Source of the DNA: a virus | Lineage: Duplodnaviria; Caudoviricetes | Strand: one strand, 5' to 3' | IMG/VR virus record: IMGVR_UViG_3300031953_000017 | Span: 1-53,788 of that record | Length of the DNA: 53,788 nucleotides | Part shown: piece after piece, positions 1-53,788 of the stretch | Numbering within the stretch: position 1 is the first letter of the stretch | Layout: each line of letters begins with the position of its first letter | The notes under the pieces: generated by a model | The model's database searches: none | Seen by the model: only the letters and a program-made list of their open reading frames with translations | What the model was told of the DNA's origin: nothing | Program-made: the position numbers and the translations under genes

Positions 1-127
1 CTGCATCCGCCCTTGCTTGCTCGATGCGTTCGTCCTCGGTCGGTGCGGTGACAGACTCCAAAGCGAGCGTTAGCCGCCTCACAAGATCGAGCGAGCTGCC
101 AGGGTAAAGATCTATCTTCCAGCCCAC
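1..127. repeat. 127-bp exact direct repeat, left copy (circular assembly overlap)
   Basis: 1-127 is identical to 53662-53788; 127 is a common assembler k-mer length; an ORF reads through the join. Confidence 0.95.
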
Positions 128-187
128 TGAATTGTCAATAACCTCCCGAGATTCCGCAGCCAGGTCGGCAATGAATGTGTCAGGCAT
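1..187 (-). CDS. 5' part of a hypothetical protein spanning the circular join (MPDTFIADLAAESREVIDNSVGWKIDL..., continues to 53549)
   Basis: ATG at 187 overlaps the end of the MazG-like gene; frame is continuous with ORF 53549..53788. Confidence 0.75.
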   Translation of the reverse strand, partial: MPDTFIADLAAESREVIDNSVGWKIDLYPGSSLDLVRRLTLALESVTAPTEDERIEQARADA

Positions 188-806
188 TGTCGGCCTCCTC
201 TGCTTTTTGGATTGCTTCACCCTCCGCTATGCGCTGGCGACGATCAATCGCCTCAGCCCATTGCGTAGCCACTGCGGCAGTTTGGATCAGCTCAGTGCGC
301 AACTTCTCGGGGTCGCTCTCGGCCAACGCCTCAAAGACCTCTTCGAGCAGTATGTCGGCCCATGAGACCGTCCCCTCTTTTGCGGCCTTGTCTGTTGCCG
401 CTTTCGCCAGAAGTGACAGCCCAATCGCCCAGCTCCGCGATCCGCTAGTTGAGGAAATCGGGCCATTGTGGACAATGCGATTCAGGGGCGTGGATGTCCT
501 GCCAGTGCCGTCCGGGTGATTCTGCTGACCCCATTTCACATCCTGCCGAGCGCGTTCGTCAACTACGTCACCGACGGCTTTCCCGCCATGGGGCGAAACG
601 TGGAACTGGAACAATATCGACTTGGCGATGTTGTTTGCCCCGATAGACGATACGCCCCCTTCGTCGCGCCGATTCGCATGCCAAATCGCGGAACCAAGAC
701 TTTCTACCTGTTTTTTGTATAGATCCTGCTTGCTCGGCAGCTCGGGTGTCTTCGGTTCAAGCGTTCCATCGTTCGATGCGTGGCTGTCATTGTGGTTCAT
801 GTTCAT
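180..806 (-). CDS. MazG-like nucleotide pyrophosphohydrolase
   Basis: ERARQDVKWG...ILLEEVFEA...RTELIQTAAVA matches the all-alpha NTP-PPase EExxE...ExxQ pattern of phage MazG-like proteins. Confidence 0.75.
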   Translation of the reverse strand: MNMNHNDSHASNDGTLEPKTPELPSKQDLYKKQVESLGSAIWHANRRDEGGVSSIGANNIAKSILFQFHVSPHGGKAVGDVVDERARQDVKWGQQNHPDGTGRTSTPLNRIVHNGPISSTSGSRSWAIGLSLLAKAATDKAAKEGTVSWADILLEEVFEALAESDPEKLRTELIQTAAVATQWAEAIDRRQRIAEGEAIQKAEEADNA

Positions 807-2380
807 TTCGCTTCTCCTTTGGTCAGCGCCTTGCGCAAGCTCCTGTTGAGCTCGAGCCGGCGGGCTAGTTGTGAATCAATAATGTCTTCGTCGGTGGAAC
901 CTTCGGCAATAATCTCGTACTGGATCACCCCTTCGGTTCTCTTTTGCCCGCGGCGATCCAGCCGGCCGAGCAACTGCGTTTCGCTGGCGAGATCTCGGGA
1001 CTTGTTCAGCGACACCAACACTCCCGATGCGGCCTGCAGCCCGTCAATGCCGGTGCCGATAGCTTCGGTCACGCCAACAATCACGTCATATTTTCCGGCC
1101 TCAAAATCCTCAAGAGCCTGGTCGCGTGCCGCATCTGTCGCCGAGCTCGACCACTCGAACGCGCGAACCCCTTGAGCTTTCAGGCGGTTGACGGCCAGCT
1201 CGGCAAACTTTTTGGAGTTGGTGGCAGCCACGATAGGCTCGCCCACTTTCCCCATAATCCTGATCATCGCATCCAGCTTGGGGCTGTCGGCATCCGGCGC
1301 AAACACGACATCCCACAGTGGCATGCCACGCTCGTCGACCGCTTGCTGGGTCAGCCCGTCGTCGGCAATGATGTAATCCTTGCCCAGCTCCCACTCAGTT
1401 GACCCTTTCTTGGGTTTCCATGGGCGCGGGATGATCGACGGCATCGCGAGCGTCATCTGTGACAGGCGCAACGTGCGAACGACCGGCATCTTCACGACCA
1501 ACGCCTTGCGCTTGCGCTCGACCAGGGGCAACGCCTTCCACTCTTCGGTGGCGATGTCTAGGTATGCGAGATAGTCGCGTTGCAGCTGTGTGATCGCCTT
1601 TTTCTGGCCGGCCGTCAGGTCGACGGTTTCTCGAATCACAATCGGCTCGGGCAGGTGCGACAGGAAACCTTCGGGGTGAAACTCGCAGCATTCGGCGCGC
1701 TTGAAATGCTGAATCCAGCACGGCATCAGGCTGGCGAAGAGACCGGGCTCCAGCTCTCCGACAACCTTGCGCTTGCCGGGGGCGTGGTGGTCATACTCAG
1801 TTCGGCAGTAGGTGTCGATCCAGCGGTTCGCTGAGATGTCAGCGATGTCGCCGTGGCCGTCATGCTCCGGGTGCATGAAACGCGCAATTGTCCACGCGTT
1901 CTCAAACAGGTTCCGGTACATGGTTCCCGACATCGGGATCCGATGGCCGGTTGAGCGTGAAAACTTCATCAGCGCTTTGCCGCCAGACTTGTCGCGATTC
2001 CCCAGAAGGTGCGCCTCGTCGACGATGGTGAGATCTGGGCGAATGTGGTGTGGCTTCCAGCGCGTGAACGTCTGCGGGGTCATCAGGTAGTAACCCTCTT
2101 CACCCCACTCGAGATCCGACATTGCAGCCTTGCCCGGTTCGGTGCTGTCGATTCTTTGGATGCGTGCCCCTTCGTCGACTTCGCCAATAGTTCTACGCCA
2201 CACCTTTTTGTGCGTTCCTTGCGGGGCGATGATCAGCTTCGTCGGCAACCCGCTACGTCGCGCGGCCTCGGCTGCGATGACAGTTTTGCCGGCGCCAGTC
2301 TCGGCGACTACCGCGCCCGTCATGTTGTTGGCGAGAAGTGCCCGAATGTCAGCCTCTTGAAAATCGTATGGCTTGAGCAA
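803..2380 (-). CDS. Superfamily 2 DNA helicase
   Basis: Walker A AETGAGKT, DEAH box, motif III SGT, motif VI QLLGRLDRRGQ. Confidence 0.9.
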   Translation of the reverse strand: MLKPYDFQEADIRALLANNMTGAVVAETGAGKTVIAAEAARRSGLPTKLIIAPQGTHKKVWRRTIGEVDEGARIQRIDSTEPGKAAMSDLEWGEEGYYLMTPQTFTRWKPHHIRPDLTIVDEAHLLGNRDKSGGKALMKFSRSTGHRIPMSGTMYRNLFENAWTIARFMHPEHDGHGDIADISANRWIDTYCRTEYDHHAPGKRKVVGELEPGLFASLMPCWIQHFKRAECCEFHPEGFLSHLPEPIVIRETVDLTAGQKKAITQLQRDYLAYLDIATEEWKALPLVERKRKALVVKMPVVRTLRLSQMTLAMPSIIPRPWKPKKGSTEWELGKDYIIADDGLTQQAVDERGMPLWDVVFAPDADSPKLDAMIRIMGKVGEPIVAATNSKKFAELAVNRLKAQGVRAFEWSSSATDAARDQALEDFEAGKYDVIVGVTEAIGTGIDGLQAASGVLVSLNKSRDLASETQLLGRLDRRGQKRTEGVIQYEIIAEGSTDEDIIDSQLARRLELNRSLRKALTKGEAK

Positions 2381-2409
2381 TGCGCCTCCAATCTGTTGAG
2401 TGTCTTTTG

Positions 2410-2519
2410 TGGGACTGGCGGGATTTGAACCCGCGTACTCCGATACAGTGCGTGGCCTCTCCCGAGGACTAATCCGCTGTCGTCTGCCGTCCGGCGCTTG
2501 GCCTCTAAGCTACAGTCCC
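2410..2519 (-). ncRNA. tRNA-like RNA with expanded anticodon arm (110 nt)
   Basis: Minus strand: acceptor GGGACTG/CAGTCCC plus A, TA linker, D arm GCTT-AGAGGCC-AAGC, variable loop AGTAC, T arm GCGGG-TTCAAAT-CCCGC; no standard 7-nt anticodon loop. Confidence 0.8.
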
Positions 2520-2523
2520 AAGT

Positions 2524-2560
2524 GGCTGCCATCCAGAGCCGGGGAGGATAGATGGCAGCC
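2524..2560 (-). other. 10-bp stem-loop immediately upstream of the tRNA-like RNA
   Basis: GGCTGCCATC (2524-2533) / GATGGCAGCC (2551-2560) perfect inverted repeat, no U-tract. Confidence 0.6.
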
Positions 2561-2567
2561 GGTCTAG

Positions 2568-3719
2568 TTATGCTCGGGCGAGCTTACGCGCCACAAACAT
2601 GAGCGCCCCACCAGCGGGGAGCAATGCGAGCCACCAGGCTCCGATGGTTCCGCTGTCGCCAGTGTAGGGCAGCTTCTGAACCTGAGCCACAGGGGCAGCC
2701 GGAGTCACCGGCTTCTCTGGGGTGGCTGGAGTTTCTGGATCCGGGTCAGGCGTGTTATTCACGCAGATTGTTGGATCCTCGAACTCGTTGAGCCCTCCCG
2801 GTGCTGTGCCCTCTTCGCATTCGACGACAGGGGGCGTGTAGCATCCGAGTTCGATCGCTTCGGCACGCTCAAGAGTGCGGCTGCTGCTAGCTTCTGTCGA
2901 AACTGCTCCGTCGATCGTCGTCCACGTTCGGGTCGTGTACTGGTTGGTTGCCGAACAAACAGACTCTTCGTGATTCTCAATCACTCGACAGTCCAGTGTT
3001 GCCGGATCTGTCAGCTGAATCGTTGCCAACCCCAGATCGTGATTGATGTTGGTCACATTGTCGAACCACACAATCGGCAAGGTGATCGACTGGCCATAGG
3101 TCGGCGTGATGCCGAACTTTGTCAGAGCGTCCTCGACGGACAAGCCGGCGTTTTGTGCAGCCAAGATGTCTTCAGCCTTGATGCGCAAATCTCCAAGAAT
3201 GAAGCGAACACCGTCGGACGGGCCAGAGAATGCGAACGTGTTGAACGGGACATCACACGATGGCGGGGTCACGGTCAGGCTGGGAGCTGCGGGGATCTCG
3301 GGCTGGTAAGGGATCTCGCAGTTTTCGACAGCCACCTTGGCGCTCTTGGTGTAGGCCAGGTTCCCCAGCTTGTGACTGGCGAACTGCACCCCCACATTCA
3401 AGCGGTATTCACCCGCTTCGACATTCTGCGTCCACGTCTGCGTTACCGTGTCGCCGCGAACGGGCAATCCGATAAGGCCACTGTCGACAACGGCAACTCC
3501 GTTGATCTCCACAACTTCGATCGTTGCGTCGATGTTCTTGTAGTTGGCTCCCAGATCTCCAGTCACGTTCCATGTGATCGAAGCCTGCCCGGTCGAGGTG
3601 TCGCATTTTGCGATTCCTGAAACCGTTGGATGCGTTGCGCTCGCGGGAATCGCCGCAATAGCGGTGAGCCCTCCGGCGAGCATAAGGGTCACTAGGCCCT
3701 TGGCGATGATGTTCTTCAC
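2568..3719 (-). CDS. Secreted LPXTG cell-wall-anchored protein (sortase substrate)
   Basis: GTG start overlapping the upstream stop; signal peptide ending PASA; Pro/Thr-rich linker; LPYTG, hydrophobic helix, basic tail RKLARA. Confidence 0.85.
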   Translation of the reverse strand: MKNIIAKGLVTLMLAGGLTAIAAIPASATHPTVSGIAKCDTSTGQASITWNVTGDLGANYKNIDATIEVVEINGVAVVDSGLIGLPVRGDTVTQTWTQNVEAGEYRLNVGVQFASHKLGNLAYTKSAKVAVENCEIPYQPEIPAAPSLTVTPPSCDVPFNTFAFSGPSDGVRFILGDLRIKAEDILAAQNAGLSVEDALTKFGITPTYGQSITLPIVWFDNVTNINHDLGLATIQLTDPATLDCRVIENHEESVCSATNQYTTRTWTTIDGAVSTEASSSRTLERAEAIELGCYTPPVVECEEGTAPGGLNEFEDPTICVNNTPDPDPETPATPEKPVTPAAPVAQVQKLPYTGDSGTIGAWWLALLPAGGALMFVARKLARA

Positions 3720-4405
3720 TTGTTCTCCTGTTCGTTTGATTTTTCGATTTCTTGCTTGACCATCTCGGTGAGATGGTCTCCCCAAAGATTGACAACCTCT
3801 TCGAGTGTATTGCTGCTGAAATAGACCTCGCCCAGGCCGTCGCCATCGGGGTTCCGGCACGAGCATGTCGCCTCCCAGAACTCCTGATCCTTGCGAGAAA
3901 ACTCGTTCTTGCCGACACCCTCAATCTCGTGAATCTTGGACTGTCTTTCGCTGGCGATCTTGGTGGCCGACTTGAACGAGTGAACAAAGCACTCACGGCT
4001 AACGTGGTAAGAGAATGCCCCAGGGGTGTATTGGCAGGAGCAACCTTTATCCTTCTGTTCACTCGCCCAGGCTTCGGCGCGAACGCGGTTGCGCTCGGCA
4101 TAGTCTTCGTCCTCCGCGAGCATGTGGCCATGCAGGTCAGCCTCGGCCGATCCGTCCATCACGCTCCAGCTGGATTTCCAGCCGCACGAGCAACGGGCGA
4201 CAGTTCCGCGATGGCCACGCACGTCTTCGTCGGTGCAGGTGCCTTCGTGCTTCACCCACGCCTCTTCATTGTGCGCGGGGCAGTCGGTACACTGCGAGCA
4301 TGGCGGGGAGATGTGGCAGGAGCAATTGTGGAGCTCCTGATTCCCCGGCTTGCAGTCGGGGTGAGTCTCGGCCAGATGTTCGTATTCTTCGGTGAGCTTA
4401 GCCAT
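3716..4405 (-). CDS. Cys/His-rich hypothetical protein (several putative Zn-binding modules)
   Basis: CSCHISPPCSQC, CSCGW...HGH and CSC...DH motifs; stop/start overlaps with both neighbours. Confidence 0.7.
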   Translation of the reverse strand: MAKLTEEYEHLAETHPDCKPGNQELHNCSCHISPPCSQCTDCPAHNEEAWVKHEGTCTDEDVRGHRGTVARCSCGWKSSWSVMDGSAEADLHGHMLAEDEDYAERNRVRAEAWASEQKDKGCSCQYTPGAFSYHVSRECFVHSFKSATKIASERQSKIHEIEGVGKNEFSRKDQEFWEATCSCRNPDGDGLGEVYFSSNTLEEVVNLWGDHLTEMVKQEIEKSNEQENK

Positions 4406-4701
4406 CAGGAGACCCCCAGCGCTTTCGCGATCTCGGGGCGAAACTCTCCAGTGACAGGTAACCCCAGCGCGCGCCAAGCGGCGAACTCCATGGGGTGAAT
4501 ATTTTGGTCAGGGTCAATCAGGCTCATGGTTCCGATCGTGATCAGGTTCGCAATTCTCTGCTGCTCGGCGAGCGCCAATGTTGCGTAGACCTGAGCGGCG
4601 GCCAGCATGTCTGCTTTGCTATCAAACCAGTACGATCCGTCTGCCTTGTTGACCGAGCCCATCTCTGCGAGCTCTTCTGCTTTTTCCTTAAAATCCTTCA
4701 C
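4405..4701 (-). CDS. hypothetical protein
   Basis: 98-aa ORF translationally coupled to neighbours. Confidence 0.7.
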   Translation of the reverse strand: MKDFKEKAEELAEMGSVNKADGSYWFDSKADMLAAAQVYATLALAEQQRIANLITIGTMSLIDPDQNIHPMEFAAWRALGLPVTGEFRPEIAKALGVS

Positions 4702-4868
4702 GCTGACTCAACTCCAATCTCTATTGGTGGCGCCGGTGCTACGTCTTGTTGGCCTAACCCGCTTGCAATAAACAGGAGCGCCAGAATAGCGCCGATGGTT
4801 AGTGCTGCCAGCCCAATCATGATGTCGGCAACTTTGCCGATCGTTGGCTGCTTGAACCTGTGGATCAC
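4698..4868 (-). CDS. small membrane protein (56 aa, below ORF-track cutoff)
   Basis: GTG start; MIHRFKQPTIGKVADIMIGLAALTIGAILALLFIASGLG...; GTGA overlaps at both ends. Confidence 0.65.
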   Translation of the reverse strand: MIHRFKQPTIGKVADIMIGLAALTIGAILALLFIASGLGQQDVAPAPPIEIGVESA

Positions 4869-5107
4869 GAGTGATCCTCCAGCCGGTGCATCGCCTCGGC
4901 GCGCTCGACAGCCTGCCCGTAGGTCTCGCTGGAGCGTTCAGCGCCATAGGTGATCTCGCGCTTGTTTTTCAGTAGCATGATGCGAGTGGTCGAATGTTCT
5001 CGATCTCCGGGCATGCTGCGGGAGATCCGCACGACGACGCTGCCGTCAGGCATGATGTCGCCAACCTGCATGTTTCGGTACTGGGTTTCCGTGGTGATCT
5101 TAGCCAT
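4865..5107 (-). CDS. hypothetical protein
   Basis: Strong RBS AGGAGG upstream of ATG 5107 (MAKITTETQY). Confidence 0.7.
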   Translation of the reverse strand: MAKITTETQYRNMQVGDIMPDGSVVVRISRSMPGDREHSTTRIMLLKNKREITYGAERSSETYGQAVERAEAMHRLEDHS

Positions 5108-5175
5108 GTCTGGCCTCCTAAATCCTTGTGGTGTGTGTGTACGAATATACACTATTTATAGCCGGCGATCTACGT

Positions 5176-5541
5176 TTAGATCGAACCTTCTTCATGCATT
5201 TCTGAAATCTCGGACTTCAGCCGGCGGAGGCGTGCCTCCTCGTTCAGGGGGATTTCGCTACCTGTCAGCATCTGCTCGGAAACCTTGTCGGTGATCCGAA
5301 CCGGCTTGCCGTCGATATGTTCTAGCGTGTAAGAAATCTCGAGAATGGTGTCCTCACCCCGCGCCCACGAGATCTGAGCTCGAAGGCCGATCGCGCCCTC
5401 TTTGGTGGCGAACCTCTCCATGTGGGCGATCACTTCGGAGCGTTGCTCTTCGGTTGTTGTTGCTCGGCCCAAGGTCGTCCCGCTGACACTTCTGGTCGGC
5501 CCCAACGTTGCCTGTGGCTCGATGATCCCCATGTCAATCAC
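5176..5541 (-). CDS. hypothetical protein
   Basis: ORF in leftward operon; start is GTG 5541 or ATG 5532. Confidence 0.6.
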   Translation of the reverse strand: MIDMGIIEPQATLGPTRSVSGTTLGRATTTEEQRSEVIAHMERFATKEGAIGLRAQISWARGEDTILEISYTLEHIDGKPVRITDKVSEQMLTGSEIPLNEEARLRRLKSEISEMHEEGSI

Positions 5542-5660
5542 AGCCAACCCACAATGTGCAAAAACACTGTGATGATGCCAGCATAGATGGCCGCGCACTT
5601 CAGGATTATCACGCCCAACTGAATAGGTGTCGCCGGTTCGATCTCAGGCTTGTTGCTCAC
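5538..5660 (-). CDS. small membrane protein (40 aa)
   Basis: MSNKPEIEPATPIQLGVIILKCAAIYAGIITVFLHIVGWL fills the gap with GTGA overlaps. Confidence 0.6.
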   Translation of the reverse strand: MSNKPEIEPATPIQLGVIILKCAAIYAGIITVFLHIVGWL

Positions 5661-6256
5661 GACTGCGCCTCAATCCACTCGTTCAGCATGGACACCAACG
5701 ATTTCGGCGCCAGCTCGGAGACCTCTTCAACTTCGTAGGTCAACCATCCCGGCAGCTCGCCCTCGGGAGTCATCTCGGTCATCGGATCCTCGGTGATGCT
5801 GAACAGTCGGCTGCCGTCGTCGCTGACATCGAAGTTGACTGTACCCTCAAGAATTTTGGGGTAATCCTCGGCCGTGACCGTTGTCGGGAAACCGACAAAA
5901 CGCACGTTGATTTCAGTGTGTTCGTCGTTACCCCAGGCGAAAGCGTTGAACGCTTCAGGGTTGTTGATCGACGCAACATGCATGTCTTCGGTGCGCTTCA
6001 GCCAGCGGTAAACAGTTCCGCGATCGAGTACACCCAGCCCGTCGTTGGCGATGACGGCAACAGGCACGCCCAACTGTCGAGCGCGTCGAACCGCAATCGC
6101 AAGCTCAAGCTCTACGGCATCCAACTCTTCACGCAATGCCGCGCGGACACGCTTCTCAATGGACTCTTTGCCGTTCTTGTAGTTGTCGCGAGCTTCGGTG
6201 ATGTTGGTGACAGAAGCTTTCTGGATGCTGTTCATGTTGGCTCGGCGGGTACTCAC
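5657..6256 (-). CDS. hypothetical protein, possible N-terminal helix-turn-helix
   Basis: ARQLGVPVAVIA...LDRGTVYRWL resembles an HTH. Confidence 0.6.
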   Translation of the reverse strand: MSTRRANMNSIQKASVTNITEARDNYKNGKESIEKRVRAALREELDAVELELAIAVRRARQLGVPVAVIANDGLGVLDRGTVYRWLKRTEDMHVASINNPEAFNAFAWGNDEHTEINVRFVGFPTTVTAEDYPKILEGTVNFDVSDDGSRLFSITEDPMTEMTPEGELPGWLTYEVEEVSELAPKSLVSMLNEWIEAQS

Positions 6257-6888
6257 TTGTTGGCCTCAATCTGGATTGCTTCGGTTGCTGCGCGGCGTAG
6301 CTCGGTGTAAAGCCATGTCGCATAGCCTTCAGGGATTTCGATGTCGAACTCTTTGAGGAACGCGATGTGTGTCTGCGCTTGAGGCTGGATGCGACCCTCA
6401 AAGGTGAGGCAGTTGACCGTGTTCAGGTCGGCTGTGATGATTTTGAGCGATGCAGCAAACAGTTGGTTGTTCGAGTTGTCATAGTGGAATTCCTGCATAG
6501 CCTCCTCGTGGGTCGGCCCCACAATTTTCCACTCAAACTTCATAGGAAAATTGCTCAGACGATACTCGTCGTCATCGTCACTCAAACCTACAGACCAGGA
6601 CTCCGCCAACAAACCCGTTTCGGGGGCGCGTGTGACGATGACAAAAATGTTGTTTTCTTCGCTGCCATTACCAACCTCGCGAGTGATGCACTGACCGCTT
6701 CCACCTTCCTCTTTGTGCGCCTGTCGAAACGATCGTCTCCAGTTGGCCACCAAAGAGTGAGCTTGTGCGTAGTCAAGGATCGCATCGTCATGCGTGAAAT
6801 CAGAATCATTCCCGCGGGTGATGTAGTCCTCTTCCACCTCAAATTCGATGGTGTCGTCGTTGGGCAGGGTAATCGAAATCTCGGTCAT
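6253..6888 (-). CDS. acidic hypothetical protein
   Basis: 211-aa D/E-rich ORF, coupled. Confidence 0.7.
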   Translation of the reverse strand: MTEISITLPNDDTIEFEVEEDYITRGNDSDFTHDDAILDYAQAHSLVANWRRSFRQAHKEEGGSGQCITREVGNGSEENNIFVIVTRAPETGLLAESWSVGLSDDDDEYRLSNFPMKFEWKIVGPTHEEAMQEFHYDNSNNQLFAASLKIITADLNTVNCLTFEGRIQPQAQTHIAFLKEFDIEIPEGYATWLYTELRRAATEAIQIEANK

Positions 6889-7427
6889 TATTTTGACTCC
6901 TTCTCTGTGATGAAAATGTCTAAAGTTTCGGCAAGGATCTTGTCTGCTGAGTTTTCGCTACCGTGGGCTACAAACTCCAGAAGGTGCAACATGTCCACCA
7001 TGGCAACAATCACTGAGCTCTCCAGGTCTCCCGGCTCTTTTTCGGGAAACGTTACACCCACGTCTTGCGCAGCACGTCGCGCCGATCGCTGGCGTACAGC
7101 CGGCAGAGCCTCGTATTCTTCGTCATCGCTAGCCGGCATGACATTCTCAACATGCTCCAGCTGTGAGGATGACGCGTCATCGTTGCTGTCGCCCAGGAAC
7201 ACGGCCCCGCAGCTGCACAGTACAAAAAATGTTTCGGCGTGGGCGTTGTAACGCACGGGCGCATCCAAGTGCAATTCTGCCAACTCGGATACCGGCTCCA
7301 GGATTCGGAAATCTGTACCTTCGTTTGCTGCTGACAGCATCACCAGCTCGTCAATTGCCAGCGTCATCGTAAACGGTATCTGAACCGTCTTGTAGTCGTT
7401 CCCAATTTTCTGCTGTACCTGTGGCAT
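6888..7427 (-). CDS. hypothetical protein
   Basis: RBS AGGGG before ATG 7427 (MPQVQQK); CSCG motif. Confidence 0.65.
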   Translation of the reverse strand: MPQVQQKIGNDYKTVQIPFTMTLAIDELVMLSAANEGTDFRILEPVSELAELHLDAPVRYNAHAETFFVLCSCGAVFLGDSNDDASSSQLEHVENVMPASDDEEYEALPAVRQRSARRAAQDVGVTFPEKEPGDLESSVIVAMVDMLHLLEFVAHGSENSADKILAETLDIFITEKESK

Positions 7428-7444
7428 TGTGTTTCCCCTAATCT

Positions 7445-7759
7445 CTAGTAGCTGGCCAGCATGCGCTTGGCCCACTTGGGCATGGGTGTTGTTTTGCGCA
7501 CAAACCTGAACACGGGCACAGGCCGGTAGGTGCTTTTGTAATTCTTGTCATGGCGCGCATCCATCCACGCATCCAATTCTGCGCTGGTGCTGCCGTAGTT
7601 GACGGCCAGCGCATCATGCGGGGGCGTGTGACCGGCTGGCGTGCCGACCGTTTTAGGCTCAGGCATTTTGCGAGCTTTCAGCTCTGGCTTGGTGATGCTG
7701 AACAACTCCATGATGTCGGTGAGTTGTTCCTCGGTGACTGTGATGCTGTAGCGAGTCAT
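7445..7759 (-). CDS. hypothetical protein
   Basis: 104-aa ORF, ATGA overlap. Confidence 0.65.
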   Translation of the reverse strand: MTRYSITVTEEQLTDIMELFSITKPELKARKMPEPKTVGTPAGHTPPHDALAVNYGSTSAELDAWMDARHDKNYKSTYRPVPVFRFVRKTTPMPKWAKRMLASY

Positions 7760-8472
7760 TTTTTTACCCCAAAGATGTTGGCGAAACGGGTGAGTGTGTG
7801 GCGAACGCGCATTACGTCCGCTTGTGTGTTGACGCAGAGAAAACCTGTGTTGCGAGCTTCAGCGCCATTGCAGCTTTTCAGGCGGTCGGCCCATAGGCGC
7901 GCGATTTTCACGGTCGAATAAGTGTTGGCGCAATTGCGGCGCAGTTCGCGAAGAATCTGCTGCTCACTATTCATGTTGTTGGGCACGCCGTTAGAGCGTG
8001 AGATCCGCGCATAGCGGCCTAGCGTGTGGACGGCAAAATACACTTGCGCTTGTGTGCGGAAAACACCAAAACCGCGTGCTGTGGCAACCTCGGGTTTCAT
8101 GGCTGCCAACTGATCAGCCCAATCCTGGGCAACAATCAAGCGCACACTCTTGTCACTGTCGCGGATATCCTCCAGCAACGCGAGCGCGGGCGTTTTGTCA
8201 GCATCACGTTTTACCGCCCAGGCGTGAATTCTCATGTTTTCGATCATGGCATTATGGTTGCCAACCTCGTCGAGGATCCCGTTGGCGAAATTCTCCCAAT
8301 CCTCCACATCGCCGTCGAGTGTGTAACGCAGCTGATTGCCGGCATCCTCCAGCATCAGCACCCACCTGTCACCTTCTGGCGTGCCCTCGCTCAGGTTGTC
8401 GTCGACAGTGTGCGCGGGTACGGTCTCAGCAACAACGTTTCCGGCATGTGATCCGTTTGTGGTGTAACCCAT
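7756..8472 (-). CDS. hypothetical protein
   Basis: 238-aa ORF in leftward operon. Confidence 0.7.
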   Translation of the reverse strand: MGYTTNGSHAGNVVAETVPAHTVDDNLSEGTPEGDRWVLMLEDAGNQLRYTLDGDVEDWENFANGILDEVGNHNAMIENMRIHAWAVKRDADKTPALALLEDIRDSDKSVRLIVAQDWADQLAAMKPEVATARGFGVFRTQAQVYFAVHTLGRYARISRSNGVPNNMNSEQQILRELRRNCANTYSTVKIARLWADRLKSCNGAEARNTGFLCVNTQADVMRVRHTLTRFANIFGVKK

Positions 8473-8474
8473 GA

Positions 8475-8720
8475 TTAGTTGCTCGCTTTCTGCGCGTAGG
8501 TGATTAGGTCATTTTCGATGGTTACCATCAGCGGAACGTTTTTCATGTCCGCGTTATCAATCCCATAAGCCACAGACGCGTTAGGCCACGTCCTCTTCGA
8601 CATGACCTGCCCGCTGGGCAGCTCCAGCGAAACCAGGTATGCAGGGTTTCCTGTACCGGGGGAGTTGTCCAGTTTTTGGGTGGCCACAATTTTGGCCTCA
8701 ACAATAGTTTCGATCGCCAC
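8475..8720 (-). CDS. small beta-rich hypothetical protein (paralogue of 8723..9028)
   Basis: NSPGTGNPAYLV and NASVAYGIDN motifs. Confidence 0.7.
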   Translation of the reverse strand: MAIETIVEAKIVATQKLDNSPGTGNPAYLVSLELPSGQVMSKRTWPNASVAYGIDNADMKNVPLMVTIENDLITYAQKASN

Positions 8721-8722
8721 AG

Positions 8723-9028
8723 TTACGCCCCCACTTTCTCAATTTTGGTTATCTTGCCGCCGGTGATGGAAACCACAACATCTGCACCCTTGTCGCCGCC
8801 ATCGTTGATGTAATTTTCGATGTCATACCCCACAGCGCTATCACCACCAACATAAAAGCTGGCTGTGGTCAGGTGTGAGCCGTTACGGTATGCGACACCC
8901 ACAAGCCATTGCGGGTTACCGCTGGGGGTGTTGTGCTGGCGTACAGCGCCCCGAATCTTGCCGGTGATGGTTTTGCCGTTGTCGTCTTCTGTGGGGTATT
9001 CGCGAATGTCGTTCATGTTGGTTGCCAT
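8723..9028 (-). CDS. small beta-rich hypothetical protein (paralogue of 8475..8720)
   Basis: NTPSGNPQWLV and DSAVGYDIEN motifs. Confidence 0.7.
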   Translation of the reverse strand: MATNMNDIREYPTEDDNGKTITGKIRGAVRQHNTPSGNPQWLVGVAYRNGSHLTTASFYVGGDSAVGYDIENYINDGGDKGADVVVSITGGKITKIEKVGA

Positions 9029-9030
9029 GG

Positions 9031-9534
9031 TCAGTTTCCAATCTCTGTGGTGGTGAAATTCTTTGCATAGTTGCTGTAGCTCATAAACACCAATGTCCAG
9101 CCTTCCAGCAACGGCTCGCATTCGTGATGCGTGTCCGGGTGTTCATCCCCATATTCGCATTCGTAGGTTCCGGGCACGAACGCCCACAGCCCAGGCGTGG
9201 CAATCACCTTATCTAGCATCGCCTCCGACATGTGTTCGCTGTCATGCATCCACACGCTGTCGTTGTTCACCCCCGCACACTGTCCCGAAAACCCGGTCAT
9301 AGGCAACTGCCAGAATCCTTCACCGTTCGTGTTGGTGTGGGCGATCGGGTTCGCAGCTGTGGCGTGCATGTCAGGATCAACCGTTTCGGGCGCACCCACC
9401 AACCATGTCCACCCGGTGAGTACGGTTCCCCGTTCCGAGGTGACGGCAAACACGCTCCCAAACTCTTGTGTGCGGATCGCCTCATGGCGTGCCGCGCGGG
9501 TATCTTCAGCGGCGACTGTGGTGACATCTGACAT
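9031..9534 (-). CDS. hypothetical protein
   Basis: RBS GGGAG before ATG; first gene after the AT-rich region. Confidence 0.7.
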   Translation of the reverse strand: MSDVTTVAAEDTRAARHEAIRTQEFGSVFAVTSERGTVLTGWTWLVGAPETVDPDMHATAANPIAHTNTNGEGFWQLPMTGFSGQCAGVNNDSVWMHDSEHMSEAMLDKVIATPGLWAFVPGTYECEYGDEHPDTHHECEPLLEGWTLVFMSYSNYAKNFTTTEIGN

Positions 9535-9954
9535 GTGGATAACTCCCGTTTTCTTGTGGTGTGTGGCGGTAACCGGATCCGGTAGATCTCAGCTTCTAAT
9601 GTGTATATCACGATACCACAGTTTGTGGTTTTGTGTATATACAGTTTATACGTTGTTTTGATCGTGTCGTATTTGCTACAGGTTGTGCATTACGTTTTCG
9701 CATGGTTTGGTGGTGAAATGCGACATGTATATTGCGATGCAGCAGTTGAGGGTGTTTGTGTCACTGTTAAGTAGGGTTATAAACGTTGATGACTTTAACT
9801 CCTTCTTACAATGAACACACTACAAACTGTATTACTGTATATACGTTGTCTATGTATATTCACATATACGTTTGTGACAGAGAGATTTGAAGACGTGTCC
9901 TCAAATTCGCGTTGTATAGGTTTACAACACTTCACGGGGGTTGCCTGTGGATAA
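9534..9954. other. AT-rich non-coding region; candidate replication origin and early promoter region
   Basis: No credible ORF; visibly AT-rich; TGTGGATAA (DnaA box) at 9534-9542 and 9946-9954; TATACGTT at 9647, 9840, 9865. Confidence 0.5.
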
Positions 9955-10071
9955 CTATGGGCAGCCGGCCGATTATGGCGCGATCGGTCTAAGCCCAGGC
10001 GGGGCGCTGTGAGCTCAATTTTCGGGGAGCTAATCCAGGCTGGAGACCCTGAGATCTCCAGTCCGGGCGGA

Positions 10072-10371
10072 CTACCCTAAGCCGGGGATATTGTCTGTGA
10101 GTGCGAGACCTACGATGCCTAGCGCAGATGACGCTATGAGCGCTAGTGACCATAGGAGCTTATGGAGTCGAGCGCGGCCAGCTTTCCGAATGATGGCGAT
10201 ACGTTGCGCGCGGCCTGTGGCGGACTCCATGGCGACATAGCTAGCGGGTGGCATGTACGGGAGCGCGGCCACGTTAGCGCGTGCCTGACTGTCTGCCCGT
10301 TCGTGGCGTGTGATGTCCGCATAGTCGTTGTCGGCGATTAGCGGGGCGTGTGTGGAGTGTCGGCCGCTCAC
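10072..10371 (-). CDS. hypothetical membrane protein
   Basis: GTG start overlapping upstream stop; C-terminal hydrophobic helix LLWSLALIASSALGIVGLAL. Confidence 0.6.
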   Translation of the reverse strand: MSGRHSTHAPLIADNDYADITRHERADSQARANVAALPYMPPASYVAMESATGRAQRIAIIRKAGRARLHKLLWSLALIASSALGIVGLALTDNIPGLG

Positions 10372-10811
10372 AGTGTCACCTTCAGCCAGTTGTTTACGAC
10401 ATCCTGAACAATGTTTGCCGCGTCGGTATTGCTCCAGTCGATGCCGCTGGAGTCGTCGCACAGTCCGCCGTACATGTTGGCATCAACGTAATCGTGTAGT
10501 TCCGAGAATGACGCACAGCTGCGCGGAACGATGCCCCCGCTTATGTCTGCGCATATCTGGGAGACACTGAGCGCTATGGCGTGGCGAATATCCCGCTCTG
10601 TGGGCGCGCGGCCTAAGCCGAGATCCTCCAGTGTGGGCACGCGCTCGCCGCAACATGTACGGGCGTAGGCGTACGGGGTGACATCACCGTTGTTTTCGAC
10701 TACGCGCCACTGAACCGCGCGCATGCCATGACCGTGGCGTTGTGAGTGTCCGACAGCTAGTGAGCGGTTGAACGGGGTGTCGGCGGGGGTAATTGTCTCG
10801 ACAGTAGGCAT
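10368..10811 (-). CDS. hypothetical protein
   Basis: 147-aa ORF, TAATG overlap; SFSELHDYVDAN motif. Confidence 0.7.
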   Translation of the reverse strand: MPTVETITPADTPFNRSLAVGHSQRHGHGMRAVQWRVVENNGDVTPYAYARTCCGERVPTLEDLGLGRAPTERDIRHAIALSVSQICADISGGIVPRSCASFSELHDYVDANMYGGLCDDSSGIDWSNTDAANIVQDVVNNWLKVTL

Positions 10812-11455
10812 TATTCGCTCCAGCTCCCCACGATGACAGAATCGTAATCAGGTTCGCCGCTCCAGTCGTGACCCCAGCGAATTAGGACACCTGAGAAATA
10901 GGTGTCAGGCTGTGCGCCATCCCACTGGAGGAGCGGTGAGCCACTGTCTACGGGGTGCACGTCGCCATAGGTTGATTCACAGCGCGGGGTAATCCGCGTG
11001 AACTCTTGAGCGTCATAAGTCCATGCGCGGTAACGGAAAAACCGGGGCGTGTGCGATTCGTAGGTGTCGGCGCGCATGTAGTCGAATTGTTCACGCTCTA
11101 ACTCTGTGAGATCCGCAAACGCGATTAGTTCGCGTTGGTGACCGTTAGTCGTGATGGTTAGCGCGGGGCGCACAGTCTCCCATGTCATGAAATCGAACCG
11201 CTTACCGGCCAGAGTTGCCCCGCATGATTCGCACGGGGTAGCAGAAAACTCTGTCATGCCGTACTCAGTGTCGTCGTCGTCAACGCCGAAGTTGGGCGAT
11301 GGCTGGAGCTGTGGAGTGTTGTCTGCCCAGTTCGCGCCGCTGAACGGTGCCCAGTTGGGTAATTCTTCCGTGGGGCGCTCCCCATTGACTGAGAGGAACA
11401 TGCAATCCTCGCAGACATCGACATTGCCGGATTCGCGAATAGTTGGGTTAGACAT
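10811..11455 (-). CDS. hypothetical protein with CxxC pairs
   Basis: RBS GGAG before ATG 11455; CEDC and CESC motifs. Confidence 0.7.
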   Translation of the reverse strand: MSNPTIRESGNVDVCEDCMFLSVNGERPTEELPNWAPFSGANWADNTPQLQPSPNFGVDDDDTEYGMTEFSATPCESCGATLAGKRFDFMTWETVRPALTITTNGHQRELIAFADLTELEREQFDYMRADTYESHTPRFFRYRAWTYDAQEFTRITPRCESTYGDVHPVDSGSPLLQWDGAQPDTYFSGVLIRWGHDWSGEPDYDSVIVGSWSE

Positions 11456-11540
11456 TTTGTACTCCAGTGTTGTTAGTGGTGGGGCAGATAGTTGCCATAA
11501 GCGCAACGGGGGTTTAGTACCGTTACGCCTAGTCAGCTAG

Positions 11541-11993
11541 CTATTCCGAGATGTCAGCAAGGATGGACAGAAACGCGTCACGGTGCTCGTCAAACGATGC
11601 GCCCTCGCTGGTCAGTTTGTCGTATTCGCGCATCAGCTGATCAGCGTCTTGATCCTCACGCATGGCGAACACTCGGCGCGCGGCCTCACGGGGTGTCGCT
11701 CGGCATGTCTCCAGTTCGTAGGCATCAACGCCCCCGCTGTACTCCTCACTCACGTACGGCTCAACATGGTAGGCGCGGCCATCCAATGTGCGTGATGTCT
11801 CCACTAGGCGGGACTCAGCTATGCCCGTAGCCTTCGCTATCGCATCAGTGTGCTGGTCACGCGCCCCATGATCGAACGGCATGCGCTTGCTGCGCCCATT
11901 GCAGGTAACGAGTACGCGCGTACCCCCGTTAGGGTGCGTTACCAGTCGAGCGCGTACCTGAGTAGCGCCTTCGCAGTTGTCATGTGTCAGCAT
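11541..11993 (-). CDS. hypothetical protein
   Basis: 150-aa ORF, TAATG overlap. Confidence 0.65.
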   Translation of the reverse strand: MLTHDNCEGATQVRARLVTHPNGGTRVLVTCNGRSKRMPFDHGARDQHTDAIAKATGIAESRLVETSRTLDGRAYHVEPYVSEEYSGGVDAYELETCRATPREAARRVFAMREDQDADQLMREYDKLTSEGASFDEHRDAFLSILADISE

Positions 11994-12154
11994 TAGTTTG
12001 CGCTCATCTCTTCTGAGAGTTGTTCCGCATTGAACGGGCGGGGGGCGTATGCGCCACCCTTGAGGGCGCGAGCTTCACGCCGTGCGAGCGTGTCGCGTTT
12101 GGCTTGTGCCGTGCGCGTGTTGTCTGTGGTGCGTGTCATGCGAGCGTTAGACAT
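11993..12154 (-). CDS. small basic protein (53 aa)
   Basis: MSNARMTRTTDNTRTAQAKRDTLARREARALKGG...; purine-rich leader; coupled to the next gene. Confidence 0.6.
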   Translation of the reverse strand: MSNARMTRTTDNTRTAQAKRDTLARREARALKGGAYAPRPFNAEQLSEEMSAN

Positions 12155-12180
12155 GGTGACTCTCTTCTGTGGTGGGTGGC

Positions 12181-12405
12181 TTAGAAATTGCAGGGGAACA
12201 TTGTGCCCGTGCGCGTATCGACAACGACACTCAGGATGGGGGAGGACACACGCACGCCGTCATGACGCACGGTGCCGCGCGCGACTAGGTCGCCATAGGC
12301 TGTGCGCTCCCATGAGGTGGCGACGGTCACGCGACGGGCGACACGCGCGCGGGGGGCGCGCGCGGACACGCGGGGGGCAAGGTGGGCAGTAGCTGAATTG
12401 GTCAT
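12181..12405 (-). CDS. small basic hypothetical protein, apparently leaderless
   Basis: -10-like TAGACT (12417-12412) lies 6 nt before the ATG. Confidence 0.55.
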   Translation of the reverse strand: MTNSATAHLAPRVSARAPRARVARRVTVATSWERTAYGDLVARGTVRHDGVRVSSPILSVVVDTRTGTMFPCNF

Positions 12406-12785
12406 GACATCAGTCTACACATATTCGTACTCAATGGGGGATAATCTCTAACATTAATTACCCCCACTTTGGGGGACACGCATCAGGCAATGGATAGGGC
12501 GCATGGGGGGGCAGGCTCGCGAGCGCGCTAGGTGAGGATCACTCATGCCTGGGCTGCCGGCTGAAAGAATCGACATTATCTCAGCATTTCCGGCCGGCCT
12601 CCCTATCTAGTACCCACAGATAATTTCCACACCAAAATGAATACCTCGCCAATCCCCTCCCCTTTCCAAAAAATTTTCCACAAAAATGAAGAGAACCTCG
12701 ACGAACCCGATACACTGTCAGGGATTCGGACGCGGAGCACTCCCGGTTCGCAGATCTCCACCATTCATTTATTCCAAGGAGAATC
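12406..12785. promoter_or_regulatory. divergent control region between the arms; candidate packaging/terminus region
   Basis: Transcription diverges here; G/C runs, inverted repeat TGGGGG...CCCCCA, A/T tracts, TACACT -10-like box at 12711-12716. Confidence 0.45.
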
Positions 12786-13034
12786 ATGCAAGTCAAAGCG
12801 AAGTTCTACGTCAACAAGATCACCAAGAGCGCCAACTTCGGGCACACGTCCGTCGAGTTGCTACCAGTCACCCGAAAGACCGACGACAACACGGACTGGG
12901 CGCAGTTCACCCCGAGCGGCAAGTTGGACATGAACGTATCCACCAGCACGGGCGCTGCCCAGTGGTTTGAGGACATGCTCGGCAAGGATGTTTCGATCAC
13001 TTTCGAGGAAGCGGTTGACGACGGCGACGAGTAG
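12786..13034 (+). CDS. hypothetical protein
   Basis: RBS AAGGAG; 82 aa with WAQFTPSGKLDM motif. Confidence 0.75.
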   Translation: MQVKAKFYVNKITKSANFGHTSVELLPVTRKTDDNTDWAQFTPSGKLDMNVSTSTGAAQWFEDMLGKDVSITFEEAVDDGDE

Positions 13035-13117
13035 CCCTATGCTCGAATGATTCAGAGATCCCACCAACGAATATCAGACTTCAAAAACCTGTAGCCGTTG
13101 AATCTCTAAACTGGCCG

Positions 13118-13258
13118 ATGGGGTGGGAGCTAAGCCAGAGCCGCCGTCATTGCCCCGATCCCGTGGGTGTATTGAAATGCCGGAGCAGCAAATAACGAAA
13201 ACGGATCGCGAAAGACCTCAGCAATAGCCCGTGAAATTCGGAAGCCTGGGGTCTTTCG
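13118..13258 (+). ncRNA. candidate structured small RNA 1 (or leaderless 25-codon mRNA)
   Basis: TAAACT -10-like box at 13107-13112; stem CGATCC/GGATCG; 13-bp terminal stem 13209-13221/13246-13258. Confidence 0.4.
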
Positions 13259-13261
13259 TCA

Positions 13262-13290
13262 TTGACAGGACGACCCCCTGGCCGTAGAGT
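13262..13290 (+). promoter_or_regulatory. near-consensus sigma-A/sigma-70 promoter
   Basis: TTGACA-17 nt-TAGAGT. Confidence 0.8.
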
Positions 13291-13296
13291 CATTTC

Positions 13297-13504
13297 AGCG
13301 CCTCGGCAGGGTTTTGGCTTTCACCCCACGCCCGCTGCGAGATCTCGGAGTCGCCGAGGAATGAGATCTCGCACCGCCCCATCCCACATCTTCTCGAAGG
13401 TCATGTAACGGGCGGACAACTAAATATCGCGAACACAACGCAAACACACGGTCTCCCCCGTACTCGAGTAACCGCAAGGTGAAAGGTGCGGGGGTTTCTG
13501 TTTT
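13297..13504 (+). ncRNA. candidate structured small RNA 2 (about 205 nt)
   Basis: Own promoter; 11-bp perfect hairpin 13336-13346/13363-13373; terminal stem 13455-13463/13486-13494 followed by TTTCTGTTTT; no long ORF. Confidence 0.6.
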
Positions 13505-13511
13505 CCGATAT

Positions 13512-13557
13512 ATGCCCGAATTGGTATTTGACGCGAGGGCTGCGCCCTGTAGATAAT
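13512..13557 (+). promoter_or_regulatory. palindromic operator plus promoter for leaderless gene 13563
   Basis: ATGCC-N6-GGTAT then TTGACG-18 nt-GATAAT, ATG 5 nt downstream. Confidence 0.6.
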
Positions 13558-13562
13558 CAGGC

Positions 13563-13799
13563 ATGGACAAAAACACCACAGAAGAAGAAGAAGATACCAT
13601 CCCCGAGATCACCGAGCCGAAACCACTGAGCCGTGGCTATGTCATGGATTTGATTCAGTTGGACGAACGTTCGGCAACGTTCCAGTGGGCATCAGTCAAC
13701 ATGGGCTATACCGCAACGCTGGCGAAGCTGTCGTTGGACGAATGGAAAGAGCTCGGCAGGCCGTCATCGCTGAACGTGACGATGGAGGCCCGGTCGTGA
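13563..13799 (+). CDS. hypothetical protein
   Basis: 78-aa ORF after promoter. Confidence 0.7.
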   Translation: MDKNTTEEEEDTIPEITEPKPLSRGYVMDLIQLDERSATFQWASVNMGYTATLAKLSLDEWKELGRPSSLNVTMEARS

Positions 13800-14107
13800 G
13801 CGGCCAGCGCCGGCTACTGGTTGGCGGCAGCCGTGATGGCGACTACATGCTGATCGAACGCAACGTTGACCGCATTGAGCTGCCAGTACGGGGCCAGGGT
13901 GGCGTGCCCGGTTTTTGCGATAATGCCGCCATAAAGACCCAGACCTATATTCGGCGCCGGCTGATGCTTGGCGCGCGCGACCAGGAGGAAGGCGTGAAGT
14001 TGGTGCTGGAAGTGTTTATGCGCCCCGACCTACCCCACGACGACATGAGCATGCTGCGCGCTGTGCTGCGCCCCAACACTATTAGCGAGATTGTGAGTAA
14101 ACGATGA
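13796..14107 (+). CDS. hypothetical protein
   Basis: GGAGG RBS, GTGA overlap. Confidence 0.65.
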   Translation: MSGQRRLLVGGSRDGDYMLIERNVDRIELPVRGQGGVPGFCDNAAIKTQTYIRRRLMLGARDQEEGVKLVLEVFMRPDLPHDDMSMLRAVLRPNTISEIVSKR

Positions 14108-14220
14108 GCGGCCACGAAGATGACAGCAACAGCCGGGAAGCACACGAGGCGTCCGGTCATCGCATGGTTGCTGATGATGGGGGAATGTTTGAATGCTCCT
14201 GCGGCAAGTGGGTTATCTGA
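14104..14220 (+). CDS. 38-aa protein with H...CSCG motif
   Basis: MSGHEDDSNSREAHEASGHRMVADDGGMFECSCGKWVI; ATGA overlap. Confidence 0.5.
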   Translation: MSGHEDDSNSREAHEASGHRMVADDGGMFECSCGKWVI

Positions 14221-14249
14221 TGCCGGATACAGAGACTGGAGAAAAAGCA

Positions 14250-14873
14250 ATGAACGAGCCGAAGAAGTACACGATCGAAGACGACCAAGCTCGGGCGCCG
14301 CAGCAGGGAACCCCAACGGCCAACGAAACCATCTTTGCCCTGCCTGACAACATGCAGCCTCGTCGACCCTATTCGGGCATTGCTGACTTCGCCTCCATGT
14401 CGGTCAGCCCGCCTGGTGGAGTGGTTGTGCGATCGGCGCGGAAAGCCGGCAAGACGACCATCGCCCGCAAAGCCAACGGCAAAGTGCTGCGAGCTCAAGT
14501 TTTGGCAGGATGCCCTTCACCGGCTGGCGTGCCTAAAATGCCGCTCGGTCATGCGCCCACAATGCCGAAGCCGCTGCTTGCGCCGAAGCCGAGCGCTGCC
14601 TCGGAGGTTGAGGTGATTTTCGAGTGGGCTCATGAGGTGGGCATCATCGACGAGATGGATGACTGGCAGAAGTTTTTATTCGAGAACCAGTTGGAAGCGT
14701 CCGGCTACGTTCGCTCGCGAAATACTCAGGCGGAAAGGATCCTGCGAGAGGTTGACGCCGAGCACGAGCGGCGCAGCAAGCCGTTCCTGTGCCGGCTGAA
14801 CATCCACACGAGCGTCTGCAACAAGTACTCGCTGAGCGCGTTCTGCAACAAGTGTGGAAAGGTGAACCCGTGA
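14250..14873 (+). CDS. hypothetical protein with C-terminal Cys/His motif
   Basis: GGAG RBS; C..H..C..CNKCG tail. Confidence 0.65.
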   Translation: MNEPKKYTIEDDQARAPQQGTPTANETIFALPDNMQPRRPYSGIADFASMSVSPPGGVVVRSARKAGKTTIARKANGKVLRAQVLAGCPSPAGVPKMPLGHAPTMPKPLLAPKPSAASEVEVIFEWAHEVGIIDEMDDWQKFLFENQLEASGYVRSRNTQAERILREVDAEHERRSKPFLCRLNIHTSVCNKYSLSAFCNKCGKVNP

Positions 14874-15001
14874 GTGACAAGCTGGAAGCCCCGCCAGTGC
14901 CGGAAGGGCTGTGCGGGATTGGTGGCTGCGTGTTCATTCTTGGGCACGCCAACCGCAAACACTCGTGGGAAGCAATCATCACCGTCACCGAGTTTCGCTA
15001 A
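14870..15001 (+). CDS. 43-aa Cys/His protein
   Basis: GTGA overlap; CGIGGCVFILGHANRKH. Confidence 0.5.
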   Translation: MSDKLEAPPVPEGLCGIGGCVFILGHANRKHSWEAIITVTEFR

Positions 15002-15010
15002 CCCCGACAT

Positions 15011-15055
15011 ATGCCGCAAAAGGCATTAGTAATCCCCGCGGCAACCTGCCACAAT
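15011..15055 (+). promoter_or_regulatory. palindromic operator and candidate promoter
   Basis: ATGCC-N6-GGCAT at 15011-15026; CACAAT -10-like box at 15050-15055. Confidence 0.5.
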
Positions 15056-15096
15056 CATCATGCGCCAACAACGGCGCCCCACCTGAAGGAGTAATC

Positions 15097-15795
15097 ATGA
15101 GCGATACCACCACAACCGAAACGAAGAAGGCTCCCACCAAGCGCGATGCGAAGGCGTTGTTTGACAGTTTTCGCATCGAAGCCAAGCCTGAGCTCAGCGA
15201 GGCCGAAGCAGAGCGCCAGCGCCGGATTGAAGAGATTGGCGAGCTGATCGCGATACTCGCGGAGTCGTTCGAGAAGTTCGGCGCGGCTGCGAGCGCCCCC
15301 GAACTGGTGAACGCGCTGAAGAGCCTGCAGCAGTTCAGTAAGAAGGCCGTATCCGCTATCGCCAACCAGAGCGATGCCGCAATCCTGGCCGACCCCAACG
15401 AAGCGCCAGCGCCGGTCACCCGCAAGCCTCGCGCCAAGAAGGCTCAAGAGCCAGCGCTCGAGGTGGGCACCGAGCTTGAGGCTGTGCTGACCGCTGACGC
15501 TCCAGAGGCTGAGCCTGAGGCTGCGCCCGCGATCGACGAGCCAGAAGGTGACAGCGACGAAGTTGAGCCGATGACCGAAGGGGATGTCCTCGACGATGTT
15601 CCCGCGGCATTAGAGGTCGACCCGAAGGCGAGCAAGCCGGAAGAGAGCTTTGAGGAATACGCTGCACGCATGCAAGCACAGCGCGAAGCCAAGCCTGAAG
15701 AGGAAACCCCCGCGCCGGCCGTAGCCACACGGCAGGTTCGTAGCGGCCCTGGCACTCGCGTTGCTGCCAAGGTTGAAGACAACGAGGGTTTCTGA
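15097..15795 (+). CDS. acidic, largely low-complexity hypothetical protein ending EDNEGF
   Basis: RBS GAAGGAG before ATG 15097; E/A/P-rich C-terminal half. Confidence 0.75.
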   Translation: MSDTTTTETKKAPTKRDAKALFDSFRIEAKPELSEAEAERQRRIEEIGELIAILAESFEKFGAAASAPELVNALKSLQQFSKKAVSAIANQSDAAILADPNEAPAPVTRKPRAKKAQEPALEVGTELEAVLTADAPEAEPEAAPAIDEPEGDSDEVEPMTEGDVLDDVPAALEVDPKASKPEESFEEYAARMQAQREAKPEEETPAPAVATRQVRSGPGTRVAAKVEDNEGF

Positions 15796-16133
15796 TGCCC
15801 AGCAGCGAGGCCGTCGATATGGGCCGGTTCTTCCGGGTGGTGAACGTCAGTACCGACCTGATCAGCGGCATGTTTCAGGTAATGAAGGCCCCAGAAAGTG
15901 TGGGCCACGAGGCGTATGTCAGCTCCATCGACATGGCGATCTATAGCGACGCCAGCAAGCGCTCCGGCCTGGTTTATTACAGCAACGACCTTCTCGGCAA
16001 GATCGAAGATGGCGAAGTCGAGATTCAGGAACACGCAACCCCGCGGGCGAAGATCCAAGAAGTCCTCGACAACGCCGAGGTGATCAAAGAGGCGATGCTG
16101 TTGGCGTTCAACGCAGCCCGGTTCGAAGAATGA
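15795..16133 (+). CDS. hypothetical protein
   Basis: TGATG overlap; 112 aa. Confidence 0.7.
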   Translation: MPSSEAVDMGRFFRVVNVSTDLISGMFQVMKAPESVGHEAYVSSIDMAIYSDASKRSGLVYYSNDLLGKIEDGEVEIQEHATPRAKIQEVLDNAEVIKEAMLLAFNAARFEE

Positions 16134-16306
16134 TCGCCCAAGCTCTAATGCTGGTCGCTTTTCTCGCCCTTTCGGCGTGCCTTCTCTCGTGGGGGTTTTT
16201 GGGTGCTGGGCGAAAGTGGGCGTGGCTGCCTTGGGCGGTATCGTTCCTGCCGCTAGTGGCCGTGGCGTTCGCCGTGGCCTCCGTAGCGATTGACGAGTTT
16301 TCATGA
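16130..16306 (+). CDS. 58-aa two-helix membrane protein
   Basis: MIAQALMLVAFLALSACLLSWGFLGAGRKWAWLPWAVSFLPLVAVAFAVASVAIDEFS; ATGA overlaps at both ends. Confidence 0.65.
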   Translation: MIAQALMLVAFLALSACLLSWGFLGAGRKWAWLPWAVSFLPLVAVAFAVASVAIDEFS

Positions 16307-16566
16307 GCGAGCTCAAGGTTGGCGACCACGTTTGGCTCGATGATCCCGGCCCGAAAAAGGTTCACTGGATCATCATCCACATAGGCCAGGGGCTGGCTGG
16401 CCCCGGCCTCAAGACCCGGAAAACGGTAGAGCTGGGAAAGACGTTCACCTACGCAAATCTAAGATCCGGCCTGACCGGAATCCATAAACGTGGCGTAGCC
16501 ATCGAACGGCTCACGCTGCATACGAAAGGACAGGTCGATGGCATTCGGCAAGAAGAAAAAGGTTGA
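16303..16566 (+). CDS. hypothetical protein (possible SH3-like barrel)
   Basis: LKVGDHVW start is typical of small beta barrels. Confidence 0.6.
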   Translation: MSELKVGDHVWLDDPGPKKVHWIIIHIGQGLAGPGLKTRKTVELGKTFTYANLRSGLTGIHKRGVAIERLTLHTKGQVDGIRQEEKG

Positions 16567-16726
16567 CCCGGCGCAGCAAGCGGCGGAACAAGCGATGCAG
16601 CTGTGGATCCGAAACGAGATGCAGGCGGAAGGTCTCGTGCAGAAGGTTGACGGCCAGCTGATCGTGCGCGACGGCACTCGCGCCTTCATGGTCGAGGTCA
16701 CCGTACTCGACGTTACGGGGGCGTGA
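16538..16726 (+). CDS. hypothetical protein
   Basis: AAAGGA RBS; 62 aa. Confidence 0.6.
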   Translation: MAFGKKKKVDPAQQAAEQAMQLWIRNEMQAEGLVQKVDGQLIVRDGTRAFMVEVTVLDVTGA

Positions 16727-17148
16727 TGCTCGACAGGAGAAGCCCGGAGTGGCTGAAGGTGAAAGACGAGCTCGTCAAGTTCGGAAGGATCTACAGCCCT
16801 GGCGAGGATGATCGAGAGCCAGTATTCGCAGCGGTCGACTGGCTAACTGCCACGATTTCGGCGCGGGGAAACGAGGCAGATATGTTCTCTGATCTCCTTC
16901 TGGAGAAGTCCAGAGAGGTTGCTCGGCTCAAGAGCGATCTGGCCGAACTGCGGGAGGACATCGAGATTGGCCGAGCCAAGGAGCATCGGCTTGATCAAAT
17001 GCTCTCCAGTGTCGCTGGGGACGGTGACGACGAAATCGTGGTCACAGCTCGATACGATGGAATGTTCAACCGTTGGATGATCCATAGCATCTCGAGAGTT
17101 GCCGAGCTCGACCCGAAGCCGAAGGCCAAGCCAGCAACGAAGATCTAG
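16723..17148 (+). CDS. hypothetical coiled-coil protein
   Basis: 141 aa; heptad-like central segment. Confidence 0.65.
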   Translation: MMLDRRSPEWLKVKDELVKFGRIYSPGEDDREPVFAAVDWLTATISARGNEADMFSDLLLEKSREVARLKSDLAELREDIEIGRAKEHRLDQMLSSVAGDGDDEIVVTARYDGMFNRWMIHSISRVAELDPKPKAKPATKI

Positions 17149-17169
17149 CGCTGGGCTATACTGCCGAAC

Positions 17170-17784
17170 ATGGCACCATCACCACTTAGTGAAGTTTCGA
17201 TCTACGCCGCAGTCGGCAGCGATGGAGAGTTGAGCGGTCTCGACGACCAGCTACTCAAAATCGTTGCCGCTGCTGGCGGTCACATCTCCGGCGAGGAAAT
17301 CGCCAAAGAGCTTGGCATCTCCAGCATGACCCCGATGCGTTGCGTACAGCGCATTCGTGAGATATTGAAGAGTCAAGACATCCTCTCGCAGTCAGATCAG
17401 AAAGCTCTGATCCTGCGAGATTTTGTGGCTTTGCGCGACAAGCTTTTTGAGCAGATCAACGACGGCGATGAAGTGGTTACCAAAGACGGCGACGTCATCT
17501 CCGTCCCGACCAGCGCCGGCTACTACAACGCGATGATCCGCCTCCTGAAAGAGTGGAGCGCGTTGATTACGTCGATGCGTACCGACATTAGCCAAGAGAC
17601 TGTCTTGATCCGCCAAGCTCATGCGAAAATCATGATCAGCGCGATCGAGGTCATGTTTGGCGGCATGATGGACGAACTCAAAAAGCAAGGGTACGACATC
17701 CCTAACGCCCTCGGCATGCAGATACTCGAAGAGATCATGCCCAAAGTTTTCCAAGCGCTCGACGAAAAAACCAGCCATGACTAA
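17170..17784 (+). CDS. probable terminase small subunit
   Basis: HTH-like GEEIAKELGI; helical; overlaps the large terminase start. Confidence 0.6.
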   Translation: MAPSPLSEVSIYAAVGSDGELSGLDDQLLKIVAAAGGHISGEEIAKELGISSMTPMRCVQRIREILKSQDILSQSDQKALILRDFVALRDKLFEQINDGDEVVTKDGDVISVPTSAGYYNAMIRLLKEWSALITSMRTDISQETVLIRQAHAKIMISAIEVMFGGMMDELKKQGYDIPNALGMQILEEIMPKVFQALDEKTSHD

Positions 17785-19390
17785 TGCCGGCAACTCTTGG
17801 CTGGGGGGACTCGAGAACGATGTACTCGCCGAGATCCGCGCCAAAAGCCAGAAGGCCATCTATCTGAGCGATCCCGAAGCTTGGCTCTGGGATGTCCTCG
17901 GCTACCGCTGGCACGCCAAGCAGCGCGAGATCGGTGACGCGTTCCTCAACAACCGACGCATCGCGATCAAGTCTTCCAACGGTGCCGGCAAGTCTCGACA
18001 GGTTGGTGAGCTCATAACGTGGGGCGTATCCGTACACGAACCCGGCGAGTTGCTGGCAATCTGTTCCGCGCCGACCATGCGCCAGATTGAGCAGACGACG
18101 TTCGCCTACCTCGCGGCCAACTACAGCCGAATGAAGGCACGCAAGTATGCGCCTATCGGTCGGCTCACATCATCCATGTGGACGTATCAGGAAGACAGCC
18201 GCAGCCGCGCCAAGAGCCTCGTGCTGGGCCAGAAACCTTCCGACCAAGACATTATCGGTTCGTTCCAGGGTATTCGAGCTATTGGCGACGACGGCGAAGG
18301 TAAGGCGTCGAAGACGTGGGTGCTGCTGGATGAAGGTGGCTCGGTGCCGGCTGACCTGTTCGTCGCGGCCGAAGCGGTAACGACAGGTGCTGCCGACAAC
18401 AAGATTCTGACGATCGGAAACCCCGACTCCACCGGCACCTACTTCCAGAAGATCTTTGAGGATCCCCGCATCTCTCAGGACTGGTCGACGAACACCATAT
18501 CGGCGTTCGACCTGCCCACTTTCACGGGCGAGACTGTCTATCCGAACGACCCGAAGATGCAAGAGGCCATGCTGAGCTCGGGAATGATCGACCGCGCATG
18601 GGTGGAGCAGAAAGAGCGAGCCTGGGGCAAAGAGTCGGCGCGTTACCTGTCGAAGGTGCTTGGCCAGTTCCCTGACGGCGACGACTGGTCGTTCTTCCCG
18701 CAGAGCGTCATCAACAAGGCGGACGAAGCCGAGATCGAAGAGGACGAACTGGGCGCACGCACGCTCGGCGTTGACCTCGCTGATGGTGGCCCTGACGACT
18801 CGAAGGCGTACCTGAATGTCAACGGCCGCGTTCGCCACCGCCGCACATGGAACGAAGGAAACGAGTCGGTCGGCCAGATCCATGAGCAAGCTGTCGCCAC
18901 CGACGCTAGTGTCGTCGTCATCGACCGTATCGGTGTCGGCGCTGGCCCCTACAACGTGCTGGCCGCGCGTGTCGACCGCTACTACACTCTGGTCGGAGCG
19001 AAAGCCTCCGAGAAGAGTCCAGACCCGTCACAGTGGGCGAACGCTCGAGCGTACTGGTACGACATGCTGCGTGAAGGCATGAAGAAGGGCGAGGTCGACC
19101 TCGACTTCTACGATGAAGATGACAAGGGCAACGAGATCGGCCGGCTTCTGAAGGAGCAGCTGGAGTCGATCATCTACGGATTCAACAACAAGGGCGCCAT
19201 CCTGATTGAGTCCAAAAAGGACATGCGCAAGCGTGGGGTGAAATCCCCTGACGACCTCGACGCTGTAATTTTTGCCTACGCGGTCAACGCCCAGGTGATC
19301 GCCGAAGACCCTCTTGCTGGCCGCGAAGGCGACATTGCGCTGGAGGATCCTTACGACGAGTTTGAGAGCATGGCGGGGTTCCCCATCTAG
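17777..19390 (+). CDS. terL: terminase large subunit
   Basis: Walker A SSNGAGKS, Walker B VLLDEG, IGNP motif, nuclease GVDLADGGPD and SPDDLDA. Confidence 0.93.
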   Translation: MTNAGNSWLGGLENDVLAEIRAKSQKAIYLSDPEAWLWDVLGYRWHAKQREIGDAFLNNRRIAIKSSNGAGKSRQVGELITWGVSVHEPGELLAICSAPTMRQIEQTTFAYLAANYSRMKARKYAPIGRLTSSMWTYQEDSRSRAKSLVLGQKPSDQDIIGSFQGIRAIGDDGEGKASKTWVLLDEGGSVPADLFVAAEAVTTGAADNKILTIGNPDSTGTYFQKIFEDPRISQDWSTNTISAFDLPTFTGETVYPNDPKMQEAMLSSGMIDRAWVEQKERAWGKESARYLSKVLGQFPDGDDWSFFPQSVINKADEAEIEEDELGARTLGVDLADGGPDDSKAYLNVNGRVRHRRTWNEGNESVGQIHEQAVATDASVVVIDRIGVGAGPYNVLAARVDRYYTLVGAKASEKSPDPSQWANARAYWYDMLREGMKKGEVDLDFYDEDDKGNEIGRLLKEQLESIIYGFNNKGAILIESKKDMRKRGVKSPDDLDAVIFAYAVNAQVIAEDPLAGREGDIALEDPYDEFESMAGFPI

Positions 19391-19449
19391 TTTTGCGTGT
19401 TTTATTGCCGAAAAGCGAGAAAAAACGCTCAATAGCCTAGAATCGCGGC

Positions 19450-21021
19450 ATGGCATCTTCCAGCGAAACTAAAACCCGGTTCATTGACAAGATCGTAGGG
19501 CCAAGTCCGCGACAGATTGAGCTCGAGGGTTACATCGAGAACATCGAGGGCGCTTTCGCGATGATGCGCGACAAGCACGAGAACCTACAGATCGACGCGG
19601 CCGACGGCCCCCAGAACATGCACGAAGCTCTTGCCGGTATCGACATGATGCTGGATGCCCGGGGCTGGACAAGCATCTTTGAGTACGAAGAGGATGGCGG
19701 GCTGACGCTACGCCAGATCAAAGAAGCGTCCCGCCAGATCCGCGAGCTGGTCGTCGGCAACCCGTTCATCGCCAACGGCGCCCGAATCCGCACAGCCGCA
19801 TCCTGGGCTGGTGGTGTGGAGTTCTCCTGCCAGAACCGCACCGGGGATCGCTCCAATAAGCAGTTGCCGGCCAAAGTGCAAGACATCATGGAGACCCCCT
19901 GGGCGCAGCGTTACATTTTCGGCAACCGCGCGCATGGCGAGCTGGAGCGTGGCGCATTCTCTGACGGCAACCTGTTCTTCCTCGGCCGCGACATCGACAA
20001 GAAGATTCAGCGCATCCAGCTGCAGGAGATTGTCGGAGCGCTGCACAACCCGAACAACTCGGAAGAGATTTTCGCCTACCGTCGCCAGTGGAACCCTGAC
20101 CCCCAAAACCCGAACAAGAACCAAGAGATGCGTACCCGCTGGTATTACACCGACGCGGTTCCGGTTGGCGAGCGCAAGGGCAGCATCCGGGTGCGTGGCG
20201 GGCAGCTGGAGATTGCCGAGGTTGGCTACACGATGATCGACGTCGCGTTCAATCGGCAGATCGGCTGGGCGTTCGGCGTGCCTGACGCACTCTGCATCGT
20301 CGCCTGGTCTCGCCTCTACAAAGAGTTCCTGACCAACGGTTACGTCATGAGCCGGTCGCTGGCGAAGCTCGCCTACAAGATCACGGTCAACAACGCCAAG
20401 GGTGGGCAGAACGCCTCCCACACGATCAACAAGCCGGGGCAGGCTGGCTCCACGTTCGTCGAAGGTTCGGGAAACGCGCTCACGCCGCTGGCGACAGCCG
20501 GTAAAGGCTACGACTTCGACTCCGGCAACGGTCTTGCCGGTGCAATCGCGGCCGGACTGGGAGTGTCGCTTCTGGCGCTCCTGTCGAACCCGGCAGCCGC
20601 AACGGGATCTAGTGCTGCAGCCCAGACGCTCGACCCCATCGCCAAGGCCACGGCAGCCGTCCGTCGCTCAGAGTGGGAGGATGATTTCGTCCGCATCTTC
20701 CGCTACTTGGGTCTTGAGAAGAAACTCGTCACCACATGGTACGAGCTCAAAGAGGACACGTTGCAGCGCCTCATGCAGGCGTGGACGCTCGTCGACGGCA
20801 TGGAGGTATTCGGGGCAGAGATCATGCAGCGCGAGGTTTCGCGGGTCATGAACATCAGCGACCCCGGCAAGATCCCCGCGGGCTGGAAGCCGAAGTCTCA
20901 GCGTGGCGCTGAAGACCTCAGTACGGCTGGAAACTCTGGCGCAACGAGCGGTTCAGGTCAAGGCTCAGACGACGGATCTAAAGGCTCTGACGACGACCAC
21001 GACGACGACAACGACAATTAG
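19450..21021 (+). CDS. portal protein
   Basis: 523 aa directly after terminase; DGNLF and FGVPD motifs; acidic disordered tail. Confidence 0.85.
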   Translation: MASSSETKTRFIDKIVGPSPRQIELEGYIENIEGAFAMMRDKHENLQIDAADGPQNMHEALAGIDMMLDARGWTSIFEYEEDGGLTLRQIKEASRQIRELVVGNPFIANGARIRTAASWAGGVEFSCQNRTGDRSNKQLPAKVQDIMETPWAQRYIFGNRAHGELERGAFSDGNLFFLGRDIDKKIQRIQLQEIVGALHNPNNSEEIFAYRRQWNPDPQNPNKNQEMRTRWYYTDAVPVGERKGSIRVRGGQLEIAEVGYTMIDVAFNRQIGWAFGVPDALCIVAWSRLYKEFLTNGYVMSRSLAKLAYKITVNNAKGGQNASHTINKPGQAGSTFVEGSGNALTPLATAGKGYDFDSGNGLAGAIAAGLGVSLLALLSNPAAATGSSAAAQTLDPIAKATAAVRRSEWEDDFVRIFRYLGLEKKLVTTWYELKEDTLQRLMQAWTLVDGMEVFGAEIMQREVSRVMNISDPGKIPAGWKPKSQRGAEDLSTAGNSGATSGSGQGSDDGSKGSDDDHDDDNDN

Positions 21022-21041
21022 TTCTCGGCGTTGCGCCGCAT

Positions 21042-21064
21042 ATGCCCTGAAAGGCATGTAACAT
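21042..21064 (+). promoter_or_regulatory. palindromic operator abutting a TAACAT -10 box
   Basis: ATGCC-N6-GGCAT-G-TAACAT, ATG 7 nt downstream. Confidence 0.6.
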
Positions 21065-21071
21065 CACTGAC

Positions 21072-22187
21072 ATGAGTACGAAGATCAGCGAGCGCGCCGG
21101 GAACGTCATCTCACTGCCCGAAGGCAAGGGCGACGTCTACCTCGTTCGCCTTATGGGCTGGGAAGATGGCGACACCGTTGTCGAAGGCTCCAGCGCCGAC
21201 TACCCAATCGAAGCCATCAAGCGAGACTTCGCCGAAGCATTCCCCAAGGGCACGCGCATGAAGGCGAACCACGACGGGATCTGTGAAGCTGGCGGCGACA
21301 TTCGCCGCATCATGGCCAAGACGATCGAGGATGCCTACGCTGGCGAAGATGGCATGTACGCCAAGGTTCGTGTCGCAGAGCAGTACAACACTTTCGCCGA
21401 AGAGTTTTTCGACGTGATCGGAACGTCGATCTCTGCCGGCTGTGAGCTGGCGACTGAGGCCGCGCGCGACGACGATGGAGATCTGATCCTTGACCACGAG
21501 GGCAAGCCGAGTATGATCACAAAGCGCAGCGAGCGTGGTGCGGTCGTCGTTGAGCGGTTCCTTACAGCCAAGGAATCCCCGTACAACTCAGTAGATTTCG
21601 TTGAAGCCCCCGGCGCAGACGGTCGGGTTGTGGCGCGTGCCGTCGAGAGCGCCAAGGTAGCCCTTGAAGGCTTCACGGTTCGGGAGGCGGCGACCTTTAT
21701 CAAGGGAACCGTCAAGCCCGTCAAAGAGAATTCCCCAGCAACCCCGCTGCGGAGTAATGAGGAGGAACACATGGATGAGGCAGAGCGTAAAGCTTTTGCC
21801 AGCGAAGTTGCGGAGAGTGTAAAAACTTCCGTACTCGCTGAACTCCGTCCGGCAGAGTCCGCCCCCGAACAGCCCACTCTCGGATCGCTTTCCGAGGCCG
21901 TCATTGCGGCGGGGCTGACCGAGGCTGGACGCGCCGAAGTCTACGCACGGGTCGAACGCGGCGAAACGCTTGAGGGCGCAATCGCAGCTGAGACCACGCG
22001 CGAGGCTGACATCGAAGCAGAAGTGAATCGTCGGGTTGAGGCAGCTACGGCCAAGCCGACCAGCGACGTGTTCGACTTCGGCTACGAAAGTGGCGACCGA
22101 AGTGGTGCCAAGCTCGGCACCGAATCTGACCGTGCCGATTCCGGCAAGATCAACGAAGAGTTCGACGCAATCATGGGAGCGGAATAA
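21072..22187 (+). CDS. capsid maturation protease fused to scaffolding domain
   Basis: H..., GTSISAG and SVDFVEAPGADGRV herpes-like protease motifs; helical acidic C-terminal part. Confidence 0.8.
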   Translation: MSTKISERAGNVISLPEGKGDVYLVRLMGWEDGDTVVEGSSADYPIEAIKRDFAEAFPKGTRMKANHDGICEAGGDIRRIMAKTIEDAYAGEDGMYAKVRVAEQYNTFAEEFFDVIGTSISAGCELATEAARDDDGDLILDHEGKPSMITKRSERGAVVVERFLTAKESPYNSVDFVEAPGADGRVVARAVESAKVALEGFTVREAATFIKGTVKPVKENSPATPLRSNEEEHMDEAERKAFASEVAESVKTSVLAELRPAESAPEQPTLGSLSEAVIAAGLTEAGRAEVYARVERGETLEGAIAAETTREADIEAEVNRRVEAATAKPTSDVFDFGYESGDRSGAKLGTESDRADSGKINEEFDAIMGAE

Positions 22188-22606
22188 TGGCTAACGGTGT
22201 CGTAAAAAACAGCGGCATGTGGGCCTCGATCTGGGTCAAGGAAGTAAACCTTGGCAGCACCGAGGCCAGCCTTCCGGGCGGTAGCGCAGCTGCAGCGATC
22301 AACAAGATTACTCAGGTCGGCGCGAAGATCGGCGTCATCACCGAAGTCCCCCAGATCCGTGAAGACGGAAACTTCTGGGCGACCGTCGACATGGCCGCAC
22401 TCGTGCGCCTCGAAGGAATGTCCGGCACGGGTACTGACGGGGCAACCGTCTACAAGGCTGCCGGCATCGCCGGAGCGCCCAAGCTGGCATCCACTGTGGG
22501 GTCACCTCCTATCGGATTCCTCGATCGCCCCAAGTTGGCGACCGGCGATGACGCTTGGGTGCAGCTCGTCCCCGCCCTTTCAATCGCCTCGACCCAAACG
22601 GCATAA
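22187..22606 (+). CDS. capsid decoration/cement protein
   Basis: 139 aa Gly/Ala-rich beta protein between scaffold and capsid. Confidence 0.6.
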   Translation: MANGVVKNSGMWASIWVKEVNLGSTEASLPGGSAAAAINKITQVGAKIGVITEVPQIREDGNFWATVDMAALVRLEGMSGTGTDGATVYKAAGIAGAPKLASTVGSPPIGFLDRPKLATGDDAWVQLVPALSIASTQTA

Positions 22607-22620
22607 GGAGCCCATAAATC

Positions 22621-23766
22621 ATGCCTACAAAATCACAGCTCGAGGCCGCAAAGCTTTGGCGAGCGGCGGAAGGCAAGTCGCTTACTGTCGACGGCCCCGC
22701 GCCCACTCGCCGCGAGCAGAGCGCAGCGCAGATCAAGTTCTCGGAGTCGATCGCCTATGGCGGACTCGCTACCCAGCTGCAGCCGGCACTCGTCCGCACG
22801 CTCCGTAGCTACTTCGATTCGACCCCCGTTGTCGCCGACCAGTTCACGCGCCTTTGGGAGCTCGAAGGAATCGACCGGGATGAAGAGTACAACATCTACG
22901 GCTTCAATCAGGACGACATTCCTGAGACCAACAACGGTGACACGTTCATCCCCGGTGGTCTTCCGTCGATCGGCCGTCGTGAGTCGTACCCCGAAATCGG
23001 TGTGCAGGCTTCTGGCAAGAAAGGCCGCGTAAGCAAGGTCGGTGAAGCTTTCGGAATTGACTGGGAAAGCCTGGTCAACTCCAAGGGTTCCAAGATCAAC
23101 CTGATTCGCGATGCGATCGAGCGTTTCGGCCGCGATGCCGCAAACGAGGGTGACATCCGTGTCGCCAAGCAGCTAGTGAACTCGAGCGGATTCGTCACTA
23201 CGGGCGAGATGGCCAACGCTACGGCGCTGACCGGCAACCCCGACTTGCTCGACCCGCTCAGCCTCGCAGAAGCTATCGCGCAGCTGCAGGCCGTTCAGGT
23301 TCAGGGCATGGAGAACGAGGTCTCCAAGTTCGTCGTGTTGACCTCCGTGGCCAACGCACCGAAGATCCGACAAGGTATCGCCAACCGTCGCATCATCCGT
23401 AATCCGGGTGTTGAGGCTGGCGCTTCTTGGGAAGAGACCGTCGACTACGGCGCTGAAGTTGAAGTCCTCGGCTTCAGCTGGCTCAAGTCGATCTGGTCGG
23501 GCATTGGTTCTGGAGCGCTCATTGTTCCCGTTCCTCGCGCCGAACAGCTCCCCGTGCTGACCCGTAACCGACTCCAGGGCTACGCTGAGCCGTCGTTCTG
23601 GATCAAGGACTCGAACGCCAAGAGCGCCAACGGTGGCGGGGAGATCAACCCCGAAGCCGATGGTGACTTCGACAGCGATGCAATCGTGTCCAAGGTTCGC
23701 CACGTTGTTGGAGCCTCAACGCTCTGGGCCAACCAGATCGGTTACACGACCGGCAGCAACACCTAA
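22621..23766 (+). CDS. major capsid protein
   Basis: 381 aa; strong RBS; KVGEAFGIDWESLVN and GDFDSDAIVSKVRH are HK97-fold-type motifs; followed by hairpins. Confidence 0.88.
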   Translation: MPTKSQLEAAKLWRAAEGKSLTVDGPAPTRREQSAAQIKFSESIAYGGLATQLQPALVRTLRSYFDSTPVVADQFTRLWELEGIDRDEEYNIYGFNQDDIPETNNGDTFIPGGLPSIGRRESYPEIGVQASGKKGRVSKVGEAFGIDWESLVNSKGSKINLIRDAIERFGRDAANEGDIRVAKQLVNSSGFVTTGEMANATALTGNPDLLDPLSLAEAIAQLQAVQVQGMENEVSKFVVLTSVANAPKIRQGIANRRIIRNPGVEAGASWEETVDYGAEVEVLGFSWLKSIWSGIGSGALIVPVPRAEQLPVLTRNRLQGYAEPSFWIKDSNAKSANGGGEINPEADGDFDSDAIVSKVRHVVGASTLWANQIGYTTGSNT

Positions 23767-23784
23767 GTCGCCCACAAGGCACGC

Positions 23785-23912
23785 CAGAACGGCCTCACTC
23801 GTAAAGTGTGGGGCCGTTCTGTTATGCTCAGACCGATAGCCCGCTTCTCCAGCTCGGCCTTCTGCCTGAACCCCAGCAACCCGTCCGCCCACGAGCGAGG
23901 TTGCTGGGGTTC
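23785..23912 (+). terminator. two tandem 14-bp stem-loops after the capsid gene
   Basis: 23785-23798/23808-23821 and 23868-23881/23899-23912. Confidence 0.65.
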
Positions 23913-23938
23913 TGGTGTCTCGCGTGTAGGATGCGACT

Positions 23939-24400
23939 ATGGCAAACTCAGGCACCTACCCACCGAACTTTGACACCGATGTCGGACTTGTGCGTCTGTT
24001 GACCAGCGACACCGAGCCGACAATCCTTCACGGGCTGGATGGAGCGCCCGACCAGTACTTTTACCTATGGGCTGGCGATACCGAGATCCAGGCTTACATT
24101 CGGGTAACCGGATCCCCGCAGAGCGCAGCGCTTCGCATTCTGCGCCTGGTGGCAATGACCCCGGCGATGCAGTACAAGAAGTGGTCGAGCGCCGACCTGT
24201 CCGTCGATGGCGCCGCGATCAGCCGTGCGCTGCGTGAGCTTATCAACGACATCGAAAAGTCCCTGAACGGCGACGACGAAAAAGCTTCTAGCGAATACTT
24301 CAACCTTGTCAGCACGGGAACCTCAATGGGGCAGCCGGCATTCTTCCAGACGCTAAGCTATGGCGGGGTCGAAATCGACACAACCATTGCGATCATCTGA
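23939..24400 (+). CDS. head-to-tail adaptor
   Basis: VGLVRLLTSD...DTEIQAYI...DLSVDG pattern; synteny. Confidence 0.75.
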   Translation: MANSGTYPPNFDTDVGLVRLLTSDTEPTILHGLDGAPDQYFYLWAGDTEIQAYIRVTGSPQSAALRILRLVAMTPAMQYKKWSSADLSVDGAAISRALRELINDIEKSLNGDDEKASSEYFNLVSTGTSMGQPAFFQTLSYGGVEIDTTIAII

Positions 24401-24867
24401 TGGGAGTCTTCGCCTTCGGGCCGAGCGTCACCTCGATCGACCTTCAGGGTATCGCCACAGCCATGCGTCCCACTCTCGAAATGTGGATGAATGCACACAT
24501 TCGGATCATCGACCCGCAGCGTGAAGACTCGACGACGTATGACCCCACGCTCGACACGGGAGGCGTTGCAACCAGCGCCATAGTGTTCGACTCTGGCGAG
24601 AACGGGGCAATCATCCAGCCCATTCGCAGCCCCTCCCGAATCGACGTCGGCGGGCAAGCTAATGGACTGTTGGGGATCCGCTTTCAAGTCAAACGCAACG
24701 AGTCCCCTCCCGCAGCCGGGACAGTGCGTGGTGGTCTTCTCGTGCAGGTGGTCAACGGCGGCAACCTGTCAGTGCCCGCGTTCTGGCGTTTCGGCTTGGC
24801 GGAGGCGATCGACTCAAGCCTTGCGTGGGATCACATATACGATGCCACCCTGATCACGGGAGGCTAG
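24400..24867 (+). CDS. head-to-tail stopper
   Basis: Synteny; beta-rich; YDP motif. Confidence 0.6.
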   Translation: MGVFAFGPSVTSIDLQGIATAMRPTLEMWMNAHIRIIDPQREDSTTYDPTLDTGGVATSAIVFDSGENGAIIQPIRSPSRIDVGGQANGLLGIRFQVKRNESPPAAGTVRGGLLVQVVNGGNLSVPAFWRFGLAEAIDSSLAWDHIYDATLITGG

Positions 24868-24868
24868 C

Positions 24869-25351
24869 GTGGCTCAGACCCAATGGAAGAGCGGCCGGGA
24901 CATGCGTACCCTGATCCTCGAAGTCAAAGAGCGCGCCGACGACATGAAGAAGCAAGCCGTCGAAGCACTTGAGCTCAGCATAGAAGAGGGCGCTCGGGCG
25001 ACACAGGACAACCTTGAGGCTGCTACGACTCGCACAGGTCTCGCCCGGGCCAGAGGGCAGGCGATGGTCTTCGATCCCATGCGCAGCGACACGGCCGGCA
25101 CTTTCCCGGGTCGCCACGACAGCGGAAACATGGTGGGGTCAGTCAGCAGCGAAGTCCGAACCCCCAGGGCCAAAATCGTCTGGGGTGTGTTCGGCTGGTG
25201 GGGCGCAAACTATGAAGAGTACTTCCGCGACCAGGATCTCGGTGAAGGCAACATCCCCGCGGCGCGTGCCTTGCCACAGGCTGAGGTGATGGCTCGAGAA
25301 AACTTCCGTCGACGCATGCAAAGAATCGTCGACGGCAAGGGGGTATCGTAA
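24869..25351 (+). CDS. neck protein (HK97 gp10-like)
   Basis: GRHDSGNMVGSV and YFRDQDLG resemble the DTGxL...YxEyG motifs; synteny. Confidence 0.6.
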   Translation: MAQTQWKSGRDMRTLILEVKERADDMKKQAVEALELSIEEGARATQDNLEAATTRTGLARARGQAMVFDPMRSDTAGTFPGRHDSGNMVGSVSSEVRTPRAKIVWGVFGWWGANYEEYFRDQDLGEGNIPAARALPQAEVMARENFRRRMQRIVDGKGVS

Positions 25352-25355
25352 AGCC

Positions 25356-25802
25356 ATGAGCCTTGACGGAAACCCAGAAAAAGATGCTATCGAGACGCAC
25401 CTGAAGGCGCTCGTCGGTGGCCGCGTGCTGCGGAACCTTCCCGAAGAGCTACAGCTCGTCCGCGACAATACGACTGCCCTGATAAAGCCATACATCTACC
25501 TGTCTTTTGGTTCGCTCTACCCTTCGGCCGAGGATCGGTCGATTGAGGGTGAAGCTCAGCAGCCACACATCATGCCAATCACGATCGAATGCTGGGCGAC
25601 GGTCAAGAGCGCGGCAGAGGCTACGGCGGGTGCCGTGCGGACGCTGATGATTGGCTGGGACATGGGAATTGACAACGCTAGCGAAATCGCGGCGCGTGGT
25701 GGCGGCAACTTTGAGAGCAAAGATGCAAGCGGACGACCAACTCGGTTTATGGAGTCTGTCGTGCTGGTGACGACGATCAACCTCAGCACCACCGCGCCAT
25801 AG
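25356..25802 (+). CDS. tail terminator
   Basis: PYIYL motif; size; position before the tail tube genes. Confidence 0.7.
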   Translation: MSLDGNPEKDAIETHLKALVGGRVLRNLPEELQLVRDNTTALIKPYIYLSFGSLYPSAEDRSIEGEAQQPHIMPITIECWATVKSAAEATAGAVRTLMIGWDMGIDNASEIAARGGGNFESKDASGRPTRFMESVVLVTTINLSTTAP

Positions 25803-25809
25803 TGAGCAT

Positions 25810-25832
25810 ATTCCCTTTGAAGCATGTAACAT
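25810..25832 (+). promoter_or_regulatory. operator variant abutting a TAACAT -10 box
   Basis: ATTCC-N6-AGCAT-G-TAACAT, ATG 7 nt downstream; near copy of 21042-21064. Confidence 0.6.
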
Positions 25833-25839
25833 CTGCTAT

Positions 25840-26130
25840 ATGAGCACGCCCACTATCAACACACGTCACACCGTCACGGGCAAACTGCAGCGCCTCACTG
25901 TTGACCAGATCGCTTCATTCTCGAAGCATCTTGAATTGGTCGAGGACGACGCAAAGCCCTACGAACCGGGCATGTTCAAGCCCGGTAAGGTCGGGGAGTT
26001 CAAGAACTCTTCGCCCACCCCCAGCGCCCCTGCCGGCAAGCCCTCCAAGGGTAAGGCGAACGCGGAAGCTGACCCAATTGAGGACGCTGGAACCAGTGAC
26101 ACCTCCGACACTGAAGGAGACTCCAAGTGA
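25840..26130 (+). CDS. hypothetical protein
   Basis: 96 aa with low-complexity tail. Confidence 0.7.
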   Translation: MSTPTINTRHTVTGKLQRLTVDQIASFSKHLELVEDDAKPYEPGMFKPGKVGEFKNSSPTPSAPAGKPSKGKANAEADPIEDAGTSDTSDTEGDSK

Positions 26131-26714
26131 GTACTATCTCTCGCCAGCTCCGAGCGAACCGCACCATCATGCAGGTTCCGCTCTACGAGCTCGACAATGA
26201 ACTGGTCATTGTCGGCCCGGATGGGTCGACAGCCCCATTCTTGTCGCCGACTGCTGCGATCCTTGACGCTTGGCGTCAGGTTCTCACAACGACCGCCACC
26301 GGCGCGGGGCAGGGTGGCAACGTTTCGTGCGCCATCCTTGACGATGTGACGCTTGGCCTTTCCGAATCGGAGACCGACACCGAGCTGACCATTTGCTCTG
26401 TCGGAAACGAGTCGGAGCCGACGTTCGTGAGCGTGGATGCCCAGATCACCGGGTTCCGCGACAAGAACAAAGCCGACACAGGAGTCAACAACCTCTTCAC
26501 CCAGCTGAACAACGGAATCGACACTCGCTACGGCTGGATCGACCGCATCGGCCAGAAGAGTACCGATGCCTTCATTGACGGCCATATCATCTCCGCCTAC
26601 GACGCGCTCAACGACGTTCCCCTTGATGTGATGGAAGACCGCGGTAACATCAAGCTGCAGCAAAACCCCGTCCCTTCAGGCAACGTCCTGACCCTACACA
26701 CCCTCGGGAGCTAA
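26127..26714 (+). CDS. major tail (tube) protein 1
   Basis: NVSCAI...SETDTELTIC...WIDRIG pattern of actinophage tail tube proteins. Confidence 0.7.
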   Translation: MSTISRQLRANRTIMQVPLYELDNELVIVGPDGSTAPFLSPTAAILDAWRQVLTTTATGAGQGGNVSCAILDDVTLGLSESETDTELTICSVGNESEPTFVSVDAQITGFRDKNKADTGVNNLFTQLNNGIDTRYGWIDRIGQKSTDAFIDGHIISAYDALNDVPLDVMEDRGNIKLQQNPVPSGNVLTLHTLGS

Positions 26715-26716
26715 GA

Positions 26717-27475
26717 ATGCCTACACGCGATCTATCCAACAAGCGAGTCCAAATCTGGATCGCCCCAGCAAGTGCGCTCGCTAGCTACGAATATGCGACC
26801 GAGGCCGAGCTGGCCGCAATGATCATGGCCGCTCCGGCAATCCGCTGGGATGGCCTCGACTTCGGCATGCAAGCATCCGAACAGATCGACGACCGCTCAC
26901 TCGACGACGACGCAACAGCGACACTGCGAGGCTTTCTCCAGTTCGGCGGAGCGATCCCGTTCTTCTTCCCGAAGTTCACGGATCTCTCTTCAGTGCTGCG
27001 CGAAGTGTTCAACCTTGTGAAGGTTCAGGGAACCGAGCTTGTCATCGTCACCCGCGTCGGATTCGTCGATCGCAAGATTGCTGGCACCGCTGGCGACAAC
27101 ATCAACATCTATAAGGCTATGACCGATGGCTACACGCCGGACACCGAAGGAACGGGCGGCTACGCCTACATCCAGACGATGATCCCCCGTGGCGACGTTG
27201 CGCCTTGGACAATCGTTGCAGCCTCGCCCGCAGCCCAGGTTGAGATCACTGGTGGACTCACGGCAGCAATGGCCACAGGAACGCTCACGCTTCGCGGCGC
27301 GACGTACCTCGGCAACAACATCACCCCGCGCGCGACGTGGGCATCCAGTGACCAGGATGTCGCCATCGTGAGCAACAACGGAATCATTGAAGCGGTTGGC
27401 GCTGGTACTGCCAACGTAACCGCCACCTTCCCCGGTGGTGTAGAGTCGGATCCTGTGGTTGTAACAGTTTCCTAG
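26717..27475 (+). CDS. major tail (tube) protein 2 with C-terminal Ig-like (Big_2-type) domain
   Basis: ASEQIDDRSL...IVTRVG...GDNINIY; tail ATWASSDQDVAIVSNNGIIEAVGAGTANVTAT. Confidence 0.8.
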   Translation: MPTRDLSNKRVQIWIAPASALASYEYATEAELAAMIMAAPAIRWDGLDFGMQASEQIDDRSLDDDATATLRGFLQFGGAIPFFFPKFTDLSSVLREVFNLVKVQGTELVIVTRVGFVDRKIAGTAGDNINIYKAMTDGYTPDTEGTGGYAYIQTMIPRGDVAPWTIVAASPAAQVEITGGLTAAMATGTLTLRGATYLGNNITPRATWASSDQDVAIVSNNGIIEAVGAGTANVTATFPGGVESDPVVVTVS

Positions 27476-27496
27476 TTTTCCTGTGGTGGGAATCCG

Positions 27497-27528
27497 GCCC
27501 CGGTCGACTTGATAGTCGGCCGGGGTTT
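27497..27528 (+). terminator. intrinsic terminator after the tail tube genes
   Basis: GCCCCGGTCGACT-TGAT-AGTCGGCCGGGGT then TT. Confidence 0.7.
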
Positions 27529-27576
27529 CCTGCTACCATGAGCCTGTTACCCACCAATCGACTAAAGGAGTCCACC

Positions 27577-28305
27577 ATGGCAAAAGTAAACGAAAATGAC
27601 GAACACGAGGTTGACCTCGAAGCAGAGATGGATCCGAAAGAGATCGTCCAAAAGGCTCGAGGAACGTTCAGCGTTAGCAACCGACTCAAGAACATCAAGC
27701 TCGGGCACGCCCAGCTGACGCTCTTCACTGATACCGACGCTGTGGGCAAGTATCGCAAGATCAACACCGAGCTTCAGGTATTGAACGACGCGGCCAGCAA
27801 GGTCAACCTGAAGCTTGTGGGCGGCGCTGACCAGCAGAAGCGATTGGTCGACAGCTACACGGCCAAAGAGCCAGAGCTCGACGCGGCCAGAGAAGAGATG
27901 CTTGCTGGCGCTCTCGTGGTGAAGCTGCACGCATGGCCGGGCAAGGTTGCCAAGGCTGCGCGCGGTAAGGCTCGCCGGAAGTTCCACAGCGACATCCATC
28001 AGGGAGTTCCCCCGGAGAAGGCTTCGGAGGCTGCCAACTATGTCGACATGCTTCTGCTAGGTCAGACCATTGTGGAGATCGTCAACTCCGATGGCGAAGT
28101 AGACAGCCTTGCCCCATATGTGGACGGGTCGAAGCCTGTCAAAAAAGGCAAGAAGCCGGTCATGATCGACCCTCGCGACACGATCGGGACGCAGCTGGAG
28201 GACGATCTTCCGCCGAGCCAGTGGAAGCGACTCTACGACGCATACCAGACGCTCACGCTAACCGACCAGATCGGCGAAGCGGCCACGGAAGATCCGGGTT
28301 TCTAG
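27577..28305 (+). CDS. tail assembly chaperone (G)
   Basis: AAGGAG RBS; lies between tube and tape measure; ends at a slippery site. Confidence 0.8.
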   Translation: MAKVNENDEHEVDLEAEMDPKEIVQKARGTFSVSNRLKNIKLGHAQLTLFTDTDAVGKYRKINTELQVLNDAASKVNLKLVGGADQQKRLVDSYTAKEPELDAAREEMLAGALVVKLHAWPGKVAKAARGKARRKFHSDIHQGVPPEKASEAANYVDMLLLGQTIVEIVNSDGEVDSLAPYVDGSKPVKKGKKPVMIDPRDTIGTQLEDDLPPSQWKRLYDAYQTLTLTDQIGEAATEDPGF

Positions 28306-28820
28306 CCGGCGAACTCCACAAGGGGGAGAACGCCGAAATTCTTGACATGCTCAGGACGGCGGTAATCCGGGGTCTTCGCCCAACAACTCTTCTAATGAAT
28401 CGGCAGCCATACTCCAAATGGGATGGGCTCGACCGGCTTCTTCTGCGTGCCTATCAGACGTATGAGGACGAGAAGTCTGGCGAGACCGGATTGCCGCTAT
28501 GGCTGACACGTTCGGGCGACCCCGACATTCATTTCAACGTCGAAGCCCGAGAAGACTACGCGGCTGCAGCCTTGGCGAAATGGGACAAAGAGCAAGCCGA
28601 CAAGGGCGACAAAGCTGCCAAGGGAATGTCGCGCTACGCTGTGCCAGTCAATGCGGACGGGAAGCCTATCGAGTATGGTGGAGTCACGCGCCAGCAGTTC
28701 CGCGAGGCGGCCATTAAGGAAGCAGAGAATCTAGCAGAAGGTGTAGACCTCGAGCTGGATCGCCCTGAAGGCGGGTACGACCCCGCCGAATATGGGGACG
28801 GGCTAACCAACCCGCAATAA
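28296..28820 (+). CDS. tail assembly chaperone -1 frameshift extension (T)
   Basis: G-GGT-TTC heptamer at 28296-28302 just before TAG; -1 frame open to 28820. Confidence 0.8.
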   Translation, partial: GFLAGELHKGENAEILDMLRTAVIRGLRPTTLLMNRQPYSKWDGLDRLLLRAYQTYEDEKSGETGLPLWLTRSGDPDIHFNVEAREDYAAAALAKWDKEQADKGDKAAKGMSRYAVPVNADGKPIEYGGVTRQQFREAAIKEAENLAEGVDLELDRPEGGYDPAEYGDGLTNPQ

Positions 28821-28835
28821 GCCGAAAGGCTCAGC

Positions 28836-31800
28836 GTGAGTAGTTCTTCCGAATATCTTGCCTCACTCGGCATTGATACTTCCGACATGGACAAGGCCGT
28901 CAGCCAGACTGTCACGCTGTTGGCGCATCTCGGAACCCAGTTCGACGAGATTAGCGGCAAGGCCGGAACTGCCGAGCGCGCACTGCTGAGCAACGCTGAC
29001 GGGATGACCGCAGCCGAGCGTAAGGCCGCATCCCTCAAGGAGGAACTGTACGACGCAGCACAGGCTTACGAGCGCCTGAATAAAGCGGAGAAGGCTGCCG
29101 AATCCAACCTGAACTCCAGTGCAGCCACAAGCAAGACGCAGAGCAAGAGTGAGGCTGAGTTTGCCGCGTACATAAAGACCGGCTCAGACAACGACTCTTA
29201 CGCGGCCAGTGCGGCAGCCAAAAAGCGCGATGCTGACGCGACAAAATCTGCGGCCGACGCTCAGCGGCTACTGCAAACGGAAACCAAGCAGACCACCGCA
29301 GCTCGCAAGGCCGAGCTAGCGGAAATGAAGCGCACGATTCAGGAGCGACACAAAGAGTCTGGCGCGACAAAGGATCAAGAGCAGAACCTAGCCCGACTGC
29401 GTTACGCCGTCTATGACGTGTCGAACGCTATGGCCATTGGTGGCGCGGCTGCCTCTGCCTTTGTCGTCGGCATCGTTGGCACGGGCGTTGCGTATGAGCG
29501 GGAGTTTGCTGACGTTCGCCGTACCGTGGGGGTCACCGGCGATGCGGCCGACGATCTCTATGACAAGTTCATCAAAATCAGCACAAGCATCCCCGTTGCG
29601 TTTTCGAGCCTCGCAGAGATAGGCACGCTCGCCGGACAGCTGGGCGTGGCAGAGCAAAGCGTGGCATCGTTCACCGAGACCACTGCGCAGTTCGCGGCGA
29701 CCACTGACGTATCCGTCGAAGCCAGTGCCACAGCGTTTGGCCGGCTGGACGAACTTGTCGACGGTGTTGACGGGCAATACAAGAAGCTCGCATCGTCGAT
29801 CCTCAACGTCGGCATCAACTCGGTTGCAACCGAATCCCAGATCATCGGCATCGCCTCACAGATCGCGGCGACAGGCAACCAGGCCGGACTGACGGCCGAC
29901 GAGATCATCGGCCTCTCCAGCTCGCTCGCATCCCTCGGCGTGGCGCCGGAAGCGGCTCGAGGAACAATCCTTCGAGTGTTCTCCAAGATCAACTCTGCAG
30001 TGTCGGAGGGTGGCGAAAAGCTCAACGACTTCGCCTCCATATCCCGGCAGTCAGCGGCCGAGTTCCAGGAGGGCTGGGGTTCAGACTTCACGACCACGTT
30101 CCTGGCCTTCCTTGAAGGGGTCGACTCCAACGGCAGGGATGCCGAGGCGGTGCTCCGCGACTTGGGCATCACCGCAACTCGCGACGTCAACGCCATGCTG
30201 AAGCTCGCGCAAAACTCGGATGCCGTTGCCGCCAACCTAAACCTTGCAGCCTTGGGCTACCAGAACACGAACATCCTTGCCGAAAACTTCGGCATCATCG
30301 CCGAGACCAACGCCAGCAAGCTTCAGGTTTTGGCTCAGACGGTTCAGGCTTTCGCGGCGAGCGTGGGCGAAGCATCCAGCGGCCCCCTCTCCGGGTTCCT
30401 CGACTACCTCCAGCGCGTGCTGGTCGCACTCAACGAGTTTGCGGGCACCGGCGTGGGCCAGACAGTCGGCTTCATCGCAACACTTATCGGCGGACTCGTG
30501 GCGGTCATGCTGCTGCTTGGCGCTGTCACGCTTCGCGCTGCCGGATCGTTCTTGGCGCTCAAGACCGCTCTCAGTGATGCCTACCTCCAGAGCATGCTCG
30601 CTCGGGGCGGAATGTCCGCACTCACGGCCAGCCTCTTCGGCGCGGCAGGTGGGGCTGCAGCATTCGCCGCGGCACTCAAGGTTACCGGTGTTGGACTGCT
30701 ACTCACGGGCGGTCTCTACTTGCTCGGTGAAGCCATCGCTGCCATCGGCAAGGGCATGCAGACTGCCGAAGAGCGCGCCACCGAATACTTCGGGACGCTC
30801 GACGGACTGAGCGAAGCCATCAAGGGAGACAACGTTCGCATCTTCACCGAGCGGCAAGAAGCGCTCAACGCGACACTCGCTGACGTGGCTGCGACCGGGC
30901 AGGACTGGATTGATGTGCTGAAAGGTGCAGGCGAAGCGCAGAACGACATTGCCGATGGATCCAACTCGGCTGCCGGGGCGATCGACGCGCAAACCCTCTC
31001 AATTGGAGAGAACACGAAAGAGTGGATCCGCAACAACATCGCGTCGAACGAAGCGTTCCAGTCGATTTTTGCCGACATCGAAGCGCTAGACCGACTCTCG
31101 GCCAACCGAATAGACCTGGGCAACGGAACCGACCTCACAGGTTTCGAGACTTTCGACATCAAAGAGTTCTCCAACCAGCTCGCCAACGGCGGGGTCGGCG
31201 CGGGAACTGCCTATATCGAAAACTTCAAGGCTGGAGTTATCGCTGCGGCAGAAGAGACCGGGGACTCCAACATCATCGCCACGGCCGAGGCGTTCCTTAG
31301 CGGCAACGAAACGCTGATCGCCGCAGAACAAGCTGGGCGCGAAGTTGCTAACGCCCTAACCTCGGGCATGGAAGATGCAGCCCAAGATGACGCCATTAGC
31401 TCGATCCTCGACTCGGCGTTCGGGGAAGTCCAGGACGGCGCAGAATTCACAGGGGAAACCCTCAGTAGCCTTATCAGCGACATCTACAAAGTCGTCAACG
31501 CTGAAGCCGATCTGGCATCCAACACACAGGCGCTCGGCGCGGACTTCGCCAACAACGGCGCTCAGATCGCCTCCAGCGGCTCCGCAATGCAGTCGGTCAT
31601 CTCTTCCATCTACGCAAGCTCTTTGGGCGCGCCAGAGGCTGCAAACCGGATGCAGGGACTATTCAACGAACTCGTGCAGGGCGGATACGCTTCAGCTTCG
31701 CAACTCTCTGGGCTCAAGGCCATCATCGACAGCCTTGCCGGCGGTGGCCCTGTCGTCGCGGCCACATTCGGTATGGAGAACTTCGCCGCGGGAATCAAGA

Positions 31801-33038
31801 GCGTAGAGCAGGCTGCGGGCGGTGGCGGTAGCAGTGGGGGCGGGGCGACTGAAGCTGTCCGTACTCTCGTTGACTACGCCGACGATCTTCGCAAGGTCTT
31901 CTCGCGTTCGTTCGACATTCGCTTCGGCGGATCCCAAGGCGCTGACGACATCGCCTCGGGCTGGCTCAAGATTCGGGATGCCGTTTCGGCGACCACCTTG
32001 CAGATTGCCGAATACCAGGCCGAGATGCAAGGGCTCACTGCCGACAAGGCTATTCGCGAGTACTGGCTGTCGGTTGCCGAAAACTATGGCGATGCACTCC
32101 GGGCTGGGCAGCTCCGCGCCGAGATCGCAGAGATTGACGCAGACCTCGCCAAGTCGGCAGAAAACCTGTCCGACGCTCAGGCAGATGGATCGAAGACGTT
32201 GGTGGGAAACTCGAAGGCAGCCATCGCGAACCGCTCCGAAATCCTCGGGCTTGTCGGCTCGTACCAAGATTACGTCGCATCCCTCGCTGCGGCTGGCGTG
32301 CCTCAAGCCGAACTGCAGGCGAAATCAGCACAGCTCAAAGCTGACTTCATCGCACAGGCCACACAGCTCGGATACAACGTCAACGAGCTCGGGCTGTACG
32401 CTGCAGCGTTCGATGATGTCTCTACGGCTGTAGCGCGGCTGCCCCGCAACATTACTGTTGGCGCAGACGTGAACCCAGCCATTCAGGCGCTCAACGAACT
32501 GCAGTCCAAGGTGAAGAGCCTGAACGGCAGCGGTGGCGTGACGATCCCGGTAAAGACCGTCGGGTATGTCGACCAGGGCGCGCGGAACGCACTCTTTACC
32601 CAATGGGCGACAAAGACCCAAGAGCAGTACGGGCGAGCGCTCGCACAGTCGGCCTCTGGCTGGGCTGCCGTTCGACGCATGTGGGCTGAAGGGGCATACG
32701 GCAACCCCGGCTTTCGTTCGGGTGGCTACACGGGCAACCTTCCGGCATGGAAGAGCGCTGGCGAAGTCCACGGCCGCGAGTTTGTTCTCAACGAGCAAGG
32801 AACCTCGATGTTCCCCCGACAGGTTCTCGACGCAGCCAACCAGGGTCGACAGGTCAGCTTCGGAGCGCAACAGTCTAAGGCTCCCAAGTTCCCCAGCGTC
32901 ATGCGTGTGGAGTTGTCGCCGATCGACCGTGACCTGATTGCGCAGGGCGGACAGGTTACAGTGATGGTGGGCGCCGACGTTATCGGCCAGTCTGCAAGCT
33001 CGTCCTTTTCGGACGACGACCACCGAGGAGCAAGCTAG
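28836..33038 (+). CDS. tape measure protein
   Basis: 1400 aa Ala-rich helical; central hydrophobic segments; C-terminal FRSGGYTG...GEVHGREFVLN motif. Confidence 0.95.
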   Translation: MSSSSEYLASLGIDTSDMDKAVSQTVTLLAHLGTQFDEISGKAGTAERALLSNADGMTAAERKAASLKEELYDAAQAYERLNKAEKAAESNLNSSAATSKTQSKSEAEFAAYIKTGSDNDSYAASAAAKKRDADATKSAADAQRLLQTETKQTTAARKAELAEMKRTIQERHKESGATKDQEQNLARLRYAVYDVSNAMAIGGAAASAFVVGIVGTGVAYEREFADVRRTVGVTGDAADDLYDKFIKISTSIPVAFSSLAEIGTLAGQLGVAEQSVASFTETTAQFAATTDVSVEASATAFGRLDELVDGVDGQYKKLASSILNVGINSVATESQIIGIASQIAATGNQAGLTADEIIGLSSSLASLGVAPEAARGTILRVFSKINSAVSEGGEKLNDFASISRQSAAEFQEGWGSDFTTTFLAFLEGVDSNGRDAEAVLRDLGITATRDVNAMLKLAQNSDAVAANLNLAALGYQNTNILAENFGIIAETNASKLQVLAQTVQAFAASVGEASSGPLSGFLDYLQRVLVALNEFAGTGVGQTVGFIATLIGGLVAVMLLLGAVTLRAAGSFLALKTALSDAYLQSMLARGGMSALTASLFGAAGGAAAFAAALKVTGVGLLLTGGLYLLGEAIAAIGKGMQTAEERATEYFGTLDGLSEAIKGDNVRIFTERQEALNATLADVAATGQDWIDVLKGAGEAQNDIADGSNSAAGAIDAQTLSIGENTKEWIRNNIASNEAFQSIFADIEALDRLSANRIDLGNGTDLTGFETFDIKEFSNQLANGGVGAGTAYIENFKAGVIAAAEETGDSNIIATAEAFLSGNETLIAAEQAGREVANALTSGMEDAAQDDAISSILDSAFGEVQDGAEFTGETLSSLISDIYKVVNAEADLASNTQALGADFANNGAQIASSGSAMQSVISSIYASSLGAPEAANRMQGLFNELVQGGYASASQLSGLKAIIDSLAGGGPVVAATFGMENFAAGIKSVEQAAGGGGSSGGGATEAVRTLVDYADDLRKVFSRSFDIRFGGSQGADDIASGWLKIRDAVSATTLQIAEYQAEMQGLTADKAIREYWLSVAENYGDALRAGQLRAEIAEIDADLAKSAENLSDAQADGSKTLVGNSKAAIANRSEILGLVGSYQDYVASLAAAGVPQAELQAKSAQLKADFIAQATQLGYNVNELGLYAAAFDDVSTAVARLPRNITVGADVNPAIQALNELQSKVKSLNGSGGVTIPVKTVGYVDQGARNALFTQWATKTQEQYGRALAQSASGWAAVRRMWAEGAYGNPGFRSGGYTGNLPAWKSAGEVHGREFVLNEQGTSMFPRQVLDAANQGRQVSFGAQQSKAPKFPSVMRVELSPIDRDLIAQGGQVTVMVGADVIGQSASSSFSDDDHRGAS

Positions 33039-33931
33039 TGGCCATCAAGGGTAAAACGTGGTTCGGAACTCGAGGTCAAGAGGCTTGGGTTCCAACCCCG
33101 GCCATCAACCCCGAATACTCGAGAGCTGGTTACAGCTCCGGCGTGAGCCAAGGAATCAACGGCATGGGGTTCTTGCGGGAATCCAAGAGCGCCCACAACG
33201 TGTACGTCCTGTCGTGGCCAGTAACCAAGACTCGAGATGCCATCCGACTTATCACCGACTTCGCCGATGGCGTTTTCGACATGGAGGATGGGGTGAACCT
33301 GATCTACTGGATTGACCCCATGGCCGCAGACAAGAATGTCCTATGCCAGGGCTGGGCCACACCATCGCTAGCGACGGAGGACGGCGTGCCTTTGCTCACT
33401 AATGCAGACGGGCATGGAAGACCGAAAGCGGTTCCCACCCCGCCGAACAGCAACCGATACCCGGCACGCTCAGCGCAGTACACCATCACGCCCACGTCGC
33501 TGCCCATCAGCCAGTACATTCCGATCCCCCCGGGCTTCTCGGCGTGGGTGGGAATACATGGCGACGTGGCGGCTGCTGGCGCTCTTCGCGTTCAGCCCGT
33601 CAACGGTTTGGTCGATGCTGGATCAGCAATCACCCCCGACGTCCTGCCGGCATCAACCACAATTCGCGTAAACACTGAAATCTCTAGCCTGTCTGCGGCT
33701 GGCATCGTTCTGGAGTTTGCTCCAGTTCTTTCCAGCACGGTATTTACGCTGTACGGCCTAATCGTTCAGATCTTGCCCACAGGCCAGATCCCCGCGAACG
33801 GTGACTTCATTTCGGGGCAGGGTAACTCCGGCTGCCAGTTCGTCGGCAAGCCGGCAAAGACTCCGTACAGCGCTAAGCTCGACAAAGTTGGAGCTACGGC
33901 TCGACTCGAAGAGACTGGGATGGGGCGCTAA
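33038..33931 (+). CDS. minor tail protein (distal tail-like)
   Basis: First gene after tape measure; 297 aa. Confidence 0.7.
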   Translation: MAIKGKTWFGTRGQEAWVPTPAINPEYSRAGYSSGVSQGINGMGFLRESKSAHNVYVLSWPVTKTRDAIRLITDFADGVFDMEDGVNLIYWIDPMAADKNVLCQGWATPSLATEDGVPLLTNADGHGRPKAVPTPPNSNRYPARSAQYTITPTSLPISQYIPIPPGFSAWVGIHGDVAAAGALRVQPVNGLVDAGSAITPDVLPASTTIRVNTEISSLSAAGIVLEFAPVLSSTVFTLYGLIVQILPTGQIPANGDFISGQGNSGCQFVGKPAKTPYSAKLDKVGATARLEETGMGR

Positions 33932-35583
33932 TGGCTACTGGAGTAGATGTCAGAATCGGCGGCAAAGTCGTTCGTGGGATAACCAACTATGTGGTGAAGG
34001 AAGAGTCCACGCCTGTTGACGTTTCGGACTCTACCGGCGCCACCGGAAACTTCACCCTCTCCCTGGCTTCTGACGATACTGTTTTCATTAAGAGAACTCG
34101 CCGGAAGACTGTGATTCTGGAAGACCGCGGGCAGGGGCTCATTGACGGTATCGCCCGAGTACCCTCGGCGGCGCAGCTTTCGGCAACACTATCCGTGGAC
34201 TCGAAGATGACGCTGCTGTCGGTGGAGCGCACGGCACTTCCCTACAACGGCACGCTGGGTGGCTATTTTGTCTATCTACTAAGTCTTGTCGGGATAACTT
34301 CGGACTACTTTGTGGATTCTGACATCGCCTCGACCCCCGCAGTGTTTCCGGGCTGGCAGGGGGATGTCTGGTTCCATATGAAAAAGATGCTCTCCGCAAA
34401 AGGCGTGGAGGCATCCTTGGTCTCCGGCATTATGGTTATGCGGCCACTTCGGGGGCGCGTGACAGTAGACCGAAGAGACCTTGATTTCTCTTGGGCCGTC
34501 GACGACCAGAACCTTGCACTGTCCGTTGAGGGCTACTACTACAACAACCGTTACCTCGTTGGGGGGCTGGCCTATCCGTCGGGGGGTTGGAATGAGGACG
34601 TTCAGGTCTATCAGGTAGACGCAAACGAGATCGTCGAATTTGACATCCCCGTCGACTGCAGCTTACTTTCCATAGAGCAGCCCGTATCCATGAACAGTGT
34701 GCCCAGGGAGCATGAGTCCTCTTCGGCCTATTCGGTAATGAGTAGCGATGGTTACCCCTACTCGGCGGCGCAGTGGGATGCCGAAGGCGGCAAGATTGTC
34801 GTTTCCATCAACGAGGACACGCGGAGCTTGACCGTAACCATTCAAGGGCCGAGCAATACCGAATACGCCCCGTTCAGAATCGCGGCAACCGCTGGCCCTA
34901 GCGACAACTATTCGAGTCTCCGGGTCGTCGGCGAAGGGGTATTTTTCAACAAGAAACTCCTGAACATTCGTACCGGCGTGAGTGAAGATCTCGCATCCCA
35001 AGAGGTCGGCACGACCGTCGACAACGAGTTCATCTCCACGCTCGAAGATCTGTACGATGCCTTGATTTGGCCACTGGCTCGCTTTGGCGGTAGCCGGCAA
35101 ACCATCACGGTCAGAACTGCCGGGATAAACCGTTCCGGCGATTCTGGAGTCTACTCTTATCCGACAATTGCAGACTTCAACAGTCACGCGATCGACGAAG
35201 GCTGGGCTGATCTGGCAGATGCCAATGCAGCTTATGCGGGTATGACTATCGCAGAATTCAACGCCGAACAGTATGCCAGCGTTGCCGACTCTTTCGTCAA
35301 CCAGGCTTTCGGGAACGTGGCTGGAGCTCGGACAAAGCGAGACAATATTTGGTGGCGCATCCGGCAAGCCTCTATCGAGCCGAGCGTGATCGCCTACACT
35401 GCGGAGGCGGACACCACTGTTGGGGACTTCGACCTAGAGTGGGGTTCCGTGGATGGCGCGGACAGTCCCAAAACTATTGCGGATTTCAATGCGCACTGGG
35501 GGGCTGGCGGATCCTGGGGTGGCGCTCAGTCTGCGACCATCAGCGACATCAATGTGGCGCCACTAGAGGGAGCGATTTCATAA
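33931..35583 (+). CDS. minor tail protein (baseplate hub-like)
   Basis: Synteny; 550 aa; C-terminal TIADFN-like repeats. Confidence 0.7.
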   Translation: MATGVDVRIGGKVVRGITNYVVKEESTPVDVSDSTGATGNFTLSLASDDTVFIKRTRRKTVILEDRGQGLIDGIARVPSAAQLSATLSVDSKMTLLSVERTALPYNGTLGGYFVYLLSLVGITSDYFVDSDIASTPAVFPGWQGDVWFHMKKMLSAKGVEASLVSGIMVMRPLRGRVTVDRRDLDFSWAVDDQNLALSVEGYYYNNRYLVGGLAYPSGGWNEDVQVYQVDANEIVEFDIPVDCSLLSIEQPVSMNSVPREHESSSAYSVMSSDGYPYSAAQWDAEGGKIVVSINEDTRSLTVTIQGPSNTEYAPFRIAATAGPSDNYSSLRVVGEGVFFNKKLLNIRTGVSEDLASQEVGTTVDNEFISTLEDLYDALIWPLARFGGSRQTITVRTAGINRSGDSGVYSYPTIADFNSHAIDEGWADLADANAAYAGMTIAEFNAEQYASVADSFVNQAFGNVAGARTKRDNIWWRIRQASIEPSVIAYTAEADTTVGDFDLEWGSVDGADSPKTIADFNAHWGAGGSWGGAQSATISDINVAPLEGAIS

Positions 35584-36188
35584 TGACTGATTCAAATGTT
35601 CCCCGATTCGAGAAGTCTGGACTGTCGAGGGAGAGCCGACCGTGGGGCCGGCAGGTCGAAAACTTGCTAAAGCAGCTCGTAAGAGACTCTTCGCGTTCTG
35701 GCAACTCAGATTTGAACGCTAACAAAACCCAGAACTCGACCATGGCTGAACTGTCCAACCAGATTAGGGCGATGCCTATTCCTGTGGCGGCTTACACCTC
35801 AGACACCGGCTTCAGCCTCGCGGCTACGCGATACTTTCAGGTCACAATACCCATCCCCGCGGGCAAGACATCCATGACGCTCACCGCCATTGCCAACGTG
35901 GCAGCGCTGGACGCGACATCGGGCGGGGCGGCTGTCGCCTCAGCCTCGATCGAGGTTGGCGGATCTGGCTTCCTACATTCATCCCCCATCGTCCCAGCAT
36001 CAAAGGATGCCGGCGCTAGCGCTGTCAACAACCTGATAACCCCCGCAATGGGATTCCAGCAAGCGGGCCTGATACCGGGCAGCAACCTGTCGGTGGCTCT
36101 AGCCGTTTTCGCCACCAACGGCTCGGCCTTCCCCGCACGATCGCAAAACTACGCCACGCTCACCGTGAGCTGCATCTTCTTCGACTAA
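35583..36188 (+). CDS. minor tail protein
   Basis: TAATG overlap; SRPWGRQVE, coiled segment, then beta domain. Confidence 0.65.
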   Translation: MTDSNVPRFEKSGLSRESRPWGRQVENLLKQLVRDSSRSGNSDLNANKTQNSTMAELSNQIRAMPIPVAAYTSDTGFSLAATRYFQVTIPIPAGKTSMTLTAIANVAALDATSGGAAVASASIEVGGSGFLHSSPIVPASKDAGASAVNNLITPAMGFQQAGLIPGSNLSVALAVFATNGSAFPARSQNYATLTVSCIFFD

Positions 36189-36218
36189 CCGCAAAACACA
36201 ACTGATAGGATCTCGACC

Positions 36219-36959
36219 ATGCCAACAACCGGACTCCCCGCAAACATCTGGTACCCAGACGAGAACTCACCCGTAGCGCCCCTCGATAACCTGTTTCTTC
36301 AGCTAGCCAACAGCGTCAACGTAGCGTTTTCGGATCTCAACCTCAGCTACAGAGTGGAGAATCTGGCCGAGCTGGGCGCGCTGACGGCGGTAGAGGTTGG
36401 TAGCTCCGCTTACATGCTGACACCGGGTGCCGGAATTGGCCCGGTTGAATGGTCGGCCTATGCAGGCGTTGGTTCTGCGCTGGAATGGCGCGCGACGAGT
36501 ATGGTTGTGGCCGGAAGCAAGGCTCAGCTCGACGCTTTCGCTAGCGCAGTAATCGCATCCCCCGCCGTCGACGCGACATTCAAGAGTGGTCTTACTGCCT
36601 ACAACACAACGAATAAGGTTTACTCCAGCTGGAATGGCACAGTATTCAATCCCGACGACACCGGGTGGATAAACCTATCCACCCCAGGCTGGATAACGAA
36701 CACCCAGCCAAAGATAAAAAAGGTGAACGGCCTGATATTCATGGCCGGAATCATCCAGTCTTCCGGGGTTCAGGGCACTGTTGCAACAGTCCCCGAAGGG
36801 TTCTATGACCCCGACCGAAACATACTTATCACCATAACTACCGCCTCAACCAGCGTTTCCTATCGGGGGCAGGTTTCCCCATCTGGAATACTCACAATCA
36901 TCCCGAGCGCAACCAATGGCCTATATATCTATCTGGACGGAATCAACTATGCACTGTAA
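36219..36959 (+). CDS. minor tail / receptor-binding protein
   Basis: IWYPD N-terminal anchor; C-terminal DTGWINL...ATVPEGF head-domain pattern. Confidence 0.65.
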   Translation: MPTTGLPANIWYPDENSPVAPLDNLFLQLANSVNVAFSDLNLSYRVENLAELGALTAVEVGSSAYMLTPGAGIGPVEWSAYAGVGSALEWRATSMVVAGSKAQLDAFASAVIASPAVDATFKSGLTAYNTTNKVYSSWNGTVFNPDDTGWINLSTPGWITNTQPKIKKVNGLIFMAGIIQSSGVQGTVATVPEGFYDPDRNILITITTASTSVSYRGQVSPSGILTIIPSATNGLYIYLDGINYAL

Positions 36960-36998
36960 CTACAAGTCGCCGAGCGTGCCTGACGAAGGCTGGACAGC

Positions 36999-37913
36999 AT
37001 GACCTATAGTGCCCTAACTGATCAGATCAAGACCTCCAGCCAGTCGTCGACCAGAAAATCCACAATTGACACGTTCCTGATCCATCATCAGGCGGGGACA
37101 AACGACAATGCCGTCATTGAGGCAATGGTCAGCGGCTCGCGTGGGGTGTCGGCGAATTACACGATTAGCAATGAGGGGCGCATCACCTGTGTTGTCCCTG
37201 AAGAGCGTCGAGCTTGGACTTCCGGCTCACCTTACGACGACGGCAAGGGCGCGGCATGGGATCATCGCGCAGTCACTGTTGAGATTGAAAATGAATCAGG
37301 CGCCCCCAATTGGAAAATCTCAGACAAGGCGCTCAATTCTGCTGCACGGTTGTTGCAGGATCTCCGGTCACGGTACGCAATCAGTAACGTTCTGGGGCAT
37401 CGTGACCTGTGGAACCTGCACCGAGCAAGCTACGCAACATTCTGCCCTGGCCCGAATACCGTGGCCCAGATTGTTAGCCTAGCGAAGAGTGGAAGCACCC
37501 CGGCAGGCGGGGGTTCGACACCCATACCAAAAGAAGAGGAAGAGGAAATGGAACTTATCTACATTCGGGCCGCAGACGGCGCAGCGGTCTACAAGGAAGT
37601 GAAGGGAGTGATCGGCAGCATCAATCTTAAGTTTTTCACCGCTGCGGAACGCACTCACTTTCTGAACCTTTGGGGCACACCTGAGAAGCCGCGAAACAGC
37701 CGGGTAAACATTAGCTATCACGACGTGCAACTTGCCGACGTGCAGCCCGTACTCAACATGTTCGCGACAGCAACTCAGGCTCAAGTGGCAGGCTTGGGGT
37801 CAAGTCTGGATTCGATTCCTGCTGCCACCCCCACGGAACCGGGAGTCCCCCTAGACTTGGCTGCACTCGCCAAGGCGGTAAACGACGACGCTGCCCAGCG
37901 TCTTCTCGAATAG
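36999..37913 (+). CDS. endolysin (N-acetylmuramoyl-L-alanine amidase)
   Basis: IHHQAG, SANY, RAWTSG, VEIEN, GHRD, TFCPG: Zn-amidase_2 motifs. Confidence 0.9.
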   Translation: MTYSALTDQIKTSSQSSTRKSTIDTFLIHHQAGTNDNAVIEAMVSGSRGVSANYTISNEGRITCVVPEERRAWTSGSPYDDGKGAAWDHRAVTVEIENESGAPNWKISDKALNSAARLLQDLRSRYAISNVLGHRDLWNLHRASYATFCPGPNTVAQIVSLAKSGSTPAGGGSTPIPKEEEEEMELIYIRAADGAAVYKEVKGVIGSINLKFFTAAERTHFLNLWGTPEKPRNSRVNISYHDVQLADVQPVLNMFATATQAQVAGLGSSLDSIPAATPTEPGVPLDLAALAKAVNDDAAQRLLE

Positions 37914-37925
37914 TAAGGAAACACA

Positions 37926-38243
37926 ATGCTCACCTTCACGTTCTCGTGGCTGGCTCTGCTAGTCCTTTTGGTCAGTGTGCTGCTTCCCGTCATTACGGGA
38001 TTCGTCACCACTCGATTCACTTCCGGCTCCAAGAAAGCCGTGGTGCTGGCTTTGCTCAGCGCCATCACCGGCTTCGGAACCGAAGTGATGAACGCAGTCC
38101 AGAACGCGTCAACCTATGACGTCTTCACTGGGCTCGTATCCGCGATCACGGTATTCATCGTCGCCGTAGCAATGTATTTCGGGCTTTGGAAGCCCACTGG
38201 CATTGCTGAGCGTGCCCAAGACGTCGGCGGTATCGTCAAGTAA
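37926..38243 (+). CDS. holin
   Basis: Three hydrophobic segments; GLWKPTG motif; follows endolysin. Confidence 0.8.
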   Translation: MLTFTFSWLALLVLLVSVLLPVITGFVTTRFTSGSKKAVVLALLSAITGFGTEVMNAVQNASTYDVFTGLVSAITVFIVAVAMYFGLWKPTGIAERAQDVGGIVK

Positions 38244-38252
38244 CAACTGTGA

Positions 38253-38283
38253 GAAGCCCCGGTCGAAAGGCCGGGGTTTTTCT
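38253..38283 (+). terminator. intrinsic terminator
   Basis: GAAGCCCCGGTC-GAAA-GGCCGGGGTTTT then TCT. Confidence 0.85.
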
Positions 38284-38335
38284 ATGCCTCCACGGATAAC
38301 GCGATACTATTGCCCAGGATCAGGAAGAGGCCGAA

Positions 38336-38764
38336 GTGACTTTGTTTACAGCGCTGCTAGAGGTGGCGGAAGCGGTAACGGACGGGAGCTTCCCAATGCC
38401 GGTAAGTCTCGGCGTTGCCGGAATATCTCTCACGGCTTTGCTTAGCTTTTTTGTGTGGCAAAACAAGATGATCTCGTCCGGCAAGTGGGTTCCAGGGGTT
38501 CAGGTGGAGGCACGCCTCGCCGAGAAGGATTCCGCCTACGACAACATGGTTGTAGTGAAAGACGCGCAGCATAAGACCGATGTCGAGCTCGTTCAGGAAT
38601 ATCGGACTACGATCAGCACTGTGCAGGAAAGAGCAACCTTACTCGAGGGTTTGCTTGAAAAGTCGATCGAAGCCAACAAGCTGACCGACCACTTCTACAC
38701 AGCCTTCATGCCAAAACGAGACTCGGTGGGATATGATGCCGCCAAGGAGCCTGACAATGACTAA
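38336..38764 (+). CDS. membrane protein with coiled coil (accessory lysis)
   Basis: N-terminal TM helix, GKWVP motif, helical tail. Confidence 0.65.
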   Translation: MTLFTALLEVAEAVTDGSFPMPVSLGVAGISLTALLSFFVWQNKMISSGKWVPGVQVEARLAEKDSAYDNMVVVKDAQHKTDVELVQEYRTTISTVQERATLLEGLLEKSIEANKLTDHFYTAFMPKRDSVGYDAAKEPDND

Positions 38765-38969
38765 GAAGTTTGTTCACGCGGAACCTGTGATGTCTGAGAT
38801 TGATCAGCTGCGCGCGCTTCGCGAAAAAACTTCTCAGCAGAACAAGGAAACTCGCAAGGTAGAACGGGTGATGACCCCAGTATGGGGGCGGTTGGCGCGT
38901 CGTCTGGAAGTGAACAGTCTCAGCCACGAGTACGATCTTTCTATGACACCCAAGGAGTTGACCTCTTGA
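38757..38969 (+). CDS. small accessory lysis-region protein
   Basis: AAGGAG RBS; 70 aa. Confidence 0.6.
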   Translation: MTKKFVHAEPVMSEIDQLRALREKTSQQNKETRKVERVMTPVWGRLARRLEVNSLSHEYDLSMTPKELTS

Positions 38970-39475
38970 TCAATCCACTTTCCCGCGCCAAGCGAATCGC
39001 TCTCTGGGCCTCCAGTCACCGAATGATCACCGCCGTTGCCGGCTTCTGGATCTTGGTTGCTGGGCTGGTTTGGGCTTTTCCCCCACTGTTCGTCACCATC
39101 AACCCGACCATCTGGGTTTTGACGCAGCTGGTCACCGTCTACACGTTCATCTCGCTCGTCTTCTATGTGGCGCTGTACGGTACACGTTTCCGCTGGGCGG
39201 ACTACCGCGGCGGTCAGTTGATCTTTTCGCTGACGTTCAGCCTGTCGGGCGTGATGCTTCTAGTGATGACGGCATTCTTCATCAACCCTGTCAGCGGTTT
39301 CGCCTGGTACGAGATGCCTCCCGAAACTTTCCACTGGCGACCGTCCGGCCGGCTGGCGATCTACCTCGGCGTGGCCGCGTCGATCACGTCGATGAACCGC
39401 GAGCTGCTTATGCGTTTAGCCCAGCGCCAGCCGATCGAGCTGAGCGTCCCCGTGCGTGACGAGTCTCGCCGCTAA
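38966..39475 (+). CDS. multi-pass membrane protein
   Basis: AAGGAG RBS, TTG start; four hydrophobic segments. Confidence 0.7.
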   Translation: MINPLSRAKRIALWASSHRMITAVAGFWILVAGLVWAFPPLFVTINPTIWVLTQLVTVYTFISLVFYVALYGTRFRWADYRGGQLIFSLTFSLSGVMLLVMTAFFINPVSGFAWYEMPPETFHWRPSGRLAIYLGVAASITSMNRELLMRLAQRQPIELSVPVRDESRR

Positions 39476-39966
39476 ACGTCCGGCCAGAAAGCTTCAACTG
39501 TTGGCGTGTGGTCGATCGACTTGGCCCACGCCAACACATGAATCTCGGAATCGTTCACGTCGCGAGCGTCACTCCACCGGATGGCGGGATTCTCTCGAGC
39601 CTCCGCGTTGGTGATGTAGAAACCCAGCTCCTTCAGTTTCTCGTCGCTGCACATGGCTTTCATCGCCGTTGGCTGGAATATGAGCTCCAAACCCAGTGCC
39701 GAGGCCATCGTGTAGACGGATCCCTCAATGAGCATTGGGGTGAAATCGGCCATCGCTGAGCGACCGTCTTTGTCGTTGAACTTTTCGCAGACGGTAACGT
39801 CGGGGCGCATGCCGCCAAGTCGCACCTCCATAAAGCTTACGAAACCGGGCAGCCCGCCGTGAATCATCCCGTAGTCGACACGCTGGATTGGCGCATCGCG
39901 ATCTAGCATCCACAGTGACCAGCCGGTAACGTCGCCGGGGTCTATGCCCAGAATCATCTCGGTCAT
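39472..39966 (-). CDS. RuvC-like Holliday junction resolvase
   Basis: ILGIDPGDVTGW, VCEKF and DVND acidic motifs. Confidence 0.85.
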   Translation of the reverse strand: MTEMILGIDPGDVTGWSLWMLDRDAPIQRVDYGMIHGGLPGFVSFMEVRLGGMRPDVTVCEKFNDKDGRSAMADFTPMLIEGSVYTMASALGLELIFQPTAMKAMCSDEKLKELGFYITNAEARENPAIRWSDARDVNDSEIHVLAWAKSIDHTPTVEAFWPDV

Positions 39967-40784
39967 CCAGTCCACTCCCCAGATTCGATTGGCGCCGCCA
40001 GTTTGGCATCGCGTTTCTCTTCGAGCGTCTTGCGCTCTTTGCGTTCCGTCGTCGGCGGGACAAAGATGTCGAACCATTCCCCGAAGTCGCCAGCCACCAT
40101 CGAGAACCCGACTCCCGAGATCTCGTCACGCCAGCGCGCGCAAGAAAATGCGGGCACCATCTTGTCGCCCTTGGGGCGCCCCTCGTAGGTGAGCTCAAAT
40201 GCGGCGAAGACTTGACCCTGATTCATGAGGACTCCCGCCAGCCCGTAATGCTCGCGATCCTCTGCCGGCGTATTCACGTCGCCGATCGAATGACCATCCT
40301 TGCCTTCTTCGGCTTTGGAGTCAGCGACGTACAGTGTGGCCTCGTTGTGCGTTGACGAGCGCTGTGCTTTGATCTCCCAGCCGAAATTGGAGTATCCGGC
40401 ACACTCACACGCTCGGACGTTACAAACGCCGTCAGGATGGCGCTCAGGCGGGTGGGGGCAGTTTCGGCAAGCTGAAGCCCTCTTTGCGTAGCCCCTCGGA
40501 GATTGCGGCATGTCTGCCACCAGGATTTCATGGCCGCGCTCGGTGACGTGGATGCCAGATTCTATCGTCACCCCCGGCTTCGGCGGGATCTTCGTACCAT
40601 TCGGGTTCCGACCTTTCGACACCCTGTGGTCTATGAGCGCTTGACGCATCGGCTCCCAGTCAGTCTCGCCAGATCCGGGCGGCATCTTGTCGGTGAAGTT
40701 GAGCTTCACCGTGGGCAGCTCGGCTACCTTTTCTGGCTCTTCCTCTTCTTCAGCGTCAAACTCTTCTTCCCCGTAAAAGAACAT
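39963..40784 (-). CDS. hypothetical protein with internal Cys/His Zn module
   Basis: CRNCPHPPERH...CNVRACEC. Confidence 0.7.
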   Translation of the reverse strand: MFFYGEEEFDAEEEEEPEKVAELPTVKLNFTDKMPPGSGETDWEPMRQALIDHRVSKGRNPNGTKIPPKPGVTIESGIHVTERGHEILVADMPQSPRGYAKRASACRNCPHPPERHPDGVCNVRACECAGYSNFGWEIKAQRSSTHNEATLYVADSKAEEGKDGHSIGDVNTPAEDREHYGLAGVLMNQGQVFAAFELTYEGRPKGDKMVPAFSCARWRDEISGVGFSMVAGDFGEWFDIFVPPTTERKERKTLEEKRDAKLAAPIESGEWTG

Positions 40785-41194
40785 CAGTCCTCCCGATTCA
40801 CATAGGCGCGCATCTTCCGCTCGCTCTCAAGCTCTTCGGCCGAAATCTCTCGAGTCCCCGCGCCGAACATTGAAACCATGATGTCTTCGATCGTTGTCGC
40901 TTTGTCGTCGTATTCGGTCTCGCCGAGAACCCAAGACAAAGCACGCTGCCACCCAGCGCCCGAAGTCCCCGCAGTGGTGAGCGCGTACTCGCAGATGAAC
41001 GGCGGGCGAGTGCCGACCGCCAGAACCCGCGCGTTCAGGTTCGGCAAGTCGACGAGCGTTGCTACGCCAATGGGGATGACCTTTGCCTCAATGCCGAGCG
41101 CGAGCTTCGCAGCCTTGATTGGGGCGAGATCCGCTTTACCTTCACTCCAGATGTAGAGCGGCTTCTGATCGCTCCACACATCCGACGCGCTCAT
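40784..41194 (-). CDS. hypothetical protein
   Basis: 136 aa, coupled. Confidence 0.7.
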   Translation of the reverse strand: MSASDVWSDQKPLYIWSEGKADLAPIKAAKLALGIEAKVIPIGVATLVDLPNLNARVLAVGTRPPFICEYALTTAGTSGAGWQRALSWVLGETEYDDKATTIEDIMVSMFGAGTREISAEELESERKMRAYVNRED

Positions 41195-41388
41195 GTGACG
41201 GTTATGGATATGTCTAGCTCGGGCGAAAAGAACGAACCGGCAGCATGGGGGTCGATCTCGATGGTAACGATGTCACCTTCGCGGCCGAGAATCTTGCCGA
41301 TCACTTTCCCATTGCTAGTGACGGGCGAACCGGGAAGCGCGGCCTCGGCGGCGCCCATGTCCGGCAGCTTGACCTTTGCGACGTTCAT
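41191..41388 (-). CDS. small hypothetical protein
   Basis: ATGA overlaps; MNVAKVKLPD. Confidence 0.6.
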   Translation of the reverse strand: MNVAKVKLPDMGAAEAALPGSPVTSNGKVIGKILGREGDIVTIEIDPHAAGSFFSPELDISITVT

Positions 41389-41681
41389 CGCTTGCCTTTC
41401 GCTGGCTGCGGCCAAGTTTCCCAATACCAATCGCCGATCGTGGAGCCATCGGAAAACTGCTGCTTTCGCATGTTCCATTCGCCATGGAGCTCTCCGGCCC
41501 TCTTCCACCAGTTTCGCAACTGAGTGCGAGCTTGCTCCGCAGCCAGAAGTGGGCTTGCCCCCATGACTGCATGGTATTCGTGGAACCGGCAAACAGACAT
41601 ACCTTCCACGACGAACATCGCGGGGCGCGGCCTGGGTATCCGTTGCTCCGCTTTCATCTTTCCGCAAACCCAGCACTTCAT
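41385..41681 (-). CDS. Zn-finger-like hypothetical protein
   Basis: CWVC...CRFH. Confidence 0.6.
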   Translation of the reverse strand: MKCWVCGKMKAEQRIPRPRPAMFVVEGMSVCRFHEYHAVMGASPLLAAEQARTQLRNWWKRAGELHGEWNMRKQQFSDGSTIGDWYWETWPQPAKGKR

Positions 41682-41788
41682 GAGACACACTCGCAGCCGG
41701 CGACGTTGCAGACGCGCCGTTCGGTGGTACCGACAATCCTGTTGCTGTGCGACATCCCGAGATGTCCGCAGTTGTTACATTCTTTCAT
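41678..41788 (-). CDS. 36-aa Cys/His Zn-binding protein
   Basis: MKECNNCGHLGMSHSNRIVGTTERRVCNVAGCECVS; ATGA overlaps; GGAGG RBS. Confidence 0.6.
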   Translation of the reverse strand: MKECNNCGHLGMSHSNRIVGTTERRVCNVAGCECVS

Positions 41789-42189
41789 CGAGCCCAAACC
41801 TCCTTGATTTCGCCAACCTTGATTCCGACCAGGCGTTTCGCCACGTCGTAACAGTTCCGCGTTCCGGCGTTGGTCGCTCCGGTTTGGAAGAATGCGATAA
41901 CGAGATCCGCGCCGAGATTGACCATTTCGTGATTACGCTGATGGCCGGCGTATGAGCCTTTCGCCCAGTTCGCCGGGTGAACCTCGACGACGACGCCTTC
42001 TTGGCGCATATCCCACGCCCACTGGTTCGCCAGCGTGTCAGCGCCGGGGGCGCTGCCGTGGATAATTGTGAACGGCTCGGGCGGCTCGGCTACGCGCTCG
42101 TCCTCCCACTTCTGCCACACCTCATTCAGTTCGTCGTAGACGGTTGCTTGGTGCGTTACTTGGCGGCTGCCGGTAACTAAAACTCTCAT
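41785..42189 (-). CDS. SLOG-family protein (DUF2493/YspA-like)
   Basis: RVLVTGSR, IIHGSAPGADTLA, AGHQRNHEMV, GT motifs. Confidence 0.85.
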   Translation of the reverse strand: MRVLVTGSRQVTHQATVYDELNEVWQKWEDERVAEPPEPFTIIHGSAPGADTLANQWAWDMRQEGVVVEVHPANWAKGSYAGHQRNHEMVNLGADLVIAFFQTGATNAGTRNCYDVAKRLVGIKVGEIKEVWAR

Positions 42190-43778
42190 GCTTGTTCTCC
42201 TGTCATGTGCGCGAGGATAGCCTCAGCGAGTAGTGGTGGAAATGCGTTGCCGATCTGGAGGAAAGCTTTACCTTTGGTAAGCGGCTTGCCGTTGATTCCG
42301 GTAGACCAGTCGAAATCGGCTGGATACGACTGTAGCAGGCTGGCCTCCTGAACCGTAACCCTTGTGCTGGTCGAGTTTTGTTCGCCCGGAAAATGATGTT
42401 CGCGCGACGTGAGCCGTGGATCGCCGGCTACCGTCGTTGACGGCTTGGTCGGGTCGAGGTTGATTGGCTCGCCGGTTACGCCATGCTCCCACGTCACTCC
42501 ATTCACGCGCTGCCCAAAGTGGATCGTCGGCGCGGGGGACTTCACACTGTGACGGGCCGCGTTTTCGCCGGTTCCGTTGATCACGACCGCCCTGGAGTGC
42601 CCCTCGAAGTGTTTGAGTGCGCGCTCGCCAACCTCTGACTCGTCGATGTAGCCCAGACCAGAAATGTCACTCGTCACCGTGTTGGCTGGAACCGATGTCG
42701 GCCGCTCGTGAATCCCGTTCTGCTGCGAATGTGCGCCATGACGAGTCCACACTCGGTTTCCCGAGTCGTGGCCACCTGTGATCGTGGGCGCTGGCTGGCT
42801 GGCGTGCCTCTCTGCAGCGTTAGTCATTTTGTTGTTCGCGGTGATAAATGTGCTGCGATCGAGATGGCTGGTCACTGTCGGCGCTGGCTGGTGCAACTCG
42901 CGCTCGCCGCGGTTCTCGTAATCACCGTTGGTCGAGTAGGTGCTGCGCAGAACTGCATCGCGCGGGTGTGGCTTGTAGCTTTCCGGCATCGGGCGCTGCA
43001 CGCTGCGAACAGTCGGGGCAGGCTCGCTGGCGGGCCACACGCCACGACGGCCGTAGCTCATGGGGTGAAAATAGATCCCGCCGTCGTCGTCGACCCAGCC
43101 AAGCGCTTCGGCCATGCTGACCCACTTCTGCACTCCGCTGTCCAGCTTTTCTGGGTTCCGGGTGTAATACTTCGAGTGAGTTGGCGAGGGCATGGTTGCC
43201 TCAATGCCGTCGTTGCGAGCGATCAGAATTGCTCGAGTCCTGGTCTGAGGCACGCCGTACTGCTCCGCGTGAACCTTGCCGACATAAACCGAGTAACCCC
43301 ACTTGCGCATCTCTGTTGCGTAGCGCTCCCACACGGGCAGCACGGGCGGAACTTGCTCCAGCACCATAAGGCGCGGCCGGTTCTTGTAGGCAAACGTCAG
43401 CGGGGTGAGAACCAACGCCGTGCGAGGGTCATGCTTGTCGCCGAACGCGCGAAGGTTCGCCACATCGCGATATAGACCAGAATCTATGAGCTCGACAACT
43501 TCGTCGAGCGCTTTCCGGCCGACCCCGTTGCCGGCAAGGCTGAACGTCTGGCATGGTGGGGATCCGATAAGCAGGTCGATGTCGTAGGTTTCCCCATCGG
43601 GCAGGTCGGCCTCCAGCACATCCCACACGTCATTCATCCATGTGTCCATGCCGTTCGCTTCGCGCGTCTTGACGGCTTCGGGCATTATTTCTACGCCGTA
43701 CTCTTCGATGCCAAGTCGCTGGCAGGCCACACCCCAGCCGGTGCCGGCAAACAGGTCGATCGCTTTGATGTCGGTCAC
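42186..43778 (-). CDS. DNA (cytosine-5)-methyltransferase
   Basis: Motif I DLFAGTG, IV GSPPCQTFS, VI EQV, VIII PQTRTR, X QIGNA; GTG start overlapping upstream stop. Confidence 0.92.
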   Translation of the reverse strand: MTDIKAIDLFAGTGWGVACQRLGIEEYGVEIMPEAVKTREANGMDTWMNDVWDVLEADLPDGETYDIDLLIGSPPCQTFSLAGNGVGRKALDEVVELIDSGLYRDVANLRAFGDKHDPRTALVLTPLTFAYKNRPRLMVLEQVPPVLPVWERYATEMRKWGYSVYVGKVHAEQYGVPQTRTRAILIARNDGIEATMPSPTHSKYYTRNPEKLDSGVQKWVSMAEALGWVDDDGGIYFHPMSYGRRGVWPASEPAPTVRSVQRPMPESYKPHPRDAVLRSTYSTNGDYENRGERELHQPAPTVTSHLDRSTFITANNKMTNAAERHASQPAPTITGGHDSGNRVWTRHGAHSQQNGIHERPTSVPANTVTSDISGLGYIDESEVGERALKHFEGHSRAVVINGTGENAARHSVKSPAPTIHFGQRVNGVTWEHGVTGEPINLDPTKPSTTVAGDPRLTSREHHFPGEQNSTSTRVTVQEASLLQSYPADFDWSTGINGKPLTKGKAFLQIGNAFPPLLAEAILAHMTGEQA

Positions 43779-44164
43779 TTGGATGCCTTCTTCAGCCAGC
43801 GGTAGATGGTGGTTCGCGGGATCCCGGTCAGCAGCGCGATCATGTTGGGGCTGGTGCCCGCGTCGACAATGCTGGCGACCGCCGAATGGCTTACCAGTCC
43901 TTGCTGCTTCCACCTGAGACCGAGCGTGGCGATGGCTTCCATTGATTCGGGCGTGAAGCGCCCCCCAGTTTTGTCCGTCTTCTGGGTCAACCCCGCCACG
44001 GTCGCCGGGTTCAGCTTGGTGATCTTGGCGATGTTGTGGTTTGAGAAAATCCCCAACTCGCCCAGCGAAACTGCGTCGTCGAACTGTGCTTGCTTGTCAC
44101 CGTTCGCGTCGGGCACTCGTTTCCATGCCTCGATCGCTTGCTCTAGTGGCGTTAGTGCGGTCAT
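43775..44164 (-). CDS. helix-turn-helix DNA-binding protein
   Basis: Two HTH-like segments (NIAKITKLNPATV; IALLTGIPRTTIYRWL). Confidence 0.7.
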   Translation of the reverse strand: MTALTPLEQAIEAWKRVPDANGDKQAQFDDAVSLGELGIFSNHNIAKITKLNPATVAGLTQKTDKTGGRFTPESMEAIATLGLRWKQQGLVSHSAVASIVDAGTSPNMIALLTGIPRTTIYRWLKKASK

Positions 44165-46521
44165 GATTTGGCCTCCTTGATCTTGAAGTATGTGTTGCCG
44201 GTATTGGCTCCAGCTGGCCGTCGTTCCGAAACGCGGCCCTGATAGGTGAGTGATTGCAAGTATTCGTCAGTGACACGCTTCGGCTCGCCTCGGCGGAACC
44301 TGTAGATAGCTCCGAGGTCGGCTTCTTGGGATTCGCGGCCTGAGATGTATTTTTCGATCTCGTCACACTGCTTGGAGAAGAACGTATCCGAAATGCCTTC
44401 GGCAATCTTCATGACGTTACCCAACCAGATTTCGGCATAGTAGACAGCCACCTCGACATCTTTGGTTGCCACAATCACACGTCCGGCGCTCGCGGCCGAC
44501 AGTGCTGCGATCTTCCACATGATGTCGCCCATCCGGTTTAGGACGGGGCGCCACAATTCCATGTCGTGCTGCTGGGCAAGATGTTGGTGGGCTTTCCACT
44601 TCATCGCATCCATGAGCTCGATGGCTTCGTCGGTGGGATCCAGCGATGCGCGCTTACGATCGAGGGGAGCCGTCGCCCTCAGCTTCATGCGTAGGCGAGC
44701 GAACTGCAGCCCGAGGTATTTCGGCATCCCGTCGTAAGCTTTCACGGCATCGCCGCGGCGGAACTTCGACTTCACAGTCTCTTTGGTTGTCTCAACTTCG
44801 TCGCCGATGACCCAGATCTGCCGAGCCAGCCAGCCAGAATAAAACATCTGCTTGTCGATGGTTCCGAGGATCCCCGATGGCGTGCCCATGAAGTGCATGA
44901 CCATGATCGCGTGCATCCCCGGCTTGTTCAGCTCTTTGCGGCCAATCTTTCCCAGACTGGGGACTTCGCCGTCGTAGCCACGCGTCCAGTACTTTTCGAC
45001 CCCGGCGAGGTATCCTCCGCCAGCTTTCACGGACTGGATTAGAGCGTCGGCCTCATTCTCCTGAATGTAGGAAACCTTGTCGGTGCGCTCCACCAGGTTC
45101 TCGATCAGTGCCTCCTTCGACCCCATGGCGGGAACCTCAAGCGAGTCGTTCGGATACAGGTGTCGAACGCACGCCGAGAGGATCGACTTGGACTCGTCCT
45201 TTCCCGATGAAGACTTGCCCAGGGTGAACGAGAATATCCCGGTGCCAAGGTCTCTCGGCTCTTTCGGCATCTCGATGACCTCTGACAGTGCCAACGATAG
45301 TAGAGTCCATCCGTTGATAATGTGGTACGGCATGTTCGGCGTTTGCACTTTCGAGATCGCGTACTGCAGGTAAAGCGTCAGCATGTCGCTGCGATTCTCC
45401 ACGCGGCTGCGCTGAACCTCGTTCAGCAGCACTGGGGACTCGACGTTGCGTTTAGCTTTTGCCGGCGCGGGCAGAATGTTGTCCCCGCGCTCGTCAGCGA
45501 TGACCGGCTTGACGCGCGCCTGAAGCTCCCACCACAAGCCATCTACGCCACGAGCGTCTTCACGCCACTTGGATGCAGCCGGCGAATGCCATGCGATTGC
45601 CACGGTCTCTTCGTCGGTGAACCCGAAACGCTGGAGGTCGAGCAACAACGCATACCGCTGCTCCGAGCGCCAGCCGTCGTCGCCACCTTTGGGGGTTTTG
45701 TAGATCAGTTCGTTCAGTCGTTTTTCGCTCTGCGGAATGCGAACGATAAGCGACTCAAAGTCGGGCAGCCCCTCCAGCTTGGGGACGGGGCGAATCGGCT
45801 CGTCGGTTCCCACCTGAACGTCGACCTTGACGTCTTCGTAGACGTGCTGCAGATCCTCGACGGCATAAACCATGTCGCCAATCTCACCAGTCTGGGGGTC
45901 GACGTTATCGTCTTCCCATGTGATCTGGAACGGATTGTCTTGATCGTAGGTCGTGTTCAGCGTCGGAAGGCGCAGCACCTTGTTGGCGCTCCAGCCGGAC
46001 GGGTCGCAGCCCTGGTCTTTGTGGGCGGTCGTAATCTTGTGGGCGATCTCGGCCGCAAGGAGCGCGGGCACTGGCTGGGATAGGAACCAGTAGTCGTGAC
46101 CGTGACCTTCCGATGTCACAACGTGGCGGGATGGTGAGATCCTGAACGCTTCGGGTGGGCACGCGTCAGAGTCCATGTAGACCGTCTGCGAGAAGAGCGC
46201 GTTCAGCTTCGAGCGCGAGTAAAGTTTGCGGCCGTGTCGATCCTCATGAACGACGTCGCCGTTTTGGTCTTTGTATTCCGCATCGCCGTAAATGATCGGC
46301 GAAATGTAAACGTTGCGTTGCTCCCCTGAGCGCTTCTTTTCGGCAAACTCAACCATGAGGTCGAGCTCGGCGGGATAGGCAAACCAGTGGGGAGAGTTGA
46401 CGCGAAGCTTGCCGTGGGGCGCTGTGGTGGTGGGTTCTGTTCTTCCTGTGGCGAGCAAGAGAAGGGCGTTACCCTCCATGTCACGCAGGATGCCGGTGAT
46501 GAAATCACGCATTTCTGACAA
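44161..46521 (-). CDS. DNA primase (RepB/prim-pol type) fused to a helicase-like domain
   Basis: YMDSD, TSEGHGHDYW and KVLRLP primase motifs; P-loop-like GKSSSGKD; RBS AAAGGAGG before TTG 46521. Confidence 0.8.
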   Translation of the reverse strand: MSEMRDFITGILRDMEGNALLLLATGRTEPTTTAPHGKLRVNSPHWFAYPAELDLMVEFAEKKRSGEQRNVYISPIIYGDAEYKDQNGDVVHEDRHGRKLYSRSKLNALFSQTVYMDSDACPPEAFRISPSRHVVTSEGHGHDYWFLSQPVPALLAAEIAHKITTAHKDQGCDPSGWSANKVLRLPTLNTTYDQDNPFQITWEDDNVDPQTGEIGDMVYAVEDLQHVYEDVKVDVQVGTDEPIRPVPKLEGLPDFESLIVRIPQSEKRLNELIYKTPKGGDDGWRSEQRYALLLDLQRFGFTDEETVAIAWHSPAASKWREDARGVDGLWWELQARVKPVIADERGDNILPAPAKAKRNVESPVLLNEVQRSRVENRSDMLTLYLQYAISKVQTPNMPYHIINGWTLLSLALSEVIEMPKEPRDLGTGIFSFTLGKSSSGKDESKSILSACVRHLYPNDSLEVPAMGSKEALIENLVERTDKVSYIQENEADALIQSVKAGGGYLAGVEKYWTRGYDGEVPSLGKIGRKELNKPGMHAIMVMHFMGTPSGILGTIDKQMFYSGWLARQIWVIGDEVETTKETVKSKFRRGDAVKAYDGMPKYLGLQFARLRMKLRATAPLDRKRASLDPTDEAIELMDAMKWKAHQHLAQQHDMELWRPVLNRMGDIMWKIAALSAASAGRVIVATKDVEVAVYYAEIWLGNVMKIAEGISDTFFSKQCDEIEKYISGRESQEADLGAIYRFRRGEPKRVTDEYLQSLTYQGRVSERRPAGANTGNTYFKIKEAKS

Positions 46522-46692
46522 ACCAGCCTCCTTTCCGTTGAGATGTGGGGAGGCGGCAGCTACCGGCCGGGGTAACTGCCGCCTCGCTGACTGTGCTTCG
46601 CTTTTCAGCATGGATCAGTCTCTCCATGCGGCAGGGCGTCCCCGAACCGCTTTCTCTGCCCTCAGCCGCCAGAGCGGTGTGGTGCCAGAGGT

Positions 46693-47253
46693 CTAGAAGC
46701 CTTCGTTCTCGTCGTACTCAGGCGCAGCCGGCGCTCCGCCTCCGCCGCTACCGGCCATGGGCGGCAACTCGCTCACGCCATCCCAGAAGGCGACAGCGTT
46801 CTCTTCGCGAGCGCCCAGGACTCGGCCATCGTCGAGAACCTTGATGGCAATGGATCCGCCATCTTCGCCCTTGAAGTAGATCGACTCGGCGCGGCCAGCG
46901 TGCAGCTTGCCCGACTTGTCCTCCCACGGCTTCTCTTCGCGGTAGCTGGTGTCGATTGAAACAACGCAGCCGTGGGCGAACAGGGGGTTGGTAACGAGGG
47001 CGATGAACTCTTCGTTGTTGTCGTCGTCGAACACTGTGACCTTGTGCCATGCAGTGTGAGTGCTGACGTAAGCGTCGGCGGCAAGCTCTGGGCGCTGGAA
47101 CTCCGGCTCGCAGCGGTCGTTGCGCTCTTGGAATTGCTCGGCCACAAGAAGCTTAAGAACCATTTTTCCGGTCTTGGCGCGGAAAAGTCCCGACTGCTTT
47201 GTGTTCTTGGTGATGATCCGACCTTCATACCAGATTCCGTTACGTCGTGCCAT
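46693..47253 (-). CDS. ssb: single-stranded DNA-binding protein
   Basis: TAWHKVTVF OB-fold motif; Gly linker; acidic tail ending in F. Confidence 0.75.
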   Translation of the reverse strand: MARRNGIWYEGRIITKNTKQSGLFRAKTGKMVLKLLVAEQFQERNDRCEPEFQRPELAADAYVSTHTAWHKVTVFDDDNNEEFIALVTNPLFAHGCVVSIDTSYREEKPWEDKSGKLHAGRAESIYFKGEDGGSIAIKVLDDGRVLGAREENAVAFWDGVSELPPMAGSGGGGAPAAPEYDENEGF

Positions 47254-48242
47254 TAGTGCTTCTCCGTTTCTTTCGTGCGAGCCTTAGCTCGGCTTTTCAG
47301 TTCGGCTTCCATCTTGCAGAGGGCGAGTGCGCCCTCGAAGCCTATTCGGTACAAGTCCATATCGTCAGTTCGATCTTTCAGGACACAAAACCGGGGAATC
47401 AAGTTCCCCTGTGTGTCGTAGTCGTCGGGACGAATATGTAATAAAGCATAGCGCTCCCAGACGGGCGGCGCATCCTCAACCCAGAAAGAAATTACTTTTT
47501 TTCCGGCTTCAGTCTTTTCGGCCTTGATTGCGTCGGGGTGAGTCTCCACCACTTCGCGCATGATGACCTCTGCGGAGGCGAGCGCGGCCAGCTGGTAGCC
47601 GTGGTCGTTCCATGTGTTTCGGGCGGTCTTGAGGTCAACGAGCGTCCGAACGAATTGCCCAGGCTCCTGCCCGAGGCATGGCCCTTCGTGGTCGCAGCGG
47701 ATCGACCAGTCAGCGTCGGCGGTGCCGGCTATCCCCAGCGTGTCGTTGACGATGGTGAACTCTTGGTTGTGGGAGATGATCGTGTGGTGTTCGTGCCACT
47801 CGATCCACGCCTCAATCATCTCGTCGGTTTCGACCGACATCGGCTCGGGATATTCGGACATGCCGTCGATGTCGGCCTCCGACCACTCGTGCATGTTGGT
47901 GCCCAGCTCGGCCGCATCCTGCACGACCCGCTCGTAGTATTCGCGAACCTCCCCGCCAGCCTCGTTAGAGTTTCGGCTCCAAGTGAAGCGAAGAGCTCGA
48001 TAGCCGACCTCCTGCTCACAGCCCTGCAGGTACGAGAGTGACGTGACGGCCTTGGCGGCAGTCTGGTCAGCGATCCATTGGTGCAGCCCAGGCTTGTTGA
48101 TCTGCTTCAGAACGGTCGTCACCGAGGGATAGATGCGCTGCAGCGTCTTGCCTGTCGCGGGGCTGACGCGAGTGCGACCGGGTATGCCGTACCCGCGCCC
48201 GCCGAAGCCGCTCTTGACGACGGCGAGCTTGGGATGGGTCAT
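47253..48242 (-). CDS. PD-(D/E)XK exonuclease (Cas4/RecB-like)
   Basis: YPSVTTVL, GTNMH, AGTAD, VDLKT, YQL motifs. Confidence 0.85.
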   Translation of the reverse strand: MTHPKLAVVKSGFGGRGYGIPGRTRVSPATGKTLQRIYPSVTTVLKQINKPGLHQWIADQTAAKAVTSLSYLQGCEQEVGYRALRFTWSRNSNEAGGEVREYYERVVQDAAELGTNMHEWSEADIDGMSEYPEPMSVETDEMIEAWIEWHEHHTIISHNQEFTIVNDTLGIAGTADADWSIRCDHEGPCLGQEPGQFVRTLVDLKTARNTWNDHGYQLAALASAEVIMREVVETHPDAIKAEKTEAGKKVISFWVEDAPPVWERYALLHIRPDDYDTQGNLIPRFCVLKDRTDDMDLYRIGFEGALALCKMEAELKSRAKARTKETEKH

Positions 48243-48730
48243 TTTGGAACAGGCCAAACATCGACATTGGGAACAAAGCTAACGGTCTGAACGACGCGTG
48301 TAGCCCGATCCTTTCCAGCGTTGTTCTTTGCGACCTCCTCGGCCACGCCCATCGACCCGACTTCCAGCTCGTGTGGGAAGGTCGCCCCGCCGTCGAGGGA
48401 GATCTGCACTGCGAACCTTGTCTCGCTCTCTAGTTCGATCGCGGTTTGCAGTTCGAGGTCGCTGACTGTGATGTGATGCCCTCCACGCGGATAAGCCTCG
48501 TATCCGTCGGCCTTCTTGCATGCCGATCCGTCGACGACAACGAACCTGCCACCATCGTCAGCCAGTACTCCGACGATTCCGGTGCGGGGCAGAACCACTA
48601 AACGCCCCACCATGTCATGAGTGTGGACTCGACGCTGCGGCAGCGCCAATAGCTGCGCGTTGGTCGACCCCTCGGGAGCTTCCACATCGCGGGGATCTTT
48701 CATTAGACCCTCGAACGGTTTGAACGCCAT
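48239..48730 (-). CDS. hypothetical protein
   Basis: 163 aa, coupled. Confidence 0.7.
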   Translation of the reverse strand: MAFKPFEGLMKDPRDVEAPEGSTNAQLLALPQRRVHTHDMVGRLVVLPRTGIVGVLADDGGRFVVVDGSACKKADGYEAYPRGGHHITVSDLELQTAIELESETRFAVQISLDGGATFPHELEVGSMGVAEEVAKNNAGKDRATRVVQTVSFVPNVDVWPVPK

Positions 48731-49785
48731 TATGCCTTCTCCTTCACCATGCGCTCAAGCTCGTCGGCGAGCTTCTTGACGGCCGTGGGCAGCACGATCC
48801 ACTCTTCACGCTTCTCCTTGCCGGTCACTCGTGTCGCGATCTCATTAGTCTGAATGGGGGACAGCTGTAGGACTTTGTTCAGATCTCGGATGCGTGCTTT
48901 CTGCTCGCCAAGCTTATCCAGATCGGGGGCTTCTGCCGGTGCTGGGCGTGCCTCTGGCTGGTCGGCAACCTCGCCCGTGGCCTGATTGACCGCTGGCTCA
49001 GGTTCGGCCGCTGGAGCGGGCGTGGGTGCTGGTTTCGCGACTGCCGGCTGAGCCTGTGGCCCCGAACGACGTGTTCCTCCGCCACCAGCACCAGTACCGG
49101 CCGCTGCTGCGCGTTGCTGAGCTCCGCGATCCCCTGCCGGCGCAGCGCTGCCGTCACGCTTGTCTGTGGTCGCTGTGCGGTTGCGCTCTTCGGGCTGGTC
49201 GGCATCAGGCTCAAGCTCGGTGCGATCGACGATGGCGAAAGTCTCCACAAAGGCACGCTTCACAGCCGATGTGGTGGCTTTATTTGTGGCCTTATCGCTG
49301 GACGTGTCCATGGATTCGCCGATGGTGCGAACGACCACTTCGGAGTTGTCGCCGACATACACGAAACGAATGTCGTAGGTGACCTGAACTCGAATGTTTC
49401 GGTTGGGGATCTTGCCGTCGCCGATGGGGCGCCCGATGTCGGTGAGCTTGTTCGCCCGCGGGTTATCTACCAGCTCGCCCGTAGTCGGGTGGAACGTCTT
49501 GGCCGGTTCGGTCTGTGCCATGGTGAGCGTCGGCGCGGCCACCGTGATCTGTGAGTCCTGGTCGACAAACTCAAGGTACGTCATGATGCCGTGGCGCTCG
49601 AGAATCGGGTACAGGTGCGCCCGAATGTCGTCGATCTTGGTGAAAGCCACCGTCTTGCCGCCGAGGGGCATCTCGCCACTCTTGGCGACCTCCGGCATGT
49701 CCACCTTGGCCGCGAACATCGCGCGGTGGATCTGGGGCATCTTCTCTTCGCTGACCACTGGCAGCGGGAATCTGTTGTCGGTCAT
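48730..49785 (-). CDS. erf: ERF-family ssDNA annealing protein
   Basis: GESMDTSSDKATNKATTSAVK ERF motif; next to exonuclease and SSB. Confidence 0.8.
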   Translation of the reverse strand: MTDNRFPLPVVSEEKMPQIHRAMFAAKVDMPEVAKSGEMPLGGKTVAFTKIDDIRAHLYPILERHGIMTYLEFVDQDSQITVAAPTLTMAQTEPAKTFHPTTGELVDNPRANKLTDIGRPIGDGKIPNRNIRVQVTYDIRFVYVGDNSEVVVRTIGESMDTSSDKATNKATTSAVKRAFVETFAIVDRTELEPDADQPEERNRTATTDKRDGSAAPAGDRGAQQRAAAAGTGAGGGGTRRSGPQAQPAVAKPAPTPAPAAEPEPAVNQATGEVADQPEARPAPAEAPDLDKLGEQKARIRDLNKVLQLSPIQTNEIATRVTGKEKREEWIVLPTAVKKLADELERMVKEKA

Positions 49786-49786
49786 T

Positions 49787-50587
49787 TTAGAACCCTTCAT
49801 CTTCGGGGCGAGGGCGCATCGGCCACTGCCCAGCTGTACGTCGCGTGTCGTCGATCGCCGTCTTGCGTTCAGCCGGCGTTGCGTTGGCTAGCCCTTTACC
49901 TGTCGCCCAAAAATCGGCGAGGCTTGCGGCGTTGTTGCGGTGAGTGTGAATCAGCCTGTCGTGCACTTCTGGCAGCGTCATGTCGGCGATGCGAGAATGC
50001 GTCAGCAGCTTGATTGCCACGCGGCCAGCCATGCGGCAGTCGGCCTCGGCGTCGTGCGCGTTGGTTTCGACGGGCACCCCGTAAACTTTCGCCAAATCGA
50101 CAAGCTTGCGGCTGCCTTTGCGAAACTTGTCAACCGCGCGGTCGAACACCATCGGGTCAAACACTGTGGGGTAACCCACCTTGCCGTCGTCGTTGACATC
50201 CATGAGCGGTCGAACTGCTGGCCAATGGCGCAACATCTCGCGATCAAGGATGGTGAAGTCGAAGACCGCGTTCATGGCGACCATGACGATTCCGCGACGG
50301 GAGAGAATGTCGAGACGCTGGTTGATCTCAAAGATGCCCTGTTTCGGGTCGGCCCCCTCGGCCATCATCTTTTCGGTCGTGATGCCATGAACATCACTCG
50401 CCTCTTTCGAGATCTCATGGCCGGTGTTCAGCAGCCACGACCAGGATTCCAGCATGTCGCCGGTCTTAGTCTCCATCACGCCAATGAAGGCTGTGACAAT
50501 GTGGCAGTTCTCGACATCCACTCCGTCGGTCTCAGTGTCGAATACGACGATCGTGTCGGGAAGAGCTACGCCCAGTTTTACTGACAA
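49787..50587 (-). CDS. DnaQ-like (DEDDh) 3'-5' exonuclease
   Basis: VFDTETDG, NAVFDFTIL, AHDAEAD. Confidence 0.9.
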   Translation of the reverse strand: MSVKLGVALPDTIVVFDTETDGVDVENCHIVTAFIGVMETKTGDMLESWSWLLNTGHEISKEASDVHGITTEKMMAEGADPKQGIFEINQRLDILSRRGIVMVAMNAVFDFTILDREMLRHWPAVRPLMDVNDDGKVGYPTVFDPMVFDRAVDKFRKGSRKLVDLAKVYGVPVETNAHDAEADCRMAGRVAIKLLTHSRIADMTLPEVHDRLIHTHRNNAASLADFWATGKGLANATPAERKTAIDDTRRTAGQWPMRPRPEDEGF

Positions 50588-50775
50588 ATCTCTACCTCCG
50601 TTCCGCAGTTGCTACAGGTGATTGTTTTGGAATCGAAGCACACGACACAAAGGTCGAACTTCGGGGTGGAGCCGACATCTCCGAGAGTGTCGGACTCTGT
50701 TGCGGGAGTGCCACACAGGTAGACCGTTGGGGCCGACCGTGGGCACTCGCCGCAGAGTAGATGATCGAGTTCGAT
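50578..50775 (-). CDS. 65-aa Cys-rich ORF lacking a canonical start (possible ATC start or pseudogene)
   Basis: IELDHLLCGECP...LCG...CVVC...CSNCG...CQ fills the gap between ATPase and DnaQ; TAATC sits where TAATG coupling is expected. Confidence 0.5.
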   Translation of the reverse strand: MELDHLLCGECPRSAPTVYLCGTPATESDTLGDVGSTPKFDLCVVCFDSKTITCSNCGTEVEICQ

Positions 50776-51995
50776 TAGACCGAAACCTCGCCATCTTCGA
50801 TTATGACAGCCGTGGGGTCGCCGTCACCGACGCGCTCAATCCAGACTTGGAAGTCCTTATCGACTGCCATGTCGGACAGAATCTTCATGCTGTCAGCGTC
50901 CAGCAACGAGCCGTCAAGGATGCGCGCTACACGCAGCGTCGGGTTCAGGGCGATGGCCATGGCGAACGATACGCGGATCTGTTCGGCACTGGATGCGTCG
51001 TCGAACGAGATACCGTTGAACGTCACACCATTCTCGCCGAAACCCAGGCCGTCGACTGGGAACTTCGCCTTGGCCAGAGCGTCGGCCTTCTCCTTGTCGA
51101 GCGATTCGATCAGACTCGTGAAGGTCTCTCGCACTCGCTCAGCTTCGACGATGGCTGCGTTGCGTGCCTTCGCTGCGTTGTTGGCGCGGATCTCGTTGTT
51201 GGTCTTCTCGACGTTGGAGAGCTGATCTTCGATCGCGCTCACATCGGGAGCCTCGGGCATAGCCTTGAACAGCTCGTGCTGCTTCTTTGCGGCTTCGCGC
51301 TCTGCGGCGAGTTCCTTCTGCAGGCCAGAAATCCTTGACTCGATCTCCTCAATCGTTGCGAGGTGGCTCTCCAACGTCCGATTGGCCTGAAGCTTGTCTT
51401 CGCTCAGTTGATGCGCCGCACGAATCTTGGCGATGATGTCGGACGCGGACTGCTCTTCAGCCGGCAGTGTTGCGCTAACAGGAAGGCGCTCACCGAGAGC
51501 CTTAGCCTGTCGGCCGAGTTCCGTTCGGTTTTCGTAGGCAGCCGAGCGCGCCTGCTCGTTTTCGTCGAGGTCGATTTCGACGTAGACCAGATCCAGCAAT
51601 GCGGCCGTCTGCTTCTTGCTGTCCATGCGAGTGAACTCGAGAGGGTCAAACGAGAGCTTGCCAACCAACGCGTCGAGTAGCGCCTGTGGCGGCTTCTGCG
51701 GCTTCGATCCGTCAGCGTTCAGAACCTTCAGCGGTTGAGGCTTGCCGTTCTTCCATGATCGGGTGACAACTATGTCGCCGAGGTCGACGCGAATTGTGGC
51801 GTTATCTTCGCCATCGCGGATCGGCTGCGAAGACTTGTTGGCAGCCCCGCCACCGAGCGCAGCCCAGATGGAGTCGAGTACTGAAGTCTTGCCTTGGGCG
51901 TTGCGTCCGCCAACAATGACGAGCTCGCCCTCGGGAGTGATGTCGATGGCCTTGAGGCGCTTGTAGTTTTCGACTTGAAGGTTGATGATTTTCAT
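50775..51995 (-). CDS. SMC/Rad50-like ABC ATPase with coiled coil
   Basis: NYKRLK, Walker A GRNAQGKT, long coiled coil, signature ASSAEQ. Confidence 0.85.
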   Translation of the reverse strand: MKIINLQVENYKRLKAIDITPEGELVIVGGRNAQGKTSVLDSIWAALGGGAANKSSQPIRDGEDNATIRVDLGDIVVTRSWKNGKPQPLKVLNADGSKPQKPPQALLDALVGKLSFDPLEFTRMDSKKQTAALLDLVYVEIDLDENEQARSAAYENRTELGRQAKALGERLPVSATLPAEEQSASDIIAKIRAAHQLSEDKLQANRTLESHLATIEEIESRISGLQKELAAEREAAKKQHELFKAMPEAPDVSAIEDQLSNVEKTNNEIRANNAAKARNAAIVEAERVRETFTSLIESLDKEKADALAKAKFPVDGLGFGENGVTFNGISFDDASSAEQIRVSFAMAIALNPTLRVARILDGSLLDADSMKILSDMAVDKDFQVWIERVGDGDPTAVIIEDGEVSV

Positions 51996-52064
51996 GTGGT
52001 GAGTCTCCGCTCTGCTAAGTGATGCGCTGTGGTGATGTCTCTAAGGTAGCACGTATTCGTACCG

Positions 52065-52205
52065 TTATGCGCACATTGACGAGAAAAAATCTATCGGATT
52101 TTCCTGAGTCTGAACCTCGCCACATCCGACGGTGTTGCAGATCCTCGTCCTGTGGCTATCGGAGTATGCCCAGTCGTGGTGCATCCCCCGGCGATTGCAG
52201 TTCAT
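52065..52205 (-). CDS. 46-aa Cys/His protein
   Basis: MNCNRRGMHHDW...RICNTVGCG; ATGA overlap. Confidence 0.5.
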   Translation of the reverse strand: MNCNRRGMHHDWAYSDSHRTRICNTVGCGEVQTQENPIDFFSSMCA

Positions 52206-53005
52206 TCCTTCACCGAGTAAATGAATATCAGGCGCGATGCGCGCTTCGTGATCAGCACGACCGAGAGCGGCGCCAGCGCGGCCAAGGAGATCCCCAACCA
52301 TGCCTGCCATGTACCGAGCGCGCCAGCGGCCTCCTGCCCCATGTAGGTGTGCGCCGCGTTGGCCACGACGGCAATCATCGCGAACACCAGCTGCCAGCCG
52401 ATCGCCGAGTCCGACATCTTCTGCGCCTTCGCCCGCTGTCCCGCGCTGTACTTTCGGTCGTTGGTGGCGCGTGCCTGCCACATGATGACCTCGACACCGA
52501 AGAACACAATGAAGACTTCGACAAAACCGGGAACGACCCACACAAGGAACGGCCACACGGGCAGCATGAGCGCTGCCGTCGCCGCGATTGTGGGGAACGA
52601 GAACAACGCCGACGTTGCGAAGATTAGGCACGCCAACACCAACGCGAAGACGATGACCTTCTTGTTTTGTGGGTCAATCTCATGGAACTGGGTGTCATCC
52701 TCGTCGGCCTTGAACTCGAGCTTTTCGGCGAGCTTGCCGATCGCCTCGATGTCCTCAATCTTGATAGGGGGTCGCATCGACAGTTCGCGAAGATGCTCGG
52801 TGGTGTCGTGATCCATGGATCGGTCGAGCGCTGCCGGCTGATCCCGGTCGGCCTCGAAGTCATCCTTGATCGAGTTGGCAGCTTTCAGCCAATCCTCTAC
52901 GTCCTGGCCGGTCTCTTTCTCGACGTCGCGCCCGCTCGGATGGTCGCCCACGGGCAGCTTCGTCACCTTTGCCGGCCGGATGTTCGTTACATTGTCGTCA
53001 GTCAT
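52202..53005 (-). CDS. four-helix membrane protein (DUF2637-like)
   Basis: Acidic N-terminus, four hydrophobic helices, ANAAH motif. Confidence 0.7.
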   Translation of the reverse strand: MTDDNVTNIRPAKVTKLPVGDHPSGRDVEKETGQDVEDWLKAANSIKDDFEADRDQPAALDRSMDHDTTEHLRELSMRPPIKIEDIEAIGKLAEKLEFKADEDDTQFHEIDPQNKKVIVFALVLACLIFATSALFSFPTIAATAALMLPVWPFLVWVVPGFVEVFIVFFGVEVIMWQARATNDRKYSAGQRAKAQKMSDSAIGWQLVFAMIAVVANAAHTYMGQEAAGALGTWQAWLGISLAALAPLSVVLITKRASRLIFIYSVKE

Positions 53006-53264
53006 TTTGTGTCCCCTCTTTGTCGAATCCTAATCGCGCAGCAAGCTCGTCCAGACCTCCATGCGCTCGCCTCTCCAGAGAGCCGATGATGAACTTTAGC
53101 GCTTCCTTCGGTGGTCGGGTAAGCGTGATGTAGGTGTATGGGTGGACGAAAACGGTGGGCAGCCCACGGCTTTCGGCGGGGTCTATGCCCAGAATCATCT
53201 GGCCGCGCTCGACCCCGATCGAAGAGTAGACCTCAAAGCCTTCAAGACCTTTTACTTTAGCCAC
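52998..53264 (-). CDS. hypothetical protein
   Basis: 88 aa in leftward operon. Confidence 0.65.
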   Translation of the reverse strand: MAKVKGLEGFEVYSSIGVERGQMILGIDPAESRGLPTVFVHPYTYITLTRPPKEALKFIIGSLERRAHGGLDELAARLGFDKEGTQND

Positions 53265-53273
53265 CGTCGCCGC

Positions 53274-53549
53274 TTACCCAAGACCCTTGAATTGGGATGG
53301 ATCCACGAATACGGACGGGTCTATAACCACTGGCGGCACTTCAAGCGGTTTCGCCTCTTCGCGCGGCGCGCGGGGTGATGGCGCAACTGGCTCGACATGC
53401 CTGTGGTCGGTTCGCCAACGCTCCGCCATCTCTTCGGCGCTGCGATGCTCGTTGTTGGTGCCACCGCCACGCATGCTCCGGTAAGAGTTGCCGGTCGCCC
53501 TGAAAGTTGCCCCGCATGCACAGGTTTCCGTTATTGCTATCTCGGCCAT
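53274..53549 (-). CDS. hypothetical protein with CACG...H motif
   Basis: TGATG overlap; GGAGG RBS. Confidence 0.65.
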   Translation of the reverse strand: MAEIAITETCACGATFRATGNSYRSMRGGGTNNEHRSAEEMAERWRTDHRHVEPVAPSPRAPREEAKPLEVPPVVIDPSVFVDPSQFKGLG

Positions 53550-53788
53550 CAGACCTCCACCCCCTTCGTATACATCTCTTGTATGTAGTCGGCAGCAACA
53601 TCAGCCGACTCCCCCGAACAGGAGCGCGCCCAAGCAACTGCATCAACGAATGCATCATTCGCTGCATCCGCCCTTGCTTGCTCGATGCGTTCGTCCTCGG
53701 TCGGTGCGGTGACAGACTCCAAAGCGAGCGTTAGCCGCCTCACAAGATCGAGCGAGCTGCCAGGGTAAAGATCTATCTTCCAGCCCAC
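53549..53788 (-). CDS. 3' part of the hypothetical protein that starts at 187
   Basis: Frame continuous across the repeat. Confidence 0.75.
   Translation of the reverse strand: MGWKIDLYPGSSLDLVRRLTLALESVTAPTEDERIEQARADAANDAFVDAVAWARSCSGESADVAADYIQEMYTKGVEV
53662..53788. repeat. 127-bp exact direct repeat, right copy
   Basis: Identical to 1-127. Confidence 0.95.

What the first reader, a model, noticed from the sequence alone, without database searches (positions are those of the whole stretch)
2410..2519. tRNA chassis whose anticodon arm is replaced by a long GNRA-capped stem
Seen: the minus strand gives a perfect 7-bp acceptor stem (GGGACTG/CAGTCCC) with discriminator A, U8-A9, a 4-bp D stem with GG in the loop, a 5-nt variable loop and a canonical T arm (GCGGG-TTCAAAT-CCCGC). 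The anticodon arm, however, is about 54 nt (CCGG...TCGG) instead of 17. It has internal pairing (ACAG/CTGT, GCG/CGC), ends in CCTC-GGGA-GAGG (a GNRA tetraloop), and has no U33-anticodon loop or encoded CCA. Established: group I introns are far longer than this ~37-nt excess, and tmRNA has a G3-U70 pair and no D stem. Inference: the intact elbow and acceptor argue against random decay. It could be a non-decoding tRNA mimic (decoy for anticodon nucleases or sensors of uncharged tRNA), a tRNA scaffold displaying an RNA module, or an RNase P/Z processing signal between the LPXTG and helicase cistrons.
Basis: partly seen in the sequence, partly recalled or inferred. Interest (0 to 1): 0.85.

Follow-up and report, generated by a model that had tools for sequence, protein, structure and literature searches.

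The report
Phage tRNA-shaped RNA without an anticodon
A phage carries a gene for an RNA that keeps the shape of a transfer RNA but has a long, conserved extra arm where the anticodon should be, and the same arm turns up in otherwise unrelated phages, so it is probably a working non-coding RNA rather than a broken tRNA.

Summary
Window 2410-2519 (minus strand) scores 49 bits on Rfam's tRNA model over its full length, with 47 nt where 9 are expected. ARAGORN finds nothing.

It is neither a decoding tRNA nor a decayed one. In 12 distinct phage or prophage elements of this kind the acceptor, D and T stems stay paired through compensatory changes. The tertiary pair 15-48 covaries in 12 of 12. The anticodon arm is short, oversized or replaced.

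The 55-nt arm recurs at 93% identity in a metagenomic relative (L024). It recurs at 87% in the cultured Microbacterium phages SadLad, RubyRalph and Fransoyer, where it is unannotated. None of 66 window ORFs has a tblastn match in SadLad. The arm is better conserved than the tRNA body. Only its tetraloop varies freely.

A sister allele (L003) has lost most of the arm and is the deeper of the two in the same sample. A very stable hairpin ends 3-4 nt before the 5' end.

Best reading: a self-contained tRNA-like RNA cut out of an operon transcript by tRNA-processing enzymes, carrying a host-directed arm. No RNA data exist and the function is inferred.

The parts
2410..2519 (-). Whole tRNA-like RNA gene, 110 nt, with no encoded CCA.
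   Evidence: Rfam tRNA 49 bits, full model, 47 nt in place of 9. Sequence read.
2513..2519 (-). Acceptor stem, 5' strand (GGGACUG).
   Evidence: Pairs with 2411-2417 in 7 of 7 positions. Positions 4-6 covary among relatives.
2496..2510 (-). D arm: stem GCUU/AAGC and a 7-nt loop with GG. A14 and G15 lie in this loop.
   Evidence: U8 and A14 are present in 12 of 12 elements, and G15 pairs with C48.
2440..2494 (-). Long arm of 55 nt in place of the 17-nt anticodon arm. It has an 8-bp base stem with a bulged A, a 9-nt unpaired stretch, a GCG/CGC helix, an internal loop and a distal hairpin.
   Evidence: RNAalifold on 5 sequences. It is 93% identical to L024 and 87% to SadLad. It is no more stable than shuffles.
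2456..2467 (-). Distal hairpin CCUC-GGGA-GAGG. The stem is invariant and the tetraloop varies among relatives.
   Evidence: Loops are GGGA, AAAA, AGCU, AGUU and AGUU in the 5 sequences.
2435..2439 (-). Variable loop AGUAC. Its last base, C48, is the partner of G15.
   Evidence: the 15-48 pair fits in 12 of 12 elements (G-C in 9, A-U in 3).
2418..2434 (-). T arm: GCGGG, loop UUCAAAU, CCCGC.
   Evidence: T-stem pairs 2 and 3 covary among relatives.
2410..2417 (-). Acceptor stem 3' strand (CAGUCCC, 2411-2417) and discriminator A (2410). The 3-70 pair is G-C here.
   Evidence: In 9 of the 12 elements the 3-70 pair is G.U instead.
2524..2560 (-). Very stable hairpin between the stop codon of the upstream gene and the tRNA-like RNA. 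It ends 4 nt before +1 and has no U run after it.
   Evidence: -23.8 kcal/mol, z -5.0, 0 of 200 shuffles fold as well. The counterpart in L003 keeps the stem through changes on both strands. The consensus terminator scan does not call it.
2568..3866 (-). Upstream gene, 432 aa, no family match. Its C-terminus is LPYTG, then a hydrophobic stretch, then an RK tail (looks like a sortase sorting signal).
   Evidence: The same ending is present in L003.
803..2380 (-). Downstream helicase gene. It starts with TTG at 2380-2378, and GGAGG lies at 2385-2389.
   Evidence: Pfam Helicase_C and ResIII. Sequence. 42% identical to the helicase of Clavibacter phage CMP1.

Best explanation
This is a self-contained phage gene for a non-decoding tRNA-like RNA. 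The tRNA body (acceptor stem, D arm, T arm and the L-shape tertiary contacts) is the chassis. The 55-nt arm in place of the anticodon arm is a sequence-specific module.

Proposed mechanism:
- The gene is transcribed as part of the leftward operon, between the LPXTG-type gene and the helicase gene.
- Host RNase P cuts at its 5' end. The upstream mRNA is left ending in a very stable hairpin.
- Host 3'-processing enzymes and the CCA-adding enzyme finish its 3' end.
- The released RNA of about 110 nt is stable because it looks like a tRNA.
- Its long arm then engages a host component, protein or RNA. It cannot read a codon.

Shown: selection on the tRNA fold, absence of an anticodon loop, conservation of the arm across phages that share no detectable protein, and the abutting hairpin.

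Inferred: transcription, cleavage by RNase P, CCA addition, stability, and any binding partner.
For: 1. tRNA fold under selection.
- Rfam tRNA scores are 49 bits (window), 42.9 (L003), 53.9 (L024), 54.8 (L010) and 48.6 (L008).
- In 12 distinct elements, acceptor pairs 4-6 and T pairs 2-3 change on both sides and stay paired.
- U8 and A14 are present in 12 of 12. The tertiary pair 15-48 is G-C in 9 and A-U in 3, so 12 of 12 fit.

2. No decoding arm in any of them.
- The arm is 47 nt in place of 9 (window, L024), 10 in place of 17 (L003) and 42 in place of 9 (L010). Tempo has a 6-nt loop. The 112-nt family has a replaced arm.
- ARAGORN's intron mode gives Thr(agt), Leu(aag), Gly(acc) and Val(cac) for four of them and nothing for L003. 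No consistent spliced tRNA exists.

3. The arm is the best-conserved part.
- Arm identity is 0.93 between window and L024, and 0.87 between window and SadLad. The 3' part of the chassis is 0.60 and 0.67 identical.
- L024's helicase is only 80% identical in protein.
- Changes cluster in the tetraloop.
- One pair of the base stem changes A-U to G-C, and one changes G.U to G-C.

4. It behaves as a self-contained unit.
- 0 of 66 window ORFs have a tblastn match (E<=1e-4) in the whole SadLad or Tempo records.
- The BLAST match to SadLad covers element positions 7-108 and not the flanks.
- The neighbours differ: LPXTG gene and helicase here, ssDNA-binding protein and RuvC-like resolvase there.
- No shared phage protein was detected, so a partner would have to be host-encoded.

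5. Processing context.
- Hairpins with z -5.0, -4.1, -5.7 and -7.0 (0 of 200 shuffles each) end 3-4 nt before +1 in the window, L003, SadLad and Tempo.
- That leaves no room for a promoter, and none is called.

6. A second lineage also keeps its own replaced arm. The 112-nt family has 1 variable column of 112, against 15 of 122 upstream and 34 of 126 downstream.
Against: - There are no RNA data. No listed sequencing run is RNA, so expression and processing are unshown.
- The sister allele L003 has lost about 41 nt of the arm. It is the deeper contig in the same sample, 54.8 against 14.6. The arm is therefore dispensable for the phage there.
- The arm is known from only 5 sequences, and 3 of them are nearly identical. 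Its structure rests on one double change and one G.U/G-C change.
- High arm identity could reflect recent transfer rather than selection.
- The arm is not thermodynamically better than shuffles (z +1.19, +0.06, +0.36). Nor is the whole element (z -0.86).
- Rfam's tRNA model missed the SadLad element at E<=0.1.
- Seven of the 12 elements were found with patterns that fixed most acceptor and T-arm bases, so tallies at those positions are biased.
- No partner was found. There is no antisense target in the window or in SadLad. There is no Rfam match for the arm. The arm was not found in 401 genomes of the order of the Arthrobacter genome G003, nor in 2 further actinobacterial genomes.
Confidence: 0.45

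Rival explanations
1. It is a pure punctuation signal. The tRNA-like fold exists only so that RNase P and the 3'-processing enzymes cut the operon transcript between two cistrons. The upstream mRNA then ends in a protective hairpin and the helicase mRNA gets a new 5' end. The released RNA and its arm have no function of their own.
For: - Only the parts that RNase P and the 3' enzymes need are kept in all 12 elements: the acceptor-T stack and the D/T elbow. The anticodon arm is free to vary.
- A very stable hairpin ends 3-4 nt before +1 in four lineages.
- The next gene's ribosome-binding site follows about 20 nt after the 3' end.
- The L003 allele without the arm is the deeper of the two in the same sample.
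Against: - The arm is more conserved than the chassis between phages that share no detectable protein. A spacer without function should not behave so.
- The unit shared with SadLad is the RNA gene alone, without its flanks.
- The 112-nt family also keeps its arm nearly unchanged.
Confidence: 0.22
2. It is an acceptor-end mimic. The RNA works through its acceptor stem. In most relatives a G3.U70 pair with A73 would let alanyl-tRNA synthetase charge it without an anticodon, as it charges tmRNA (recalled). The RNA would then either occupy or divert enzymes that act on tRNA 3' ends, or serve as a decoy for host toxins that modify or cut tRNA acceptor ends.
For: - The 3-70 pair is G.U in 9 of 12 distinct elements, while neighbouring pairs change between Watson-Crick types. 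Eleven of 12 have A73.
- Position 70 was left free (C or T) in the search patterns.
- Among the five elements not found by pattern, 4 have G.U.
- SadLad encodes CCA directly after A73.
- That G3.U70 is the main alanine identity element is established knowledge, recalled and not tested here.
Against: - The window's own copy has G3-C70, as do the 112-nt family and L033. Alanine charging therefore cannot be the function of this copy.
- No aminoacylation data exist.
- This reading does not explain why the arm is conserved.
- The chassis sequences are related to each other, so G.U may partly be shared ancestry.
Confidence: 0.15
3. It is a decaying tRNA pseudogene, hit by an insertion in the anticodon loop and kept by chance.
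For: - ARAGORN does not call it.
- There is no anticodon loop.
- Folding energy is no better than shuffles.
- One relative carries a deletion in the arm.
Against: - All three remaining stems are perfect here.
- They stay paired through compensatory changes in 12 elements, and the 15-48 tertiary pair covaries.
- Decay would hit all arms, not only the anticodon arm.
- The insert is conserved across phages that share no detectable protein.
Confidence: 0.05
4. It is a real tRNA with a short intron that is spliced out to give a decoding tRNA.
For: - ARAGORN's intron mode can force a tRNA-Thr(agt) with a 17-nt intron and a long variable arm.
- The same search pattern picks up archaeal tRNAs with an insert of similar length, which I read as ordinary introns without checking.
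Against: - The forced solutions give a different isotype for each relative and none for L003.
- No U33 or 7-nt loop can be rebuilt from the ends of the arm.
- There is no group I intron match, and the excess of 38 nt is far too short for one.
- The phage looks bacterial: a sortase-type signal and actinophage-like helicase matches. Bacteria have no known short-intron splicing (recalled).
- No RNA ligase or splicing endonuclease appeared in the 38 of 66 window ORFs scanned.
Confidence: 0.03
5. It is a DNA-level signal. The cloverleaf would act as single-stranded DNA, for example as a priming or origin signal next to replication genes, or as a remnant of an attachment site.
For: The elements lie in or beside replication and recombination modules: a helicase here, an ssDNA-binding protein and RuvC in SadLad, and a DnaB-like helicase in L010.
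Against: - The conserved features are the ones that make the RNA L-shape and are read by tRNA enzymes: the T-loop consensus, U8-A14 and the 15-48 pair.
- A full tRNA with both halves is not what an attachment site keeps.
- No integrase was seen in the ORFs scanned.
Confidence: 0.03

Closest known systems
tmRNA tRNA-like domain
   Same: It is a tRNA-shaped RNA that lacks an anticodon, and a long helix leaves the body where the anticodon arm would be. Most relatives of this element carry G3.U70 with A73, as tmRNA does (the tmRNA features are recalled).
   Different: It has a full D stem, no tag reading frame and no pseudoknots. ARAGORN finds no tmRNA and Rfam's tmRNA families do not match. The window copy has G3-C70. 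At 110 nt it is far shorter than a tmRNA (recalled).
YrlA / bacterial Y RNAs (Chen et al. 2014, PMC4201824; abstract and passages read)
   Same: Both are non-coding RNAs with tRNA-like D and T arms and an acceptor-like stem. They occur in bacteria and phages, including actinobacteria. M. smegmatis YrlA is cut by RNase P and receives CCA. An 8-nt stretch of the arm here resembles the YrlA motif GNCGAAN0-1G but departs from it at one position, and at two in Fransoyer.
   Different: YrlA genes lie next to a Ro60/Rsr gene, and no TROVE protein is encoded in this phage. No Rfam Y RNA family matches. In YrlA the RNA ends lie in the protein-binding stem, whereas here they lie in the acceptor stem (the YrlA topology is partly recalled).
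mascRNA / MALAT1 3'-end system
   Same: In both, a tRNA-like fold without a working anticodon sits inside a longer transcript, directly after a stabilising structure. RNase P cleavage there would make the 3' end of the upstream RNA and release a small tRNA-like RNA (the MALAT1 mechanism is recalled; only the listing and abstract of PMC8457004 were seen).
   Different: That system is eukaryotic and nuclear. The stabiliser there is a triple helix, not a hairpin. Rfam's mascRNA model gives 16.4 bits against a gathering score of 42.5, on the T arm only. Cleavage here is inferred.
Phage-encoded tRNAs of actinobacteriophages
   Same: It is a tRNA-type gene in a phage of the actinophage kind. Tempo's syntenic counterpart of the SadLad element is annotated tRNA-OTHER, and Kelcole's is annotated tRNA-Tyr. 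Many Microbacterium phages carry a single tRNA-Ala (PMC7302621, passages read).
   Different: It cannot decode because it has no anticodon loop. It is unannotated in SadLad, RubyRalph and Fransoyer. The arm is conserved as a sequence module.
Engineered tRNA scaffolds for RNA expression, and herpesvirus tRNA-miRNA chimeras (both recalled, no call)
   Same: The design principle is the same: a tRNA body gives processing and stability to a foreign RNA part. In the engineered scaffold the part replaces the anticodon arm, as here.
   Different: The first is man-made and the second is eukaryotic. In the herpesvirus case the cargo lies downstream of the tRNA-like part, not inside it. No natural bacterial or phage example was found in the literature searches.

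Membership tests
tRNA (Rfam RF00005, canonical decoding tRNA) | Score at or above the family's gathering threshold over the full model. | tested here: met
   49 bits against 29, model positions 1-71 of 71.
tRNA (Rfam RF00005, canonical decoding tRNA) | 7-bp acceptor stem, D and T arms with consensus loops, U8-A14 and the 15-48 tertiary pair. | tested here: met
   G15-C48 here, and the pair fits in 12 of 12 relatives.
tRNA (Rfam RF00005, canonical decoding tRNA) | 5-bp anticodon stem with a 7-nt loop, U33 and an anticodon. | tested here: not met
   47 nt in place of 9. ARAGORN finds nothing with default settings. Intron mode gives inconsistent isotypes.
tmRNA | Tag-peptide reading frame and pseudoknots between the two halves of the tRNA-like domain. 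| tested here: not met
   ARAGORN finds no tmRNA. Rfam shows only a 13-bit partial match to the permuted tmRNA family.
tmRNA | G3.U70 in the acceptor stem. | tested here: not met
   The window has G3-C70. Nine of the 12 elements have G.U.
YrlA / Y RNA | Encoded beside a Ro60/Rsr (TROVE) gene. | tested here: not met
   PF05731 gives 0 matches in the phage record, and the control genomes respond. The host genome is unknown.
YrlA / Y RNA | Match to an Rfam Y RNA-type family, and the conserved motif of the Ro-binding strand. | tested here: not met
   No such family appears at the gathering score or at E<=10. The motif is matched only with one departure, or two in Fransoyer.
Intron-containing tRNA (group I or bulge-helix-bulge type) | An intron whose removal rebuilds a canonical anticodon stem-loop of the same isotype in relatives. 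| tested here: not met
   ARAGORN -i gives Thr, Leu, Gly and Val for four elements and nothing for L003. No intron family appears in Rfam.
RNase P-processed tRNA-like element inside a longer transcript (mascRNA-like) | Cleavage by RNase P at +1 that releases a small RNA and makes the upstream 3' end. | not testable with these tools
   Only the context could be examined: a hairpin with z -5.0 ends 4 nt before +1. No RNA runs are listed.
RNase P-processed tRNA-like element inside a longer transcript (mascRNA-like) | Match to the Rfam mascRNA-menRNA model. | tested here: not met
   16.4 bits against 42.5.

The most novel reading that the evidence does not exclude
Actinobacteriophages may carry a class of exchangeable 'tRNA-chassis' RNA genes. 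The tRNA body would recruit the host's tRNA-processing enzymes, and in most members the alanine-charging machinery as well. The anticodon arm would be a swappable cargo slot. The 55-nt arm shared by this phage and the SadLad group would then be one such cargo, aimed at a conserved host factor. That factor could be a defence or RNA-surveillance component, which would make this a natural RNA-based counter-defence carried on a tRNA scaffold.
Probability: 0.25. Interest if true: 0.85.

Novelty: new variant of a known kind. Interest (0 to 1): 0.68.

Why it matters
tRNA mimicry by non-coding RNAs is known from tmRNA, Y RNAs, mascRNA and plant-virus ends. Six literature searches found no description of a phage tRNA body whose anticodon arm is replaced by a conserved module.

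Here that module is shared between phages in which no common protein was detected. This points to an RNA gene that moves on its own and acts on the host.

Three cultured phages with a laboratory host carry it unannotated, so the question can be tested directly at the bench.

It also matters for annotation. Standard tRNA finders miss these genes or give them arbitrary isotypes. The identical sequence is labelled tRNA-OTHER in Tempo and tRNA-Tyr in Kelcole, and at least three other records that match over the same 3' stretch have no feature there.

If the G3.U70 forms are charged with alanine, they would be a second natural class of anticodon-less alanine acceptors besides tmRNA.

Tried and rejected
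**Searches that found nothing**
- Megablast of window 1500-3500 against the phage collection: no match.
- Clavibacter phage CMP1, the nearest named phage by helicase (42%), has no tRNA-like hit upstream of its helicase.
- Arm-specific patterns found nothing in viral contigs. The window's own record may be left out there.
- A long-gap pattern on the SadLad chassis found nothing in viral contigs.
- The arm pattern with up to 3 mismatches found nothing in 3 actinobacterial genomes, nor in 401 genomes of the order of G003. These are a sample, so the arm is 'not found in those searched', not absent.
- Rfam at E<=10 on 2380-2600 gave only tRNA plus weak chance-level rows.
- The complement of the unpaired arm stretch, with up to 3 mismatches, matched only the element itself in the window and in SadLad. 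Tempo had one 2-mismatch hit.
- The consensus scan for promoters and terminators gave no promoter, and one terminator-like site inside the upstream gene.

**Protein scans**
- 38 of 66 candidate window ORFs were scanned with Pfam and/or PHROGs.
- They showed a helicase, a primase, exonucleases, an Erf-like protein, a methyltransferase and a GTP-binding domain.
- No tRNA enzyme, RNA ligase, reverse transcriptase or integrase appeared. The other 28 ORFs, mostly in the structural module, were not scanned.
- Neighbours of the Arthrobacter and Timonella elements gave a DnaB-like helicase, an HNH endonuclease, a minor tail protein, and one weak nucleotidyltransferase-family PHROG hit two genes away. 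Pfam did not confirm that last hit.

**Expression and reads**
- No RNA holder is listed among the sequencing runs.
- The runs that were laid are contigs only.

**Literature**
- Searches found no description of this element.
- Only listings and abstracts were seen, except PMC7302621 (passages on tRNA) and PMC4201824 (abstract and passages).
- Supplementary tables of both papers were not seen. They may list phage Y RNAs or tRNAs that bear on this finding.

- Not used: the count of structure pairs, build_rna_model, structure prediction and complex prediction.
- With five arm sequences, three of them nearly identical, further statistics would add little.
Full report
**Observation**

The minus strand of window 2410-2519 reads as a tRNA in every part but one.
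- It has a perfect 7-bp acceptor stem with discriminator A, and U8 and A9.
- It has a 4-bp D stem with GG in a 7-nt loop, a 5-nt variable loop, and a T arm with the consensus loop.
- Where the 17-nt anticodon arm should be there are 55 nt (window 2440-2494).

Rfam's tRNA model matches over its full length at 49 bits (gathering score 29), with 47 nt in place of 9. ARAGORN finds no tRNA or tmRNA anywhere in the window. Folding energy alone is not remarkable. The cloverleaf-constrained fold is -39.0 kcal/mol against -39.5 unconstrained. The whole element has z -0.86 against shuffles. The case therefore rests on comparison, not on thermodynamics.

**Setting**

The window is a complete virus record of 53,788 bp with direct terminal repeats. 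The element lies in a leftward operon.
- Upstream is a 432-aa ORF that ends in LPYTG, a hydrophobic stretch and an RK tail.
- Downstream is a helicase gene.
- The nearest named relative of that helicase is Clavibacter phage CMP1 at 42%, followed by Microbacterium and Arthrobacter phages.

The phage therefore looks like an actinobacteriophage. A further 38 of 66 candidate ORFs scanned show a replication and recombination module and nothing that acts on tRNA. The tRNA-like gene is the only Rfam match in the window.

**Syntenic relatives**

Three relatives have the same helicase with the element just upstream.
- L003 (helicase 94% identical) has a 66-nt tRNA-like RNA scoring 42.9 bits, with 10 nt in place of the 17-nt arm. 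Its short hairpin keeps the outer letters of the long arm and looks like an internal deletion of about 41 nt.
- L024 (helicase 80% identical) has a 111-nt element scoring 53.9 bits. It carries the same 47-nt insert apart from one substitution and a tetraloop changed from GGGA to AAAA.
- The tRNA body differs among the three through paired changes. The acceptor strand is GGGACUG, GGGACCG or GGGAACG with matching 3' strands. The T stem is GCGGG, GCAGG or GGAGG with matching partners. The D stem is GCUU, GUUC or GCUC with matching partners.
- CMP1 has no tRNA-like hit at this place.
- Contigs of the source-like runs show the window allele and the L003-type allele side by side. The L003 type is the deeper, at 54.8 against 14.6. 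These figures are contig depths, not copy numbers.

**The same arm in unrelated phages**

BLAST of the region against 50,697 phage records finds three cultured Microbacterium paraoxydans phages: SadLad, RubyRalph and Fransoyer.
- They match at about 81% over element positions 7-108, and nothing is annotated there.
- In these phages the element lies between the ssDNA-binding protein gene and a small ORF followed by a RuvC-like resolvase gene.
- Their chassis is different (acceptor GGGCGGG/CCCGUCC, with CCA encoded after A73). Their arm is the same, with tetraloops AGCU or AGUU.
- Arm identity is 0.93 (window to L024) and 0.87 (window to SadLad). The 3' chassis part is 0.60 and 0.67 identical.
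- None of 66 window ORFs has a tblastn match at E<=1e-4 in the whole SadLad or Tempo records.

The RNA gene is thus the only detectable thing these phages share, and the similarity stops at its borders.

Gillianvirus phages (Tempo, Kelcole and others) carry the SadLad chassis at the syntenic place, but with a 5-bp stem and a 6-nt loop. The annotation there varies between tRNA-OTHER, tRNA-Tyr and nothing.

**A wider set of anticodon-less tRNA-like genes**

Pattern scans on the acceptor and T-arm sequences found more elements.
- An 81-nt element in a complete 53.9-kb phage (L008), with relatives in an Arthrobacter genome and a Specibacter MAG.
- A 105-nt element beside tRNA-Gln in a Timonella prophage-like region (L010, L039).
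- An 88-nt element in a Cryomorphaceae MAG.
- A 112-nt element with an AT-rich replaced arm, in 12 contigs of one phage lineage.
- The Arthrobacter phage Raphaella 'tRNA-Gly', which has an oversized loop.

The six archaeal hits have inserts of similar length. I took them to be ordinary intron-bearing tRNAs without checking, and set them aside.

Over 12 distinct bacterial or phage elements:
- Acceptor pairs 4-6 and T pairs 2-3 vary and stay paired, with one C-A mismatch in L037.
- U8 and A14 are present in 12 of 12.
- The 15-48 tertiary pair is G-C in 9 and A-U in 3.

Seven of the 12 were found with patterns that fixed most acceptor and T-arm letters, so only the free positions count for them. 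The five found by synteny or BLAST (window, L024, SadLad, Tempo, Raphaella) show the same picture. In the 112-nt family the element has 1 variable column of 112, against 15 of 122 and 34 of 126 in the flanks.

**Structure of the arm**

RNAalifold on the five long-arm sequences gives 33 pairs, 7 of them with compensatory changes, mostly in the chassis. Within the arm it predicts:
- an 8-bp base stem with a bulged A, in which one pair changes A-U to G-C and one changes G.U to G-C;
- a 9-nt unpaired stretch;
- a GCG/CGC helix;
- an internal loop;
- the CCUC/GAGG hairpin with a free tetraloop.

The arm alone folds no better than shuffles (z +1.19, +0.06, +0.36). Long conserved unpaired stretches suggest recognition by sequence, not a mere stable stem. 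With effectively three independent sequences this structure is provisional.

**Processing context**

A hairpin of -23.8 kcal/mol (z -5.0, 0 of 200 shuffles) ends 4 nt before +1. The counterparts in L003, SadLad and Tempo have z -4.1, -5.7 and -7.0 and end 3-4 nt before +1. Between the window and L003 the stem is kept through changes on both strands. No U run follows the hairpin and no promoter is called. The downstream gene's GGAGG lies about 20 nt after the discriminator.

This layout fits co-transcription followed by RNase P cleavage. The cut would leave the upstream mRNA with a protected 3' end. That is inference; no RNA data are available.

**The G3.U70 question**

Nine of the 12 elements have G.U at 3-70, and 11 of 12 have A73, while neighbouring pairs switch between Watson-Crick types. 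From established knowledge (recalled), G3.U70 is the main identity element for alanyl-tRNA synthetase, which does not need the anticodon. Most members may therefore be charged with alanine. The window copy, the 112-nt family and L033 have G-C. This cannot be the function of the copy under study, and I keep it as a rival and as part of the novel case.

**What was excluded**
- Intron. ARAGORN's intron mode yields Thr(agt), Leu(aag), Gly(acc) and Val(cac) for four elements and nothing for L003. No intron family matches.
- tmRNA. There is no tag frame, and a D stem is present.
- Y RNA. No TROVE gene is in the phage and no Rfam match exists. The resemblance to the YrlA motif is imperfect.
- Antisense regulator of the phage's own genes. 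No target was found.
- Near-exact copy of a host RNA. None was found in 404 actinobacterial genomes searched.

**Verdict**

The finding is real. It is best read as a self-contained, horizontally shared phage gene for a non-decoding tRNA-like RNA whose long arm is a conserved module. The steps from DNA to function (excision by tRNA enzymes, stability, a host partner) are inferred.

The main rival is pure mRNA punctuation. It is supported by the abutting hairpin and by the natural allele that has lost the arm.

I found no description of such an element in six literature searches. Three cultured phages make it testable.

Noticed in passing
L011-L022 (for example L011 7766-7877, minus strand): An identical 112-nt tRNA-like element sits in 12 contigs of one phage lineage (GC about 49%, contigs of 14-277 kb). 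Its anticodon arm is replaced by an AT-rich stretch of about 54 nt. That stretch contains a TTGACA and a TAAATT 16 nt apart, which looks like a promoter. The element is far more conserved than its flanks.
   Followed up: partly
L008 385-465 (-), L037 5009-5089 (-), L038 618-700 (-): A second actinobacterial family of tRNA-like elements, 81-83 nt long, has G3.U70 and A73. A short hairpin on a near-palindromic GUGCGCAC-type core replaces the anticodon arm. One copy is in a complete 53.9-kb phage. Another is in Arthrobacter sp. ISL-95 with a similar downstream flank, so it is probably a prophage.
   Followed up: partly
L010 2009-2113 (-), equal to L039 2042-2146 (-) in Timonella senegalensis JC301: A 105-nt tRNA-like element with a 42-nt insert lies directly after a normal tRNA-Gln. 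It is downstream of a DnaB-like helicase gene and upstream of an HNH endonuclease gene. By eye, a hairpin appears to end 2 nt before its 5' end; this was not folded.
   Followed up: partly
L043 1458-1530 (Tempo), L044 258-333 (Kelcole), and the records: The same 73-nt gene, with a 6-nt 'anticodon' loop, is labelled tRNA-OTHER (Ile|Tyr) in Tempo and tRNA-Tyr(ata) in Kelcole. Marcie and Fregley also show tRNA-OTHER there. OneinaGillian, RobinRose and Fizzles, which match over the same 3' stretch, have no feature annotated there.
   Followed up: yes
L042 1503-1580 (Arthrobacter phage Raphaella): The annotated tRNA-Gly(ccc) has an oversized anticodon loop (11 nt where Rfam expects 6), a G3.U70 pair and U73. 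It may be another non-decoding member.
   Followed up: no
window 2399-2541, from contigs of runs X1-X4: Two alleles of this locus coexist in the same brine-metagenome runs. One is the window form. The other has 141 nt replaced by 99 nt and matches the L003 form. The second is the deeper contig, at 54.8 against 14.6.
   Followed up: yes
window 2568-2717 (-) and L003 3703-3855: The 432-aa protein with no family match ends in LPYTG, a hydrophobic stretch and an RK-rich tail. This is a sortase-type cell-wall sorting signal in a phage protein. The last 35 residues are conserved, but tblastn matched only a 39-residue stretch of the whole protein in the held pieces of L003's contig.
   Followed up: partly
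window 2378-2380 against L003 4001-4003: The helicase gene starts with TTG in the window and with ATG in L003, at the same codon.
   Followed up: no
L020 7324-7413 and the matching places in L011, L015, L018, L019 and L022: ARAGORN calls a 90-nt 'tRNA-Ile(tat)' with a 3-bp D stem and a long, poorly paired extra arm, next to normal tRNA-Arg and tRNA-Ser genes. It is another odd tRNA in the lineage that carries the 112-nt element.
   Followed up: no
L033 (Cryomorphaceae MAG) 373-7279: An 8-kb stretch holds six ARAGORN tRNA calls on one strand. They include a 91-nt 'tRNA-Asp(gtc)' (the 88-nt element found here), an Asp(atc) and two Arg(tct). It may be a phage-derived tRNA array with non-canonical members.
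   Followed up: no
window 5627-6310 (+) and 6367-7251 (+): These two plus-strand ORFs lie inside the otherwise leftward early region. They have protein-level matches in the L003 contig (45% and 36%), so they are probably real genes transcribed against their neighbours.
   Followed up: no

Follow-up and report, generated by a model that had tools for sequence, protein, structure and literature searches.

A gene-free spacer with three promoter-like sites

The DNA analyzed here (the window, 53,788 nucleotides in its full length) represents an actinophage-like virus that looks lytic; no lysogeny genes were detected among the 36 ORFs that we scanned. In the ORF list, two plus-strand genes (12786-13034 and 13563-13799) flank a gene-free spacer of 528 bp (13035-13562), which lies some 400 bp inside the block of rightward genes in this brine phage. 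A long same-strand block downstream of the spacer ends in the terminase, structural, and lysis genes. The flanking genes and the promoter-like sites are as follows.

12786-13034, plus strand: upstream gene (82 aa; ORF list), with an AAGGAG ribosome-binding site; opens the rightward block
13015-13043, plus strand: P1, promoter-like, TTGACG-17-TATGCT, 9/12 consensus matches; its -35 region falls within the final codons of the 82-aa gene
13262-13290, plus strand: P2, promoter-like, TTGACA-17-TAGAGT, 10/12 consensus matches
13528-13557, plus strand: P3, promoter-like, TTGACG-18-GATAAT, 10/12 consensus matches
13563-13799, plus strand: downstream gene (78 aa); its ATG lies 5 nt past the -10 region of P3 and has no Shine-Dalgarno sequence

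A consensus scan yielded 13 sigma-70-like promoter matches in the 53.8-kb genome, three of which fall within 13015-13557, all on the plus strand; two of the genome's three matches scoring 10/12 are sites of this spacer, with the caveat that the promoter and terminator rules were taken from other bacteria and may not be those of the host.

The sole relative used for comparison is a single 22-kb contig (L002; L003 and L004 are the same contig). This sister phage co-occurs in the same brines. Its copy of the upstream gene encodes a protein with 73% identity, and substitutions between the two genes number 9, 11, and 34 by codon position, a third-position bias that marks the upstream gene as real. 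A protein search recovered only four homologues of the 82-aa protein among 5.8 billion proteins; besides the relative's copy, this search showed P0003 and P0004, with 63-64% identity, and a match to phrog_6978 is weak. The relative retains the N-terminus of the downstream gene, which appears to be leaderless, together with P3 (L002 4505-4533); the 18 nt flanking P3 are identical in both phages, and the P3 spacer holds a conserved GGGC-N3-GCCC palindrome. The relative's counterpart of P2 (TTGACG-17-TAGAGT, L002 4230-4258) overlaps a stop codon there, and the -35 region of P1 is orthologous to that of the relative's single promoter.

Other searches for relatives were negative. The 82-aa protein retrieved nothing beyond the L002 contig from viral, metagenome, and genome contigs, no relatives were found for the 78-aa protein, two conserved DNA patterns occurred among viral contigs only in the same 22-kb contig, and blastn of positions 12700-13900 against 50,697 phage records gave no match. 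One genome-contig match to a DNA pattern (L005) was dismissed as chance, as it falls within a coding region from an unrelated genome. The terminase has distant matches only (31-34% identity), in three of the 401 genomes sampled from a single actinobacterial class. Spacer DNA matches in 19 of 401 actinobacterial genomes are 20-36 nt long (E values 7e-4 to 1e-2) and were likewise read as chance.

The spacer is non-coding, a reading supported by indels between the two phages that are not multiples of three. An earlier note on this DNA had described about 525 bp without a long plus-strand ORF, and this is borne out: the longest plus-strand ORFs touching the spacer have 48, 47, 34, and 25 aa; none of four scanned spacer ORFs matched any Pfam family. 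Three candidate ORFs were rejected. In a 105-aa minus-strand ORF, substitutions do not cluster at the third codon position (11, 17, and 13 at 47, 48, and 47 sites), and the frame of this ORF is not the same in both phages over the part covering helices A and B (see below). The sole phmmer match of a 48-aa minus-strand ORF, P0005, is a 988-aa tandem-repeat sequence and apparently spurious. A plus-strand mini-ORF starting at ATG 13361 spans 15 codons in this phage versus 19 in its sister, and the two are dissimilar past the third residue.

A putative structured core shared with the sister phage

The earlier note had divided the spacer into two RNA units, each with a -10 box and a terminal stem, and we located all of these elements (TTGACA-17-TAGAGT, TAAACT, ATG 13118, and both stems) where it had placed them. 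Unit 2 lies directly behind P2, itself a match to consensus only, and its transcription would start near 13297.

13297-13329, plus strand: 5' tail of unit 2, variable; its segment 13304-13328 supplies the 3' strand of a predicted long-range helix
13336-13373, plus strand: helix A; GAGATCTC occurs twice, in the arms; the 9-pair core is invariant
13374-13415, plus strand: helix B; paired arms CCGCCC/GGGCGG, with CCACCA/TGGTGG as the relative's version; apical CTTCTCGAAGG shared without change
13416-13454, plus strand: A/C-rich linker, mostly unpaired; 10 nt shorter in the relative
13455-13505, plus strand: T2, a predicted intrinsic terminator with a 10-bp stem, a small inner hairpin, and a U-rich tail (from the folds)

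While the tail has diverged in the relative, where it is longer and folds into a local hairpin of its own, the core at 13330-13505 is kept there with both helices, the linker, and the intrinsic terminator, and the two phages independently fold into the same order of helix A, helix B, and terminator. In the relative, helix A has lost its outer three pairs. Helix B, predicted by both single-sequence folds, carries two two-sided compensatory changes, and more two-sided changes are found both at the base and at the top of the T2 stem (13455-13464 with 13485-13494, followed by TTTCTGTTTTC), whose inner hairpin loop reads GCAA here and GGAA in the relative. Stem and U-rich tail of T2 are present in both phages, and no conserved ORF is found between P2 and T2.

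An anchored alignment of the core gave a consensus energy of -49.6 and a structure conservation index of 0.87; its gaps were set by hand with the helices known, which biases it toward structure. Among its 38 pairs, 31 are unchanged, one has changed on one side, six have changed on both sides, and none is broken, counts that all stem from one comparison of two sequences. Column shuffles reached -20.7 +/- 3.8 (0/500 as low as the consensus energy), at least six two-sided changes occurred in six of 500 of them, and the minus strand of the same alignment gave only -36.5. The unedited MAFFT alignment of the same two sequences still held five two-sided changes in 37 pairs. As single sequences, the two copies of unit 2 fold with modest z-scores (-1.57 here and -1.54 in the relative).

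In line with the earlier note, which had not recognized a known RNA family, none of the 4227 models of Rfam release 15 matched units 1 and 2 at the gathering score or at E <= 10. Over 12900-13700, the latter threshold returned two chance-level matches, both outside of the two units, and the only gathering-score match in the whole window is a tRNA at 2410-2519.

Some features of this region would also suit control at the level of DNA, in which three promoters and operator-like palindromes do the work, the inter-unit complementarity described below is due to chance, and the RNA folds are incidental. The two copies of GAGATCTC are 24 bp apart, both arms of helix A are perfect 8-bp palindromes that are 100% conserved together with their flanks, and the palindrome within P3 is conserved as well; the GAGATCTC pair and the P3 palindrome could thus be protein-binding DNA instead of RNA features. 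However, in helix B and T2 both partners of a pair have changed and the pairing is retained, which DNA operators would not require, and both G-U pairs and fold energies favor a plus-strand RNA. Moreover, the genome contains 22 copies of AGATCT, most of them within genes, and the 10-bp form with one mismatch is barely enriched, with eight sites against 3.8 expected; five of 100 shuffles also reach eight. We consider a mainly DNA-based explanation very improbable.

A second alternative treats the structured RNA together with T2 as a cis-acting leader or attenuator that sets transcription into the downstream genes by regulated termination or antitermination and has no role of its own as an RNA. 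The phage lambda late leader, with PR', the 6S RNA, tR', and Q antitermination, is a precedent: in both cases a constitutive host-type promoter, near-consensus here, is followed by a leader of approximately 200 nt, here a structured one, and a strong terminator ahead of genes leading to the packaging and structural block, here a long same-strand series. The apical part of T2 is more conserved than its stem requires, and 8 nt of the 5' tail (13318-13325) are complementary to its apical loop (13478-13485), which makes this contact a possible control point. Unlike in lambda, however, a conserved P3 directly follows the terminator; the next gene, apparently leaderless and devoid of a Shine-Dalgarno sequence, would be poorly served by read-through RNA; and no Q-like or other antiterminator-like protein was recognized among the 36 ORFs scanned. 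In addition, a by-eye check found no alternative antiterminator fold conserved between the two phages. Judged from this arrangement, the downstream genes would not seem to depend on T2 read-through in the manner of lambda, and we regard the leader or attenuator as possible but doubtful.

Unit 1 and its pairing with unit 2

13044-13261, plus strand: unit 1 proper, approximately 218 bp, present here and missing from the relative (alignment with L002)
13107-13112 and 13118-13195, plus strand: -10 box TAAACT and 25-codon ORF of the earlier note (sequence and translation)
13119-13146, plus strand: 5' strand of the predicted long-range helix, complementary to 13304-13328
13209-13258, plus strand: T1, a hairpin of 13-14 bp that closes unit 1, followed by TCATTGACAGG; adjoins the -35 region of P2

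Unit 1 is bounded by P1 and P2, two diverged, partly similar promoter copies. It is spanned, with 0 differences, by DNA contigs from runs X3 and X4, and in contigs of the other type it is missing, 13028 being joined there to 13320/13330. Hence, unit 1 is lineage-specific but real. Its GC content is 52%, compared with 58% for the genome, and on its own it folds no better than shuffled sequences (z = -0.78 or -1.20). The idea that units 1 and 2 are diverged duplicates was rejected, with 81 of 300 shuffles scoring equally well. The arms of T1 (13209-13221 and 13246-13258; 13 nt, 92% complementary according to the repeat finder) contain a single T/G mismatch that becomes a G-U pair on the plus strand only, and no U tract follows the hairpin. 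From these traits, we read unit 1 as a putative promoter-plus-hairpin cassette specific to this lineage.

Morons are cassettes of promoter, cargo, and terminator that have been inserted between two genes in related phages. Like them, unit 1 occurs in one phage and is missing at the same junction in its sister, and it has promoter-like sites and a closing hairpin. Unlike morons, it has no credible protein cargo (its ORFs have 25, 34, and 48 aa, and the 34- and 48-aa ORFs have no Pfam match), the hairpin lacks a U tract, and the flanks are two diverged copies of a resident promoter.

The 25-codon ORF exists as the earlier note had written it, preceded by a -10 box of the TANNNT type (TAAACT) 5 nt ahead of its ATG, but the traits of a type I toxin are not there: the peptide is basic and polar, not hydrophobic or membrane-like, no Shine-Dalgarno sequence was found upstream, and no counterpart was found in the relative. 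A good -35 region ahead of TAAACT was also not detected, and no sign was found that either the box or the ORF is in use. In type I toxin-antitoxin systems, the start region of a small ORF is complementary to a neighboring small RNA, and the two RNAs are antisense. The start of the 25-codon ORF is indeed complementary to the adjoining small RNA candidate; however, the peptide is basic, the RNAs are arranged in tandem on the same strand rather than antisense, and the pair is not conserved.

The complementarity between the 5' ends of the two units, on which the earlier note had built its proposal, is present: 13119-13146 and 13304-13328 can form 22 bp (20 Watson-Crick and two G-U pairs; a repeat finder recovers part of them), and this helix appears in the minimum-energy and centroid folds of both 13107-13504 and 13050-13510. 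The alternative pairing that it had noted, of 13117-13126 with 13374-13383, is there as well (10 nt, 90% complementary). Folding the two units together instead of separately gains -20.5 kcal/mol, a value reached by five of 150 and one of 150 dinucleotide shuffles, so that the pairing surpasses most of the shuffled controls. Equal-length controls from the same genome gained -9.4 +/- 3.6 (3/353 as good) and -10.1 +/- 4.2 (5/353). For the local duplex, with windows chosen post hoc, the energy is -39.5 against -26.2 +/- 4.1 (5/1000 as good); RNAduplex runs on whole units were discarded, as they returned meaningless full-length duplexes. The complementarity thus lies above approximately 97-99% of the controls, which is uncommon but not decisive. 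It had been picked as the best-looking feature of 54 kb, and roughly 1-3% of the controls pair equally well, points that favor the DNA-level explanation. The fold of the whole region has a z-score of -2.88 on the plus strand versus -0.32 on the minus strand. For 13050-13510, the z-score is -3.23 (0/100 shuffles as stable), and the extra pairs in this fold use approximately 13270-13296. This segment precedes the start at P2 and would therefore be RNA in read-through transcripts only.

The earlier note had offered two alternatives, a pair of trans-acting RNAs or one long RNA with long-range helices, and it is the latter that fits better, given that T1 has no U tract and that the pairs at approximately 13270-13296 need read-through. 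A switch made of two separate transcripts pairing in trans by their 5' ends, with unit 2 covering the start of the 25-codon ORF or unit 1 acting as a sponge for unit 2, would draw on the pairing gain within the top 1-3% of controls, on the position of TAAACT just ahead of ATG 13118, on the very stable T1 directly ahead of P2, and on the ability of the G-rich start of unit 1 to pair with either of two C-rich stretches of unit 2. Several observations weaken it: T1 lacks a U tract, some of the predicted inter-unit pairs use sequence upstream of the P2 start, no good -35 region precedes TAAACT, and the peptide is basic, has no Shine-Dalgarno sequence, and is without a relative. In the sister phage, unit 2 persists although unit 1 and the matching tail are both missing; selection has thus maintained something other than the pair. 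In this only relative the inter-unit helix is neither conserved nor covarying, and a conserved sRNA/target pair or toxin-antitoxin-like switch finds no support; we take the part conserved for its function to be the unit-2 core, which is kept with compensatory changes. We judge a two-RNA switch to be unlikely.

A candidate phage RNA gene

We favor, at a little better than even confidence, an explanation that makes the spacer a non-coding RNA locus dense in promoters, unit 2 being a stand-alone RNA gene of approximately 209 nt and unit 1 a lineage-specific add-on that pairs with it in cis. Host RNA polymerase would start at P2 near 13297, transcribe the variable 5' tail, helix A, helix B, and the A/C-rich linker, and stop at T2 near 13505. 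Unit 2 appears to have the RNA as its end product, because the interval from P2 to T2 contains no conserved ORF and the downstream gene is preceded by P3 and is apparently leaderless; for the latter reason, a read-through RNA would translate that gene poorly. Unit 1 would contribute a second promoter copy, approximately 200 nt of unique sequence, and a strong hairpin that no U tract follows, so that transcripts from P1 or from further upstream probably pass T1 and yield an isoform of approximately 460 nt. In this longer isoform, 13119-13146 would pair in cis with 13304-13328 and sequester the unit-2 tail, which the P2 isoform would leave free. Pairing in cis on read-through transcripts is the most likely form that the predicted helix takes. 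We infer these transcript ends and the read-through of T1, as well as an action in trans early in infection and an effect of the pairing.

A further proposal, which we hold to be improbable, makes the pairing an RNA gate of a lytic phage. The free 5' tail of unit 2 would be needed for function, the acquired unit 1 would sequester it in cis or in trans, the choice between P1 and P2 or termination at T1 would set the timing, and the sister phage would be ungated. A free tail might dock in the loop of the RNA's own terminator (13318-13325 with 13478-13485), or it might act on targets. A ribosome-binding region at 33916-27 is one candidate, kept as a lead, although its complementary 12-mer (13375-13386) lies in helix B and not in the tail; across the rest of the genome, the frequency of complementary 10-12-mers is close to that expected by chance.

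Returning to the stand-alone RNA gene with its add-on, phages offer two sets of partial parallels. The immunity RNAs of P4 (CI), P1/P7 (c4), and N15 (CA) are small phage RNAs derived from a leader transcript that pair with sites in their own transcription unit; their carriers are temperate elements, and their action is on premature termination or on antirepressor translation. The locus described here shares with them a candidate small phage RNA and complementary sites in the same transcription unit, but the scanned ORFs include no lysogeny genes, and the complementary partner is missing from the sister phage. The other parallel is the Pleft RNA of the Cluster A mycobacteriophages, which are temperate. 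In the account of L5 given by Dedrick et al. (2017; PMC5712189), this RNA has approximately 500 nt and is processed to smaller species, about 90% of the transcripts end ahead of the first downstream genes, and the abundant Pleft RNAs have no known function. As far as that account goes, the likeness lies in a host-type (early) promoter of an actinophage that is followed by a few hundred bases without a conserved ORF (PMC5712189). The present locus differs in having no sequence homology to it (blastn of 12700-13900) and in comprising up to two tandem units, as read from the sequence.

The locus provides a compact and well-delimited candidate phage RNA of approximately 209 nt that runs from promoter to terminator and has compensatory changes in its helices. 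To our knowledge, the non-coding RNAs of phages of high-GC Gram-positive hosts are barely charted, those from Pleft of Cluster A being the best-known example. The two phages are natural variants that differ in whether the upstream pairing partner is present, and hence offer a comparison for whether a 5' extension alters the action of a phage RNA.

Setting and anatomy of the spacer

The virus record is complete (53,788 bp, bounded by direct terminal repeats; about 58% GC), and its large terminase shares 37-39% identity with the terminases of Arthrobacter and Clavibacter phages. Since no integrase- or repressor-like ORF was detected among the 36 ORFs scanned in PHROGs or Pfam, the phage looks lytic. 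Near-identical DNA is present in runs labelled brine metagenome from seven studies. The spacer that we studied (13035-13562; 528 bp; longest + strand ORFs of 48, 47, 34 and 25 amino acids) is the first long one of the rightward gene block and lies one small gene past the divergent control region at 12406-12785.

Features of the phage genome and of the spacer
1-12405 and 39472-53788, - strand: gene blocks with helicase, cytosine methylase, DUF3987 protein, exonuclease, Erf-like annealing protein and polymerase exonuclease subunit
12786 to about 39475, + strand: gene block with terminase, a 1400-aa ORF (28836-33038) and endolysin
13015-13043, + strand: P1, promoter-like site TTGACG-17-TATGCT, from a consensus scan
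13044-13261, + strand: unit 1, ending in hairpin T1 (13209-13258)
13262-13290, + strand: P2, promoter-like site TTGACA-17-TAGAGT
about 13297-13505, + strand: unit 2, with 5' tail (13297-13329), helix A (13336-13373), helix B (13374-13415), A/C-rich linker (13416-13454) and terminator T2 (13455-13505)
13528-13557, + strand: P3, promoter-like site TTGACG-18-GATAAT, from a consensus scan

The earlier note had described this spacer as two tandem structured RNAs with complementary 5' ends, and every element that it listed was recovered at its position: P2, the -10 box TAAACT (13107-13112), the 25-codon ORF opening at 13118, the terminal stems of unit 1 (13209-13221 with 13246-13258) and of unit 2 (13455-13464 with 13485-13494, and a U-rich tail behind), the 22-bp pairing between 13119-13146 and 13304-13328 (20 Watson-Crick and two G-U pairs), and the alternative pairing of 13117-13126 with 13374-13383. 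P1 and P3 were absent from its list. Genome-wide, the number of promoter-like sites (13; 8 + 3 + 2) does not exceed shuffle counts; three of the 13 fall in the spacer region, all on the + strand, and they include two of the genome's three sites with 10 of 12 consensus matches. A palindrome, GGGC-N3-GCCC (13536-13548), sits inside the P3 spacer and is kept in the related phage; it could be an operator.

Elsewhere in the genome, a tRNA gene (2410-2519, - strand; 49 bits in Rfam, no call by ARAGORN) has 47 nt in the anticodon-loop region where the model has 9, and could be an interrupted tRNA or carry an intron-like insert. The sequence GAGATCTC occurs at six sites (989, 10051, 13339, 13363, 40117 and 50409; 1.1 expected, six reached in 0/100 shuffles), four of them within genes. 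There are 22 copies of AGATCT in the genome, and a cytosine-5 methylase gene lies at 42186-43913.

Two forms of the locus

Every search ended at the same relative, one contig of 22,458 bp (L002, L003, L004, G001). A similar locus was not found among 50,697 phage records or 401 sampled actinobacterial genomes, and a pattern match in one genome contig was discarded as a chance hit within coding DNA. The upstream gene (12786-13034) is 73% identical between the two phages; in the relative, it ends within that phage's single promoter, TTGACG-17-TAGAGT (L002 4230-4258), and the counterpart of unit 2 follows directly. Unit 1 is absent throughout the relative's 22-kb fragment. P1 and P2 are partly similar copies of the relative's promoter and flank about 218 bp (13044-13261) that are found in the window only, have 52% GC and lack homology to unit 2. 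Judged from this arrangement, the difference may have arisen either through gain of a cassette in the window or through its loss in the relative as the promoter copies recombined.

Among the contigs of four brine runs, the locus had exactly two forms, with no third variant seen, and three of the runs (X4, X5 and X7) contained both. The window's form was covered with 0 differences (one contig of run X3, for example, spans 13072-13470), while the other joins 13028 to 13320/13330 and thus lacks unit 1; this rules out that unit 1 is an assembly artefact. When window positions 12400-14300 were compared, the form without unit 1 was the deeper one in run X5.

The unit-2 5' tails of the two phages are homologous yet diverged, the relative's having about 14 extra bases and folding into a local hairpin of its own. 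From 13330 on, the phages are strikingly alike, with identical runs of 21, 10 and 11 nt that span helix A as well as the tip of helix B, few differing positions in T2 and 18 identical bases at P3. The conserved element is, by this comparison, the core of unit 2.

Conservation of the divergent control region (L002 3560-4000) comes in blocks. Within an inverted repeat (12572-12581/12618-12627), GATAAT occurs twice, on opposite strands; both phages retain a hairpin at 12459-12478, and the 61-nt leader of the first rightward gene (12725-12785) is almost identical, exceeding the similarity of the gene itself. Downstream of the spacer, the start of a 246-aa ORF of the relative (L002 4540-5280) resembles the window's 78-aa gene and its later part the 226-aa gene; hence the window either has extra sequence between these genes (13563-14873), or a gene was split or fused.

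The unit-2 core and the predicted pairing of unit 2 with unit 1

A coding reading of the unit-2 core is contradicted by indels between the phages that are not multiples of three. Across helices A and B, the 105-aa - strand ORF and a 73-aa ORF of the relative use different frames, and the former lacks third-position bias (11, 17 and 13 of 47, 48 and 47, vs. 9, 11 and 34 in the neighbouring real gene). The + strand mini-ORF from the ATG at 13361 is 15 codons long in the window and 19 codons long in the relative, and similarity ends after the third residue. None of the four spacer ORFs scanned matched Pfam; the one phmmer match of the 48-aa - strand ORF, to ten stretches of a 988-aa tandem-repeat sequence, was taken as spurious.

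When each sequence was folded by itself, the elements came in the same order: helices A and B, then an A/C-rich linker without pairing, then a terminator with a small hairpin inside. In helix B, CCGCCC/GGGCGG of the window corresponds to CCACCA/TGGTGG of the relative, a difference of two two-sided changes; from window to relative, the basal C-G pair of the terminator stem becomes G-C, its top C-G pair becomes U-A, and the small terminator loop changes from GCAA to GGAA. An alignment of the two sequences, anchored by hand on shared motifs and with gaps placed in knowledge of the helices, yielded a consensus fold of -49.6 kcal/mol (structure conservation index 0.87; - strand only -36.5), a value reached in 0/500 column shuffles (-20.7 ± 3.8). 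Its 38 pairs comprised 31 unchanged, one with a one-sided and six with two-sided changes, and none was broken; at least six two-sided changes occurred in 6/500 shuffles. The unedited MAFFT alignment misaligned helix B, yet retained five two-sided changes in 37 pairs. Counting against the structure, the three outer pairs of helix A are lost in the relative, and the whole comparison comprises two sequences. Taken over these two sequences, the unit-2 core appears to behave as a structured RNA. Compensatory changes were found in the core helices; the earlier note had proposed to look for them in the helix between the units, but in the relative unit 1 is absent and the tail has diverged.

The complementarity between the units is real and ranks in roughly the top 1-3% of controls. 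Cofolding 13107-13260 with 13297-13505 gained -20.5 kcal/mol relative to the separate folds, against -9.4 ± 3.6 (3/353 as good) and -10.1 ± 4.2 (5/353) for equal-length + strand genome segments; dinucleotide shuffles matched this gain in 5/150 and 1/150 cases. The local duplex, its windows chosen post hoc, reached -39.5 (controls -26.2 ± 4.1; 5/1000 as good). These figures are suggestive and not decisive, since anyone reading through 54 kb will pick out the features that look best. Folded singly, the units are unremarkable (unit 1, z = -0.78 or -1.20; unit 2, z = -1.57), and the region's - strand has z = -0.32; a continuous RNA (13050-13510) has z = -3.23, with the long-range helix in both the minimum-energy and the centroid structure.

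Two further complementarities were seen. Tail bases 13318-13325 can pair with the T2 apical loop (13478-13485; eight bases, of which six could pair in the relative); the helix with unit 1 also claims these tail bases in the window. The 12-mer 13375-13386 (helix B 5' arm and adjoining loop) is the perfect complement of the ribosome-binding region (33916-33927) of a gene that starts at 33931 and is not reached by the relative's contig; this could be chance, about 1.4 such 12-mers being expected genome-wide.

Proposed working of the locus and known systems

P2 is near consensus and conserved, and in both phages T2 ends in a proper U-rich tail. The downstream gene (13563-13799) starts 5 nt past the -10 element of its own conserved P3, has no Shine-Dalgarno sequence and appears to be leaderless, as is common in actinobacteria; in read-through transcripts, translation would have to begin at an internal start codon and would be poor. 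Given these features and the lack of coding up to T2, we take P2 to T2 to be a probable stand-alone gene for an RNA of about 209 nt that the host polymerase would transcribe, presumably early in infection, with the RNA itself as the product.

The 13-14 bp terminal hairpin of unit 1 is followed by TCATTGACAGG and lacks a U tract, and mycobacterial polymerase reportedly requires such a tract for efficient intrinsic termination. Substantial read-through into unit 2, from both P1 and the upstream gene's promoter, would therefore be expected. The 22-bp helix would form in cis in the resulting isoform of about 460 nt; further pairs predicted in the fold of 13050-13510 involve 13270-13296, which lies 5' of the P2 start and is RNA only in read-through transcripts. 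We accordingly consider pairing in cis the more likely mode. Two promoters would then deliver one conserved core, its 5' tail either free (P2) or sequestered (P1). Helices A, B and T2 are identical in the predicted folds with and without unit 1, so that no effect of unit 1 on termination is predicted.

By layout (an abundant RNA from an early promoter), the nearest analogue is the Pleft non-coding RNA of Cluster A mycobacteriophages; about 90% of Pleft transcripts end about 500 nt downstream, and no function has yet been assigned to them (PMC5712189). The Pleft RNAs share no sequence similarity with our locus. The late leader of phage lambda shares with unit 2 the layout of promoter, 200-nt leader and terminator but has no promoter past the terminator. 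The immunity RNAs of P4, P1 and N15, which are leader-derived, share with units 1 and 2 the idea of RNA pairing inside its own transcription unit; they belong, however, to temperate elements. The type I toxin-antitoxin-like pair that the earlier note had entertained is not supported, the peptide being basic, the RNAs tandem instead of antisense and the pair not conserved.

The earlier interpretation is partly borne out: the locus is real, non-coding and structured as RNA, and Rfam does not contain it, but what is conserved is the unit-2 core and not the pair. Unit 1, which fits the definition of a moron except for the missing protein cargo, would be a lineage-specific add-on whose pairing with unit 2 is plausible. 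Unit 2 we rate, from its sequence features, as a probable phage-encoded small RNA gene, of a kind already known.
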